A stretch of DNA of 55,777 nucleotides, counting the filler, from Circinaria calcarea (Eukaryota), in the NCBI GenBank assembly GCA_051942165.1. It is 5 parts of 5 records of this genome, joined end to end, with 100 filler letters (N's around TTAATTAATTAA, not from the genome) between each part and the next. Parts side by side here need not be neighbours in the genome. Positions count along the whole stretch, not along the records: positions 1 to 11,086 come from JAVECS010000714.1; 4 more parts are not named here. One strand, 5' to 3'. A program made the position numbers and the translations under genes. How positions within the stretch are numbered: the first letter of the stretch is position 1; each line of letters begins with the position of its first letter. The notes below the pieces were generated by a model. It was given only the letters and a program-made list of their open reading frames with translations, searched no databases and was not told the DNA's origin. Shown here piece after piece: positions 1 to 55,777 of this stretch.

Positions 1-1394
1 AGCCCAGGCACACTTAGGAAGAAACCCCCCTCCGCCCCCCATTGGAAAGAAAAAAAGAAAAAAGTTTGAAAATATTACACTATTATGGTTTTTCTGAAAC
101 TGGTATCTATCTCTTTGCTAATAAATCGTCAAAAATCTACAGCCATTACGACAGCCTATTCAAACCAGTGTAAGCATAAACATTCTCCCTCCCTTCATTC
201 CTTCTACCACCCTTTTCTATTACTTCCAGATTTTTTCGCTGACACGGTTCCCCCGCATGTAGTGTTGGCAGCATCATCGACCAACCCAACGGCTACGGGC
301 CCGTGAATGTGTACAATAAACTCGATAAAACAAAAGCGCTCACGAATGCGGATAGTTATATGTACTATGCTCTCGTAAGTGCCGTTCCTATATCCCCCAC
401 CCTTTGGCTCACCCAGCATGCACTTCGTTGCTTTTAGGCTAACATGGGTTTGTATTTTACAGGAGGTTTTGTGGACGGTTATTTGTTATGAAACTGATGG
501 CTTTGCTGCACCCCGCGCGGGCATTGATGATGCGGATCCGGATTGCGGGAAGCAGACTTGTAAGCCTTGATATATCTACTTAAGATTTCGGAAATTACCT
601 CTCTTTTTTGCCTTTTTAGATTATTTGGGGGTTATTTAGAGTTATTTAGGATTTGGGAATTAAATACTATTATAATAAAACGGAGGGCGGGTGATCTTTT
701 GGAGTATCACGTAATGAAGGCGTGCTCTCAAGTGCATAGTATATGTATTTAGTATAAGATGGATGGGATCTAGCCAGAATAGCTGCACAAAGCTAATACA
801 CATAGCCTGTAGGGCGGCGCGGGTCGACCAGCCTGCCGTCAGGGGTGGCCTGAGAAAGGAGGTGCATTTACAGGGAGGGCGTTGTTGTCTTCAAGGGGCT
901 CGACGGTCTATACCGCGATGTATGATAAAGGCTATTGTAATACGATATGACATTATGCGTGTAAAGAGTAAAAAGGCAGCAGAAGAAGAAGTGAAAACCG
1001 TGTGTGACGTGTGGAGAAGAATGCTCGGGGGATCGCTGAGATATGGAGCGAATAGTGCGCCCAATTAGCGTTGTTTCCCTGCCATTTTCTCCAAACGCTC
1101 CAATCATAACATCCGCTTGTTTATGACTAATTTGGCAACGTCTCACTTGCTGTTTTAGCACCTGATATAGGAACGATCTGGGGGCATTAACTAACAGCAT
1201 TCGAACCGCTTTAATGATTGCCTCCAAGCGTTGCTTGAGAATATATCTGATTCCTAGACATATACAGAGGCTGAACAACAAAAGCCAAGTTATATAGTAT
1301 AGGAGATGATATTAATTCCAAAACGGAACACACCAGAAGCAGTTTTAGACTCAGCAGAGCTTAAATAAATCCAAATAAGATCTCCCCTAAGCAG

Positions 1395-2998
1395 TCATAC
1401 AGCATCAAACCCTTTAACTACCGTGCCATTCCCATTTTGCGTCGGCTCTGAAAGATGACCATTCACGCGACCATCTGCCCGGCCTTCTCTCACTGCTGAC
1501 GTTGGCCTTTGATCTAAATGGACTAGCGGAATGTGAGAGGTCGTAGCCGCCGACCCTCGCTGCTCTAGATGTCCGAGCGAGCCATGGCGGGAATAATACC
1601 AATCCGAGGCCGTGCCATCATCACCAGTCTTTGTAAATCGCATTTCGGTATGATTTCTTCTTGGATCCGATCTCAACGATAGTCTCTCCGCAGCGTGGCG
1701 GATTCCAGCCAAAGATAGGTTCCAACCACGCCGGATTTGTTTGGGAAGAGCGTGGGCAGCACGGAAGCTTAGGCTGGGGAGGTTGCAAGCAATGAGACCG
1801 ACGCCAATCTCGACGGCTGGCCACGTTGAGAAGAGAAGGCCAGACCCTATATGCTGGTATCAGCTAGGGAACTAGCCGGAAAAGACTCACAATGAGGAGC
1901 AAAGGGGGTTTTGTCAGCGATGGCTCGCTTGTTAGCTGTTTGGCTCACGTACCTTGGAAAAAGTTTGCCTGGCCTCCAGTTTCTACAACCGTAGGTTTCG
2001 TCAAGTAGACCAGCTGGACAATTGTGTTGCTGAGGCCGGCAACAAAGGCGCTTTCAGATATTAGATCTAGTCATGAGAATAAAACGATGCAAATTCGTCA
2101 CTCACAATCCTCCGAGTAAGAAAATTGTTGCGATTATTAGTTTCCGCGAGAGACTTAATTGCAACCTCCAGACCTATATTGAATCCGCTTGGTCAGTTTT
2201 TGAAACCACATCAATGAATAACGGTAAAGATAGTCACTTACAAAGGGTATTGGCAAAACAAGTAGGAAGAAATCAATAAAAGTGTCCAAGCAAAAAACAC
2301 CCATCTGGATATCGAAACCCCATGGATCGCAAGCGCCCCAGCCACCTTCAAAGTTGGCATGGAGGTTTTTACCGCAATACAAGATCCAGGAGAAAAAGCC
2401 ATACACTATCCAGAGGAAGGAAAGGCCTATTAGAGTCCAGTTGCAGATATTAAAAATTCGACCGATGAAGATACGGCGGTAGAAGAAAAGAATAGAGAGT
2501 TTGATCAGAGCGTTGGAAGCAATCCAGAATATTACTAATGCGCCCGTCACCTAGAACCAAGCGGCATGTCAGTATCGGTTCGATAAGAAGTAGTCGAGCA
2601 AACGTCGAACTGGAATGAACCGAATTGTATTTACTTGCGCAAGAACACGTTGCTGCTCTGTGACAGAATTGGGATCTGTCACTGATTGCTCGACGAAAGC
2701 GTTCTTGAAGACTCCTTGGCGGCACGTTATTCTCGAAAAGCAAAAGTTCAAAACAGTAAGTTACCAGTCAGGAGTGAGGCACAACAGCCCGTTAGGGAAA
2801 GCTGACGAAGAGTTAATCCCGCATCTGCCTTTGTAGTTTCTTGAAACAAACCCATGCAGGCAGGCAAAGCCAATCATCAATTTGCCTCGAGGTCTTTTGG
2901 TGCCAGCGAATGTAAAATCGAAGCGCCACAAGAATTCCGCCGATGACAGGAAAGACAAATCCGATGGCAATAGCACTACTACGTGTTGCTATGCCCAT
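1395..2998 (-). CDS. PTH11-like / fungal rhodopsin-domain integral membrane protein (multi-exon)
   Basis: N-terminal TM followed by 'VALRFYIR...IDDWLCLPAW', then 'LIKLSILFFYRRIF' and 'IDFFLLVLPIP'; GT-AG introns link ORF fragments 2813-2998, 2155-2550 and 1395-1712. The 3' end is approximate. Confidence 0.8.
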
Positions 2999-4315
2999 CT
3001 TAGCGACCTATAAACTTTTCGAAATGAAGACTGGGAGAAAAACAGATGCTAGGTTCTCTAATATAATTGTGGCCAACTTGCGGCGCAGCTTTTTCATCAA
3101 ATGCTAGGGTGAACTACCTACACTACAGCATTCCTTCGCAAGAGTGATACAAGACGCACGCTGAACCTTCCCGTAGTGGTTACCCTGGGTGTGGAGCGCA
3201 AGGATCGCTCGAGTCAAGTAATTCACGCAGCAATGCAGGCAATTCCTAGGCTTACTTTACAGCGCAGTATCAGTGAAATCCGCCAGTAAGAGAATAAATA
3301 CTCAGGTTGGGGCAACCGGTAGAGTTGCACGAATCATGGATGACCACCCCCGGGAGCTGATAATGGCGATCTTGGTATGTTAGCGGCCTGGTAGCTTGGT
3401 CTCACAGCATTTTACCTCGGCGGTTCTAAGCTGAGAAAGATAAAGTATAAGATTGCTAATCGGAGCTACAACTCCTTCAAGACACCTTAGAAGATAGAGG
3501 CACGGGTTATGCATCGTCGCCAATCATAGAGGAAGTCATGATCGGCAAGGAGAGGGCAGAGTGGTGGCGGGAAGGAACATGCTCCTATCCGAGCGGTCCA
3601 CCTTAGGAAAGGCCGGTGAGGCATTTATGCGTGACTTGTGTGTCGGAAAATGGCTTGCTCGGCTAGGAGAAATATAGGGGCCCCCACTTCGCATCGGATA
3701 ACTGCGCTGCCAACGTTACGCTTTTCAAACGTCGTACCACTTCAAATGCTGATGTACGGAGTAAGATTGCATCATTTATCGGGTGATCTTCCACTATCCC
3801 GTGAATCTTAAGGTAATCTGATGTAATTCTGGGCAGACCCGTACTCCCGGCTGAAAGCTAGTAGGCCCATTGAGCCCGATAGTCGGGAACGCCAATCATC
3901 CACGTCTTGAAAAGGGTAACGGCCGGAGAATCGGTTATAAGGCAAAAAGCTTCGCCTCCCTCGTGCAGGATATCTATTCCCGCAGATTTCACTTATCGTA
4001 GATTCTAGCACCGGCCATTTAACTTGAATGACTGGGCTTCGAGGATCTCGAATAATAAAAACTGCGAAGGGATGCGACCCTTCGGATTGGCCGCATTTGG
4101 CCTAGTCTGCTGCTGTTTTCACTGTGTTTCGACTGTGTTTATTTGCCTCAGAAGACTTTACCCGTAATTGTTTGCATAAATATTCAGTGATTCTTTGGCT
4201 CACCGCTCAAAGAATAAATGATGAAGTGTTAAGCACACAGGAACGTCTCTCATCTTTCCACTATCGTGATTCTTCCCGGATAAGAAGCACTTGCCCTAAA
4301 ACCTTTCAAACGGCC

Positions 4316-5839
4316 ATGAAGTGCCTTTCAAACGACTCGAGTGTGGAGAATGTAAAAGAAGAGGCAATGGAGGGCCAGAGTACCGCGGGAGCTGTTGATT
4401 TTGTGTCAGAAGGCCGAAAAATTGACGAGCGAAGTATAGATCTTGAACTAAACGAGCGCAACGCACAAAAGCCACGGAGAAGATATTATATCTTCCCAGC
4501 TTTACCTTCCAACGACCCTGGACCTCCTCCAGACGGCGGATTTACTGCTTGGCTACAAGTGCTGGCCGGCCATCTTATGTGTTTTGTCACATGGGGTCTT
4601 ATCACGAGTTTCGGTGTCTTCCAATCGTATTATGAAGAAACACTCGGACTTGTACCATCTGCTGTCTCGTGGATCGGGACGATACAGATATTCTCCCTTC
4701 TCGTGATCGGTACATTCTCGGGCAGAGCAAGTGACGCGGGCCTTGTGCACGAGGCCGTCTTCGCGGGCACCTTTCTAATTGTCTTTGGCATTTTCATGAC
4801 AAGCTTATCAACTCAGTACTATCAGCTGTTTCTGTCCCAAGGCATGTGTGTAGGGTTGGGCATGGGCATCCTCTATATGCCCGGACTTTCGGTACCTGCA
4901 TCCTATTTCAAGGACAAGAAGTCTCTTGCAGTGGCTATCATTGCTTCTGGAGCCGGGTCGGGAGGCCTCGTCTATCCTGCTATGGGGCAGCAGTTGCTTC
5001 CGCGTATTGGTCCATTCTCCAACTGCCCCAAGCGTCAGAGCGAAGAATGATGCTAATTTGAAGCAGGATTCGGATGGACTCTTCGCTATATGGGGTTCGT
5101 CACGCTCGTCGTTGCTATTGCAATTAACTTGCTCCTCCGTATGCGTGTACCCCCGCGAAGATCAGGACCTATTGTCGACTGGAGAGCATTTACCGAGATA
5201 CCATACATATTTTTTGTCATTGGTTTCTTTCTTATCTATTGGGCAGTGTACTTTGCATTTTACTACGTAAGTACTTTTCAGACTCGACTTTGATATGGAT
5301 CGTGCCACTGACGTAGAGTAAAGATAGACAAGTACGGTCATACGTTTGCCGGTTTCACGTCTGTCGATTCAATCAATATTTTGCTCACCTCCAATGGTCT
5401 GGGTATACCAGGAAGAATTCTACCCGGATTCATCGCATCGCGATGGTGCGGCCCACTCAACACGGCGATCCCAACAGCGACCTTGGTCGCGATCATCTTA
5501 TACTGCTGGATTATCGTTGGAGACTCTCGCAGCGGGCTCTACGTTTTTGCTGCCATTTACGGTCTCGTCGCTTCTGCAATCCAATCTCTCTTTGCGGTCT
5601 CTCTCGCCGCGCTCACGGACGACCTCAGTAAGCTCGGTATCAGGATGGGGATGGTTTTCAGCGTGGTAGCTTTTGCAAGCCTGACTGGAAGCCCCATAGC
5701 CGGAGCACTGATCCAAGCGGACGGTGGGACATATCTTGCGGCGCAAATTTGGGGGGCAACAAGTATGCTTCTAGGTGCAGCGGCTTTGACTATTGCACGG
5801 GTTGGGCGAACGGGTTTGGTCCTGCGGGCTAAGACATAG
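4316..5839 (+). CDS. MFS transporter, monocarboxylate porter (MCT/Mch) family
   Basis: 'PPPDGGFTAWLQVLAGHL...TWGLITSFGVFQSYY' signature and many TM helices over three exons (introns near 5010-5066 and 5267-5322). Confidence 0.9.
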
Positions 5840-6208
5840 GAACGGGTCATGCCAGTGGATAGAGTGACAAGGACTTGGAAACAAATAATTTGAATCAAAG
5901 CATTTCTATTAGTAAAAGAGCCCGATATTCTGTGTCTCCATTCATATCTGTTTCCAAACTCGAAGGAAACACACATTCAACTCGCTTTGATAATTAATGG
6001 GAGAATGTCTTGGATTCAAGCTCTTGTTACTAGGCTATGGCCTCCGGCCCATCGCTCTTTCCCATCAAACCTCAATATACCGTTGTTTTTCCACCATACT
6101 CAGCTTGACTGTAGTAGCTATTAGCTATCGCATAGGAACAGAAGTCGATTACGCTGGTGCCTCGGTGCTCACCTACCTAATTGATGCATGAGGTTTTCTT
6201 GAATAGAC

Positions 6209-6479
6209 CTAGTTCTCAGCATACGAGCTGGCCGCTTTCTCTCCCACTTGAAGCATCGGATCCGTTTCGAAATGGGCTCTCTTGCTACTGTAACCAGCAA
6301 ACGACGATGCCTCCTTCTCCCCAAGTTGCAACATCGGCTTGGTTTCAGAGTCTGGTAACATTGATCAGTTGGGACTGCTGGTATGGGGATCAAGAATCGT
6401 GCTAACTGGCAGGGTGAACCACTGGAGCCGCTGCTGCGCAGGCAGCTAGAAGGGTAACGAGAAACGTAGCGGTGAGCAT
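6209..6479 (-). CDS. Kex2-processed repeat protein (KEP), putative dikaritin RiPP precursor, 71 aa
   Basis: Manual translation: exon 1 6479-6407, intron 6406-6352 (GTTAGC...ACTGAT...CAG), exon 2 6351-6209. Product MLTATFLVTLLAACAAAAPVVHPANSETKPMLQLGEKEASSFAGYSSKRAHFETDPMLQVGEKAASSYAEN*: signal peptide and two imperfect repeats separated by KR. Divergent from a DUF3328 gene. Confidence 0.82.
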
Positions 6480-6585
6480 TTCGACTATGTGAGTACTTGG
6501 AATAGATGATCAATGCAAGAAGATTATGGAGTTGATAGATAAGTGAAGCTTTTCAATTCTTAATTATTTCCGTTCTCAATCACTT

Positions 6586-6592
6586 CTTTATA
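6586..6592 (-). promoter_or_regulatory. Putative TATA box of the KEP precursor gene
   Basis: TATAAAG on the minus strand about 110 nt upstream of the ATG at 6479. Confidence 0.35.
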
Positions 6593-7459
6593 TCGTCTTT
6601 CCCTTTGTGCAAGGCTGAGAGAAGAGGACAATGTGTAGCTGTTCCATCTTTCCCCAAGATATTTCTTCTGGCTCTAAGAGGCCCAAACACGGTAGACTAT
6701 TGGACCAATGTTGCAATAGTATCTAGTGAAGCACTATGACATAAGGACCTAAATGCAAAGGCACCTTTCCAACATGCGAGTTATTTGTCATGCGTTTCTC
6801 GCTTGCGAGGTGGGAGTGCATATCATACCTCCGGCCTATCAGTAAGTAGGACTCTGCCACAGAGCGCAGATCCGTTGGAACACTGAAAATTGCGTGATTT
6901 ATCAAGACTGTATCAGGACTAATCTGCGGATGCTCTACCTTATTGAATACGTCATTCGGTACCAGGTCTGAGAACCTTTTGCTCGATAGAATCTCCTTTT
7001 ATGCCGATCACAGTCCCCGAAGGGATGGGCTGGCTGCCCTTGTACCATTATCCCGGAGTCCGCATTATCAATGTAGAACCGCTGCTTTGTATGTGGTTCG
7101 TGCAATGCAAATTACGTCAATCATAACAATTATATGCGCTTGTTCGTACTGGTTAACCCGCCCAGTCAATATTTAGTAAAGTACCTTTCTAATCGTTTCT
7201 CGGGTTGATATCTTGGATCGACGGGAAGAGTTTGTAACTACTTCAATATCCGTGGCTAAACCAAATAAAAAAAATGGTATTCTTTCTCCGTATGCTCTAT
7301 ACCTGATTGCACCTTGCCTTATCAACTATTTAATCAAAACGTTTTTGAATTAATATTGTACTTCGGTTATATTAAGCACCGCTGGCTACTCTTTATTCTG
7401 TTTTCCAACTTTTGGCTGCTGACTTTCTCGCTTTATTGCAATAGGCAAACTTTTGTGCT

Positions 7460-8474
7460 ATGGTGTCTAACGCAGCTAATTATACTCCGCTACCAAATAA
7501 GAAGGGTTCTGAACAAGAGTACACAGCGGGCGATGAGTCAGAAATTCCATTGATTAACGAGGGTGGTATGTTTTCCGATGAGAAGCGCAGGAATTTAAAA
7601 CGGTACTGGTTCTGGATTGCCTATTTCGGGAGTGTAATAGCTATGTCAGCATTGCTTGTTGAAGTACAGCAAAGTATTCGGAACAACCGACGCGAATGTT
7701 GGGACATGTTTAATTACTATTGTAAGCGCGTCATCGGATTGTTGCTACAGAATATTGAACTGAAAAAGGCTGATATTTACACGCCCGGGCGTGTTTCAAT
7801 AGCTCCTGTTAATAGCGCAGTTACTCCAAACCCTCATGTCCACCGACAATTCAACGGCTCGTTATGGTATCAAAGCCCCTTCAAGGGACCACCAACCCCA
7901 GATGTGGAAAAAGCTTGGTACGATATTATGAAATGTAAGTAAATGGATGTCTGTTCCTTAAAAACCCTTCGATTTCGTTACAGAGATAATTCTTCGCTAA
8001 CTTCACGATGATGGTACAGATGGCCTCATTAGCGTATCCAAGGAGGATATAAACAAAGTGAAACACCCTGACTGGTCGGCGCAGTTCCCACCCGAAGCCG
8101 GCGGCGGCTACATCGCTGCGACGATCGGCTCGCATCAGCTGCACTGCTTGCACTATATCTGGCAGGATCATCATATCGATTACTTTGTGAAAATGCAGGA
8201 CAAAAAGCGACGTGTGCCGGAGCTTTATGAGAGACACTATGAGCACTGCGTGGATTATATTCGGCAGAGCCTTATGTGCCAATTTGATACTGGGATCATC
8301 CCCTATAACTGGGTTCTGGATCACCAAAATCCGACGCCGAATGCAAATACGCATCACAAATGTGTGGACTGGGACGCGCTGCAAGCCTGGCTAGGAAATA
8401 GGACGGTGGAGGTGCCGGAGGGCTTCAAATGGTATCAACCCAAAAATGCCGTGGCCATAGGATATAATCCGTAG
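7460..8474 (+). CDS. UstYa-like / DUF3328 oxidase
   Basis: N-terminal TM anchor, 'SPFKGPPTPDVEKAW', and twin HxxHC motifs 'HQLHCLHYIW' and 'HYEHCVDYIRQSLMC', then 'HKCVDWDAL'. Introns 7722-7802 and 7935-8019. Confidence 0.93.
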
Positions 8475-8818
8475 ACACGTTGAAAATCGAGTTGGCTGAA
8501 CAACGGGACACGCGATAAACTTTTTCAAGCTTTTACACACGGATTTGTACGGAGAATATTTATACAAGAATTGAGGGAAATTTCCTGCTACCCGTTTTTC
8601 TCCCATCGCATTTTTAGATATTTGAAAAAGCGCCAGACTAAGTGTTTCCGTATAGCTTTTATCAGAACTCGGGTTATAAGCAGAGTTAAACCATATTAGG
8701 CTGGCTACATTTTTATGTTGTACTTGAGATTTAATTTCGGAAACACAGTAGAAAACATTTAAGTTAATACTCAGCAAGCTGCGAATAAAGAAAGATGGTA
8801 ATATAATCTCCTGTGAGC

Positions 8819-10300
8819 TTAATGTTTTTTGATCGCAAATCTTCGAATTACTTCATCCTCGGCGAAAAACCTTGTAACTTCCTCCTGTTCATTGATTATA
8901 AATTCGCAGCTTCCGTCTGGCAGCCGCGGCAGCACCACCGGCATTCCGGGGATAAGCCCTCGGGAAGGCAGCCGAAATGCCTCAATCTTCCCTCCCAATG
9001 CCTTCCCAAAGTCGATCTCGTGCATCTCAAACCCGAAATAGCTGACAAGTAGTATACTTCCGATAGACAAGTCCTCTAACACCGACGGTCGAGTGAGTAT
9101 TTCCATGTCCGTCCTCTCGACGAAGGCTAGCAAATCTCGGAACTTGTCCGCCGTGGCGCCATTTACCTCCGCGCGTATCGCGCGCGCTGCGGCCTGGAGC
9201 CCTAAAATCTGCGAGGCGTCGAAGCTATCGGTGGCGGGTACGAGGTGTGGGAAAGCGAGGGAAGCCTTGACCCCGTAGATGGCATTGCCGAAGTATGGCT
9301 CGGGGAGATGGAGACGTGTGCGGCAGTCGATGGCCTGGCTGAAATGAGTGATTATGTGGCCGGAAAGGACGCCGGCACGATGGCGCGCGAACATTATGCT
9401 GCGCCAGATCAGTGCAGCGATGGCGTCATGCGTCGATATGCTGGTAGCTTGATCGGGATACTGGATTCGCTGACCATCTGGCGGATGTGAAATGTTAATG
9501 GCGGCGGAGGCGGACGACGAGGGCGATAATGATGATGCGACCTGTTTTAGGGTACGAAGCGAGTCGCTGCTGATGTGGAAATGTGTGCAGAGAGTCTTCG
9601 TACTAGCGGAGCCGCCATGGAACTTGAGGGGCGATGCAGTCCAGCCTGGATGGTTTTCAATGGTACCGGGAAAGCCGTTCCCCGAAAGCAAGAAGGTGCG
9701 GTCGAATGAATAGGATTGCCTTGGCTTTTTTTCAGGACCGGTGGAGAGGCTCGTGAGCTCACCTATTTGGGCTTTGCGGAGCTTGTCCGCGAACAGTTTC
9801 AGGATATCTGAAATACCACGTCCATCGCAGACTGTGTGGATGATGGAGACAACCAAGAGAAGACCACCTCTGACGAAATTAGCCCGCATGCGGCACACAT
9901 CGATCGGGCCATCTCGGATATAGATAGGTTCGGGGAAGGGGCAGAGCTGTTCTGTGTCCAATAATAATGGGGAGAAGTGAGCTTTACGTAAATTCAGGAA
10001 ATCTATGTCCTGAGAAAGATCTTTAACCTCAAGATATGCAGCACCTTGGGGACGGAGATCGTGTAGCCATGGTTGGTCCTTGGAGAAAAGCACAATGGAA
10101 CCTGCCAGAAAAGGGAGCTCTTCCACTGTAGAATGTAAAGCCGCAAAAAGCAAGTGAACGATATTCTCGTTGTACTCGTTGTTAGTATTCGGCAAGGGAA
10201 AACACAAGACTCTTTTCGAGTACAGGGGCGTCATTCGTTTATCCCAATGGGATAGCTGGAGAGTGAAAGGAGGACAATGAACTGCGAAAACCTTCTCCAT
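8819..10300 (-). CDS. CoA-dependent O-acyltransferase (transferase family, Tri101/BAHD-like)
   Basis: 493-aa intronless ORF with HxxxD motif 'HTVCDG', 'YFGNA' and 'DFGKALG'. Confidence 0.88.
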   Translation of the reverse strand: MEKVFAVHCPPFTLQLSHWDKRMTPLYSKRVLCFPLPNTNNEYNENIVHLLFAALHSTVEELPFLAGSIVLFSKDQPWLHDLRPQGAAYLEVKDLSQDIDFLNLRKAHFSPLLLDTEQLCPFPEPIYIRDGPIDVCRMRANFVRGGLLLVVSIIHTVCDGRGISDILKLFADKLRKAQIGELTSLSTGPEKKPRQSYSFDRTFLLSGNGFPGTIENHPGWTASPLKFHGGSASTKTLCTHFHISSDSLRTLKQVASSLSPSSSASAAINISHPPDGQRIQYPDQATSISTHDAIAALIWRSIMFARHRAGVLSGHIITHFSQAIDCRTRLHLPEPYFGNAIYGVKASLAFPHLVPATDSFDASQILGLQAAARAIRAEVNGATADKFRDLLAFVERTDMEILTRPSVLEDLSIGSILLVSYFGFEMHEIDFGKALGGKIEAFRLPSRGLIPGMPVVLPRLPDGSCEFIINEQEEVTRFFAEDEVIRRFAIKKH

Positions 10301-11086
10301 TATCTAAGCTCGGATCTCGATAGAGCTTTGTTGAGCTTCAAAAATGTAGCGATTTTAAGGCCGAGATGTATAGATAAAGCCCAGCCAAAGCGTTCGAAAT
10401 TCGATAATAAGTATTTATAAAAAGCCGCCAACTCGATACGGTTAAGCTTTGTCGCTCAAAACAAGCGTAGAATAGGGCCCACGATGAAAAGGGAGTTATT
10501 ACATGAATGCCATTATATAGAGGCGAGGAGATTACCCAGTTCCTTTGAATTCATAGTCATAGATAAAGGAATAATGCTTAATTTAGTTAATATAATAATA
10601 TTAACGGTATATACGACATAGAGAGCTACGGACGGGAAATGAATGAAGGCCGAAATCATTATATACCTCTTTTAAGTCATATACTCCCGGGAAGGGTTAT
10701 CTTGTCATTTCATAGGCAATACTCTAGACACTGACGGAGTCTAGAAATACTGAGGTCCCAACCTCCACCCGCGGTATAGTCAGCTGTTCATGCTTCTTGT
10801 TGGACTAACTCGCCAGCCTGTCTCCCTGTGTTCATAAAGCATCGACCCCATCCTCTACCCCATGAAGGCCTCATATGCTCATCCTTCCCCAAATTAGGGC
10901 AAATCCTCTCCATAAGTCCGTGCCATCTCCCACTGCCTAATTTTTATCTCTCCTCTTCGCCTACCCCTTCACCCCTTCCTTCTCACCTCCCTCCGCTACC
11001 CAATCATCCCAACTTCCGCCATACTCACCCACCTTTTCCCACCCCGCCATCCTCGCCATCCCGGCCGCAGCCCTGCTCCTAACTCC

Positions 11087-11186
11087 NNNNNNNNNNNNNN
11101 NNNNNNNNNNNNNNNNNNNNNNNNNNNNNNTTAATTAATTAANNNNNNNNNNNNNNNNNNNNNNNNNNNNNNNNNNNNNNNNNNNN
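11087..11186. other. Artificial contig spacer (N44-TTAATTAATTAA-N44)
   Basis: Six-frame stop linker inside an N run; identical to the other three spacers. Confidence 0.97.
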
Positions 11187-11510
11187 CCGCTCTACCCACC
11201 CCTTCCCCAGAAAACAACCCTGGCCAATACGGCCATATCGATCGCATATAAAAAGCACTTTGCCCTCCCTCAACTTAATCAACTCAAACCATAAATCTCC
11301 CTCACCCTTAAACAATATATCGATTTACACTTAATTCCCCCCCCCCCCTTTCCTTTTGATAAAACGCCTCTGACTAGCCCTGCACCGTAGATGCACCAAC
11401 TACCCCATCATAACCGACGTATAACCAGTTTTCTCGAATTCGAATTCGAATATTTGCCCCGGCAACTCTCTCTCCGCCGTCTTTTTCGCCTCTCGTCTCT
11501 GCTTGCCTGG

Positions 11511-11541
11511 CTGGCACGGCTGGCACGGCTGGCACGGCTGG
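11511..11541 (+). repeat. Tandem 9-mer repeat (CTGGCACGG)x3
   Basis: Directly visible in the sequence. Confidence 0.75.
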
Positions 11542-11723
11542 GTATTTGCGTGAAGGAACACTGGCTGGGTAGAATAGAAAAGGAAGGAATTACGAGAACA
11601 GGGAACGGGTAACTACTAAACTATTGTGGCTTATTCTATATGGTTAAGGCCTATTGGTTGGGGCCGAGAACGCGGGCGGTTGGAAAGAGATGCCGGGTTT
11701 GAGATAAGGTGCAAGGTAGAAGA

Positions 11724-11840
11724 GGGGATGGCGGTAAGATGTTGGCGGCGGGAGGTAGGGTATAAGAGTAAGAGGCTCTACTATAGCGGGGGGGATATGG
11801 CGGTAAGATGGAAGTGGTGGGAGGGTATGGCGGTAAGTGA
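11724..11840 (+). repeat. Dispersed short direct repeats ATGGCGGTAAG x3
   Basis: Three copies in a purine-rich, low-complexity stretch near the contig end. Confidence 0.55.
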
Positions 11841-12149
11841 ATGGGGTGTGGAAGTAAGGAATAGGCATGTTTTCGGGGGTGTAGGAGTAACACGCCGTTC
11901 TGATAAAGATCTTGATAATGTTGACTGCTCTACAAGAACAAGGCAGATGCATCATGCGTTTCTGGGGACGTTTTGGTTCATCTCTCCATTCTGCAGCGCC
12001 ATCACCCAGTCCTTCCATATCCGACAAGTCATGAGGTTCGAGGTAGTTTCAAAAAGAGGGGACAACATAATCTTTGCTGATAGCAGAAAAACCTCTCACT
12101 AATCCAGTGATCCAGGGTAAAGCCTGCGAGTCTCCTCCGAACCGATAGG

Positions 12150-13229
12150 CTACTCGACTTTGGCCCAAGACGGTGATTCGAGCTGCGGCTGGAGGCCGAC
12201 CATTCTCGCCCGGGCCCACTGATCGAGCTTGTCCCAGTTGGTACATACCCGCTCACTGTTGGTCTTAACGATGGGTTTCCGGTGTTTCTGGAAGTAAGAC
12301 TTTGGTTGCCATTGGTAAGTATACAAAGCAGGATTTGCCGCGCACATTAGCGAGTTGCGAATGGCTTCAATACAGTGATCTAAATGGATGGTCGACGCCT
12401 TAGTTTGAGCAAAAGGAACCAAGGAGGGGCCAACCGGGGAGATTTGGGTCGCTTACCAAGGTGAGATATCTCGTACGCCGTCTCCGAGCCATTCAGGTTG
12501 GGGTAGTAACGGTCCTTGTGAAGGTATAGCTTGATGCGACGCTTGAGAAATGGGTCAGTGATGTTGGCGGAAGGAGCTTAAAGGATGATTTACCAGGCAG
12601 TGCAGTTCATGCCCTACTCCGAGAGAGCCCATGTATCCGCCTCCTTCGAGGCGTACCGAATTATCGGGATCCTCGCCACCCAACGCCATCTCATCATAAG
12701 AGACTCGGATGAGTGCAGCTGCGCCTGATATCAATACGGTACTAAGACTCTGCCAAAGAACTCATACGCGTTACTAAATTAAGCCAGGCATTATCTTGGT
12801 CGTCCGATGGTGGACCTGCAAAAACCTCCGGATTTTCGGTAGCGTGCTTCTTCTGGGTCTGAAATTGGAGGGCGCTCCTTGCTGGCGCTTTGGGTTTGTC
12901 AGCCCTGAAACAGCTGGGCAGGTTCGTCCTCAAGCCAACCAAAGGAGTTTATACATACTGTATGGAAAGAAGGTCTGGTATAATTGGTGATTTCCCCGAG
13001 TAGTCGTCACAACTATGAAAAAGAGGGATCCGGCAACATAAAAGGCCAGAATCAACGTGACAACAGAGTAGCAGAAACGACGGAGGGACCTATTAGAGCG
13101 GGTCTGTGGCCCTCTTGCACTGTCGAAGTAAAGGTCATCAACAGAATCCAACGAAGAATCCCGTTCTGACACGAGGCCAGTTTTTGGAAGACCATTGTCA
13201 AGTATTGCAGTATACTTGTGGTCGTCCAT
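12150..13229 (-). CDS. Second UstYa-like / DUF3328 oxidase (multi-exon)
   Basis: Start 'MDDHKYTAIL', TM anchor, 'FAGPPSDDQDNAW', 'GVGHELHCL' (near 12595-12620), 'HLDHCIEAIRNSLMC', 'CTNWDKLDQWA'. Confidence 0.92.
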
Positions 13230-13853
13230 ATCGGACAAGGTGATACACTGGGGAGAAAAGGCTGTACGAGATGCTTTAAGATAAGAATTGATGTGTTCGA
13301 GTGCAAAGGAACAATGCACAAGAGGTTAGGGTTCAAGAGGAAAATCAGAAAGGCGATGGTGTTGGAGTATGGAATGAAAATAACGGAGGTATTGAAACGC
13401 TTAAGTTTCCAAACATACCTTACCATGGGTCGACGTCAATGTGCCATTTACTGCTAAGCCTCCTCGTATATGTGCGGACAACTGAATTGTGGGGCTCTCG
13501 CCGGGGCTTCTTCCGGATTGGATAGCTGGTGCATCTCAGCTCCTTTTGTGCAGCGTGATATTGGTATTGGCACGGCACCTCGACATCATGCATGGCAAGC
13601 CTCTCGGGGTAGATTGGGCCCCTTGTGCAAGGATAAGCCCAGTATCATAGGTTGAGCAGAAACGGTCCACAAGGGCTTCGATCCAGCTCTGCTACGCCGG
13701 AAAACAGCGGGAAGACCCAGAAGTGTATTTAGATGGGAGTCGTGCCCATGGGAAAGGTGCCAGATTCCCACCATCTAGTCTCAAGCTCCAACTCATATCC
13801 TCAGCTGTCTTTCCATCAATCTTTGCGCCTTCACAAACTTCGAAACCAGCAGA

Positions 13854-14054
13854 ATGCATATCTACCACCTTATCACCGTCTCCTTGATTGCTTTCCTCAG
13901 CAGCCTTACCATGGCCTTGCCAGTCCCAGCTGACTGTAAGTTAAATCTCTTCGTGAAGGAAAAGGGCTGCGTGCTGACGATAGAAGCTTGCAATGCTGGC
14001 GTTGCTTCAGAAAAGGGACCTTCGACCCTGGCTGGTGTGCAGTGCTTGAAGTGA
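13854..14054 (+). CDS. Small secreted Cys-containing peptide, candidate RiPP precursor (49 aa if spliced)
   Basis: Signal peptide MHIYHLITVSLIAFLSSLTMA; 51-nt intron 13936-13986 (GTAAGT...GCTGAC...AAG); mature part LPVPADSCNAGVASEKGPSTLAGVQCLK. Divergent from the second DUF3328 gene. Confidence 0.7.
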   Translation: MHIYHLITVSLIAFLSSLTMALPVPADCKLNLFVKEKGCVLTIEACNAGVASEKGPSTLAGVQCLK

Positions 14055-14355
14055 TGGATATTAGTTGCTTGCGGGCCATGATTGTATTTCTTTGTTGAGG
14101 GAGGTTGAATCATAGGGTAGTGCAGATAGGGCTTAAGAATGCCATCGAGATGAACAGGTTAGATGGCACTGTGAGACTCACGATGTTCTATAGTGAGATG
14201 CCGGTTGTATTAGCATCCAGTCTTTACCATTGTTTGTTAGTATCAATATTAAGAATAGGAATTCCCCCATGATCAACCAACAGTGATCCTGTGGTGTTTT
14301 GCGCTTAGCGGAGCGGGATTACCATACTCCGTACTGTACAGCACAAACCACTACT

Positions 14356-14394
14356 GCGGGACTTGTCATCCTCTCGCGGGACTTGTCACCCTCT
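14356..14394 (+). repeat. Tandem direct repeat GCGGGACTTGTCAYCCTCT x2
   Basis: Two near-identical 19-mers with 20-nt period. Confidence 0.7.
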
Positions 14395-14667
14395 TCAGTG
14401 ACTTCAGGAAGCCGGATATGAAGGTCTATTTCTCGCGCCTGCTATTTAGTAGTCCCCTAACATTAGTCAATAGTGATGAAAGACGTTTTGGCGCAGTCGA
14501 ATCTATTGTACAAAGCGAGCGAAGTACCACTTGCAAAATGCGAGACCGGGGCTGGCCGGTGCTACAGAATACGAAATACCCTATATCATGCGTTCAACGG
14601 CTTTCGTAATATTAGCAGTTCACACGCCTCATTCCTACATCCAGATGCAGTCACACTGCAGCTTGCA

Positions 14668-14724
14668 AATCCTGCCGCCCGTCATCCTGCGGCTTACAAT
14701 CCTGCCGCCCGCCAAATCCTGCCG
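14668..14724 (+). repeat. Imperfect tandem repeat, ATCCTGC(CGCCCG) core x4
   Basis: AATCCTGCCGCCCG twice plus two partial copies. Confidence 0.6.
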
Positions 14725-15121
14725 TAGTCGTCTTGGGTCGTATTTGAGTTCTAACCTCCATCCACGTGGATTGATATGCAGATCCGCCAAGGGGGGCCCC
14801 TTTGTTGCTGCCTGATTCGACCTTCATTCCATTACCACCCACCTTCATGCGGGAGCCCCAGAAAGGCAGGAGATCGTGCTTCGGAAAACGCCCTCGGAAG
14901 CAAAGGCATGGCCATTGGCCGAGCTTTCGCTAAGACACCCCGTATCAAATGCTGGCCACACATTCGAGGATTAGATGGAATGGATCATGCGCATCTTATT
15001 GTAGTCTATGGCATTTGGCCGTCTACAGTCCGTAGACCACACTACTGCTGATACCGGCAACATCTTTAACTTTCTCTTAAATTATCTTGATCGGGCCCTA
15101 ATATTTGTCATTGTCTATTTC

Positions 15122-17152
15122 CTATCCTCTGATATCAACCTCCACTACTGGTCCCTTGTAGATTTTGCGAGCGTACAAGAAATAGTAGGGGACTGCGAAA
15201 AGGATCACTGCGCCGACCATGAGCGAGCTATAATTCATCGTCGCAGCAGTCGGGTTGGTCGCTGTAGGGAAGAAGCTGAAGATCAATACCACAATCATAT
15301 ATGCACAGCCGAAGATGTTGTTGATCGTCCCAAAAGGCTCAGGGATCCGGAAAGCTCCCCACCTCAGATCACCGTCCATTGTATTTGTCAATGTATCCTG
15401 TGTCAAGGAGGATGGTTTAATGTCTCCCGTAAGTCGGCGGTACAGCAGAAGGCTATTGCCGATCAGGTAGGACGTATACAGGCCGTTGATTGAGAGCGAT
15501 ACCACGTCATTGAATGCTACCGAGGATCCGAGACTGATGAGACTGAGGAGAACAGCAATGATAGCTGTCACACCGATTGAGACGAGAGGAAGCGTACTTC
15601 GAGGCTCAACCTAAGCCCATGGTTATTGAGCAGTCACCATCCGTAGGAGAAGTAGACGACATCAGAATTCCAGCTGACGTGCTGGGCTTACCTTGCTTAA
15701 ATATTTCCAACCCGGAGTTCCTCGGTCACGTGCGAACGACCAGGTCATCCTCGACGCTGTAGCAACGAAGCTAATAGTGGCACAGATATTCAGGATAGTG
15801 ATAAGCGCAGCCATGGTCGACGCCCCCCCTAAAGAGCCTACAGCTTGTTGGAATATCGCCATGAAGGGATATCCAGTCGGCGTGGAAAGGACTGCATCGA
15901 CATCGCCTAAACAGAATAAGGCGGCAACAAGCATCCCAAACCCCAGGCCACCATTGATAAGGATGCTAAAGATTATTGCGCGTGGGACATTCACCGAGGC
16001 ATTCGTAATTTCCTCGGACATCTACACGGTCAGTAAGCATGATGAAGGCCTGCCGCCGGCACAAAAGGGCTTGCCAAATGTTAGAAAAACCTACGTGGAC
16101 TGCACCGTCGGCACCTTGAGTGTACGTTAGTGTTGCCCTTAGACTAAACTTCAATAGCCGCGGGTAACTCACCAAGAAGGCTAAATACCGGTCCCACTAT
16201 TCCAACCATAAATGAGACTCCTTGAGTTTGCCAACCACCTCCATTGTAAAAAAGTGTGAAAACATCGGAAGCTCTCCCATGGGGAGCATAGTAAACCAGC
16301 GGAACCAGAATAGCGAAGAATCCCAGTGTATGTAGAACCAGAATAACGCCTTCGATCTTTGGGAAAAGGGGACTCATGATCGTGTTTACCAGGATTGCAA
16401 CCGTAATTGCGGCCCAATATAGCAAGACGAGTTGCCATGGTTGCGGGCTGTAACTGCCGTTGTTCAAGTTAATCAATCCTTGTATAAGCGTTGCACAAAG
16501 GAAGCCCCCAGAAGCAACAATCGCCTGCCAGCCCACCATTGTCAGCCAGCCTACAGTAGTTAGAGAATAGTTCATATCGGGCAGCGGAGGGGTGAATCGA
16601 CCTATTAGGTAGCTAAGGAATTTACGACTTGAACGAGGGGCCAACATAGAAACCCAGTGATATTGTCCTCCAGCGGTGGGAGCCCTTGATGAAAATGTTA
16701 CCATGTATTATCCAAGCTAGTAGGATGCAGGACGACCTACATGGACGCCAACTCTGCCATTGTCGAAAAGGATGAGGCTGTGCCCAACCACACCAGTAAG
16801 AACCCATAAACCGAACCGGCAAAGCCGCCGTTGGTGAAATTGATGGTGAAAAGGCTATGCCTATACTGAGAGCTGCATCAAAGGTTCAATTTATAGCCAG
16901 CTCACAGTAACACGCCCTCCCATGTTATCATCACTGTACAGCTAAACCCCAGCATCGACAAGAAGCCGAAACTTCGCTGTATTTCATCAGTAGGGGAACA
17001 ACGCACGTGACGCTTTGACGAACCTTTAGTATCGGCTTCTTCCCCAACCGCGTAAGTTCCAAGTCATCACGGTCTTTGCGAGAGCGTTCAGAAGGCAGCT
17101 CCGTGTAGGCTACCGTTTCGTCAAGAGATTTGAGTGCTACAGCTTCTGCCAT
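15122..17152 (-). CDS. APC-superfamily amino acid/choline/GABA permease (multi-exon)
   Basis: 'LTRLGKKPILK', 'APTAGGQYHWVSMLAP', 'GADGAVHMSEEITNAS', 'SRMTWSFARDRG', 'MNYSSLMVG'. Confidence 0.92.
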
Positions 17153-17909
17153 GATTGAACGTGATAGAAATAGAGTCGTAAAGCCAGGAGTAGAAACCAA
17201 AGGCTTTCTAGCAATTAGAGTAGAAGATGGCCAACTCTAAGGGACGAACTGATGACTCGGACGAAGAAGCAAGAGATGGATGAACTGAAATCCAACCTTT
17301 GCGCAGAGAAACAGGTGCCACCATACCTAAGCTCAGCTGCCCCGGCATCATGTCAACCAGGGTGATTGCAGTGCTCCTTTTTGGACAAGCAGAGAGCCCG
17401 AGATAATCGCAATACGGAGTAATGTTGCATAAAACACGGTACACTTTTGCTAGATACCTACCCGAGCCAATCAGACCTTGCTCTATCCGAGAACATACAT
17501 TCCACGCCGCATGTTGTGTTTGAATGCAGGAAAATGGAATCAGCATGCATTCATACGCAGCATGTTCTCTTGGCAGGACACCGAACGGAAGGTGGTATGA
17601 AGCACAATGGCCTCCAGGGTTGCCTAAGCGGCCGCCGCAAGGGAGCTCTAACACGAGATGATGGAGCATGTAGACGGGGCTACCGGCATGTTGTCCGAGT
17701 TGAGTAGTCTCTTGGCAAACCTCAACGGCCTCTTTGGTTACACCCTTTCGTGATGCCTTGTTCACCGAGGAAAGGGGGGGGAAACCCTCTTTCTCTCCTA
17801 GCATGGCTTTGTTACCTCTTTTCAACGACTGCAATGCTACTGCAATTCCCCAGACTTCAACTAGGTACTTTACAACCAGCCCGTCAGGTCTGCTTGAACT
17901 TAACCAAGG

Positions 17910-19216
17910 ATGGCTTCAACTTTCGCGTCTCCTTCACAGCCTGTCGATTCCCCCAATAACCATACATCTCTACTCAATGTCACAAGCTGGTTCCTCACAA
18001 TCGCAACTGTTCTCGTTGTACTCACCCGCTGCGGTACACGTTGGGCCATATCTCGGTCTACGGGAGTGGATGATGTGCTGATTTTCATATCAATGGTTAG
18101 TATAATGTGATTCCAGTCCATCTACGCAGTTCTAAAACTATGCGGAAGTTATTCGCAATTGGTACCAACGTCTCGTTGACGATTGGGGTTCATAACGGAC
18201 TTGGCCGTCTAGACTGGAAAGCCGGGTCTGAATCCCAGCAAAACAGCTTGCAAAAGGTATGCTCGGGTCGACATACATGGGGAATCGTGTTTCGCTGATA
18301 CAAGAAGGCGATATATACGTTCAATATCCTATCTATGATGAGTCAGTCTCTTGCAAAGATCTCGATCATAGCATTTATTCGAAACATCACGCCGGCTAGC
18401 TTACATCGTACTATGACCTTGGTCCTATTCGCTGTAACGGTTCTCTGGACTCTGACTGCTGTATTGGGTCTTGCATTTCAATGCCATATTCCACGGACTT
18501 GGGACTTCCTCAATAATACTTGCATCCACCGTGTTGCTTTTTTTAGCTATGTTGAGGCATCTAATGCATTTCTCGAGGCTATACTCATCATTTCACTTAT
18601 TGCTATCGCGTGGAATCTACAGCTGAAACTGAAGCCAAAATTGATTATTATCGGCTGCTTTTCCACTCGCGTGCTGTGAGTTACCCTTTTTCCCCACGAT
18701 CGGGACTTGAACTAAACGTTCTTCAGGGTGATTGCAGCTATTGTTGTTCAATTAGCAATTATCCATGAGAAATCGGGGACCGGAGAACCATTTTTGTTCT
18801 GGTCATTTATTGTTGCAACGTCGGTCTTGCAATGCTTGGCTATCATTACAGCATGTGTACCGTACCTAAAGCCGTTTCTTCAGAGCCTGAATTCCGGCAT
18901 GATTGGCAACGATGATATTCGCCGCCGCGGTGGCGACATCTCTCAGAAGAACGGCTACAATTTCAAGAAGGCAAGTAAAAAGATTCTTCGGAGCCTAGGG
19001 ACAGATAGCACAATCTCTATCTCGCCCGATACTCACTCTAAAGCACCACTCGAGTTGAAGGGGATGCCTGTAAACCAGTACAGCCAAGGACGGACCGAGG
19101 CGTTTGTGAGAGCTGAGCGGAATGAGTTGCAAGATGGGGAGTGGGATGTAGGCAGTCAAACCAGCACGTCCCGATTCATTCATCAAACACAGACATACAC
19201 TGTAGGAACTGAATGA
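17910..19216 (+). CDS. PTH11-like / fungal rhodopsin-domain integral membrane protein
   Basis: 'VLTR...GVDDVLIFISM', 'LAKISII', 'AFQCHIPRTWD', 'LAIITACVPYLKPFL'; four exons. Confidence 0.85.
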
Positions 19217-20315
19217 AGACGATGGGAATGGAGCCGGCTGGTAGACGAAAGGTGGCTAAACCGACAGACAGCGGTATTCTTAGGCTAGAATTAATGGGCC
19301 CCTCGCCACCGCTGATAATGTAATACTTGACGATTTGCTTGTCTCATCCGCCTTGTCCCAGGCAGGCGTCAGCCTCGTTCTTCGCATGCATGGGCAAAAG
19401 CCAGAAGAGATACTCCTTTGTCCTCGCGTATTTTTGCCCGATCTGGGAAGTAGGAAGACTGCTTTTCAGTCTGTCATACTTTCTCGCGGCGGGTGCCTTG
19501 GGGGCTGCTGGTCAACCCGTCCAATTATCAAGAAGGTGTTCTCAACGGAGAACGCTGATCGGCACTGAGAGCCCATGGTAAGCTGCATGTTAGGAACTCA
19601 AGCGATACAAACGGTCAGCCCACGGCTGAGCGAAGGGGGTCGGTCATGCTGTACTTCGCCAAGAAGAAACATGTTCTTAGGGTAGATCTAAGGGGCGAAC
19701 ATTTGTGTGTCCCGAGGGAGCATGAAGTATGCATCGGGAGGACTGCTGCGAGGGGCAAGGTGAGCATTCGTGTCAATGCAAGATAACCAGGAAGAAGACG
19801 GAGGCAGTTAAATGGAGATGGTAGGCTGCGGTTAGTTACACCTGAAACGCCTCAATGCATTAGCGTAGATAATAGTTAATGCGGCCCGAGCCTTTGGATG
19901 ACTTGCACAGCTGGTGGTAAATCAATGCGCCTCAATCCTTAAGCCCACTAATCCATGCGCGTATATATTGCTCGCATGATCGGCTTCCTTATTCACCGCC
20001 CTTACATGCAGTATGCGGGGGCGTTCGGTGTTACAGGACAGTAGCTTTCCTGGGGTAAAGGCGTTGCTGAGCCTTAAACTTGCACTGCATAAGGTTACAT
20101 TCAACGGTTTGTTTGTACTAGGCCACTCAGTTGTAGCGAGCGAACAAGACCGAGTTCTGTTTGATCCATATTTTAATACCATTAAGACAGTAAAATACAA
20201 TCAATATTATATACCGCTTTTCGTAAGGTGAACCGTCGACTCTTCTTCCTACCCAGATCAGACTTTTTCTCAGACTTCATTCTCTACTCAGCACGCCAAA
20301 TATCACCTTTCCAGC

Positions 20316-21205
20316 ATGGCTTTGCAACTGGCAGAGGTTCAAGAGGAAAAGGAGTTCGCCGACGTGGTTGTTGTTGAGCACGAAGCTTACAGTAAACCCT
20401 TCAACAGCCTGTGGGAGGTCCTCAAAGGCCCCAGTATCGCCGAGTGCACCGCACGACAATGGTCCTGGCACGCCGCCATGCCGAACAGCCACTGGCTCAA
20501 GGTGACTGACAACAAGACTGGAGAGGTCGTTGGTGCTGCCGAATGGATCGTTCACAAAGAAAACCCTTTTGCCAAACCACCGGAACCTTTGACTGCAACC
20601 TGGTGGCCTGAAGGCAAGCCGCACTACTAAGGCTCTGCTATTAGAATGGATTGCTAATCGATGGTATAGGTGAGCTGAAGGACATCTCGAATCAGCTGAT
20701 CACACAATTCATGGCCGGTCGTCCACCTCGCATGAATCGTCCTCATCTTCGTAAGTTACGACCTCATGATCCAACCCATCTCCACTATATTCATTGTCTG
20801 CTCTCGAAGCAACTTGAAGCGCCATCGTCCCCGTCTTTGAGAAGGTACACAGGCTAAGAATATCTCGTCATTCATATAGTGATCCAATATTGCTTTGTAT
20901 CTTCTCAGCATCGTCGTCGTGGTGCTGGGCACTTACTGATGGAATGGGGCTGTAAGCTCGCGGACGAGATGGGTTTGGAAGCGTTTGTGGAGTCAACGGA
21001 GGATGGGAAAGCGCTTTACGAAGCTCACGGATTTCATGCCGTCAATCCTTTCTACCTCCACGCGGATACGAAAGACCCCAGCGATGAATGGAAGGCCCTC
21101 AAGGAAGAAATTACACCAGAACCATACTGCGTGTGGTTCATGTGGAGGCCGAAGGGTGGGATTTTCGAACCCGGCAAGACGGTCTACTCGTGGGAGGAGA
21201 AGTAG
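20316..21205 (+). CDS. GNAT family N-acetyltransferase
   Basis: Acetyl-CoA motif A 'FVSSQHRRRGAGHLLMEWG' and 'ESTEDGKALYEAHGF'; three exons. Confidence 0.88.
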
Positions 21206-21823
21206 ATATGAGAGAGGGACTAAATAGTCAGCATAAATAGACGTAGCTAGAGAATGTAGCCATGAGTTTGATTTGCAGATATACAGTTCCTGCTTCCCCC
21301 AAGTGAATATGAAGCAGCCGGCAGGCTGTGCTCAATCAACCAACCACATCAGCTTCTCCCCAAAACCTTTTCCCCTACAAGACCATAAAAGAACTACTCT
21401 GCATCAATCCGCCAGTACACACACAAGGATCCTAGGATCATCGTCTCGAAACCTAGCGAATAAAGCTACTATAAGCTTAGGGTCGGCGTCTAAATGTAAG
21501 GCCGTAGAGCACTTTACTTGAAAAGTATCTATGGCTAAGGTATGTGGTAATGTGAGGCACGGGCAATACGATGGCTATACGCAGTATGTGCGAGAACTAA
21601 TCATTATAGAAAAAGAAGTGTGCGAGTGAAAGGTATTCACTATACACCAAGACACCAATTAAACGAGGTATCGCCACCCCCTAACCGTAGAGCCTGACAC
21701 TAAAGTGTAAGGATTCTTTGCGAATAATATAATGATCTTATAATAAGGGTCGGTAAATTGTGTGATAATGAGCTCAATGGGTTCGCGTGAGCGTATGAAT
21801 TATTATTAAGGAATTCTGGTGTA

Positions 21824-22265
21824 CTAGTGCGGACCACCGATTCGCATTCACTAGCGATTCGCAACTCCCAAACCTAAAATCTTTCCGAAACTTTATTTAA
21901 TTCTTTCATGCACACCTAATTTCAGTACAACCACAAGTAAAATCATGGCATAAAACGAGGCAAATACTTAACCCATAGAGGACAGAATCAAACATACGAT
22001 CAATTCAGCTGGCGAAGGCACGTACCCAAGTCTAAAATCAACTGCAATGGGCGGAGGCTTATTGAATTAAATAAAGCACAGCGGTCAGCAGAATTTCAGG
22101 CTAAAAATAACCTGAATATATTGAAAGCAGTTGGAAAGGAAACAGCGAAGGCTGGCAAAAAGCTATAATAATTTATAAATTCGCAGCGCAGCGAAATACG
22201 TGTAATTGGCAACGAAATAATAAAACGCGTAATTACTTAGGAGCGTATTACGTATAATTTATATA
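21824..22265 (+). mobile_element. Degenerate pogo/Fot1-like DNA transposon 5' end
   Basis: TIR-like start with internal repeat CGATTCGCA x2, followed by a stop-interrupted 'MA*NEANT*PIEDRIKHTINS...YPSLK' resembling a Fot1 transposase N-terminal HTH; TpA-rich; runs into the contig end. Confidence 0.45.
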
Positions 22266-22365
22266 NNNNNNNNNNNNNNNNNNNNNNNNNNNNNNNNNNN
22301 NNNNNNNNNTTAATTAATTAANNNNNNNNNNNNNNNNNNNNNNNNNNNNNNNNNNNNNNNNNNNN
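22266..22365. other. Artificial contig spacer
   Basis: N44-TTAATTAATTAA-N44. Confidence 0.97.
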
Positions 22366-23298
22366 TACGGTGAAGGATTTGGTGAGAGATGTGGAGAAAA
22401 TATACAGGAAGTTGAATCAACCTAAATAAGGAGTTTGGAAAGAATGGGAAGGGTTTTTTAGATTGGCGTTGGGAGGCAGTATGGGAACTTGGTTTCTCTT
22501 TCCTCAAAATTTATATACCCAATTTCATGGTATATACAACAACCATTCACCTCGAAGTCACGCCCCCAATTCGAGTTTTAAAAATCCCCCTCCTCGGCAC
22601 CAATTTACCCCCGCAAAGAAAGAAAACCCCCACCAGCAAGAGCTACCCTATCCCTCCCGACACCAAACCTCCTCGGACCTTTTTTTCTCTCTCTCTTTAA
22701 TAAGAAATCGCAAAGATCCACCCCCGGGAGGGGGAAGGGGGGGGGCCGCAGCGCCGAAATTTTAATAAGTGAAGCGAAGCGAAGCGAAGAGAGAAGATAG
22801 AAAATTCTGCTTCTGCTTCTGCTCTTGCTGGGAGCTGGTGGTGCTGGTGCTGGTGGAGTTATATTTTGATATGATATGGCGAGTAGAAGGGTAAAGGGGA
22901 AAAAGAAAGGGCTTGTTGTGAAAGAAGTGGGGGAAGGGGCCGGTATCGGAGAGAGAAAGAGAGGGGTGGGAAGATGAAGAATAAAAACTGAACCGAAAGG
23001 AATCACAGGTACTCAAGAGAATTAATTGTAAGCATGATATGACTGATCCCTTAATGTAAAAGGGTGTGTGGTATTACCGCCACAATTCCATAAAACTAAA
23101 ATGTAGACAAGGCAACTAACTAACCATACACCAATCACCGTAACCCTATACCATTTTGCCTCCAACTCCAAAGTGATCCACCCAACATATACACTGGATT
23201 CTAAGAGAAACTCCCACCGCCATGCAACAAAATAATTCATTAATCAAGCCCCCCTCGCCCGCCAAACGAACCCTCTCGTCTAGCATTCTTTCATATAC

Positions 23299-26200
23299 TC
23301 ACTCGCCATCACTCTCCGCCTCCGCAACATCATCATGGAACGTCTTCCCCTCCGTCGTAGCCTTGATCATCCCGATCCGAATCGTAAAATCCCCGAACCT
23401 CTCCCCGTCCTTCCGCTCCAAGGCATACCGCTTGAGTAACGGCTTCATAATGTCCAGAATCTCCTCTTCTTGGATGCTGCTGCGGTACAGCTTGTTCAAG
23501 CGTTGACCGTGATAGCCGCCGCCGAGGTACATGTTGTAAGCACCGTAGGCTTTGCCTACAAACGCCACTTCCGCCAACCAAGGGCGAGCGCAGCCGTTCG
23601 GACATCCGGTCATGCGCATGATGATGCTGTCTTGGCGGAGCCCGTTTTCTTCCAGGCAGGATTCGAGCTTAGTGATGAGCTCTGGTAGGTAGCGCTCCGA
23701 CTCGGCCATTGCGAGACCGCATGTCGGAAAAGCGACACAAGCCGAAGAGCTTAACCTTAGGCCCGAGAACTGCAAGTTGTCGAGCTTGTACTCCTTCATC
23801 ATGCCTTTGATCATGTCAAGATCGTCGTCATGAACCCCCGATAGGCAAAGATGTTGATTCCCAGTCAGGCGAAATTCACCCTTATGTACCTTGGCGATCT
23901 CACGTAACCCGGTCTTCATGGGGAAATCCGTGGTATCCTCGACACGGCCATTCTCGATGAAGAAGGTGAAGTGATTGGTGCCAAACTCGTCTCTCTGCCA
24001 ACCAAATGTGTCGATATTAGACTTGAACTCAAACGGACGAGGCTTCTCAAACTTGAACTCCAGCAAGTCCTCTACTTTATCACGGAAGACATCAACACCC
24101 ATGTCGTCGATTGTATACTTTAGACGAGCATGCTTGCGGTTCTTACGATCACCATGATCTCGCTGTACAAGCATTATCTTCTCGCACACAATATGGACCA
24201 CGTTGGCAGGAACGTAGCCCATCATGCTTCCCGTACGCGGGTAGGTCTTCTTATTATTATGAGTCACACCCATTCCGCCACCAACAAGGACGTTGAAGCC
24301 CTCAAGGCGGTCATTAGAGTTCTTGATGGCAATAAGACCAACATCGTGCGCGTAGACATCTGTATCGTTATGAGGAGGAATGGCGATAGTAATCTTGAAC
24401 TTCCGAGGAAGATAGGTCGGGCCATACAACGGTTCATGATCCACTATGGCGTCGCCAGCGACCTTGGTCTTGCTGTCGTCGTCATCCTTGAGCCAAATTT
24501 CGTGGTACGCGGTGGTAGCTGGTAGGAGATGGTCGCTAATTTTGGCGGATACTCGATGGACGTCTCGATGGTATGCAGACTTGGTTGGCAGTGTACTTAC
24601 CATGACGTTACGATTGACGTCGCCACAAGCAGCGATTGTGGTCATCAGGGCCTTGTTGATAGCACGCATGGCTGGCTTTAGCTTGCCCTTCACGACACCA
24701 TGGAATTGGAAAGTTTGACGCGTGGTCAATTTCATTGTCTCATTACCAAACGAACTGCTGATAGAGTCCATCTGGAGCCACTGGGATGGCGTGGCAACAC
24801 CACCATTCAGCCTGCATCGAATCATAAACGCGTACGCTGGCTCTAATCCTTGAGCCTTCCTTTCGTCACGTAGATCCCGATCGTCTTGCATATAAGTACC
24901 GTGGAACTTGGTCAGCTGTTGATCCGAGGCGGCAATAGCTCCAGTCGAAGTGTCCTTCATACCCTCTGCGATGGTGCCGCGAAGGAAGTTGGACGCAATT
25001 TTGATATCTTCGTTGGTGATTGGTGGCGGCTCCTCTGGTAAACCCTCTACCTTATCGACCCCGAGTGCTTGCCACAACTTGGGCTCCCATTCGCTATAGC
25101 CAGTCTGGTACCCGTCTGGATCTTGATCATCACCAAGGCCAACATCAGTCAGGCGCTGGGCTCCAAGAAGCGCTATCCTTGCATCAAGGTCTTTCCCGGG
25201 CTTGTTGTAGTAGATCTTGTCTTCTTTCCTCGGCCAGTAATGACTATCTCCAAGAGCAAAAACGGCAAATCGTACATTGGAAAGGTCTAGGTCGGCTGTG
25301 ACTTTGACCGCATCCCAGAAAGCTCGACCATTCTGGGGAAATTCTCCCTGACCAGCGGTGGCCGTAATCAAAACGACGTTCTCTTCTCCAGAAAGATCCT
25401 CCAGCGGAAAATCGTCCATGGCCATAACCATCGTCTTCAACCCTCTGGCTTTCCCTCGATTGCCAAGGCGTTTTGCCAGACCTTCGGCATTACCGTTGTC
25501 AGACGCATAGAGAATTGTCATTGGTGCTCCGTATAAACCGTCTAACATCTTGTCATAAGCATCTTTAGCGGTTCTCTTTTGCAAGGCGCGAACTTCGCTG
25601 CCATATGAGTCGGATAGATTGGCGGAAAATTCTGGATGTCTTCGCATCAACTGGGAGAGATGGTTGTCTCGCCTCAAGAACTCCTCGAGCTCCCTTTTGA
25701 TTCGTTCCGAGTCGAGCGAGAAATTTGGCATTCCATTCTCTTCGTGGTTTGGATTCCATCGGTACAACGGCCAATAGCCGGTATCCACCGCCTTTTTCGT
25801 CTCTTGCAAAACTGTCAATGCGGAATCGTCCTCTCGGTTATATGGTAGGTAGGCCACCACAACTGAAGGGCCGTCAAATTGATCAGCCTCAATCATCGCC
25901 TCGAGGACCTGAGTATACGAGCTGTACACGGCAACGGAAGCGACATAGGCGTTTCCAAAGTTCATAGCATACAAGCCAACATCCTTCTTCCTCCTCACTG
26001 CATCCGCAGCAGCTCGTTCCGAGTATGGCTGAGAATCAATTACGAGCATGTTAACATTTGCGCCTGATGCAACGACATGGTGGACACCGGAATTGCCCAG
26101 ATCATAAGCCCATGCATCGGATCCAATGAGCCATTGAGATTCTTTGAAAAAAAGAGACTTCGATGATAACAAGTGCGCTGCCAGTTGAGAGCCGTCAGTC

Positions 26201-28029
26201 TCCAAACGAGCTATAACTTCCGAAGCTATATTATTCGCCTTCTTGGGATCGTCCGCGTTCATGGCCCACCTCGCAAGCCAAATTTGTGGGACATCTGTTG
26301 TAAAATCTCTAGTTTTGATAGCGTCTTGTACTTCGCGAATAAACCTCTTTCTGTGATCACTTCTTGCAATAAGGGAGCCGAAACCATATTCGGGGCTCGC
26401 AGCAATGGATGAGGAGATACCTGCATCCGAAGCGTCCAGCCGATTCGCGATGTACAATCGTTCGCCGAAGAGCTGGTCGAGAACTTTCATATATGCTGTC
26501 TCCACCTTCGGCTGCTCCAAACTGTATGGTGGTGAAGAATTTGGAGGACCTCTGGTACTCCCAATCTCAAGATTTTGAATGGGTGAAGTCGACAGGAGAT
26601 TCTGGCATATACCACGGAGTGCTTGTCGAGCAGTCGCAGGCTCGATGTAGCCTAGCTGATGGCCGACAATGAGCGGGGGATCAATTACATTTGGACCGCT
26701 CCTCAGACTCATCAAGATGTCGAGTAAGACTGGTCCCCATTTCGTTGTCTTCCTTCGAATCTGCTCCAGAACAGCAATTCTTCGGACAGTTGGAGGTAGC
26801 GAATCGATGAGATCCTGGGCCAACCAAGGTCGATACAAACGTGCCGTCATGATCCCTATCCTCGCAAACTCATCGCTCGCCTTGGCTTCTCGTATTTCGT
26901 CTATAAACAAGCCTGTAGATCCAAAGATGAAAAGTGCAGATTCTGCTTCATCCGGTCCAGAATACTCAAAGGGATGATATCTTCGTCCAGTAACTGAAGC
27001 GAACTTTGTCCATATCTCATCTAAGAAAACTTGTATGTCTTCAGATGTTACGGGCCGGATGACAACGGAATCTATCGAAGTTGCGGAAGATAGCGAGGGC
27101 CTACTATCTGCACTACTTTCTCCAGCTGCTGAACCAATAGAGGATCCTTCGCGACTCGTTACTTTTGATAGTGCCTGCACTGCGGACTGCACCACCTGTG
27201 GCTGGCTTTCCGACCCACTGAGAGTTGGTAGACGGTTTTCCGTGACTGTTGCATGGTGGCCATCATCAACATATATCGACCGGGCATCGGTGTGCACGGA
27301 CTGAAGCCCCCTTACAACATCGATATTCAGAAGCCCTTTGACCAGTTCTCGATCTTCATATTGGATTGGTCTGTCGTTTGCCGAGTTTGTGATGTCGAAG
27401 AAGTGTATAACACCCTTCCCAGACTTTACGGCAAGGGCATGTGCGGATATTGCAATGTCTTGTGCCTCCTGCAGCGTTTCCGACTGCAGAAAGGTAAAGC
27501 CGGATTGGCGTATAGCCGTGATCTCGGAATAGTCGGGATGGCTCAATGGATGTAGAGATACATGAATAACGATAGGATACTGGGCAAGCTTGTAAAGATG
27601 TGAGACGGATGCAAGTAGCGTTGATGAGGGTGTAGTAATCGAGACGGATTGGCCAGACCGTAGTGGTTGGAAGGCCGAAAGGAATGGATCAATGTTGTGT
27701 CGTATCGACTGAACCTGTGGATATATCAACGGACTGCAGTTCTCTCTATCTTCCACCTGGAACATACCTCCGGCACTGCTCTCGCTACCAGTCCCTGTGA
27801 TTTCCTTGCGGCGAAACTATGTAGATATTTTGAAAATTCCGAGTCTCTGCTCAATGCCGGCTGGACGGATATGACCACATCGCTGGACAAGTATGCAATC
27901 CTTGCCACTGTGGAAAGCAATCAGTAATTAGCAAACCGATCAGAAGCCCCGCCATTCTCCCAAGACGCGGGGAGCAGCTATAGAATCAATTCCATCCATA
28001 CCTGCTTCGCCGACGGTGGAGATCGACAT
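23299..28029 (-). CDS. MET5: Sulfite reductase (NADPH) beta subunit
   Basis: PFOR-like N-terminus, flavodoxin domain ('ILYASDNGNAEGLA', 'TAGQGEFP'), siroheme/4Fe-4S domain ('KFHGTYMQDDRD', 'ACVAFPTCGLAMAESE', 'MTGCPNGC'). First exon MSISTVGEA inferred at 28029, with two 5' introns. Confidence 0.96.
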
Positions 28030-28571
28030 TCTGTGTGAGGGTCAATTGCAACAGAGGGCGGAGGAAAGGAGGGTGGAGTTTGTGGTGAGGAGGTGGAGTG
28101 TTCTGGCACAACTGAAGTTTGAGGAACATTTTTTCCTCCTCCATCAATCACGCACGATGGCGAAAGTCTTATGTAATACACTCTAGCCATTTTTTCTCTT
28201 GACTGTCACAATCCACCGTTGCTTAGGGATGCTTCCATTGGTCGAATATTGCGCAAGAACTGCTAGGCCTGGCGTAGAAAAATAGAGATCCGGGCTTAAG
28301 GTTATCGGCAATCTGACCGCCCGGGTTTAGTCTAACTAGAACTATCGTGGGCTACTTGAAGGAACAGCTGCGGGCGTACTCTTGGATCTGGATATATGTT
28401 CTTCTTCATATGCTCCAATGCGTGCTCACTCTCGAAGGATTAACTTACACGAGGCTCAGAGGATTATTAAATACACCACTCTAGGGTAAATGCATCTGTC
28501 TAATACGAATCTACGTCGTCCTCTGATTGCCGAACTTGTCTTCGTAATTCTCGCATCTCCGATTATCTGCC

Positions 28572-30377
28572 ATGTCGTCTCAAGATCCTGCTCTTGTCGA
28601 ATGGCTCCAGCCTTTGTTGATCGATGACGCCAAACTTCAAGCTCTTACGCGCGAATTGTCCTCGACATACAGCTATTTAGCACTTCACTCCCAAGAGCAA
28701 TTTTTCTCCACCCCCGTCACAAAATTGCCAACCGGCAACGAGAAAGGAACAATACTCGCCATCGATTTCGGTGGAACAAATTTGCGGATTGCTTTCGTCG
28801 GTTTGGTAGGGTCTGGGGTCGGCGTCGAAAGGAAGGCTGGAAGCGAGCGGACTGTCCAGGACTGTCATGGCTCAGGCAGCTACACAGCATGTTTCCGAAA
28901 ACAGCATGAACACAGCTGGCCTATAGGAGAACATCTCAAAGTTGAGAAGGCGGAAGATCTCTTCGTCTGGATTGGAGATTGCCTGGCCGAGGTGATAGGC
29001 GCTCAGGTCAACGCCGCGGTACTTGCGGGCAAGGAGGAGCCATTCGATGAGATACCCTTAGGGATCACTTTTAGCTTTCCAATGATGTAAGTGACCCCGT
29101 AACCCAAAGGGTCCCCTGCCAAGGTAAGCATCCTGACCGCCCTGTCTTTCTATTCTCCAAGATTTGGTACTCGTTCATTCTATAGTCGCAAGGCGATCTT
29201 AATTCAATCCGTGTCCTCGGGATTTTCTAAGACCTGGGGTACCTTCGAAATCGTAAGTATACAGACTAATTGACCAATTGACTTTAGGCAGAGTAAATTA
29301 GCCGAAGCCACGCTCATGCCCATGGGTAAAGGGTTTGCTATCAGCTCCAAATTAGACCTGGGCGAGATGGTACTTGCTGGGTACAAAAGACATACAGAAG
29401 GTATCAATAACGCCAGCGAACACGGAGCAAAGGCATTGCCGAAACTCTCAGTCGCCGCGATTACGAATGATGCTGCAGCCACATTATGCTCTTTGGCTTA
29501 CTCAAGTAGATCACTTGGACATGGTAAAGCGGTACTGGGCCTTATCCTGGGCACCGGCTGCAACGCTGCAATATTAATGGCGATTGAAGCCCTTCACCCG
29601 TCGAAGTACCCTACGGATCGGAGGGATGACGACCATCAGGTCGTGGTCAACACGGAATGTACGATCAAAGGGACTGCACCACCCTTGCGGAATCTCGGGA
29701 TCATCACGCAATGGGATACACTCTTAGATCAGGCCCTTCCAACACCTGGGTACCAACCGTTTGAGTACATGACGGCAGGATATTACCTCGGCGAGATTGC
29801 GAGACTAGTTGTACTGGACTACTTTACACATCGTCTAGGATTTCAGAAGGAAGAACTACCTCGGGCCATCTCCAGCCGCAATGCTTTAACGACTGAGTTC
29901 TTTTCCCGAGTAGTCGCCACTACATCCGATGCACCAAGTCTAGCCTCGAAACTTAACGCCGACTCGAACCTGGGCAATGGCGATTGGGTCTGGACAGCAG
30001 AGCTTGCAAACGTGGTCTGGCAAGCAGAACAAGCAGTCGTTCGTCGCTCGGCCGCAATGATAGCCGCTGCTACCGTAGGACTCCTGAGTTGCTCTGGGGA
30101 GCTGGAGTATGAAGAGAACATTATGGATCCTATATCGGCGGTCCCCAAAAGCAGACCATCATCCACTGCGGACCGGCAGCTCCTGATCGCCTACTGTGGG
30201 GGCTTGATCACACTCTACAAGGGATACAAGGAACAAATTCAGTCGTTCATCAATCGACTTGTTGACCATCTACCTCCCAAGAAGAACCAAACTGAAGTAT
30301 TGCTTCACGAAGCCTCCGACGGCGGCCTTTTCGGAGCGGCAGCTCTTGCGGGGACCGTATGGTCTTGCTCGAGGTGA
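28572..30377 (+). CDS. Hexokinase family protein, atypical (N-acetylglucosamine kinase / HxkC-like)
   Basis: 'AIDFGGTNLRI', 'LGITFSFPM', 'MGKGF', 'NDAAATL', 'GLILGTGCNA', 'YLGEIARL', 'DGGLFGAA'; intron of about 200 nt near 29087-29288. The subfamily is inferred. Confidence 0.85.
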
Positions 30378-33071
30378 ATCACTACCACTCTAGACATTTG
30401 AACAGAACCTACGTCGCATGACTTATGTCCACAAAGGAATGTCACAGCTATCCTTGACTATCCGGTTGAACTTTGCTAGTCATGTGTTGTGATGCACGTA
30501 ATTGAAATTCAGACGGGAAACCTCTCTGCTCTGCTACATGGTAGCCATCGAGTCCAGGCCGATGGTTTATAAGCACCGAGTTATTCGCTATCAACCGATT
30601 CAACCTCCACACTCGTGGAAATCCGACATGGCATGAACTAGCGAGCGGCCTTATGTACCTCAGTCCCCCGTTCACCTCAAAAGTCACATATATAATCCTC
30701 TCTTGTCTGGCCCTGACTGTCGCTGTCAGGCTGCTGCGTTAAGGGGCCCAATGTGAGAAGATGTGACGTACTAGCGGACCACGATAGCCTTGTTCTGCAG
30801 CTTCGAGTCTGGCGTATGTAGGTGACAACTAGGAATGCCGTCCTTTCCGCCAAACGGGCGCTTATAATGTTAAGCTATCCGGAACAAGATGTTGGTTGAC
30901 GTGCAAAGTACAGACCACTCCCGCTAGAATGAAATACGCCCCATGACCCTCGTGGATCCCTGTTTCGCACCCATCATGTAGTGGTGTAACAAACACTACT
31001 CTGGTGTATTCTGCCCGCCCAGTCTGTCCTTCTATACTACGATGTGGTCGTGCGCCCATTAATGACCGTGGGAATCCTAGCACATATGTGAATCGTGCTT
31101 TCGACACGAGTCGACCCAACTGGAGCATGACGAGATCTAACACTTTAGCTTCGACATCAAACAGTATCCAGTAACAGCACCACCGTCGAGAGCCGTATTC
31201 ATAGAAGTCAGCGGCAGAGTATTATGAACGTCAACATCTATAAGAAAAGTGAGCCTCGGCTAAATAACGTCTTCGAGGAAGGTGACATGTCCGAACCGCC
31301 AACGGAGCGCACTCCATTGAAACGAAAAGCGAGTCACCAGCCTCCTAGGGGCTGGCTATTTCAATCGAAGATCTGACAGTACAGGGATTACTTTTAGCAT
31401 TCAAGCCAGAGCAGCTCTATGCGCACCCAGACAAGTACTGTTTGTCACAAGATTGACAACTGGAGCGAGTAAAGGGGTGTGGATGTGATCCTATAAGGCC
31501 GCCACCGAGTAATGGTAATTCGTGCATACGGGTGGTTGGGATGCTGCCGGCGTCGTCGTACAGCGTTGCAATATCAACGCAAGGTCTCCAGCAACAGTAG
31601 AACAACTCTTCGCCGCAGCGGCGGTACCCTCGGACGGGATACCCACGGAGACTCTCCTATACAGAACAGATCCTTTTTCCGCTCGACCCTAGCGCCATTA
31701 GTCATGATTGGACTGAAAGTCGAATTAGACATCAAGCGCTGGTTGATGCACGACTTTCCTCACAGCGGTTGGGAGCGCTTAATAGGGCATTCGTGGGTCA
31801 GAGGTGCTGGCTGGTACAGTAATATGATTGACAACGTGATGGCCACTGCAATTATCTCGACCAGGCCTGTGATAGGAGCAAGCAGCAGAATCGACAAAGC
31901 CCCAACAGTAAGCGTAACTGTACGTCCCTCAGTACCCCGTAGAGCCGACTAGGGGTCAAGCGCGGAGCGGTGGCAGCGAAGCCAATAACAAGGTCGTTAT
32001 AGACTTGTACATCGCTGAGATCCCCGGGGGAAATGGTCTCGAAGCTTCGAGAAGGCCTCTAGAAGAGGACAATGCCGATGAACCTAGTCACCGCAGTCAG
32101 ATGGTGGCCGGCCGTGCATCGTCTGCACGAGTCACACACATATGTACGGTCATCCTGTCAGCTGCTGTCTGCCCACTGGACCACATCCGAGCAGCGGATT
32201 GGGCACTACTGTACTCCACGAGCTTCCCCACAACCAGCATGATGTGCCATGAACCGATTCGCTGGACAACTCCGACGTTGGTCAGCCCTCCTGCACATTT
32301 TGGTTTCGAGGACGAAGACGAGGACGAAGACAGAGGAGCAGTATTTCGACATCGAGGGCAACGACGGCAGCGACCCCGTCGACCTGTTTGATGAGGGAAT
32401 TTGGCACTGTTTGGGGCATGGCAGCGATGCAGCTGCGCCTGCAGATGGGCAGCAGATCTTCTGTACTATGGTACCTTTCGTTCCAGGTTTGTGGGGAAGG
32501 TGAGCACCCGTTGGACTCTCTACCTGGTCCTGGCGGAGTTGCTCCACTCAACCCATGTACCTCCCTCCACCTCTGCTACGATACCTTTTCCCTCACACAC
32601 CCTCCTCTCCCCTACTAGTCAGCTCTCTTACGCCTTCCGACCTTCCGTTAACCTTTAGCATCCTTCCTACATCCTGGATCATCATTTCGACAGCCTGCAT
32701 GAGCTTCTACCCTATTACCCCGCGTTCTGCGATCCAAAGGCCTTAAATTTTGATAAAGCATTTTTGGCTCGAATAGATCCCCAGCTCACGGATCATTACG
32801 GCTCCAGGGAATACGGGCTCATCTTCCCTCGATTCGATTTGAAAGCGCCTGGCCTCGAGGAAAGTACTTGATACTCGTTGTATTCGCCCATTTCCCACCC
32901 TCGTCCTTCTACACTCCCTGCTATTCCCTTCCTGCCAGTAAGAGTCTGACAGCGGCAAAGCTCACGCTTGCACGGGTACGGTGGTAAATGGTCCTGTTCA
33001 CTGTTTGACGCCGAGCAAATCAATCACTTTGAAACATCCAAGTTACCTGCAATCTACGCGAAGTCTCCACT

Positions 33072-33439
33072 ATGCTGACCACCGCCACTCACCACTTTAC
33101 CCCTATGTTCAGTCCTGAAAGTTTACAAAGCAACATATTTCCAGACCGAAGCTCTCATCCACAGCAGATGCAGGCCTCCAGACCCGATCTGCTGGCGCAG
33201 GAGTCAGAACATCCCTTACAGCAGATGCGATCGGTTCCTCTGGTCAGGCGGGAGAGCCTGTCCGCTATGAGGAGTCCCACCCGGGACCGACATCATCCGT
33301 ATGAGAACGTCCAGTCGAAGACCCGAAGAAGATACTCGGAAGCCAGTGACACCAAGAGTGGCACGGCAGTTCCTATCCGACGGAGGATTAGTCGAGCTTG
33401 CGATCAGTGCAACCAGCTACGGACGAAATGCGACGGTAG
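33072..33439 (+). CDS. xlnR: Xylanolytic transcriptional activator XlnR/Xyr1, 5' fragment truncated at contig end
   Basis: 'RRRISRACDQCNQLRTKCDG' is the characteristic start of the XlnR Zn2Cys6 domain. Confidence 0.85.
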
Positions 33440-33539
33440 NNNNNNNNNNNNNNNNNNNNNNNNNNNNNNNNNNNNNNNNNNNNTTAATTAATTAANNNNN
33501 NNNNNNNNNNNNNNNNNNNNNNNNNNNNNNNNNNNNNNN
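33440..33539. other. Artificial contig spacer
   Basis: N44-TTAATTAATTAA-N44. Confidence 0.97.
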
Positions 33540-34536
33540 CCCCCCCCTCTTTTTTTTTAAAAAAAAAGAATAATTCCCTGAGTAGGATTCCGAATGAAAA
33601 AATAAATAAACAAGAGGTTCGAATTACGATGCGAATATTTATGGGGAGAGAAAAGGGGAAAAGGAAAAAGGGGGTTCTTATCGCAACTTTTTTTTCTTTT
33701 TTCTTTCGTTCTCATAATGTTCCGGGTAGAGAATGTTCGTTTCTGGGTAGAAGAGGGAGGTGTTGCTTTTTTGATGATACCCCTTTGCCATGCATGGGCT
33801 TCTCGAGGAAAGAGTTGAGAACACCTTTTTAGCAACTGTTTGACCCGTGTTAGCATGATTGATACCTAGGTTCCAAGTGGGCTGGTGATGAGAAAGTTAC
33901 CAGCGGCTGGTGTGGTCACGGCTCTACTGCAGTAGGAGGACATGGTCGAGTTCTAGCTTGTAGCGCGTGTCCTTGTTTAACAGCGGATTGTAGCGAACCA
34001 AGGTCGTAAGCTTAATCTGGGGGGGTGGATATGAGTACATGTGACACGGGGTGGCTTTTGGCAAAACCAGCTTGATTGTGAAATTAGGTACAAAGTCCCC
34101 ACTTCCTCCTTCTCCATTCGTGCCGGGTATCCGCGTGATAAAGCACCTCCCGAAAAGTAAAGTCGGAATGATTACAAGAGTTAGGCTTCGAAACCACAAA
34201 ACAAACAGTGGCCGTGGCCATTCACTATGCCAAGCCACGCTATGCGGAGACGTGAAAAATCCCCCTTCCAAGGCGGGAAGATTGAAAATGAATCGCATCG
34301 TTAAATCGAAAAGGTACCCAGCTTCGAGGCACCATCAAGAACATTAGACATGAGCATCGGACAAACATGGATTAAAAAGGCCATACTGTCGATTAGAATA
34401 CAAGAGGCACGCCTGCTTGGGAAGTAATACAAGTGTGCTCATGTGACAAGATACCCACTCTACGAACCCAGCCTATGCAGCAATATGAACATGGAAGTGA
34501 ATAAGGACGACGGTCCTATGCGCATGCCGGACTGGC

Positions 34537-36425
34537 TCAGCCAAGGTTCTCGGCAAATCGAGAGCCACGAGAGCCATCAAAACTTGGATGGCTCCGACCA
34601 ATTCCGTCTCTCGAAGGTGGAGGTCTCGGTGAAGGTGTAGCCCGTGGAGGTGGTGTAGATCTAGGCGGAGGCGGCGTAAAGCTGCCTTGCGACGTAACAG
34701 GAGTTCGAGCAGGACCAGGTCTCATCACAGCAACCTCATTGTCAGAGTATCGAGCAGGAAGTTCCGAAGGGCGGGATGGGCCAGCCACCGATCCACCCGC
34801 TAGACCTGGCGATGTGGGAGGGGAGCCAGGACCCACATACATCGAAGAGGGCACTGAACCAGGTCCGCCATGTGTTACGCTCTGCGAGTCACGATAAAAC
34901 GAGGAACCGGCAAGATTCTCTCGATTGCTGGGGCCCGGATCTCCGTAGCCGTCGCCGCCAGAGCTAAGGACTGATTCAATCCTACGGCCGCCCAAGTTCT
35001 GAAAGCCCCGTTCACTAGGGCTAGTCTCTGTAGTTGCGCTCGTTTGGGCAGAATGGGGTCGCAGGCGCCGTAGAAAAGGGGCCAGACCAGCAGAAGCTAG
35101 AGGCACAGAGCTCGACCTCTCTGCCATTGGCCTTTCCGATGGGGTTGGGTTGGTAGTTGCCAATTCGGTATCCCCATTTCGGATCTGTCCACTCCGTATC
35201 TTCCTTCGTCTCCAACGTATGAGGTACAGGATAATTACCAAAAGAATGGCTAGTCCGGCAAGTCCACCGACCACTCCGCCAACAACAGCCGGAGTAGGAG
35301 GCGCATTTGACTGGTTTGAACCACCTGCAATTGTTGTTGTGGATGATGAAGGAGGGGCGCTACTCGTACCAGTGCCAGCCGGATTTCCTGCACCGCCTCC
35401 ACCTGCACCGGTCCCAGCCGTGCTGCTGCCAGTAGAGGATGCTGAAATAGATGTGGCGGTTAGCGAATTACTGTTCAATGTTGCGGAATCAGATGTTTGC
35501 GAGGATTCTGATGCACCTGTTGACGAAGCGGATCCTGCAGAGATAGAGGTGGTAAATGAACTCGAGGTGGCGGTAGAAATGGTGGTGGCTGGGGCAGTTG
35601 AATTTGATGTGAAGGGTCCTAATTGTAACGTTGTGGTCCCTGTGAACGTACTACCGGAGTTTGTTGTTGTAAATGCTACAATCTGTTAATGAAGGAGGAC
35701 GAATGAAAGGACTGGGTTTCATCCTTACTTGTAGTGCTATAATTGCCGGTAGGAGTGAATGGCGTAAATGACGCTGATGTAAACGCTGCTATCGTCGAGC
35801 TTTCAGCTGATGTCGCTGCCTCTGTTGTGGATGATGGGAAATATGAGTCTGAAGATGTCGATGGTAGAGACATGGTCTGACTCAATGGTAGAGGCGTTGA
35901 AGGAGGCGAGGAGAGGAGAACCTGGGAGCTCATGTTGGGCACTTGAATAGACAAAGAACTTTGTGCTGCTGGAGCAGCTGAACTCTGTGAAGAGGCATCA
36001 CCCGATGAAGCCGAAGTCTGAGAACCAGCATTACTTGGTGGTGTAGTTTCGATTGGTTGAGTACTCATGGAGCTAGCTGAAAGCGGATACCCTGAGATCG
36101 TGAGGGACCCAAGGGTGGGAATTGCAACAACGGTGGGTTCTGTGGGAATAGCAGATAGAGTAATTGCAGCCACGGCGCTGCTTCCATTGTCGACTACCAC
36201 ATCCAAAATAGACGCAGTTACCGTTTGGACGGCGCCAACAGTAGAAGTTATATGATGGCGTTGAACATCTTGCATATCCTTGCTGCGCATTCCTCCATGG
36301 TCCCCGTATTCGTCTCCTTCACTCATCCTAGCCATCAAAGATGATTTATCCGTCCCCAGCCGACCATGGTTACCCGATCGTTCGACTACATCGGATAGTC
36401 TCTGCCTTTTAGACGGGTAGTCCAT
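34537..36425 (-). CDS. Ser/Thr-rich single-pass membrane protein (Mid2/Skg6/Axl2-like architecture)
   Basis: Long S/T-rich region, TM 'VVGGVVGGLAGLAILLVIILYLI' followed by RWRRRK, Pro-rich tail ending 'GSRGSRFAENLG'; one intron near 35680-35728. Confidence 0.78.
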
Positions 36426-38305
36426 TAGGTCTTCACAGCAATATCAAAACCTTGAGTAGGGATGTTTCTTAGCAAATGACCGTGATATCTCCTGAAGAGC
36501 AGACCTTCCCAGGACTGTGGCAGATGATAGGTCGGTACGATGACACCAAACGACTGGGGTGCGCAATGCTCTGACAGGATACAGCTAGAAAATGGTTGAC
36601 GGGAGGATATTAAAGATGAGTGAATGGCGAAAGTTGACGATAGGTGATGAATGGGTCGTCAAGCGTGCGGACGATATCGCGATATGCAATCGAAGATCAG
36701 CTTCGAGGGCGTTGTATGAGCTGGTAAAGGAGTGGATGCCAGAATCAATTCTGGCGCTGTCTGCTGTACGAGCTACCGAAAGTCAATGCCCTTGAACCAT
36801 AATTGTCCATTGACCCACAGTTGCGACTGGATCCCGTCATAGCGCAGCGTACCTGTTTTCTTATATGGACATATCTAGGTGAAGACCTGTGTACGGGCTC
36901 TGCGTAGCCAACGGAACCGGCGCTGTGTGGGAAGGATGCTGAAGGAGTGTGTGTGAGGAGTGTGCTGCTCTTTTGTAGATGTACTATCGCCCAGGTAGAA
37001 TTTGCATATCGACGCGCGACTGGGAGCAAACGGTGGCAGAGTGATGGTCAATCCTATGTCACGGTCTTTGATGCTCGCAGTCGCAGAATGCTCGGAGGAG
37101 AAGACATCCTACTGTCACGCGGTGGTCCTGTTCTGAGGAAGGAGGAAAAAGAGGTGGTGTGTAGGCAAGGGGGGAGAGAGCACACACCCACGGTTCAATT
37201 ATTCCGTACTCATACATTTTTTGCGCCCGGACGCTTTCCCTCCAATGGAAGATTGGCGTCGGAGGCAAGCGGTCTTAGCGTGATTGACCGTTTGGTGCCG
37301 GTCCGACTTGCGACAGGATCGAACATTTAAAATTGGAAACTGGATGGCGTCCAGGAGAGTGAGCGGTTAAGGCCTGCCAACACCCGCATTCCGCTCCCTA
37401 CCATCTCCTCGCCCATGATACTACAGCAGTATCTGGAGAAAAGCCTATTCGATCCGGCTGGAAGGGAATACGGGGTGAAACTCAACGCGGTGATTGGCCA
37501 GCAGGCTCGCAGGCTCGAAGGATGAACTCGGGAAAAACATCCAACACGGCAAATCCTGATCATCCTCCCCATTCTTCCCTTCGAGTCCGGGATCATGGAA
37601 CGATCCACACGCGGGTAATACCACAGTCATCGAGACTACCTTAATTAGACTTCATCCCTGCGCGTGAGGAAAGGTGATTTCCGGGCTTGTCGACCCGCTA
37701 GTGTCCTTTGCAACTGCTATGGACTCCGGGCGTGGCTGTACCGATATCTACAGATGATCAATCTGTCACGAATACCAAGGTAATCGAGTCTTGAAGATAT
37801 GCATGTCATCACGTAATCTAAGAATTTCCATTGTGCAATATGCCTAGGGCGCTCCTCGTGCCCCCATCGTAAGGCTCAATGTTCGACGAAGACGAGAGCA
37901 TACATCCCAGGCATCCAAGCTGGAGGTGGCAGCTTCTCCTTTCTGTGCGAACCTGAAGGGGGCAGAATCTTGCCCGACATGACTGTTACAAATTTTGGAC
38001 CGGTGCGACGCCTGTGAAGTCTCCTCATGAGGATTACTGGTGCCCTGGCAATGCCCTTTAGGTGGTGGAGATTGCATCAACCGCGCCATTTAACCCTGCC
38101 GCCTCCAAGCTTCATCAGCCCTAAGGCAATTATGGCCCTGACTATTATTGTACAGCTGGCTTGACCTCATAAGCTACTGTCTAGACCCCACACGAGCTCA
38201 TTCAGAGCTAAAACCAAATGTCCTGCAATCATTGCCAGTCGATGAGGCGACCTCCCCGACATTCCATAAGCGAAACCTCTATCCATGACTGCTATTGCGC
38301 AGTGT

Positions 38306-40633
38306 CTACTTCTTGCCGAGTTTGGCCTTACAATCCGGGCAATACCACTTGGCCCTCCTGCCTGGGGGCTCCAGCAGACCCACGCATTCGAGATGAAACC
38401 ATTCGCGTTCGCACTGCCGGATAGTAATTAGTAGCAAATTCTTAATACGCAAGGACTCCCCAAGGGAGCAAACTACACTCACATCTGCGTTTTCGCAGCA
38501 GATCATCGTCCCAAAACTCACATCGCCACACAAGCAATACCTTGGCTCATCGGGATCGATTTCCTCTCCCGCTGCTTCTTCTTCGGTTTTGATTTCCTCT
38601 TCCTTGTCCTTGACGTTTCCCTCAGCTACCTTCTTGGCAGCGTTAGCAGCGGCTGCAGTACCACGCTTCCTGGGTGCGTTCTTCCTCCTTCCCACACTCA
38701 CGGCCGCACCGCCGTCCTGAGAGTTTGTGACAGGACCTGGGGCAGGACGTTTACTCCTTCGGCTTGCCGCGGTTACAGTGGGCACTGGGGCGGGCGTAGC
38801 GCTCTTGCGGCGAAGATGTTCGCGTGTCGTAATCTCAGGAGGTGGGACTGCCGAACCCCTTTGAGAGTCTGGTCGGGAGGTAGGTCTTGAAGACGGTATA
38901 AGAGGCTCCGGACTAGGTAGAGCAGCTTTGGTGGTAGTAGAAGACCGACGTGATCGAGATGACGTATTCGTTGCTTTTCGGACCGTAACGGGCGAAGCCG
39001 GTTGTGGAATGGGAGTCGAGGCTTTCTGAGGTGAAGGGGCAGGCCCAGCGAGCGGGACCACAGTAGTAGTAGTTGTGGTGGTAGTGTTTAAACTGGCTGT
39101 TATTGGAACAACCTTACGCTTCTTTGGACTTGGCCTGGCTGGAGGCAGGACGATTTCGGATTGCACATCGGAATGAGGCTGAGGATCTTCAACTGGTGGA
39201 GTTGCTTCGCGCTTCCTCTTCTTCGGAGCTTTAGCAGTAGTAGCTTTCTCCTTAACCTTGTCTTTACCATCTCCAAACCCTGCACTGCCGTTAGGTTCAC
39301 CCGCTTTGCCTAGTAACTCCCTGGAGGAATCTCCCTGCATCCTAGCTGCCTCATCCGCTGCAATAGCAGCCTGCTCTCTTGCTAACAATTCCTTTTTTAG
39401 CTTTTTTGCTTCATTCAGCTTCATACCCTTATTGCTAAGTTTTTCACTGAGGCCCAACGAGTCTGCACTAATCTCACCAGGAACGAGTTGCTTCCCAGGA
39501 GCTGTTGTTGCAATGTTATCACAGTCGATAAACTCTTCTCCATTTTCTTCCGCTTTCGATTTGGACTTTCGATAGTTCTCCGGGCCCCGGCCTGCTTCCG
39601 AGAGCTCGCGCCTAATCATCGTCTCACTGGGTGTCCAAATCGCGTTTTTCTTCATCCGTTTTCGTAATCTAGCCATCTCCCACTCCGTCAAGCGCATCCA
39701 AGGTGCATGAATACTGCCCGGCTTCGCGTCCGGAGGTGGAGGAGTTAATAACGAAAGAGCATTGCTCGTCGATATTCCCGCTACGGCGCTATGCACATTG
39801 GTGCCCATAGCACCTGGCGGTCTCGGTGGTCTCGGTGGTCTTGGCGTCTTCGGTGTTTTTAATTTCGGCGGTCTTGGAGGTTTCGGGGTCTTGATGCGGT
39901 TTGGCTTAATTGAGCGGCTGCGTGAAGGTGCGCCGACACGCGATGTGGGCATCGGAATAGGTGACGGCGGCTGGGATTCCCAATCTGAGTCTGTAAACGG
40001 CGGTGGGGAGTCTGGATTTGGGGGCGGGAGGACCTCTCCAGGTATCGTGATCTTGCGGATTCGATGCCGGGGGTGAGGATTAGTCCCAGGAACCCTCGCG
40101 CCTTGCGCTGTGGCCCTAGCATTGTCAAGTCTCAATGTGATCCGCGGGGGCGGAGTTGTTCCCGTGTCCTCCCTCTTTCCTGGGCGAATGCGAGATACTT
40201 GGGGCGACTGTGCTTGAGCTATCGGCGAAGGATCCCGAGAAGGTGGTTTAGGCAATGCGTGAAGCTTCGTTGTAACACTTGTCAGACGGTTGTAGTGGCG
40301 ATCGACCTCATCGTAAAGACGGGAGGCTTCACCGTAAGCAGCTTCTCGAGCAGCAAGAGCAAAGTCAAGCTTAGTGGATATTTGCTGACGCAGGAGGTGA
40401 GGCTCTGGTCGTTCAGTCGGACTGATGCTGGGTAAAACTCCGTACTTCGCCGTCAGTTCATGCAACTCATTCGTTGAGGCTAGGTAGGATTCATCAAGCT
40501 TTCTGATCAACGTCAAGGAGCGGATAAGGTCCGAAGGGAGGTACTCGGTGTAATCGAGGAAATCAGTGACGGTAGCTTGGGCATCTGGATCGATCCGCGC
40601 GTCGACCGCCATTGCTCCTGTAACTGCGGCCAT
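38306..40633 (-). CDS. ING-family-like PHD finger chromatin protein
   Basis: N-terminal 'TDFLDYTEYLPSDLIRSLTLIR' and C-terminal PHD 'YCLC...SFGTMICCE...C..EWFHLECVGL...WYCPDC'; in-frame 69-nt intron 38482-38414. Confidence 0.9.
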   Translation of the reverse strand: MAAVTGAMAVDARIDPDAQATVTDFLDYTEYLPSDLIRSLTLIRKLDESYLASTNELHELTAKYGVLPSISPTERPEPHLLRQQISTKLDFALAAREAAYGEASRLYDEVDRHYNRLTSVTTKLHALPKPPSRDPSPIAQAQSPQVSRIRPGKREDTGTTPPPRITLRLDNARATAQGARVPGTNPHPRHRIRKITIPGEVLPPPNPDSPPPFTDSDWESQPPSPIPMPTSRVGAPSRSRSIKPNRIKTPKPPRPPKLKTPKTPRPPRPPRPPGAMGTNVHSAVAGISTSNALSLLTPPPPDAKPGSIHAPWMRLTEWEMARLRKRMKKNAIWTPSETMIRRELSEAGRGPENYRKSKSKAEENGEEFIDCDNIATTAPGKQLVPGEISADSLGLSEKLSNKGMKLNEAKKLKKELLAREQAAIAADEAARMQGDSSRELLGKAGEPNGSAGFGDGKDKVKEKATTAKAPKKRKREATPPVEDPQPHSDVQSEIVLPPARPSPKKRKVVPITASLNTTTTTTTTVVPLAGPAPSPQKASTPIPQPASPVTVRKATNTSSRSRRSSTTTKAALPSPEPLIPSSRPTSRPDSQRGSAVPPPEITTREHLRRKSATPAPVPTVTAASRRSKRPAPGPVTNSQDGGAAVSVGRRKNAPRKRGTAAAANAAKKVAEGNVKDKEEEIKTEEEAAGEEIDPDEPRYCLCGDVSFGTMICCENADVSVVCSLGESLRIKNLLLITIRQCEREWFHLECVGLLEPPGRRAKWYCPDCKAKLGKK

Positions 40634-41275
40634 GGTTTGAACAGTCTGGTTTGAATTGGGGGATGCATCCGGTTCACTCCATGCCAATTCCCTTTCCACA
40701 CAGCCGGTGAGGATCTGTCTTTGCGTGTGTATCAATGATATGACGAGGAGCCTATCCCCATACCACGTTATCGACTGGTATGTATCATCATAAGCTAGTT
40801 ATCTAGATGAGGTGAGGTATAAAAACACAGTAGGGCACGCGCGAGAGTGATCGGCTGCAAGCCCGGAGAAATATGACGGCCCGTGAAATATATTCTAGCG
40901 TCCTTTTAGAATTGATGCAGTATTCTATGAACTTTAACGAAACAACAAACAAAAATGTACCTGATCAAGTTATGGCAGTAAGCTCCAATTACTGAAATCA
41001 TAGTCATCCGAAACCCATGATTGGAATTGAAAATTGGGCTGATGTTCAGCCATATGAGTGAAGTCGGAATTCTTTCCTAACTCACATTCACATCCTACAG
41101 GGGATGTGTATTCCTTCATTCAGTCAAACTCGTCAAACTGCGTTATCGGCCTCAAAGTCACAGCTGATACAACCGGTTTGCATTCCGTCATAGTCAAAAG
41201 CATTGAAAGCACAAACCCTGCGCAGTTTTTCATTTATTCACCATCAAACACACATATTGAGCATCTATTCCAAGC

Positions 41276-43941
41276 ATGGTGGATGCGAAGTTTGCAAGGC
41301 TGAAATTGTTGATGGGAGGTGAGGAGTTTGAACGACTGTCCCGTGAACAATACGACCCTCCTGTGCCTGAAACTTCGACGCTCTCGGTCACTCCAGCTGC
41401 TGTTATTCAGACCGGGAAACCTCTGCCCTTATCGTCGACTCCTGAATACCGAGCTAACGATGCTTCGGAACCTGTTGCATCAGCGTCCGGAGATGATTGG
41501 TCTAGACCACTCTCAACAAACACGAGGGACAAGAAAGGTACATCAACTAATCAGCTGCACCTGTCAGATGTTGTTGAGCCGGACCCCGAGAGCCGCCAGC
41601 TTGGTCAATTGGCAGGCTTGGGCCAGAGCTTTTGTCCAATTTTAGCTGTTAGCAAGTATCCATATCGATACTTGTATTCTTCCTCTGCTACTGCGGATCT
41701 AGTCTCTCAGAACTTTTTTGCTGCTGGGAAGTTTTGGGCAAGGAAATGGACAATGTAAGTCCGTCTCTTCACATCAGCGTTGACAAACCCCCGCCTTGCA
41801 CATGACCTAGATGTTGCCCATCCAACCCCTTTTACCTGATCACCACTCGTCCCTGGATATGAGGCGCGAGAGCAAGATCTGTTACTAGTATAAATGCCCT
41901 AGCATTAAAAGCAACGCATGCATCATACATACAACCGGGCTTTACGCTACTCTAAGAAGGCTTTCGACTGTTGCAACGCATTGGTGATTTATGACAACCG
42001 GCACAGCTGAGGTTATTTTCAGGAGTGGTCTCTGCTCTCCAATCTCGATACTGAATACTGGCTTCTGGCAGTGCTACTGTCATACTACCGACTTTTTTGC
42101 ATTTCAATTCACATATCCTAGATATAGCAGTGTTACATTCACATCAGGTCAAGCTAACGAGCCATTCACATTTAGCTACTACATACATGCTCCCATCTCT
42201 GTTTCTGTCAAACCCCTCCTCCTAGTGCCATCCGGCGAGGTCAATCTCCTTCTAGAAGAAATCAACTGCAATCTAGGCATATATCTCGACTTTCCTGCCC
42301 GCTCGGAGGAACGAGCATTTCGAATCGATTTCTTAGACGACAAAACTCCCAGGCCACGCTTCTTAGGCATCTGTACATCACGCACCAGCTTTGATATCAT
42401 GGAGAAGGAAATACCGCCTGAGGACTTCAGGGTGAAGGGAGAGGAGACAAAGGTGGATATTACAGATGACCGGTCATATGCTGCCTTCAAGGCGAAGATG
42501 GAGCTTGCTGTACAGGCAACAAAGAACAAGTCAAAAGCCTCAAAGGAAAAGAAAAAGGTTACTCGGGTGCATCAGAAGCAAAGTAAGTACCGTTGCTAAA
42601 CCATATGCTGATTACCTTTGGCCGTTTCTCCTATGCTCCTTTGGAACTAACATACCGATGTTCAGGTTGGTGTCGTCAACTCAAACGAACTCAGCGCTAT
42701 TTAGGACTTCGATTGCGTCGCACGTCGAACGAGGGTTCATACTACAATCCAAATCTAACTTGGGAGGAGATGGTGAAGGCAAAAGAAAGCCAAGATCAAG
42801 CAGCCAAGGTCGTCGTGCCCAAGCTTGATGTCGAAGAGCTAGTACCCTACCCATTCGATAGCGACGTTGTCTTTGTTTCTGTCGATGTCGAATCCTATGA
42901 ACGTAACCACAATTTCATCACGGAGATTGGCATCTCTACTCTTGACACACATGATTTAGCTGAGATCCCTCCCGGCGAACGCGGGATAAATTGGATGCGC
43001 AAGATCCGAGCTCGCCACTTCCGTATTTCTGAGTTTACACATCTTGTCAATAAAGACTTTATTGTCGGTTGTGCGGACCGGTTTGAAAAGGAGTTTGGCG
43101 AGAGCGAATTTATTTCTATCAAGGATGCTCCTCGTCTTGTTGCCTCTTTCTTTCGTCCCCCATTTTCACCTTCCTTGGAATCTGCAGATTGGAATGCTCT
43201 GGAACACAGTGAATCAAACCCAAAACGCAACATCATCCTCGTCGGCCATGATACCAAGACTGATATTGCCTACCTGCGCGACATGGGTTACGATCCCAGT
43301 AATCTATCTAATCTGCTCGAGGTACTTGACACAGCAGAGCTTTTTCGTGCACTTGTATACGATAACCAGCCAAGGGGCCTTGGTGGGTTGCTGTTAGACC
43401 TTGGTATGACTGGTTGGAATCTTCACAATGCTGTACGTTTCCCGGTTGATCTATAGTCTTGAACGTATTAAGTTACAACCTATACCTACCTTTCTAGATG
43501 TCGGCCATTAACTGAGCTTATTATTAATAATAGGGGAATGATGCTGCTTATACTCTCCAAGCTGTCATCGCCATAGCCTTCAAAGGCTTAGCTGCGAAGC
43601 ACGAGCGCCAAGCGATGACCAAGGGCCCCCAAGCACGTGTAGACGAAGCGGTCAAGGACGCAGAAGAGCGGATCATTGATGATGCGGAGGAATGGGGCGT
43701 TGCCGATGGCAACGACGATGGGGGATCTCCTGATTTCAAATTCGAAAAGCCTTCGTTTCGTCCGGATGCTTACGGGAGCACGCAGAGAGCGGATAATGCC
43801 AGAGCCAGAGTCGGTAACGTAAGAGGACGAGCTCGAGCTCGAGCTGGATCTGTTTCAGGTTCGGGCCCAGGTCGTGGCCACGGTTCTGCAGGGATCATGG
43901 GCCCAGATGGAGAAGTGACCTGGGTCACACTTGAGACGTGA
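41276..43941 (+). CDS. qip: QDE-2-interacting protein-like DEDDh exonuclease (Gfd2/YDR514C-like C-terminal domain)
   Basis: 'VSVDVESYE...ITEIGISTLDT', 'ILVGHDTKTD', 'LDTAELF', and 'LHNA|GNDAAYTLQ' across an intron; four exons. Confidence 0.8.
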
Positions 43942-44610
43942 CATTTTTCATATCCGTTCCAAAGGAGGGAAGGGCTAAAGAGCTTGGCTGTGGAAAGAAA
44001 GAAGACCAAAGGGGGTAAAGAAGGAAACGGAGATATTGCTCCCTCACCTGAATCCTTGGGCCAAGTGGGACGGCTGTTGTACATTAAATGCGGTTAGAAG
44101 ATGAGACTCTTTTTTTTTGTGTGGTGGTGACGCTAGAAACTGTTCTTGCTGTCACCTAACATACAAATTGTTAAAGGTTTAGCAGGGAGTGACTTAAGCA
44201 ATGCATCAGGACGGTATTCAATGTGTACGCAATAGTCGATATATTGTGTAACGTATATGTGTGTTGTATAGTTCGCAAAGTGCGAAAGCCAAGGGGAAAA
44301 CTCTGCAGCCTACGCTAGTACTACCATAATACGGGCAGTACAGAACTTCTGCATAGCATACGGTATGCTTGGCTCTCTATTCAACACAAATTAAATTAAA
44401 GCATCATCTAGACAAATCTATCTTTTGGAATCCCCTCCTGTAATATGACACTGAGCGTTTACCCTTGTTGAATTGGTGAAGCGCACGTTGAAGGGGGTTT
44501 ATGTCTGATTGAGCGAAGGGGTGTTGAGCGACGAGTGAGTATGCCAGGGTTTGGTGGACTTGTTTCGTTGCGATGGGAGGAGAGAGGGGGGGTACGGAAG
44601 GAGTACGCCC

Positions 44611-44710
44611 NNNNNNNNNNNNNNNNNNNNNNNNNNNNNNNNNNNNNNNNNNNNTTAATTAATTAANNNNNNNNNNNNNNNNNNNNNNNNNNNNNNNNNN
44701 NNNNNNNNNN
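44611..44710. other. Artificial contig spacer
   Basis: N44-TTAATTAATTAA-N44. Confidence 0.97.
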
Positions 44711-45491
44711 GTTTTTTTAGGAGAGGGGTTTCTTGGAAACGGGGGGAGTGGGGTCGTAATACGTCCCCTCCTGAAGCGGCATATTTCCCCGGAGGGGAGG
44801 ATGTAGAGGGGTGGAAGGGAGGGTTTTCTGGTGCTTGGAGAGGAAGTGGAAGAGGAAAATTGAGCTTTTTGCTCGAATTCACGGAGGGTGCGTGGACACA
44901 CTTGTGGAGGTTCTCCATGATTGAAAAAGAGACAGACAGGGGACAGAAACGGGTGTGCAGAAAAATTGTTACGAATAAATGCTTCCTCGGAAATAGGATG
45001 ATGATGATGACCGGGGGGAAGGGGAACACGGTTTTTTAATTAAAAGACTCTAATGCGTATCTGGCTCTGCTCGCTCGTATAGGAAAACCGGGTTAATGCA
45101 AAGGATTTCATTTTCGTTTTGGTGTATATAACTATAATTAATAAAAGAGATGAGCTAATAATGCCGAATATATAAAAGTATATCGATATTCGTGGTTGGA
45201 GGCGTTGAAAAAGAGTCTTGACGAAAAACAATACATGAGCGAGAGATATGCTGGTGAGAGTAGATTGGTATTTCTACCTGTAAAACCTTTAGTTATTCAG
45301 AGCTTGGTCCGCCAAAATCGCACATGGGGGGAACATTAGAACGTGCGGGGATATTTTATGAAGGAGGCCCCCAAGTCCAAATCATTCTATTCTTCTTATA
45401 AACGTTTTCTATCCGATTTTTAGATAGGCCACCAGTCTCTAATCGTTGCTGTAATGGCAAGAAGTCCTGAAGATAGATTAGGCTTCCGGTA

Positions 45492-45880
45492 TCAGTCCTC
45501 CTTAAAACCTGCGTAACGTCGCCCCACAATAGGCGGCTCAACATCAAAGCTGGTGGCGCAGCAGTGACCTGGTGTCCCTGTCGTTTCATGGGTTACCGCG
45601 CCCCATTGAACCGGTAGTAATGCTGCGTCTTCATCTTCCGCCGGTCGGTGACACGCAGCACTGATGGCTAAGCTGCAGCTGCCGACGAGGGGGATACCGG
45701 GGCCGAGCTTCCTGAGACCAGTGATGATAAGTGCAAGGACCATCAGGCTGCCTACTATGATGACAACCACAAGTGCCGACGCGCTATAGCCACAAGTCGA
45801 TGTACTGTGAATCATTCCGGAGTAGAGGTACTCTGGTGTAGACTTTGATTCGAGTTTGTGATGCGGATCGTAGACCTTGT
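45492..45880 (-). pseudogene. 3' fragment of a DUF6536-type membrane protein gene
   Basis: 'TCGYS...TM...GIPLVGSCSLAISAACH...LPVQWG...GHCC.TS...PP..G..Y' C-terminal signature, with no matching upstream coding region adjacent. Confidence 0.7.
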
Positions 45881-46074
45881 GCCTATTTCCTTCGATTCAC
45901 TGCAGTCTTTCATGGTTTTAGCCTTCGGTGAATAAACAGCAATTTTCAGTGGTTAATACTGACCGCCTGCAGCAGTGACCGTTCTATTCGACGAACTCAG
46001 AACACCTTGTTTACTCGTATCCACATCTAAGCCCTCGTAATTAATTTGTCCCATAAAACCATAACTTACCTATC

Positions 46075-46938
46075 ATGGCAGCCGAAATCCCTCTTATCCG
46101 CTTGCCACTGGATTTCAAATACCATATGCCTCTTCAAGACGGCAATCTCGTTATGCACTGGGGACAGCGACGTACGACCTTGCTGCACCTCACTTACGCA
46201 ACTGAAATTATGACTCCTAACGAGATTGTTGCCATAACTCTAACCGAGGCTGGGATCAAGCACGGTATTGGGAAAGTGTTCTGGCTTCCCAGTCAGCAAG
46301 TCATAGGTAGTTATAAACATCTGGAATTCGGTCCTATTCCCGATCTGGTCTATCAGAGATACTCCTGGACCGAGGACGAGAAAGCGGCGTGGTGGCTGAA
46401 GTCTCATGAGGATCGCTGGTTAGAACTTCGAGGTATTTTTGCGGGCTCGTAATTTATTCTTTTTGGTAGCCCCTGGAATTCAACGTTGCTGACTCTGAAG
46501 CCTGATAGGCGAAATGGGTTGGCTAGATGATTCCATCCCAGTTCTCCCCATCAACTTGAACGTTCAATCCCAAAATGCAAATACATTCACCTTTCGAGAA
46601 TCACTCGCATCTGTCGGGCTGCACTACAGACCCGACGGCGTATATGTAGATTGGTTTCGAGAGTGGGACAAGCAAATGGGGAAAAATGGGGAACGTTGTC
46701 AGTTATTATACGATCTCGTGCTGCTCATCTTCTCTCTAATCCGTGGCCAGTCCGCCGTTTTCAATTAAGCACTCGCCACGGTCCTAGGCCATCTGCGATA
46801 GCTATGATGCAGGGATGTAAGAAGAGAGACAACGATGATGTTATGGAAACCCTCCTGGCAATGATGAGTAATTGTCGTGATGAAGACGTCAAGCTCTGGC
46901 ACGAGGTTCACGCTACCTTTGTATCTACTCCAGCTTAG
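46075..46938 (+). CDS. Hypothetical protein (orphan, probably spliced)
   Basis: Successive ORFs 46075-46452, 46514-46768 and 46651-46938, with a plausible intron near 46433-46508. The 3' structure is uncertain. Confidence 0.4.
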
Positions 46939-47227
46939 TCTTTGAATACAGGTTCTGAAATCCCATTCCTGGAGAATCACCTCTAAATGCCTGGCACAAA
47001 ACAAGCTATCCCTATTAATATGCAGGCTCTGTATGCTTAATCTAATACATTGATTAGGGACTATGAATTATAAGCCCTGGATACTATCTGACGCAATCTA
47101 TATTGCGAGAATTTACGTGTATGATGATACTGCCTTAGCACGGGTTGGGGCGCATTTTCTTGAGGAGTTTGCATTCTTCGAGAAAATGTAATACGGAGAG
47201 TCGGCATCAAAACTCTCTAGTGTTTGT

Positions 47228-49270
47228 CTAATCTTTATGTAGCCTATCCAAATTTGCACGTTGTTTAGCAGCTCTTATAGCTGTATCCTGCGCCTGCGCT
47301 TCCTGTACATCAGCTATAGTTATTTGATATTTTCGATTGTCGTAGGCGAGGTTTGCTCGAGTAAGAACCACCCGGGGATTTTCGACCGAAAAAAAGGCAT
47401 CTAATCGATCGAGGAGAAGATGCATGTGAACAGTAAACAGCAAGGGCAGCTGACCCGACCTCAGAGCTCCTTTGATTGAAAACGAGCGTTCCCATGGAGC
47501 TTGTTGCCCTTCTCTTACGGTAGGAGTATCTAGAACGATCTCTTCGCTGGGAATAAAAAGGTATGGGTGGTGATCATTAGATTGGGTAGGAGAGGCAGGG
47601 TTTCCAATTAGTAAGTATGGACGAGGTCGTCTGAGGCTTTCTGGTGGTCCACTGTAGATAGCAGTTTTGCCAGATTTATGGCAAGTTAGAGTAAAAATGA
47701 GGATTACAGCTTCTCCCCCACTCAATTCATGCATTTCCACCGGTAGCTTGTGCTGCGTGCGGAAGTCCTCTTGTTCGGAAACGGTCCAGGCCCAACGCAA
47801 GAAAACGTAGTGTGCGAACGGATGAGTTGTTGATAGAGGAAGAATTATTCCCGAGCCCCTAATTACAGTTAGCTAAAGGAGTATATACTACAGACGATTT
47901 AAAATTCCTATATACCTTTCTGCACATTGGCGTAACAAAAATCTGTAAACCCAGGGTAGTCGTAGCATATTTTTGAAACGTATCGTCTTATCGATGCTCT
48001 CCCCAGCCGAGTTTTTATCGTCAAATTCCTCGTCCATACCGTCGTTATCATCTTCGTCATTATCTTGACCGTCAATAGATATATCATCCCCAAAATCTTC
48101 ATCTGTCGCCTCCTCTAGCTCCTCGACTGAAGGTGGTAGCAAGGATGGGACGTGCTCTTTTACAATATCATACATCTTGTGCACCCAGCGGCCATTGGAG
48201 TCCACAACGAAGCGAAACTGTTGAAGTTCTTGTAAGGGAACTCGTAAGTTATAAGCATCTTGTGTAATAGCAGGGTCCTCCCAGGCACGCGTATAGGCCC
48301 TAGGTATTAAATAGGCTATCACAGGCGGCTGACGCGAAATGGCTGTAAAAAAAAAGTGCCATCTTTTTGCCTTTGTGAAGTATATTTGCCCACTCTCACT
48401 CCTTATTCGATGAACAAAGTTTCCCTTGATTTCTGCCATTACATCGACTTTCTGTTCCACGAAATAATCACCATAAGGTGCAATCTCTTCAACAATTCTC
48501 CAATCTGCAATTTTAGGCTTAAAAGCCATCGTCTCTAAATGGATTGGTAGAGGCGAGTCTTTCAAGGCGTGATAGATAAGTCTCGTCATACGTTCGGAAG
48601 ATTCCATTGCCTTCCCGGGTAGGAGGGGGACCGCAGTCTGATAATTAAATGGTATAGACTTTAAGCAAGTGCCAGTCCCTGGAACCTTATAGTCCTGTCC
48701 GTCAATAGCTCGCTGCTTTATCTGTTGAACCGCTTCCTCCAAACGAGTGATATGAACCATAAAGGGACTGAGTGATGGTGGTACCGTTAGGTAATTCGAA
48801 ATATCTGAGGTTAAGAAGTCGCTGTGGTTGTAAGCATATGCACTTGGAAGTATTGCGAGATACTCGCGGTTGCTCTCGAAGGCCACTAAGTAAAACTGAG
48901 TAGCCTGCCGTTGCCTGTAAACGTCACGTTTAGTAGCTGAATACCTAAGTGACCAACCAGAATAGATTATTTGAGCTCGTCTGATTCTGATTCCTGTTCT
49001 AAAGGATTTGCAATCGAAGCATATCCATTCCTTACGATTGCAGTATTTGTCTAGAAAGTCGTAAAGCTGACCTGCTGGGGATTCTGGAACGTCTTCGTCA
49101 CCACAATAGACTGCACCATCGCAAGCACATCCTTCATAGCCGCGAATGACAGTAGCAGGGTTGAATGTAAGCAGATGAAAAAGCCTAGCTTCTGAAATAA
49201 CACCTTGGTTATAGGGATTAACGGCATCTGCAAGAGCCAATGATTTTTGGGGCAGCACAGGACGAGACAT
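47228..49270 (-). CDS. Hypothetical protein (about 660 aa) with possible tandem PD-(D/E)xK nuclease-like motifs
   Basis: The 460-aa and 190-aa ORFs join in frame via an intron near 47914-47859 (GTATAT...GCTAAC...TAG). Motifs 'GVISE...CDG...FDCK' and 'SSE...ADW...VEQK', plus an acidic linker. Confidence 0.6.
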
Positions 49271-49544
49271 GACCTAGGCATTTCAGGCGAGGAGTTTATA
49301 TGCGGGTAATGGGCAGCAATGGCATTAGAACCGAATAAAGAAACACTATTTTCGTTGGTAAATATAGACGTTAAAACGTGAAAATAGTGAGCATAATGGC
49401 CTATTCACATTACTCAATGACTAAAGCCAGTGAATATAAGTCACCCCTCCACGATATTAAGAAATTCAATTGTATACATGAATACGAAGGAGAACGACAA
49501 TTAGCTACAGATAGTTAAGCACTATTTTAAAGTATTTAAAAGAG

Positions 49545-51188
49545 ATGGCAGATCCCTTCGCACCCCAAACCTACCCTACCACTGGTGCTGGAATGATTAG
49601 ATTGGGAGATTTCTGTCGTAACTTTTTCAGCAATAATATCAGGGACACCAGTCGCCATACTGAGCCTACGACTGTGGATCGCTTCGTGAGCCTTATCATG
49701 CACAACGATAGCTTCTTTGGTGTGGCCAAAAGTGAAATTGGAGAACTCCGCCGTCCGCAAGACTGCCCTCCTGATGCAAATCCGAGAATTCAACGGGTTT
49801 TGGTTGGAACTAGGGAAAAGAGATTAATGGCGGTTAGGATGGGAACTCAGCCTAGTCCAGAAGAACGAGCCATCCACCAAATCCTTGTTGCCCGAGTTCA
49901 AGGCCAGATCGCGTTAAATCGTGACAATCCAACGAATCTAGAGGCTAGGGCAATGCCGAGGATAGTAGAGGCATGGCGAGAAGTGATAGGTATATAATGG
50001 AAGTATGCTCTATCAATCGCCCTATGCTTATGAAGCATAGGTCTCTCTCCGTCATACCAACAGCAGCAACCGGAGCAGCAATGGCAACAACTGGAACAGC
50101 CTCGGCAGCATTCGACTCACCCTCCATTACCATACCGCCAGGCACAGGAGCAGCAGGATCTGCAGGAAGGAGGTCCCAAACAGCAGATTCAGCAGCGACG
50201 GACTCACCACGATGCAGACACAAAGGCCAAGAGAGAAGTGGCTGGGAGGCAGTCCCTCGAGCAAGAGAGGTCAATCCCAGATGGGCTAGCTCCCCAGCCA
50301 GGAGGAAGCTTCCATAATGAAAACGACTCACTAGGTAACTCACCAGCTTTGGTGACGCAAGGGATACGTGATAGTCTGTCACCCACACCATCCACAAGCA
50401 GTACAATGTCGAGGCTGGCATCGTCCCCGATTATAAGAGCCTCATCAAGACTTGATGCATCTCCGGGAGCACAAAGGCCGCAACGAGAGTCATCAGATTA
50501 TTCGGCTAACCAACAAATGCAACGAGGCTCCTCTCAGCTAGCATCAGGGGGTAGGTTACTTCCACGGGGGTCCGAGGAAGGGCGAGTTTCTGGTGCCGAG
50601 GGCAGAATTGCTTTTGGCGCATTACCTCGCCTTAAACCCAATCCACCCCACCCTGATGAACGTATGACGCAGGCAGAGCTCGATAGAAGCACAATCAGGG
50701 TAAGCTCACGAAGGCCAGCGGAGCCTATCGGTCAATCTACAGCGATGGAGCGTACGCCTTCATGGGCAGAACAGGCCGCCTTGTTCCCTACTGTCGTTCC
50801 TGATCGCGAGAATAAGAATACAACAGATCGGTTCAACCAGCTACAGACTGAGCTGAACAGAGTGCGTGAGGCTCAGGCTAAGCAAAGAAGGGAAGGCGTT
50901 GAAGACGCGTTGCTCCACGGAGAACAGTACAAGGCTCTCTTGAAAACAGAGATGCTAGAAGTCGCCAAAGAATGGCTGCCAACACGAATAGGAACGCTTG
51001 ACGAGTGGGACCATGATGTTCAAGCAAGATTAGATTACCTCTCCGCCGCTCCTACATTATACCTTTCCGCCAATGCGGTTGAACGGCGTCTTGTAGAGAA
51101 AGTAGCCGCACAAGATCTCAAGGCGTGGTTGGTTAAGGAATTGAAAAAAGAAAAGGAACGTGCACGAAGGGGATTATCTCTTCGTTAG
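49545..51188 (+). CDS. Hypothetical protein (about 530 aa), Gln-rich/disordered centre with a coiled-coil C-terminus
   Basis: ORFs 49545-49997 and 50238-51188 join in frame through intron 49990-50040; divergent from the 49270 gene. Confidence 0.6.
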
Positions 51189-51873
51189 GGCAGTGGATTG
51201 AAAACATTGATTAGATAAAGGGTTTTAAAGTGTTTTGCTCCAAAAATAGAAGCATCGGCACTGGTGTATTTAGCATGATTTCGTAGAGCCCATTGGCCGG
51301 CTATAAAAATTTAGGCCTTTCGATTGGTCCTAAAAGGTCCGTAGAAAGAAAAACATTAAGGTAAGTAAATGCCTAAATAGTTAAAGATTGTGACTGGCTG
51401 GAATTATCGCCCAATCGCTTTTTTCTTTTTTAATGTATAATACTTTACATAGCCTTTATTTAATTAAAAATGTATTGGTTCAAACAAAGCTAACGTGTAT
51501 TTGGAAGAAGCAAAACTTTCCCATGGGAATTAAAGCGGGACCGAGTTAAAATCCAGCTGGCCGAGACAAAATGCGTTAGACAATGGTGGGTTATTTAAGG
51601 TTTAGGGCTGTTGGGGTGCTAGCCTCCTTTATTAAACGCGTATTCCTATGAGCTGGAAAAGGTTTGCGAAACCATGGAAGGATATCGAAGACGTTGGGTG
51701 ACCCATTGCTGGGCGCAGGCCAGCAGACAGGCCGCGAGGCTCGATATGTATCATCTGGGTTGCTTCGAATCAGGGATCCTCTCGCCATCCCAATTCCACC
51801 AGTTGTACGAGTGGCTTGTACGATGTTTCCTTTACCCGAATTGACGTAAAAACTAAAAGATTCCTAGCCAGCA

Positions 51874-52473
51874 GTGTATGATGCGTTCAGTGTGCTGGGG
51901 GAAGACGCGGCAGACTATTTCTTCCCGGAATGGGAACTCGTGAACGGCTCGTATGAGCTCTCCTGGGTGACTGTTCCGGGAAGATGGACCGATGGGCAAT
52001 TGCGTCTTGTCCAGACAAAACTCCGTACGTTAATCTTCCAGCTCAAACATTCCATCGAGGACGATGAATAGAGTTATGCTGAATTTCTCCATAGTCTCCG
52101 CACCCCTTCCCAGCTACCAACCCTCTCCTCCGATACCCCCCAAGTCCCCTTCCTTACCGTAAGTTGAACATGCATGTCTAGCGACCTATCTACCAAAGGA
52201 GGCTTATGGTATCGTGATAGCATCCATGACTCCACCACCCTCGCCACCCCAATCCCGGCTGGTGCCGCTCCCACACCGGCCAAAAAATCATCGAGAAAGA
52301 GGAAGAGGAAGGAACCAGCCGTACCATTAAGTACGAGCACAAGGAACCTCCGGAGAAAGCCGCCCCTCGGGGCTTATGCCAAGGCAGGGCACCATGACGA
52401 AGACGAGGAGAATTCCTCGCAGTATCAACCATCGCACCAGTCGCATGGTAGCTCCCTGGGGGAGGAGCTTTAA
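51874..52473 (+). pseudogene. Possible degraded hypothetical gene
   Basis: Coding-like fragments with an internal TAG near 52069, a GTAAGT donor near 52159, and an NLS-like 'KKSSRKRKRK'. Confidence 0.3.
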
Positions 52474-52693
52474 CAATTCCCCCGGCAACCTTGCTTGCTT
52501 TTGCTTTCCACTACTCTGAAGCTTTATGCTGAAGTTTGGAGGAGAGTGATAAAGGCGGCAAGGTTAAGCCTACCTGTTTGATCTACAATTCCCGTAAGTA
52601 ATTTCTTATCTTATTACTATGTTGATATTTACTACGGCAAATATCTAAAATAACACATAGGTTGCCATTCTATCTAAAATAGCATATACATAT

Positions 52694-54419
52694 CTAAAAT
52701 AATATATTATTATAAATTATACGTTTCTTTGAGGGAGCTTCGAACCATCTTTGCGAAGTGTTGTGTTTCTGCTTCAAGATAGTGCCTCCCACTATGTTTT
52801 CGGTCCAGTAGTCATTTGTTCCACGCATAGTCGTAAGATGAACCATAAGTCGTTGAGGAATGAAAAACGTGTGCTTCAAATCATTTTTGGTCGCCAAACA
52901 TGCCCCGATTGTATATGGGTCAGGACATTTAAGAAACGATTCCACTGCATCGCCGATAGTGATAAACTGTTCTGTTTTGATGATTTTGAGGGCAGCTACC
53001 ATTGCAAGTAGTTTGACCGCGTTGCTACAGATAACGATAGTTATAATCACGAGGCTGAACTGTAGTTTGCAAGTTTCTTTAGTAGAAGACGCAAGGCAGT
53101 GGTCGACAAGATATCCACCAAGATAATCGGGAAGAATCTTCCATTCAGCAGTATTCTTTAAAACCTTGGAACGACTGCAGTCAATGCTAGCCGGACGACT
53201 GCACATCCAAGCCATTGTATTCCATCTGATCTCACTCTGGTAATTGGTAGCGTAGAAACCTTGTAGAGAACTCGAATTAATCAATATTGTTGGCTCACTG
53301 AATTTTTGTAAGGATGGAAATGTTGTGTTGGAAACAATGAGAACGTTGGACCATTCACTTTGCATCTTATTTGCATAATGCTCAATGCAGTCTTTGACAT
53401 CAAGCCGTTGAAGGTTTATATTCGAACCACTTTCCGCACGGGCAGCCGCGTACATGCTGCAAATGACATCCGAGTATTTCCCATCTTCCGAGGAACTCGG
53501 GCAGTGCAAGCCTTGATCCTGAAGGAAATTCGGGGCCACAACAATGACCGCGTAGTCATTCGCCTGCAAAGTTGAGAAGACTGCACTGTTCCACAACAAA
53601 TGCATAGGGGTGGTAAAGATTACCAGGAGCCACCACAGTATAACCTTTTGCCAGCTGATGTGTCTTAGATTTCGGATAGATGGTACCCCAATATCCAACC
53701 AAATCCCTTTGGAATGGGCGATATCAATCTCCTCTCGAGTTGGAGAACTGAGGCATTGCATGGTGTAGTTGCTGGCTCCAAGCAGTGCTATTCCTAGTAT
53801 ATTAAGAGCAACATGCATCCAAAGATCGAGTGATCTGACCCTATCGCAATTACCAGTGAAAAGTGTCCCAATCCCATTAGGCGCATGGTCGATTGAAAGT
53901 GCGTATATAGTAAACAACATATTGATAAGCAAGCATACTCCAACAGCGATGCATGAGATGAGCGAACCCATCCGCCATCCAGAGTATTTGCCCGTTTCTC
54001 TCTCTCGAATTGGAGTGGCATATCTGGACGCGGCGGGCCCGGAGCTTAGAAAGGTTCGCTTAATTTGCATTCTTCCATGTTGAGTGATTGGATTATGGGC
54101 GGTCATGAAGGAGCGTGTCGTTGTGAAGATACTATTGAGCCCTGGATTAGGTTCGGCAAGATTTCAAAGAAAAACGCGCTTTAGCAAGGGGAGCTTACCC
54201 TTCGACGTTCTGGCCATGATCTCGTTTCCCCGCGCGGTTCAAGAGTGGATCATGGTCTGTGTGCTCTGCAGTAGAGCTTGCCAGCTTACTGTCCTTAACC
54301 ATAACAGAAGGAAGCGGTGTCATTTCATAACAGTGTAGTTGCGCTGCCAAAGCATCCGTACTGCTATGCGTTTCTTCTCCGCCAGGCAGCGGAGTCCAAT
54401 GTGTCTTCCCCGCCGTCAT
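52694..54419 (-). pseudogene. 5' part of a DUF6536-type multi-pass membrane protein gene, truncated
   Basis: 'GWRMG', 'LLGASNYTMQCLSSPTREEID.AH..G.WLDIGVPS.RNL', 'PMHLLWNSAVF', 'TIGDAVESFL..PD'. Exon 1 54419-54199, intron 54198-54132. The ORF ends in AT-rich sequence. Confidence 0.75.
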
Positions 54420-55195
54420 GGTATAATAAGGAACGGTGAACAGTAATCAGTCAACTTTATCGGTGGTGTGAGGTTGCAGTAGTGAAAGCTGCTAATGCGA
54501 AAATATCATTTCCGCGACATCAACCAAACGGGTCGACATTTGGGAAAATATAAGTAGGGAAGCATGGATGGAGAAGATTAAGATTCCCAAGCACCCAGAA
54601 ATACCGTGCAAAATCAGCTGCAGATAATGGCTGTGTAGCTGAGCCTCCCGCAAGAGCTGGCTACTTAAAACACAGCAAGGGGGAGGCGCGCGGAATCCCA
54701 GTAAGATATATATCAATGGGGCAGCTGCAATGGAGAAGAACGATTTCAAAACAGATGAAAATGAGGCAAGAGGCGCATGCATGCATTTCGAGGCGGGTGA
54801 GCAGAAGTCGTTGCCCGAAAACGACAGTATGGTACTGGAGGACCTCGCCCATAGAAATTATAGCTCGTCCTGTTTGAAAAACTCGATCCACAGGTAGTAA
54901 GAACGGAGCACCCCTCATCCTCTGATTGTCTTTCATCGGCAATGACTTTTGCACACCGGCCTCGACTGCGGATGAAATTGCCAGGGATGAAACTGGCACA
55001 GCGCGAGGGCCATGGACGATGTTCGACCCTCACCAAGTATTCTAGATGATACTATACAAAGTATGTCAAAGAGCACAAATCTAGGTCAATCTTGACGATT
55101 GTATCGACGGTCGTCAATCATAACCCATCACCAAGAGATAGGTTCGCAACAATATCTACGCAGAAATAGCGCCGCTTGACTGACAGTAATCCGGG

Positions 55196-55777
55196 TCAGA
55201 TGACGAACAAGGCCTAGAATCGACCAGTTAACATCACGCCGTCTGTCAAGCATAGGGTCGGTCGTACCTCGACACCGTCTTTGATCTCCGCATACAATTC
55301 ATCGTCAAGAGAACCTTCACAGTCGGTCTGATCCTTGTTAGATAGAGAACAGCTTCCCCAATCTCGATCTACATACCTCTACAAACCCACGCTGTTTTCG
55401 GAAATAGTTGATAACCGGGGTCGTGTCGTCCAAATAGCCTTGGTACCTCTTCTCAAATGTTTCGATGTTGTCATCCACTCGGGGTCTTTGGGATTCGTCG
55501 GCTCTCTTCCGAACCCGCTCCAACATCACCTTTCGCGGGCAGTATAAGAGCAGTATCCCCGTGCACTTGCAGACCTGGATCGATATGTTTAGATATTGGA
55601 CGTACTCGCCCTTCGCTTTGTGATTACATCCTTACCAGTTTCTCGAAAAGACAATGTTGTTCCATGTTCCTAGGGAAACCATCGAGGAGAAATCGCCTTC
55701 TTCCTTCCCCGAGCTTTCTCGTTATATGATCTTGAAGTATTTGCACAATGAGCGCACTGGGGACGAGTGTACCGTTC
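55196..55777 (-). CDS. Adenylate kinase family, UMP-CMP kinase-like (5'-partial)
   Basis: 'FLLDGFPRNMEQ' and 'MLERVRKR...RVDDNIETFEKRY'; several introns; starts outside the window. Confidence 0.8.

Follow-up and report, generated by a model that had tools for sequence, protein, structure and literature searches.

A small precursor gene that stands head-to-head with a UstYa/DUF3328 oxidase gene in Circinaria calcarea, and in many unrelated fungi, is the probable source of a modified peptide that is undescribed but belongs to a known general type. This product is considered probable because the precursor-oxidase pairing recurs in many unrelated fungi and is accompanied by an acyltransferase in one branch. 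The window, which is the whole 55,777-nucleotide stretch of DNA that was analyzed, joins five unrelated ~11-kb contigs through N linkers, and the cluster lies entirely within the first of them (positions 1–11,086).

Gene content of the cluster

The five genes that the first-pass annotation had placed on a single contig are real and intact, with open reading frames in all gene models and purifying selection across all five (dN/dS 0.03–0.30). A PTH11-like membrane protein with a fungal rhodopsin domain is encoded on the minus strand at 1395–2998 by a seven-exon model (396 aa); its annotated identity was borne out by a PF20684 match of 37.6 bits (cut-off 27), and the protein has six hydrophobic segments at the threshold used, no CFEM domain and a dN/dS of 0.03–0.11 in its largest transmembrane exon. 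Divergent from this gene is an MFS transporter (4316–5839, plus strand; three-exon model, 469 aa), for which the earlier family assignment stands on a PF07690 match and is narrowed to the monocarboxylate (MCT) type by the best solved relatives (MCT2, E 2e-10). The precursor gene (6209–6479, minus strand; two exons, 71 aa) and the oxidase gene (7460–8474, plus strand; 282 aa, introns at 7722–7802 and 7935–8019) are separated by a divergent intergenic region at 6480–7459, short blocks of which are kept in the related loci L001 and L005. Their annotated head-to-head spacing of about 1 kb agrees with the measured start-to-start distance of 980 bp. The remaining gene (8819–10300, minus strand; intronless, 493 aa) encodes the annotated HxxxD acyltransferase, with a PF02458 match of 77.9 bits (cut-off 22.7) and the HxxxD motif at residue 155.

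Just two further stop-free frames longer than 150 aa are present on the contig, both on the minus strand over or beside the end of the UstYa gene. Tyrosinase, methyltransferase and peptidase genes, which had not been seen on the contig at first reading, are indeed not visible, as judged from contig frame lengths and a Pfam scan of the L001 and L005 flanks. Neither NRPS nor PKS genes were found in any retrieved flank of the related loci, and a low-power search of three promoter regions from three species returned no common motif at 7 or 8 nt.

The precursor, its repeat and the oxidase

Exon 1 of the precursor gene (6407–6479) encodes a hydrophobic signal-like stretch and a short spacer, as indicated by hydropathy and by homologues. 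The 55-nt phase-1 intron (6352–6406) has GT..AG borders and a branch site; it is supported by the gene models of relatives, five of seven modelled related loci having a phase-1 intron at the same position, and the unspliced frame meets a stop after 25 codons. Downstream on the same minus strand lie a degenerate repeat 1 (6284–6351), in which four positions of the family pattern (F1, D4, V9 and Y17) carry other residues, a single Lys-Arg (Kex2-type) site (6278–6283), and repeat 2 (6209–6277), an intact 22-residue unit followed by the stop codon. The product is predicted to be secreted: by hydropathy, its signal-like region is a hydrophobic 12-mer (KD 2.4) with an Ala-rich end, as in relatives. 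The spacer that follows consists of X-Pro/X-Ala dipeptides in relatives and is interrupted by Val-Val in the window gene.

The family repeat follows the pattern F-x-x-D-x-x-L-x-[VI]-x5-S-S-Y-A and, on sequence grounds, marks a precursor family that is absent from the searched literature, where neither the repeat motifs nor the locus tags of the family were found. Among 74 distinct units, Tyr17 is present in 64, Ser-Ser in 64 and Val/Ile9 in 70, and positions 11–14 are variable (commonest residue at most 39%); in an alignment of 18 sequences, the last repeat never varies at F, D, L, S, Y and A. Relatives carry three to five repeats (five in L007, three each in L017 and P0070), most internal ones preceded by KR or RR, the window counterpart being the KR at 6283–6278. 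Since window repeat 1 lacks F and D and has Phe in place of Tyr17, only repeat 2 is left as an intact unit that could yield the proposed product. That unit, a 22-mer of monoisotopic mass 2394.08, forms with its preceding KR a run of 23 consecutive residues that recurs unchanged in a repeat of Cytospora mali KUI73761.1, and its dN/dS among the window, L001 and L005 is 0.03–0.11. The precursor repeats were not among the 20 families shown by a DNA repeat finder; the ESM Atlas returned no match at 0.9 or above for P0070 and none usable for P0088, and an NCBIfam search gave no match for precursor, oxidase or acyltransferase. An ascomycete alpha-pheromone precursor was considered and rejected: the XA/XP dipeptides occur only between the signal and the first repeat and not after each Kex2 site, and neither P0070 nor P0088 has an MF_alpha Pfam match.

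The oxidase matches PF11807 (E 5e-32), with HxxHC motifs at 170 and 204 and one hydrophobic anchor near residue 51. By these features it resembles CctR, ApnU and AprY, which share the membrane anchor and the HxxHC...HxxHC copper site; the three differ in the reaction they catalyze, so family membership cannot by itself predict the chemistry. For CctR the reaction is hydroxylation of a peptide beta-carbon, and DUF3328 enzymes also halogenate, some of them acting on non-ribosomal substrates (PMC12435403). An AlphaFold model of the last exon (pLDDT 77) had no Foldseek match at E ≤ 0.001 and only generic helical hairpins by VIA-align (best Z 6.3), and an oxidase-peptide complex prediction run without alignments gave an uninformative score of 0.00. 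A search for longer or fused forms, restricted to 463–2000 aa, found two distant proteins.

Conservation of the pair and its accessories

The precursor is divergent from the oxidase in all 12 related loci having at least 2 kb of upstream DNA, and in Cytospora mali (VM1G_09581/09582) and Moelleriella libera (AAL_02371/02372) the two genes also carry consecutive locus tags. The pair is kept in seven independent lineages at oxidase identities down to 52%; precursor and oxidase are the conserved core of the cluster. The oxidase clade spans four fungal classes in a quick tree. Synonymous sites are saturated between the window and both L006 and L014, so any horizontal transfer must be old and a recent one is ruled out. 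Repeat distance tracks oxidase distance (Mantel rho 0.49, p 0.022, n 10), a correlation that linkage alone could produce.

The whole cluster is syntenic in L001/L003 and L005, with order and orientation preserved and different flanks beyond the five genes. In five of the seven lineages that keep the pair, the acyltransferase, the window MFS and the window PTH11-like gene are absent, which makes them accessories. MFS orthologues occur in L001–L003 and L005; other lineages have accessories of their own, namely a DHA1-type MFS in L007/L011, L010 and L017 and a TPP enzyme in L010/L015 and L014. In L006, which belongs to the same oxidase clade (SH-aLRT 99), the pair stands alone among housekeeping-type neighbours.

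The acyltransferase is an accessory, yet tightly linked with the pair in one oxidase clade. It is syntenic with the pair in two of seven lineages, and its records fall on contigs equal in size to those of the oxidase 21 times, compared with 0.32 by chance (maximum 3 in 2000 trials); this pairing was seen in 21/54 rows of the oxidase clade and 0/50 outside it. The link holds down to 42–49% acyltransferase identity (P0203, P0168), and in two Gyalolechia genomes the acyltransferase adjoins the oxidase by locus tag. Pairwise acyltransferase and oxidase distances are correlated (rho 0.55, p 0.002, n 22), with identities ranging over 45–84% for the acyltransferase and 79–89% for its linked oxidase. 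The acyltransferase matches solved structures of Tri101 (E 9e-12). Tri101 enzymes O-acylate hydroxyls, and DFGWG is a motif of Tri101-like/BAHD-fold acyltransferases; DFGK aligns with it in the window protein, and the fourth residue is variable in 120 relatives. The enzyme has no signal-like N-terminus and looks cytosolic. Its closest non-lichen relatives are fusions with enoyl-CoA hydratase, a combination to which nothing related was found in the searched literature.

Orthologues of the window PTH11-like gene are confined to the window's clade (L001/L003/L005). A PTH11-like gene lies within 10 kb of the pair in four of six lineages with wide flanks, or three of five leaving out the window's clade, with P values of 0.001, 0.058 and 0.16 at assumed backgrounds of 5%, 20% and 30%. 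By sequence comparison these genes are not orthologues, the proteins being 21–29% identical across lineages and no nearer to one another than they are to an unrelated PTH11-like protein from contig 2. Together with a PTH11-like gene 4.7 kb from an unrelated UstYa locus, this identity range suggests a neighbourhood effect. In lichen genomes such genes number 37–95, according to the available part of one source (10.64898/2026.06.16.732702), and PTH11, Kex2 and such a cluster were not found together in the searched literature.

Class membership, proposed product and significance

Two features of a dikaritin-type RiPP locus are present: a DUF3328/UstYa gene with two HxxHC motifs beside the precursor, and a conserved Tyr, found in 64/74 units of the family. 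Products of that class are in addition cyclized through an ether from a Tyr or Phe side chain. The "KEP" label holds for the dibasic KR between repeats; with two repeats and one KR, the window copy fails the three-repeat definitions (Umemura 2020; Le Marquer 2019, which call for an ER signal peptide and three or more repeats set off by Kex2 sites), which its relatives pass. The proposed likeness to the asperipin-2a cluster (aprA, aprY, aprT, aprR; Aspergillus flavus) extends to the minimal layout of one repeat precursor, one DUF3328, one transporter and one tailoring enzyme, as given in the available text of PMC6514808, but not to type: asperipin-2a has an isoflavone reductase (AprR) where a Tri101-like PF02458 acyltransferase is found here, and its FYYTGY core with three Tyr is dissimilar to the present 20-residue unit with one conserved Tyr. 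The epichloecyclin cluster (gigA, gigB, gigC, kexB; Epichloe festucae) is alike in that it comes from a symbiotic fungus, has a single DUF3328 and imperfect repeats that are similarly long (27 aa), and uses a C-terminal Tyr to close a larger ring, as proposed here (PMC10540207, PMC9233826, as far as available); it differs in unrelated repeats and in a SET methyltransferase and kexin gene, in place of which the window has the acyltransferase and MCT-type MFS. Ustiloxin and phomopsin share a Kex2-processed precursor and UstYa-family oxidase; their tyrosinase, methyltransferase, S41 peptidase, regulator and Tyr-x-Ile core are missing here, where DUF3328 is single, the tyrosinase and methyltransferase being absent from the contig and the scanned L001 and L005 flanks, which are partial genome views. 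In the available text of Pasinato and Singh 2025 (PMC12048977), lichen RiPP Clan R2 likewise places a lone ustY homologue beside acyl-transferring enzymes; those are GNAT acetyltransferases and no repeat precursor is reported, whereas here the enzyme is Tri101-like and the precursor is identified.

The locus is best explained, at a probability of about 0.45, as a minimal RiPP module of an undescribed precursor family and one DUF3328 oxidase, with a clade-specific acylation add-on and a Tyr-cross-linked product. By analogy with established pathways, the precursor would enter the ER and Kex2/Kex1 would cleave it at KR; in relatives, the X-Pro/X-Ala spacer would be removed by a Ste13-type peptidase, giving every unit a common A-x-F start. 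The unit would then be oxidized by the membrane-anchored, lumen-facing oxidase, whose characterized counterparts CctR, ApnU and AprY are dimers that depend on copper and O2; that the peptide is the oxidase's substrate is very probable. A cross-link is somewhat favoured over hydroxylation, desaturation or halogenation. It may be an aryl-alkyl ether (-2 Da) that joins Tyr17 to a beta-carbon further upstream, for which beta-branched Val/Ile9 is the best candidate, a doubtful assignment in its specifics; the ring would close around variable residues 10–14, with F-x-x-D-x-x-L serving as a recognition sequence. DUF3328 clusters form Tyr-Ile cross-links, including a seven-residue ring made with one DUF3328 in epichloecyclins, as described in the available portions of PMC9233826 and PMC10540207. 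In the window's clade the Tri101-like enzyme would add an acyl group to the product, probably trimmed and in the window derived from repeat 2 only, at its N-terminus or at the hydroxyl of a Ser, and the MFS would move the product out or between compartments. Action of the acyltransferase on the peptide is judged slightly better than even.

Several observations weigh against this explanation. The proposed nine-residue ring exceeds the ring sizes in the literature examined, and DUF3328 enzymes have non-cross-linking reactions. The acyltransferase lacks a signal-like N-terminus, whereas homology places the oxidase domain in the lumen; the acyltransferase is not near the pair in five of seven lineages, diverges more widely than the oxidase and has hydratase-fused relatives. 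The MFS resembles small-acid carriers, the cluster has no peptidase, and the three promoter regions share no motif at low power.

The compartment mismatch, the hydratase fusions, the faster acyltransferase divergence, the solitary pair of L006 and the different accessories of other lineages would all suit a possible though doubtful alternative, in which the pair makes a modified peptide and the acyltransferase, MCT-type MFS and PTH11-like genes form a separate small-molecule module, linked and co-inherited in one clade. Against it, the MFS and the acyltransferase flank the pair, which lies within the trio, and the link survives to 42–49% acyltransferase identity while the flanks outside the five genes differ. 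It is unlikely that no ring forms and that a CctR-like beta-hydroxylation (+16 Da) creates a hydroxyl that the acyltransferase esterifies. The CctR precedent, Tri101 chemistry and a single conserved Tyr per unit with no Tyr-x-Ile core are consistent with that route, but Tyr17 keeps a fixed distance from F1 in 64/74 units, as a cross-linking residue would, and the acyltransferase is missing from five of seven lineages.

A product acting as a self- or partner-directed signal, with the neighbouring PTH11-like protein as receptor in a ligand-enzyme-receptor cassette, is distinctly improbable; the recurrent PTH11-like neighbour, the pheromone-like Kex2/Ste13 layout and the 23 residues identical across fungal classes favour it, and the low identity between lineages, the similar gene at the unrelated UstYa locus and the abundance of such genes in lichens oppose it. 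Equally a long shot is its fullest form, in which the SSYA-repeat family would be an ancient cross-class fungal peptide signal with pheromone-like maturation, a copper-oxidase cross-link, lichen-lineage acylation by a Tri101-like enzyme and a PTH11-like receptor in the cluster. Least probable is a linear unmodified KEP peptide with the oxidase acting elsewhere: most KEPs have no nearby DUF3328 and linear KEP peptides are documented in the available text of PMC7329392 and PMC9769878, but the head-to-head linkage is strict in all 12 loci that are informative and in both named genomes, and the retrieved flanks contain neither NRPS nor PKS.

Umemura's 2020 KEP survey counted 1647 KEP-DUF3328 pairs in Ascomycota; they are common enough that one further type is not surprising in itself. 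Two-repeat and spacer-started precursors are missed by both KEP surveys, whose filters ask for three repeats; four family accessions were checked, and the three whose genomes the 2020 survey covers are missing from its table, although its Table S2 gives accessions and not sequences and may list longer members. A precursor is now supplied for a lichen DUF3328 cluster, where the 2025 survey, in its available text (PMC12048977), had no precursor to report for either of its conserved clans, two in number. In culturable fungi the pair offers a minimal system of two genes whose precursor is identified, along with a natural comparison with and without the acyltransferase. A Tri101-like acylation step was not found in any fungal RiPP cluster described in the searched literature, and an acylated fungal RiPP made by such an enzyme would, if true, be new tailoring chemistry. 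Were the SSYA-signal reading true, it would give the orphan PTH11-like receptor class its first peptide ligand.

Conservation of the five-gene cluster and its central gene pair

The window consists of five unrelated contigs of ~11 kb each, separated by N linkers, and the cluster lies wholly on contig 1. All five genes listed for this contig in the first-pass annotation are present with open frames, the exon structures being predicted gene models: a PTH11-like protein (2998-1395, minus strand, 396 aa), a monocarboxylate-type MFS transporter (4316-5839, plus strand, 469 aa), the precursor (6479-6209, minus strand, 71 aa, one intron), a UstYa/DUF3328 protein with a membrane anchor and two HxxHC motifs (7460-8474, plus strand, 282 aa) and a Tri101-like acyltransferase with an HxxxD motif (10300-8819, minus strand, 493 aa). 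The precursor and the oxidase had been described as head-to-head with about 1 kb between them, and their start codons are indeed 980 bp apart.

A scan of metagenome contigs with the oxidase alignment returned 19 related loci, cited below by L numbers. The precursor was head-to-head with the oxidase in all 12 loci having at least 2 kb of upstream sequence, which represent seven independent lineages; the remaining seven loci have at most 1.4 kb upstream. Where present, the precursor sits 1.0–2.0 kb from the last oxidase exon. Precursor and oxidase also occupy neighbouring locus tags in Cytospora mali and Moelleriella libera. The suggested synteny in related fungi was borne out: the five-gene set is kept in order in L001/L003 and L005 (and in L002 without the PTH11 end), and similarity stops at the cluster edges, with differing flanks. 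Comparison of the window, L001 and L005 gave dN/dS values of 0.03–0.30 across all five genes. The window cluster is real and conserved.

The same 90% clusters of the last oxidase exon span Leotiomycetes, Dothideomycetes, Sordariomycetes and lichen Lecanoromycetes. Other lichen oxidase copies form a separate clade in a quick tree, reflecting either old paralogy or transfer.

The precursor family and its repeat unit

A phmmer search with precursor exon 2 against 1.84 billion representatives gave 24 matches. Nine of the ten matches looked up come from named fungi, all annotated as hypothetical proteins; the genera are Cytospora, Xylaria, Annulohypoxylon, Biscogniauxia, Monosporascus, Moelleriella, Setomelanomma and Acarospora. 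The unit of ~20 residues reads A-x-F-E-x-D-x-x-L-x-[VI]-x5-S-S-Y-A; after it come a short spacer of variable sequence and a KR or RR. Val/Ile9 is present in 70 of the 74 distinct units, and Ser-Ser and Tyr17 in 64 each, with free variation at positions 11–14; how often F, D and L appear is partly fixed by the search pattern used. In an 18-sequence alignment of the last repeat, F, D, L, S, Y and A are invariant, and KR plus repeat 2 of the window comprises 23 residues identical to a Cytospora mali repeat.

The precursor's phase-1 intron is found at the same position in five of seven related loci, the other two (L006 and L010) yielding no gene model within model limits. All five carry a run of X-Pro/X-Ala dipeptides between the signal and repeat 1, as do 8 of 12 full-length database precursors, although three of these eight form one cluster and one dipeptide may be contributed by the end of the signal. 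Under the Ste13 dipeptide-trimming rule (PMC6339444, PMC9769878), removal of the run would leave the first unit with the start that the other units acquire from Kex2 cleavage.

The window precursor departs from this pattern. Val-Val interrupts its dipeptide run, and F1, D4, V9 and Y17 are lost from repeat 1, so that repeat 2 is the only normal unit. First repeats with His in place of Tyr also occur in L005:8258-8343 and in the database relatives P0076 and P0096, all of which keep an intact last repeat; repeat 1 may be decaying or taking another role. Having just two repeats and a single KR, the window copy falls below three-repeat KEP definitions, and the KEP label originally given to it fits, by repeat count, the relatives with three to five repeats.

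Accessory genes

The acyltransferase, first annotated as a cluster member, is tightly linked to the pair within a single oxidase clade (support in a quick tree: SH-aLRT 99); none was found near the pair in L006, L007/L011, L010, L014 or L017 by tblastn and by Pfam on 138 of 178 frames (at least 110 aa, overlapping ones dropped). Equal-sized source contigs common to 152 acyltransferase and 131 oxidase rows numbered 21, against 0.32 expected by chance, and size-matched contigs accounted for 21 of 54 rows from the oxidase clade versus 0 of 50 outside it. Contig size is here a proxy giving indirect evidence; the window's own rows were left out, and nine of the ten clusters expanded were members of the linked clade. 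Acyltransferase and oxidase occupy adjacent locus tags in two Gyalolechia genomes, and named close acyltransferase relatives are mostly from lichen-forming fungi. Relatives at 41–47% identity are often enoyl-CoA hydratase fusions. A Tri101-like clade with C-terminal enoyl-CoA hydratase (database proteins P0175-P0216) has members in Aspergillus, Trichoderma, Xylariales and other fungi; one literature search turned up no account of it.

Elsewhere the accessories differ: a DHA1-type MFS is common to L007/L011, L010 and L017, a TPP-dependent enzyme occurs in L010/L015 and L014, and L010 carries a dehydrogenase as well as an additional UstYa gene. The pattern of these loci is a two-gene core with lineage-specific tailoring. 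The TPP-dependent enzyme (nearest NCBIfam PRK08327) lies directly downstream of the precursor in these two lineages (L010:6510-8476, L014:6129-7762, L015:1-937), and the L010 dehydrogenase is zinc-type.

A PF20684 (PTH11-like) gene lies within 10 kb of the pair in four of six wide-flank lineages, or three of five without the window's clade. The chance probability is 0.001 if the background is near 5%, a figure resting on 37–95 such genes per Peltigera genome (10.64898/2026.06.16.732702) and an assumed genome size, but at 20–30% the result is not unlikely. These proteins share 21–29% identity across lineages and are not orthologues, and such a gene is also found near an unrelated UstYa on contig 2; a scan of hydrophobic frames on contigs 3–5 found none. 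A receptor role beside the pair is a lead only.

The contig 2 UstYa (minus strand, about 13225-12150; 33% identity over 63 aa to the first) has the same divergent layout, its head-to-head partner being a very small secreted gene (plus strand, about 13854-14054). This partner has a signal-like stretch, an LP-VP-A spacer and a tail flanked by Cys, with a GT..AG stretch beginning at 13936. Lacking repeats and KR, this gene is a candidate single-core precursor. The PTH11-like gene lies 4.7 kb from this UstYa with an amino-acid permease between (17904-19213 and 15122-16707). Contigs 3 and 4 carry four ordinary-looking genes (23299-27816, 28548-30377, 38306-40798, 42587-43456): in this order, a 1505-aa sulfite-reductase-like frame (by eye), a hexokinase, a PHD-finger-like protein (by eye) and a DEDDh nuclease-like domain.

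Proposed product and relation to known systems

DUF3328 proteins form dimers that are anchored in the membrane, face the lumen and depend on copper and oxygen; the reactions they carry out are cyclisation, hydroxylation or halogenation (PMC12435403). In dikaritins the ring is closed by an ether between Tyr and a beta-carbon, and in epichloecyclins a single DUF3328 joins Tyr to an N-terminal Ile (PMC6514808, PMC9233826, PMC10540207). The peptide is very probably the oxidase's substrate (roughly 0.85–0.9). Kex2, Kex1 and Ste13 would free the unit, its conserved N-terminal half would serve as the recognition part, and the oxidase would then modify it, the favoured chemistry being a Tyr17 ether to Val/Ile9 looping round the variable residues; acylation would follow in the window's clade.

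This complete path is given slightly less than even odds because of several difficulties. The Tyr17-Val/Ile9 ring would be large, which counts against it. The acyltransferase has no signal-like start and has diverged far more quickly than either the oxidase or the peptide (45–84% versus 79–89%), the cluster MFS resembles small-acid carriers, and no common motif was found in the promoter regions compared.

The asperipin-2a cluster, offered earlier as a parallel, holds as a likeness in mode of working; the window cluster falls outside that type, and outside the similarly working epichloecyclin clusters. Neither the repeat motifs nor the locus tags of the family were found in the literature searched, most subscription chemistry journals lying outside its reach. 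Umemura's Table S2 covers Valsa mali, Moelleriella libera and Monosporascus ibericus without their three family members, but it gives accessions only, and longer members may have been catalogued earlier, including in Le Marquer's KEP table. A lichen RiPP survey (PMC12048977) places GNAT acetyltransferases in Clan R2 and reports that neither of its clans yielded a repeat precursor; "acyltransferase" is absent from its main text.

KEP/DUF3328 pairs are common, and all chemistry of the window cluster is inferred; within that known kind, the cluster represents a new precursor family with an acyltransferase added in one clade.

Follow-up and report, generated by a model that had tools for sequence, protein, structure and literature searches.

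A small two-exon gene on the minus strand of the Circinaria calcarea DNA analysed here probably encodes a secreted precursor with Kex2-processed repeats, belonging to a widely conserved family, that would be modified by the adjacent UstYaA protein, released by Kex2 and, in this lineage, subsequently acylated and exported. The stretch of DNA, hereafter the window, comprises 55,777 nt of assembly GCA_051942165.1 and consists of five pieces of approximately 11 kb artificially joined with spacers; the piece carrying the gene, positions 1–11086, corresponds to JAVECS010000714.1. Judged from sequence comparison, the uncharacterised family of UstYa-type RiPP precursors to which the gene is assigned is real. 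Because its members lie beside a UstYa gene in many fungi, the encoded precursor is probably the starting material of a modified peptide.

Direct reading of the minus strand places the start codon at 6479–6477 and the stop codon (TAG) at 6211–6209, giving 71 codons in two exons with the following features:

6407–6479, minus strand: exon 1, 73 nt (24 codons plus one base), encoding a signal-peptide-like 24-aa N-terminus that ends in H-P-A, followed by one base of the codon that spans the junction
6352–6406, minus strand: phase 1 intron of 55 nt, with donor GTTAGC, branch-like CTGAT and acceptor CAG
6209–6351, minus strand: exon 2, with a 46-aa translation from 6349 to 6212, then TAG
6284–6349, minus strand: repeat 1, degenerate (repeat-profile i-E-value 1e-07)
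6278–6283, minus strand: dibasic K-R, a Kex2-type site between repeats 1 and 2
6212–6277, minus strand: repeat 2, canonical A-H-F-E-T-D-P-M-L .. S-S-Y-A-E-N, C-terminal (i-E-value 2.8e-13)

The original prediction was of a two-exon gene missed by the ORF track, with an intron at 6406–6352, and these coordinates agree with the direct reading, with colinear homologues and with splice signals conserved in two taxa. Without splicing, the frame opened by the ATG reaches a stop after 25 codons, and the unspliced alternative, starting at 6361, yields a 50-aa product that has no signal peptide. Homologous proteins are colinear over the predicted junction, running from a signal peptide through ..PA and a single N, H or Y into FE... 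The same exon-intron layout was found in four metagenome loci from two taxa, L001–L003 (intron 62 nt) and L004 (intron 69 nt), with the phase, GT, CTGAT and CAG all kept. The three intron lengths of 55, 62 and 69 nt differ by non-multiples of three, yet the flanking frames are preserved. The signal peptide proposed for exon 1 is supported by a hydrophobic 24-aa N-terminus, with a best 9-residue Kyte-Doolittle mean of 2.64, and the homologues are alike in this respect. When a repeat profile built from homologues was run against 2538 six-frame fragments of the window, the precursor locus gave the single match (E 4.8e-23; next best E 2.7), so the locus is not a chance match. At the level of sequence, the two-exon gene is real.

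Translation of exon 2 gave exactly the two repeats of about 19 aa divided by KR that had been claimed, identical to one another at 13 of 19 positions. A search for homologues, suggested at the same time, returned a family conserved across fungal classes, with 13 close homologues (E 3e-22 to 5e-9) and, by profile search, 62 representative clusters, 33 of these at E<=1e-10. Members occur in Xylariales, Diaporthales, Hypocreales, Pleosporales, Eurotiomycetes and lichen fungi, the lichen-forming genera being Letrouitia, Acarospora and Lobaria. From 182 repeats in 75 proteins, the family repeat was defined as F-E-[TA]-D-x-[ML]-L-x-[VI]-[GA]-x(4-6)-S-S-Y-A, mostly followed by KR or RR. Near-invariant positions are F (128/128), D (138/150), L (171/177), the two Ser residues (162/169 and 165/167), Y (159/162) and A (150/150). 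Copy number ranges from one to five, with two copies the most common (45 of 75 proteins), and [KR]R is present at 74 of 89 internal repeat junctions, 0–6 residues past Y-A in 72 of those. By a crude hydropathy test, a hydrophobic signal-like core precedes the repeats in 28 of the 35 members that have at least 15 aa ahead of the first repeat.

Set against this family, the short cores SSFAGY and SSYAEN put forward in the original prediction do not hold, the conserved unit being the entire 18-aa repeat ending in S-S-Y-A. Repeat 1 of the window precursor departs from the family at three near-invariant positions (F to S, D to K and Y to F) and looks decayed. Given that repeat 1 is degenerate and only repeat 2 is canonical, SSFAGY is an unlikely core. 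The aligned aromatic position noted earlier in both repeats is genuine, but its Phe is the outlier to a near-invariant Tyr. With a canonical unit at the C-terminus alone, each precursor molecule probably gives rise to a single functional unit.

The three residues lost from repeat 1, together with the absence of the window precursor product from the protein collection searched, might suggest that in C. calcarea the gene is falling into decay or is not expressed, so that what remains is a relic without a product, one of its repeats being degenerate. We give this reading scarcely any credence, given that the start, stop, reading frame and splice signals are all intact and that repeat 2 is canonical. 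Over the 22 codons of the last repeat, 6, 10 and 10 differences are synonymous against 3, 2 and 2 that are non-synonymous, a pattern by which repeat 2 is under purifying selection. The L004 precursor also carries a degenerate first repeat beside intact ones, so a decayed first copy is tolerated within the family.

A gene for a DUF3328 protein, here termed UstYaA, is transcribed divergently from the precursor gene, and the two share an upstream region:

6480–7567, no strand assigned: shared divergent promoter region of the precursor and UstYaA genes, with blocks at about 6824–6881 and about 7048–7084 conserved in three taxa (alignment with L001 and L004)
7568–8474, plus strand: UstYaA (DUF3328), 273 aa, Pfam UstYa E 5e-32, with an N-terminal hydrophobic helix and the motifs HQLHC .. 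HYEHC
7568–7934, plus strand: UstYaA exon 1, with an additional in-frame ATG upstream at 7460
7935–8019, plus strand: UstYaA intron, GTAAGT..CTAAC..CAG
8020–8474, plus strand: UstYaA exon 2, stop included

UstYaA scores 112 bits against PF11807, for which the curated cut-off is 25, and its orthologues are of 272–275 aa with 77–86% identity. HxxHC(x)nHxxHC is the motif definition for DUF3328 enzymes in the available text of PMC12435403, and in the UstYaA clade every one of the 36 sequences aligned keeps both HxxHC motifs without change. A PDB sequence search with the UstYa profile gave 0 matches and the ESM Atlas no usable match. Modelling the exon-2 peptide together with the exon-2 domain of UstYaA, by a predictor that left the alignments unused, gave a score of 0.00 and a mark of 0.34, values that speak neither for nor against a complex.

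Linkage of homologues to DUF3328 genes had been set beforehand as the test that could refute the original prediction, and one UstYa clade was found as the immediate neighbour of the precursor throughout the genomes counted. In the window the UstYaA start lies approximately 1 kb from the precursor start on the opposite strand, an arrangement that recurs in all four metagenome loci. By consecutive accessions or locus tags, rather than coordinates (KAI1441838/39, KAI0478031/32 and, in M. robertsii, the UstYaA orthologue MAA_09016 with the precursor MAA_09017 are examples), a family member is paired with a protein of the UstYaA clade in six genomes of Xylariales (Biscogniauxia mediterranea, two strains; Annulohypoxylon stygium; A. 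nitens; A. sp. FPYF3050; Xylaria cf. heliscus) and, likewise, in at least seven Metarhizium species (robertsii, anisopliae, majus, humberi, brunneum, acridum and guizhouense). Five further pairs lie on contigs of identical size. This adjacency count leaves out Cytospora mali (VM1G_09582), Setomelanomma, Kalmusia (N0V90_009187), Elaphomyces (V8E54_006350), Acarospora (MMC16_003379), Lobaria and Letrouitia (LQ351_005482). The precursor was earlier described as next to DUF3328 genes, of which one (7568–8474) is physically linked; more than one is not established, since a separate, artificially joined piece carries the other. That second gene (about 12150–13330), past the artificial spacer, was not counted with the cluster. 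One DUF3328 gene lies on the linked piece of 11,086 nt, and L001 and L004 hold one each.

Such pairing bears on whether the peptide is modified at all. The gene could encode an ordinary Kex2-processed secreted peptide (signalling, pheromone-like or effector) that stays unmodified, with the UstYa protein sharing its promoter or regulation and acting elsewhere. Conservation of the entire 18-aa unit over fungal classes is what would be expected of a ligand recognised along its length, and DUF3328 genes accompany 22% of KEP genes according to the accessible part of one survey (Umemura 2020, PMC7329392). Immediate adjacency to one UstYa clade in Xylariales, Metarhizium and the window lineage is, however, hard to account for without a functional tie, and overall we regard an unmodified peptide as unlikely. 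The DUF3328 cyclases of ustiloxin, phomopsin and asperipin-2a act on Tyr, the same residue type as the one invariant in the repeat, which also speaks for a substrate of UstYaA.

The precursor and UstYaA genes lie within a syntenic block of approximately 9 kb (window 1398–10324, L001 6139–14418, L004 5939–15157) beyond which the flanks are unrelated. Little flanking sequence accompanies the block within the window, 1.4 kb on one side and 0.76 kb on the other, as the contig piece stops at 11086. In the window lineage the block contains, besides these two genes, a 7TM gene, an MFS gene and a TRI101-like acyltransferase gene:

1398–3071 (approximate), minus strand: seven-helix membrane protein (PF20684, fungal rhodopsin-like domain), from Pfam and synteny with L001 and L004, at the outer end of the block
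4106–5839 (approximate), plus strand: MFS transporter of several exons (Pfam MFS_1), tail to tail with the precursor gene and 72–90% identical to the syntenic L001–L004 genes
8819–10300, minus strand: TRI101-like (BAHD-type) acyltransferase, a single exon of 493 aa (471 aa from the ATG at 10234), PF02458 and PF22664

The acyltransferase matches Transferase PF02458 (8e-22, 77.9 bits) and TRI-like_N PF22664 (5e-17, 62.5 bits), and the nearest solved structure is that of trichothecene 3-O-acetyltransferase (TRI101; E 9e-12). BAHD enzymes are defined by HxxxD and DFGWG motifs, and the translation carries H-T-V-C-D-G (HxxxD) and D-F-G-K-A-L-G. The transferase was rejected as a family-wide partner, since its distant homologues are on other contigs or fused to enoyl-CoA hydratase domains and it is unlinked outside the window's lineage. 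Separate contigs carry the UstYa and the best-matching transferase homologue in Viridothelium virens, Xylaria bambusicola, Ustulina deusta and Nemania serpens. The seven-helix gene within the conserved block is a further point that would suit an unmodified signalling peptide, though the block offers UstYaA no alternative substrate in the form of an NRPS or PKS gene.

UstYaA and the acyltransferase might instead tailor a small molecule, non-ribosomal or otherwise, whose synthesis is encoded at another genomic location, the small gene being a bystander. DUF3328 proteins tailor the small molecule of the cyclochlorotine pathway, and several UstYaA homologues are named 'Cyclochlorotine biosynthesis protein O' in databases by similarity. 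The fusions of transferase homologues to enoyl-CoA hydratase likewise point to small-molecule acyl-CoA chemistry, and NRPS products are also DUF3328 substrates in the portion of PMC12435403 available. We nevertheless find this reading very unlikely, as the precursor–UstYa pair stays together in three orders while other genes change. In addition, Pfam scanning of ORF pieces found no NRPS or PKS domain on the 11-kb piece nor, for L001 and L004, in the 20 kb that surround the gene. The scan took in 117 ORF pieces of window positions 1–24000 and, for L001 and L004, 93 of 117 listed ORF pieces; neither set contained a tyrosinase or methyltransferase Pfam domain, and the block itself contained no tyrosinase, methyltransferase or peptidase.

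For the preferred reading, that of a precursor modified by UstYaA, the following course can be envisaged. The signal peptide would carry the precursor into the ER, where the divergently encoded UstYaA, membrane-anchored and with a lumenal HxxHC(x)nHxxHC copper site, would act on the repeat. DUF3328 proteins are described in the available text of PMC12435403 as membrane-anchored, lumen-facing, binuclear-copper and O2-dependent proteins that act on C(sp3)-H bonds, with the peptide cyclase AprY among them. In-vitro assays using refolded, N-terminally truncated protein with copper, O2 and a reductant are reported for AprY and ApnU, as cited in PMC12435403. Going by these enzyme activities, the C-H bond oxidised by UstYaA would lie within the invariant S-S-Y-A end or adjoin it, the likeliest outcomes being a Tyr-centred cross-link or hydroxylation. 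Kex2-type cleavage at K-R would then free the units. The conserved 9-kb block suggests that, in the window lineage, the TRI101-like acyl-CoA-dependent transferase may acylate a hydroxyl group and the MFS protein may export the product.

A variant of this course that we consider improbable takes the whole unit of about 18 residues as the mature scaffold, with UstYa tying the C-terminal S-S-Y-A to the N-terminal F-E-x-D..L or installing two modifications, and with TRI101-like acylation in the window lineage. Were it true, the product would represent a large-ring or acylated class of fungal RiPP, unlike the 13-membered rings of dikaritins. That the unit hardly varies between Xylariales and lichen fungi, and that a seven-helix protein is encoded in the same cluster, would then fit a signalling peptide with a cognate receptor, rather than a toxin.

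The possibility of a new peptide family, raised in the original prediction, gained support from the literature. All 12 family accessions tested are absent from Table S2 of the largest KEP survey (Umemura 2020, PMC7329392), which, in its available part, covers the M. robertsii, M. majus, M. brunneum and Valsa mali genomes and in that table lists accessions, not sequences. The motif strings PMLQVGEK, FETDPMLQ and DPMLQVG, and any description of the precursor family in topic searches, are absent from the literature covered, the scope of which stops short of subscription-only papers and bioRxiv supplements. SSYA together with Kex2, and the locus tags MAA_09016, MAA_09017, VM1G_09582 and MAC_06565, were not found in the searchable literature, and matches there to the string 'assyae' were all unrelated to the family. 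The family is so far unnamed, and no earlier description of it was found in the searchable literature.

UstYa/DUF3328 clusters are common in fungal genomes, and their precursor genes often go unfound. One reason is illustrated here by a 71-codon, intron-split, two-repeat gene that was missed both by ORF tracks and by the largest KEP survey. Constantly paired with a single UstYa clade in at least three orders, the precursor forms with it an unusually well-conserved candidate enzyme–substrate pair for working out the function of one DUF3328 clade, for which tractable hosts exist in Metarhizium and Xylariales. The family also offers a search pattern for hidden precursors of other UstYa clusters.

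Of the known systems, characterised dikaritins have highly repeated precursors and 13-membered rings. The window precursor, with two copies of which one is degenerate, has no highly repeated core, and in this it differs from the array of ustiloxin. The family unit is also 18 aa long, and a Y-A-x-x tetrapeptide core such as YAIG is not conserved, because the family Y-A often directly meets K-R or the stop. The linked window piece, unlike the ustiloxin cluster, has no tyrosinase or methyltransferase and just one DUF3328 gene. A possible likeness to dikaritin products (Tyr-derived ether-bridged macrocycles) is hinted at by the Tyr present in 159/162 repeats. Shared with ustiloxin (UstA with UstYa/UstYb), as far as the accessible text of PMC7329392 describes it, are the signal peptide, the K-R-delimited repeats, Tyr-Ala near the repeat end and an adjoining DUF3328 gene. 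Of the KEP features given in the same text, the window precursor shows the signal peptide, K-R-separated repeats and a nearby DUF3328 gene. Ding et al. define the dikaritin cluster by five genes, a definition repeated in the available part of PMC12048977; measured against it, the MFS_1 gene supplies the transporter/peptidase component, and tyrosinase and methyltransferase are lacking.

The lichen Clan R2 UstY clusters, which have no identified precursor in the accessible text of Pasinato and Singh 2025 (PMC12048977), are similar by description in combining one ustY homologue with genes for acyl/acetyl-transferases and in being without classical dikaritin accessory genes. By that same partial text (PMC12048977), however, they carry GNAT acetyltransferases, not BAHD/TRI101-like enzymes, and are without a transporter. 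Identity of the locus with a Clan R2 cluster was set aside because the acetyltransferase family differs, a comparison made by description rather than by sequence.

In gene content the locus resembles the asperipin-2a cluster, both having a minimal set in which a single precursor and a single DUF3328 enzyme are accompanied by one more tailoring enzyme and a transporter. The core of asperipin-2a is FYYTGY, to which the family repeat is unrelated. The further tailoring enzyme here is a TRI101-like acyltransferase, in contrast to a reductase, and a seven-helix gene is present in the conserved block. The asperipin-2a cluster (AprA, AprY, AprR and AprT) is given this composition in the available part of PMC12048977, and AprY is a copper- and O2-dependent cyclase in that of PMC12435403.

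The putative precursor is encoded on the minus strand by two exons separated by a short intron.

Features of the precursor gene
ATG at 6479, 73 nt, minus strand: exon 1, from reading of the sequence
6406-6352, 55 nt, minus strand: predicted intron with donor GTTAGC, a CTGAT branch-like site and acceptor CAG
6351-6209, minus strand: exon 2, translated as 46 residues, stop codon at 6211-6209

Exon 1 encodes 24 residues, a hydrophobic N-terminus that ends in H-P-A, and joins exon 2 in phase 1. Without removal of the intron the frame opened by the ATG reaches a stop after 25 codons, and the alternative unspliced start at 6361 yields a 50-residue product lacking a signal peptide. Exon 2 translates exactly as the original prediction had described, into two aligned units split by K-R and closed by the stop at 6211-6209, with 13 of 19 positions identical by manual count on the translation.

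A search with the exon-2 peptide returned 13 proteins (E 3e-22 to 5e-9) from Hypoxylon, Xylaria, Annulohypoxylon, one species of Xylariaceae, the lichen-forming Letrouitia and further assemblies. Full-length homologues follow the order of the spliced model, running from a hydrophobic N-terminus through P-A and one residue (N, H or Y) into the first repeat. Some database entries correspond to the 50-residue product of the unspliced frame or begin within the repeat, which shows how the first exon escapes gene callers. Scanning of metagenome contigs confirmed four loci carrying precursor relatives among 21 pattern matches, L001-L003 from one taxon and L004 from another. In both taxa the ATG, GT donor, CTGAT site and CAG acceptor are kept, and the homologous intron, of 62 or 69 nt, leaves the exon frames intact. 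Across the 22 codons of the last repeat, pairwise comparison of the three taxa gave 6, 10 and 10 synonymous versus 3, 2 and 2 non-synonymous differences. When run against 2538 six-frame fragments of the window, the family repeat profile matched the precursor locus only (E 4.8e-23; next best 2.7). The evidence is comparative; it indicates that the precursor gene is real and makes the splice model, with 6406-6352 removed, very likely. The proposed hidden two-exon gene is borne out, the need for intron removal to keep the frame open agreeing with homologue colinearity and the kept splice signals.

A profile search of 1.84 billion representatives recovered 62 proteins at E<=0.001, 33 of them at <=1e-10. 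Named members, all annotated as hypothetical protein, come from Cytospora mali, Annulohypoxylon, Biscogniauxia, Xylaria, Setomelanomma, Kalmusia, Elaphomyces, Acarospora and Lobaria, with nine further entries from Metarhizium. Among 75 proteins, which supplied 182 units for a repeat logo, two copies were found in 45, three in 18, four in 6, five in 2 and one in 4. The unit opens with F (128/128), E, [A/T], D (138/150), [P/S/A], [M/L], L (171/177), x, [V/I], [G/A] and, after 4-6 variable residues, ends in S (162/169), S (165/167), Y (159/162), A (150/150). Invariance at both ends suggests either a recognition element plus core or a scaffold using both ends. [KR]R is present in 74 of 89 internal junctions, 72 of these within 0-6 residues past Y-A, and the remaining 15 are mostly single-R linkers. 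The dibasic site follows Y-A immediately in six junctions, and Y-A is the very end of four terminal repeats; a Y-A-x-x tetrapeptide core, as in ustiloxin, is therefore not conserved in this family. A signal-like hydrophobic core is present in 28 of the 35 members with 15 or more residues ahead of their first repeat; in the remaining seven the start appears to be mis-called.

Against this logo repeat 2 of the window is canonical, whereas repeat 1 departs from it at three positions (F to S, D to K, Y to F), and its F at the Tyr position is the only one in 162 repeats. SSFAGY, put forward as a candidate core, is for this reason unlikely to be one. The aromatic F/Y position proposed to be shared by the repeats does hold as a position, but it is an invariant Tyr (159/162) with F as an outlier. 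Among the three repeats of the L004 precursor (9772-10140, plus strand), two are intact and the first is degenerate (G-E-K to S-E-V, Y to H), paralleling the decayed repeat 1 of the window.

The window is a concatenation, in which four spacers (44 N, TTAATTAATTAA, 44 N) join five pieces of ~11.07-11.09 kb; gene neighbourhood across spacers is consequently not physical, and linkage to the precursor is limited to positions 1-11086 (piece 1). The database entry of the window's transferase gives its contig as 11,086 nt long, the same as piece 1. Pfam scans covered 117 ORF pieces of positions 1-24000 and 72 of the 91 pieces beyond, and within these no NRPS, PKS, tyrosinase or methyltransferase was detected.

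Other features of the window
around 2158-2550: gene for a PF20684 seven-helix protein (Pfam)
from 4106: MFS gene (Pfam)
7568-7934 and 8020-8474, plus strand: exons of the DUF3328 gene UstYaA (second-exon ORF 8001-8471, Pfam UstYa/DUF3328, E 5e-32)
8819-10300, minus strand: TRI101-like Transferase gene (Pfam, ORF 8822-10303)
11087-11186, 22266-22365, 33440-33539 and 44611-44710: artificial spacers
~12150-13330, minus strand, piece 2: second UstYa/DUF3328 gene (fragment match 12153-12452), multi-exon, intact-looking, with HELHC and HLDHC
15125-16707, minus strand: amino-acid permease
23302-27816, minus strand: sulfite reductase-like 1505-aa ORF
28548-30374, plus strand: hexokinase

UstYaA contains an 85-nt intron (GTAAGT..CTAAC..CAG) and encodes 273 residues, its orthologues having 272-275 residues at 77-86% identity. 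The product has a hydrophobic N-terminal helix and the motifs HQLHC and HYEHC, both invariant in 36 of 36 aligned members of the UstYaA clade. DUF3328 genes had been named in the plural, but UstYaA is the only one found on the precursor's piece. The second UstYa gene was excluded as a cluster neighbour, as it sits on piece 2 beyond an artificial spacer; it shares only ~23-33% identity with the UstYaA clade, has no counterpart in the syntenic loci L001-L004, and has no repeat-family precursor next to it. The sulfite reductase-like, hexokinase and permease genes are ordinary housekeeping genes on other pieces, unrelated to the precursor.

Window positions 1398-10324 are syntenic with L001 6139-14418 and L004 5939-15157, in the order seven-helix protein, MFS, precursor, UstYaA and transferase. 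Outside this block none of the three pairwise comparisons gave a match, and the flanking genes are unrelated (Exo5, an SH3 protein, a kinase and muniscin in L001; DUF7025 in L004); the window's own flanks of the block span just 1.4 and 0.76 kb. In the divergent promoter shared by precursor and UstYaA, two blocks at ~6824-6881 and ~7048-7084 are kept in the window, L001 and L004 while the remainder has diverged, and are candidate shared regulatory elements.

In named genomes, members of the precursor family and the UstYaA clade were paired by accession numbers, locus tags and contig sizes, with adjacency inferred from consecutive numbers. In Xylariales, consecutive numbers were found in two strains of Biscogniauxia mediterranea (KAI1494332/31, KAI1631587/88), Annulohypoxylon stygium (KAI1441839/38), A. 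nitens (KAI0899424/25), A. sp. FPYF3050 (ABKA04_010202/03) and Xylaria cf. heliscus (KAI0478031/32). In Metarhizium they were found in M. acridum (J3459_015750/51), M. anisopliae (H634G_06313/14), M. brunneum (VB005_09428/29), M. guizhouense (KID84824/23), M. humberi (MHUMG1_08376/75), M. majus (MAJ_07495/96) and M. robertsii (MAA_09017/16). Identically sized contigs carry both proteins in Xylaria curta, Annulohypoxylon bovei and on three further contigs; the UstYaA clade members compared included none from Cytospora mali, Setomelanomma, Kalmusia, Elaphomyces, Acarospora, Lobaria or Letrouitia. Linkage of homologues to DUF3328 genes, on which the original prediction had staked itself, is thus found twice over, as synteny in L001 and L004 and as consecutive numbers in Xylariales and Metarhizium. 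Some UstYaA clade entries are 149-aa calls of exon 2 only on long contigs, and others, of 273-279 aa, span the full protein and come from contigs of 1.1-1.7 kb. These short contigs could be assembled transcripts, in which case the clade would be expressed and spliced somewhere.

The transferase carries the motifs H-T-V-C-D-G and D-F-G-K-A-L-G, and among solved structures trichothecene 3-O-acetyltransferase comes closest to it (E 9e-12). It shares same-sized contigs with a UstYaA clade protein in three cases (289,626; 19,851; 43,511). In Viridothelium, X. bambusicola, Ustulina and Nemania the best transferase homologues lie on other contigs than UstYa; those of the three Xylariales are enoyl-CoA hydratase fusions with only 42-47% identity. 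With transferase homologues elsewhere on other contigs or fused, the stable module is the precursor together with UstYa, and membership of the acyltransferase, MFS and seven-helix genes is shown for the window's lineage only. Many homologues 42-47% identical to the transferase (Aspergillus, Trichoderma, Xylariales and others) are ~750-840-aa fusions with enoyl-CoA hydratase domains (PF00378, PF16113), a hint that the acyl-CoA donor of this subfamily is hydratase-derived. The nearest named stand-alone relatives are from lichen-forming fungi.

Kex2-processed repeat proteins (KEPs) are defined in Umemura 2020 (PMC7329392) by a signal peptide and repeats with Kex2 sites. Both are found in the precursor, and a DUF3328 neighbour is present as in ustiloxin-type loci, but the precursor is not 'highly repeated'. 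Of the five-gene dikaritin definition, as quoted in PMC12048977, tyrosinase and methyltransferase are missing from the locus. Closest in architecture is the minimal asperipin-2a cluster, which combines a precursor with a single DUF3328 gene, a single tailoring enzyme and a transporter (PMC12048977); in the present locus its reductase is replaced by an acyltransferase. Lichen Clan R2 clusters, described there as having one ustY gene and acetyltransferases with no identified precursor, are alike by description in pairing a single ustY with an acyl/acetyltransferase; their acetyltransferases are GNAT-type, in contrast to the TRI101-like enzyme here (PMC12048977).

Neither the repeat-motif strings nor the family's locus tags occurred in the searchable literature (for the motifs, about 8.4 million papers and preprints, with paywalled papers and bioRxiv supplements outside the scope), and topic searches gave no description of the precursor family. 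None of 12 tested family accessions is present in Table S2 of the 1,461-genome KEP survey (Umemura 2020), which did include M. robertsii, M. majus, M. brunneum and Valsa mali. The suggestion of a new peptide family is in line with both results. The locus probably represents a family of UstYa-type RiPP precursors whose low-copy repeat is unusual in its length and conservation. The original observation is confirmed and the main points of its interpretation find support; three points are corrected, namely which residues form the core, how repeat 1 is regarded and how many DUF3328 genes are linked.

According to PMC12435403, DUF3328 proteins, which include the asperipin cyclase AprY, are anchored in membranes and have their catalytic domain on the lumenal side of secretory organelles. 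They bind two coppers via HxxHC(x)nHxxHC, require O2 and electrons, and act on C(sp3)-H bonds by hydroxylation, halogenation or cyclisation. From these properties the likeliest course of processing, beyond the gene model, can be proposed. The signal peptide would carry the precursor into the ER, and UstYaA may then oxidise a site within or close to the invariant S-S-Y-A end, giving a cross-link to Tyr or a hydroxylation, before the units are released through Kex2-type cleavage at K-R. In the window's lineage, a hydroxyl might then be acylated by the TRI101-like enzyme and the product exported by the MFS protein. The precursor and UstYaA offer a concrete, testable enzyme-substrate pair rather than a new principle.

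Follow-up and report, generated by a model that had tools for sequence, protein, structure and literature searches.

UstYa/DUF3328 proteins are single-pass membrane proteins with a lumenal domain, in which two HxxHC motifs form a two-copper centre, and UstYa-type enzymes oxidise peptide side chains in the lumen of the Golgi or endosomes. Asperipin-2a-type clusters, described as minimal dikaritin clusters, combine a precursor (AprA) with one DUF3328 oxidase (AprY), an MFS transporter and a reductase, and in ustiloxin clusters the precursor UstA is found with UstYa and UstYb (PMC12048977, PMC7329392). Survey figures give an average of 1.7 DUF3328 genes for each KEP gene, with a mean separation of 3.09 genes, and DUF3328 genes are most numerous immediately beside the precursor gene. 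Of 9399 DUF3328 genes, only 31.8% have a KEP within 15 genes, and some two thirds of the DUF3328 genes of fungi have no recognisable repeat precursor nearby (PMC7329392).

Three further systems are relevant. CctR, CctP and CctO of the cyclochlorotine pathway and ApnU are DUF3328 enzymes reported as hydroxylase, halogenase and transacylase on non-ribosomal cyclic peptides, and they show that aliphatic C-H bonds, with no Tyr involved, are within reach of the family (PMC12435403). Lichen fungi carry UstY RiPP clusters (Clans R1 and R2), described as having no identifiable repeat precursor, for which the authors offer a single core peptide as one explanation; Clan R1 includes tyrosinase, O-methyltransferase and sulfatase-type genes, and in Clan R2 GNAT acetyltransferases flank one UstY gene (PMC12048977). 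The acalitide precursor AcaA, as described, is a fungal precursor of 81 aa that lacks repeats, would escape repeat-based mining and has a single core with four Cys and two disulfides; it is matured to a head-to-tail lactam by the peptidase AcaB, not by a DUF3328 enzyme (PMC10840396).

The window analysed here (the whole 55.8-kb stretch of DNA, which appears to come from a lichen-forming ascomycete and, like the R1 and R2 clusters, from a lichen fungus) contains two UstYa genes, UstYa1 and UstYa2, each divergent from a small predicted gene, P1 and P2, respectively. Like the asperipin-2a and ustiloxin clusters, it has UstYa oxidases with both HxxHC motifs, an MFS transporter and more than one UstYa gene, and P1, which carries repeats and a Kex2 site, resembles a small secreted precursor and lies beside a UstYa gene. 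Unlike those clusters, the window has a BAHD-type acyltransferase, its 66 scanned ORFs yielded no tyrosinase, methyltransferase or reductase, and its UstYa genes are joined via an assembly gap; in contrast to the known precursors, P1 has two repeats only and P2 has no repeat, dibasic site or aromatic residue. The Clan R1 and Clan R2 layouts are both absent from the window, and no NRPS domain was seen in it, whereas CctR, CctP, CctO and ApnU lie in NRPS clusters. By description, P2 can be likened to AcaA as a Cys-containing peptide without repeats, but it has two Cys and 49 aa.

An intact UstYa/DUF3328 gene

UstYa2 (12150-13229, minus strand) is an intact UstYa/DUF3328 (PF11807) gene; the first-pass annotation had called a DUF3328 gene here. 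PF11807 matches and splice-junction enumeration give a model of five exons (13229-12959, 12887 or 12881 to 12768, 12718 or 12724 to 12594, 12541-12457 and 12379-12150), with the start codon at 13229-13227, the stop codon at 12152-12150 and a reading frame that is open throughout and encodes 276 aa. Two of the junctions have two equally valid acceptors each, which leaves the exon ends 12887/12881 and 12718/12724 unsettled. PF11807 is found in three of the five pieces scanned: the exon-5 piece scores 62.5 bits (E = 6.7e-17, Pfam cutoff 25), and the exon-2 and exon-3 pieces match adjoining profile positions with sub-cutoff scores of 19.4 and 18.0 bits, respectively.

The spliced model contains the two copper-site motifs, HELHC at residue 167 and HLDHC at residue 199, spaced 27 residues, the second of which is put together across intron 4. 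Downstream of the HLDHC motif are Cys 213 and Cys 246. Hydropathy predicts a membrane helix at about residues 53-75 (the most hydrophobic 19-mer, 56-74, has a mean Kyte-Doolittle value of 2.64), preceded by a polar N-terminus of 50 residues. Compared by predicted architecture only, UstYa2 is similar to CctR, CctP, CctO and ApnU, for which a disordered N-terminus, one membrane helix and an HxxHC(x)nHxxHC arrangement are described (PMC12435403). C-terminal Cys pairs form the disulfides between monomers in CctR, and Cys 213 and Cys 246 of UstYa2 may be their counterparts.

A search with the exon-5 piece among proteins longer than the query gave 10 candidates, none of which scored; this is a weak blank, for relatives of the fungus are represented there mostly by exon-sized ORF fragments. 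A metagenome scan with the same piece gave 257 pattern matches and one tblastn-confirmed locus (L001), a bacterial contig on which one ORF encodes an ABC-transporter ATPase; the locus was dismissed as spurious.

P2, a probable small gene

On direct reading, the P2 ORF occupies positions 13854-14054 of the plus strand, with the start codon at 13854, an A at position -3 of the ATG and the stop codon at 14052-14054. Exon 1 (13854-13935) consists of 27 codons plus one nucleotide and encodes a signal-peptide-like N-terminus, the intron (13936-13986, 51 nt) has a GTAAGT donor, a CTGAC branch motif and a tandem TAG-AAG acceptor, and exon 2 (13987-14054) consists of 22 codons and the stop and encodes the mature part. 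Removal of 13936-13986 yields the 49-aa peptide that had been proposed for this locus. The unspliced frame is open too and encodes 66 aa with four Cys and one Phe.

The N-terminus of P2 has a hydrophobic core at residues 6-18 followed by a TMA|LP cleavage context, past which there are 28 residues with two Cys located 18 residues apart. Crude hydropathy and the -3/-1 rule thus make P2 a candidate secreted peptide. The two Cys had been claimed, as had the lack of KR sites, repeats and aromatic residues in the mature part, and all of this holds: on direct reading, the 28 post-signal residues of the spliced form are free of F, Y, W and H, both the 49-aa and the 66-aa version are free of KR, RR and internal repeats, and the DNA carries no tandem repeat. 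The spliced mature part contains only two Lys, one in an EK pair and the other at the C-terminus. P2 was also considered as a CAAX-type pheromone and rejected, as only two residues follow the last Cys on reading.

The signal-peptide rule is passed by 20 ORF starts in the window, of which about seven, by our own reading, are outside supported genes or antisense, and a signal-peptide-like ORF by itself is not more than chance. The intron is another matter. A strict intron pattern has four matches in the window versus 0.52 expected (none of 100 shuffles reaches four), two of the other three matches are within Pfam-supported genes, and the number of chance matches expected in sense in the 200-nt ORF of P2 is about 0.001 (0.52 per 111.5 kb, two strands, scaled). 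A canonical intron in sense within the P2 ORF is therefore more than chance. The codon log-odds of P2 is at the 89th percentile among 197 ORFs of 40-90 aa, and amounts to 0.156 per codon in exon 1 and 0.072 in exon 2, compared to values from -0.018 to 0.006 in the four plus-strand ORFs downstream. Because the strict intron pattern is above expectation and the codon use is coding-like, P2 is probably a genuine gene. The idea that it is the 5' part of a longer gene was discarded: none of the four downstream ORFs uses codons like a coding sequence, and the two of them that were scanned (14259-14606 and 15005-15490) matched no Pfam family.

The alternative, which we regard as fairly unlikely, is that P2 is not productive, being either a chance ORF in promoter-distal intergenic DNA or a gene in which splicing at the first AG leaves a 27-residue signal-peptide stub, with UstYa2 an ordinary orphan DUF3328 gene. 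The abundance of signal-peptide-like ORF starts fits this alternative, whereas the intron expectation of about 0.001 and a codon use like that of real exons, unlike that of the ORFs immediately downstream, speak against a chance ORF. The choice of acceptor is less clear-cut. The second AG of TAG-AAG gives the 49-aa product, and with the first (a 48-nt intron ending at 13983) the frame runs into TAA once residue 27 has been added. Splicing at NAGNAG tandems generally prefers the upstream YAG, which favours the stub; the intron is also in-frame and stop-free, so the reading frame alone cannot discriminate. On the other hand, the branch A of P2 precedes the AAG by 9 nt and the TAG by 6 nt, and neighbouring introns with CTGAC/CTGAT branch motifs (three cases) have 11-17 nt between branch and acceptor, which makes the AG at 6 nt less likely to be used. 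In UstYa2, intron 2 has a weaker TTGAT branch at 6-12 nt from the acceptor, intron 4 revealed no branch motif, and intron 3 fits no acceptor other than AAG. AAG acceptors are used at this locus. We infer that P2 is spliced at the second AG.

The searches revealed no relatives of P2, which is again in keeping with an unproductive ORF. Compared to a protein collection, the 66-aa ORF gave no candidate with three words in common, and among 1.84 billion representative proteins it had two matches, both of them tandem-repeat translations aligned in 14 and 9 short stretches and set aside as artefacts. A Pfam scan assigned P2 to no family, and the best score in an Atlas search was 0.82, under the lead threshold. 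There is no P2 paralogue elsewhere in the window (the best other tblastn match has an E value of 0.65), and Rfam has no match over 11188-15200 at E values up to 0.1. Taken as a gene, P2 is most likely a lineage-restricted orphan encoding a small, presumably secreted peptide.

Two divergent pairs and a contig join

UstYa2 and P2 lie head-to-head across an intergenic region (13230-13853) that on direct reading measures 624 nt from ATG to ATG, close to the 620 nt or so given by the first-pass annotation. The region contains TATTTAGA (about 13727-13734) and, directly upstream of the P2 ORF, a tract rich in pyrimidines. A dikaritin/KEP precursor is expected to have a DUF3328 gene within a few genes, and P2 has UstYa2 directly adjacent.

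The second pair, whose small gene lies about 6 kb away, is on the other side of a contig join. UstYa1 (7460-8471, plus strand) is the first UstYa/DUF3328 gene of the window, with two exons and a GTAAGT donor at 7935; its piece 8001-8471 matches PF11807 at 112 bits (E = 5e-32), and over 63 residues it shares 33% identity with UstYa2 (E = 3e-11). Head-to-head with it, at a distance of 980 nt, is P1 (6209-6479, minus strand), a predicted two-exon gene of 71 aa. The signal peptide of P1 is encoded by exon 1 (6479-6407), followed by a phase-1 intron of 55 nt (6406-6352) with a weak donor, GTTAGC. Exon 2 encodes two 19-residue repeats, identical at 14 of 19 positions by a count from the printed sequence, with one KR site between them and a stretch that includes aromatic residues at the end of either repeat (SSFAGY and SSYAEN). 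Both exons have a codon log-odds of 0.17 per codon. P1 is thus a predicted precursor-like gene and, judged by its sequence, a better and more conventional candidate for a UstYa substrate than P2.

The pair is flanked by a multi-exon MFS transporter gene (4106-5839, plus strand; PF07690 with E = 4e-9 on piece 4106-5047) and by an acyltransferase gene of the BAHD or trichothecene 3-O-acetyltransferase type (8822-10303, minus strand; PF02458 with E = 8e-22 and PF22664 with E = 5e-17). The contig join, read directly as N runs around a TTAATTAATTAA linker, occupies 11088-11187 and separates the UstYa1 side from the UstYa2 side; as joined, UstYa2 would be 1.8 kb from the acyltransferase gene. UstYa2 had been called the second DUF3328 gene. 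The window does contain two PF11807 genes, but their linkage runs through this gap and is a statement of the assembly, not a fact of the sequence.

P1 and P2 are alike in build: in each, a signal-peptide exon is followed by a phase-1 intron (51-55 nt) and a short exon for the mature part, and each is divergent from a UstYa gene, so the UstYa1-P1 and UstYa2-P2 pairs could be equivalent units. A collinear alignment of P1 and P2 scores 33, which is reached by 61 of 2000 shuffles and is weakly suggestive of common descent. The two promoters have no common motif above chance (four 10-mers observed versus 1.81 expected, with 13% of control windows reaching four).

Neighbour or substrate

The explanation that we prefer, giving it about an even chance of being correct, is that UstYa2 and P2 are neighbours, not enzyme and substrate, with UstYa2 belonging to the P1 dikaritin-type cluster or standing alone and P2 being an orphan secreted peptide. 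A two-repeat, KR-bearing P1 with aromatic residues nearby offers UstYa2 a simpler role, and P2 lacks both relatives and the hallmarks of a substrate (repeats, Kex2 sites and an aromatic residue). Having several DUF3328 genes to one precursor is usual, and most DUF3328 genes lie far from any KEP (PMC7329392). UstYa2 would then be a second oxidase for P1, alongside UstYa1, in a small cluster of dikaritin type with the proposed order MFS transporter, P1, UstYa1, acyltransferase, gap, UstYa2. We infer this membership, like every enzymatic step, and UstYa1 and UstYa2 are linked only through the artificial contig join; should the join be wrong, UstYa2 would stand alone, like most DUF3328 genes. P2, with the second AG used, would be made as a 49-aa pre-peptide, and removal of the signal peptide would leave a 28-residue peptide able to close one disulfide.

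Several observations run against the neighbour reading. P2 is directly adjacent to UstYa2 and divergent from it, at the position where DUF3328 enrichment peaks (PMC7329392), and the similar build of P1 and P2 makes a second enzyme-peptide pair conceivable. The promoters of the two pairs have no motif in common. In the 44 kb to the right, a Pfam scan of the window ORFs revealed no NRPS or other core gene as another source of substrate. Lichen UstY clusters also lack repeat precursors, with a single core peptide raised as a possibility in the account of them (PMC12048977).

In the reading that the first-pass annotation had put forward and that we consider improbable, P2 is a single-core, Kex2-independent precursor that its signal peptide directs into the secretory pathway, where UstYa2 modifies it in the lumen; in a variant, P2 is a degenerate paralogue of P1 with one copy of the repeat, and the second precursor of the same cluster. 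What points to P2 as a possible substrate is adjacency, divergent and at 624 nt, and a common secretory route. The topology fits, as the catalytic domain of DUF3328 proteins is described as lumenal (PMC12435403) and the N-terminus of P2 is of secretory type. The parallel UstYa1-P1 pair, with a small gene of the same architecture, is in favour as well, as is a local alignment of a P1 repeat and P2 (nine aligned residues, five identical), but the mature parts of P1 and P2 are not significantly similar (a score of 22, reached by 184 of 2000 shuffles). As P2 has no aromatic residue, UstYa2 would have to hydroxylate or halogenate an aliphatic C-H bond or form a new kind of cross-link, within or beside the 19-residue P2 loop closed by the disulfide. 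That DUF3328 enzymes also perform non-Tyr chemistry had been stated at the outset, and it is borne out for hydroxylation and halogenation in the account of the cyclochlorotine enzymes (PMC12435403). The absence of repeats and dibasic sites weighs against a substrate in the same way as that of aromatic residues, and use of the upstream AG would cut P2 short at residue 27. The protein searches found no P2 homologue from which a conserved pairing could be traced. The DUF3328 literature since 2021, mostly at the level of titles and abstracts, contains no such enzyme acting on a substrate of this kind. The boldest version, with P2 as the first single-core, Kex2-independent and aromatic-free UstYa substrate and the two head-to-head UstYa-peptide pairs as independent enzyme-substrate units, is no more probable.

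If non-repeat genes such as P2 were substrates, they would represent a large hidden class of fungal ribosomal peptides, and the rules of mining would have to change; P2 would exemplify the precursors that eluded the survey of UstY clusters in lichen fungi, in which no precursor at all is reported (PMC12048977). The present evidence does not reach that claim and amounts to a UstYa gene that is intact but ordinary, an orphan peptide gene that is probably real and a more conventional, unannotated two-repeat precursor candidate, P1. It does make an intron-aware, systematic search for spliced micro-genes adjoining UstYa genes in lichen fungi worthwhile. Elsewhere in the window, the best named relatives of a hexokinase-family protein are those of Trapelia, Lasallia and Xylographa, at about 50% identity.

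The UstYa2 gene and its product

The DNA of the window is fungal, its spliceosomal introns are short, and its second UstYa/DUF3328 gene, UstYa2, lies on the minus strand (ATG at 13229, stop codon at 12150–12152). Five open pieces of this gene were scanned against Pfam. The last piece matches the UstYa/DUF3328 profile PF11807 with 62.5 bits (E = 6.7e-17, cutoff 25), two further pieces match adjoining parts of the profile below the cutoff, and the N-terminal and fourth pieces have no PF11807 match. When GT/GC...AG introns are enumerated from one conserved piece to the next, a full open model results, with five exons and a product of 276 residues. Two acceptors 6 nt apart are possible at each of junctions 1 and 2, so the exon starts at 12887/12881 and 12718/12724 are unsettled. 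Junction 3 has one solution only, with an AAG acceptor, and the splicing of intron 4 assembles the second copper-site motif. In the region 12380–12460 (minus strand), intron 4 interrupts this HxxHC motif: the last residues encoded by exon 4 are ...SHL, and the closing bases of the intron read in frame once more as ...IHL, followed by the D-H-C of exon 5, so the motif is readable with or without this splice pattern.

The predicted protein consists of a polar N-terminus, a single strongly hydrophobic helix (residues 56–74) and a region with HELHC at residue 167, HLDHC at residue 199 and additional cysteines at 213 and 246. This architecture is that described for CctR, the copper-dependent hydroxylase of the cyclochlorotine pathway, which, according to PMC12435403, runs from a disordered N-terminus in the cytosol through a single membrane helix to a helical domain in the lumen, where HxxHC(x)nHxxHC binds two coppers. 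UstYa2 is an intact gene of the UstYa/DUF3328 family. A lone metagenome locus obtained with UstYa2 as the query was rejected as a bacterial ABC-transporter contig.

A probable small spliced gene divergent from UstYa2

P2 is a small ORF on the plus strand, read directly from its start at 13854 to its stop at 14052–14054, and its start is 624 nt from that of UstYa2 on the opposite strand. The unspliced frame is open over 66 codons. Within it, a 51-nt stretch (13936–13986, plus strand) bears GTAAGT, CTGAC and AG, the three signals of a canonical fungal intron, and its removal leaves a 49-residue product. Its first 21 residues resemble a signal peptide, in which a hydrophobic core precedes small residues at positions −3 and −1. 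Dibasic sites, repeats and aromatic residues are all absent from the 28 residues that follow, which contain two cysteines 18 residues apart. The 49-residue product is the one given in the first-pass annotation, whose description holds as far as the sequence goes.

The signal-peptide-like start is weak evidence that P2 is a gene. A simple hydropathy and cleavage rule, applied across the window to the starts of all ORFs with 40 or more codons, flags 20 of them; most are segments of membrane proteins, and about seven are, by manual reading, in unsupported or antisense frames. The intron is far stronger evidence. The strict pattern GTAAGT-N20-50-CTGAC-N3-20-AG has four matches in the window, whereas 100 dinucleotide shuffles predict 0.52 and never yield as many as four, and two of the three other matches are inside Pfam-supported genes (a rhodopsin-like gene and an MFS gene). 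The chance expectation of a sense match within the 200-nt P2 ORF is about 0.001. Scored against the long supported exons of the window, the codon usage of P2 is at the 89th percentile among 197 ORFs of 40–90 codons, and its two exons (0.156 and 0.072 per codon) are comparable to the UstYa exons. Values for the next four ORFs downstream range from −0.018 to 0.006 per codon, which also speaks against P2 as the 5' portion of a longer gene. On the intron and the codon usage, P2 is probably a real spliced gene. Some 300 nt downstream of P2, at 14356–14404, a 20-nt unit (GCGGGACTTGTCACCCTCTC) is present about twice.

The P2 acceptor is a tandem TAG-AAG, and the 49-residue frame arises from the second AG only. 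If the first AG is used, the intron is 48 nt long and ...GAC T is spliced to AA..., which makes a TAA stop after residue 27. The branch A is 9 nt from the AAG and 6 nt from the TAG. In neighbouring introns with CTGAC or CTGAT, whose boundaries are fixed by the protein frame, it is 11–17 nt from the acceptor, and AAG acceptors are in use among neighbouring introns. In this sample of three or four introns, branch distances and AAG use mildly favour the productive site of P2; the general preference for the upstream YAG at tandem acceptors points in the opposite direction, to the first AG. In an intron of the rhodopsin-like gene (2174–2241, minus strand), an AG 5 nt past the branch A of CTGAC would lead to an early stop, and the frame stays open with the AG 20 nt downstream (frames read by hand); this suggests that the organism's splicing passes over AGs very near the branch point.

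A word-indexed search of 5.8 billion clusters returned no candidate relative of P2, and HMMER against 1.84 billion representatives found no credible one; its only two matches were rejected as tandem-repeat translations, with 14 and 9 weak stretches. P2 has no Pfam match at E up to 1 and no second copy within the window, and its best score in the Atlas search (0.82) is a level reached by shuffled proteins one third of the time. Such blank searches are weak evidence because small spliced genes are seldom annotated. As a control, the window's hexokinase-family exon has its closest named relatives, at about 50% identity, in lichen-forming fungi (Trapelia, Lasallia, Xylographa and others), and the sequences nearer to it, with 90, 79 and 77% identity, are all ORF fragments of exon size on short contigs. 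Positions 29274–30374 encode a hexokinase-family (XprF-like) protein, the closest named relatives of which, at about 50% identity, are in lichen-forming Lecanoromycetes, and the window probably derives from a lichen-forming fungus that is poorly sampled.

P1 and P2 as candidate precursors

P1 is a small, unannotated two-exon gene on the minus strand (6209–6479, ATG at 6479). It lies head-to-head with UstYa1, the first UstYa/DUF3328 gene (7460–8471; a PF11807 family match of 112 bits on the second exon), with 980 nt between the two starts. P1 is made up of a signal-peptide exon, a 55-nt phase-1 intron and a second exon encoding two 19-residue repeats (14/19 identical by manual count) with one KR site between them; the terminal stretch of each repeat contains Phe or Tyr. 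Codon usage is coding-like in the two exons alike (0.17 per codon), and the surrounding genes include an MFS transporter and a BAHD-type acyltransferase. On these features P1 is a far closer fit than P2 to what defines a Kex2-processed repeat precursor, and is a much better candidate for a dikaritin-type precursor. UstYa1 and UstYa2 have 33% identity over 63 residues and one intron versus four; they are old paralogues rather than the outcome of a recent duplication.

The first-pass annotation proposed P2 as a non-canonical, single-core substrate of UstYa2, a reading to which we give little credence and which is unlikely on present evidence. In favour of this reading, P2 directly adjoins UstYa2 in divergent orientation, has a gene architecture in common with P1, and its secretory-pathway route would take it to the lumenal enzyme. 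The DUF3328 family does carry out non-aromatic chemistry (PMC12435403), and a single core peptide is one possibility raised by the authors of a lichen RiPP survey, whose search of UstY clusters yielded no repeat precursors (PMC12048977). However, P2 lacks every defining feature of known substrates save the signal peptide and the neighbourhood. Its similarity to P1 is not significant: 61 of 2000 shuffles reach the full-length alignment score of 33, in a test that is lenient towards two signal peptides, and 184 of 2000 reach the 22 of the mature parts. The P1–UstYa1 and P2–UstYa2 promoters have no common motif, no conserved pairing of UstYa2 with P2 is demonstrable, and none of 29 papers on DUF3328 since 2021, chiefly in their titles and abstract openings, describes a substrate of this kind. 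The interest of the finding is modest, and would be sharply higher if P2 were productively spliced, co-expressed with UstYa2 and conserved beside it.

The role of UstYa2 and the join between the UstYa genes

The ustiloxin pathway needs two UstY proteins and would be a parallel for UstYa2 acting as a second oxidase on P1 peptides. With P1 nearby, this would be the simplest role for UstYa2 given the survey figures of PMC7329392, namely 1.7 DUF3328 genes per repeat precursor on average and a mean distance to the precursor of about three genes, with the adjacent gene as the peak. Failing that, UstYa2 may be one of many orphan members of the family; the same survey places only 31.8% of 9399 DUF3328 genes near any repeat precursor (PMC7329392). 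The best-supported picture places UstYa2, an intact oxidase gene of the UstYa family, on the margin of a small dikaritin-type cluster with P1 as its credible precursor; P2, in the same picture, is a neighbouring gene, probably genuine and restricted to the lineage, for a small secreted peptide.

Between the halves carrying UstYa1 and UstYa2, positions 11088–11187 consist of two N runs around TTAATTAATTAA, a linker with stops in all frames. The contig join looks artificial, so how the two halves are ordered and how far apart they lie are not facts of the sequence. To the left of the gap (10900–11087) is a C-rich stretch with CCGCCAT units, and to its right (11700–11860) a G-rich stretch with three ATGGCGGTAAG-type units at 11728, 11797 and 11827. 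One pair of 24-nt arms across the gap (11016–11039 and 11810–11833) is 83% complementary and may belong to a diverged inverted repeat at which the assembly broke off.
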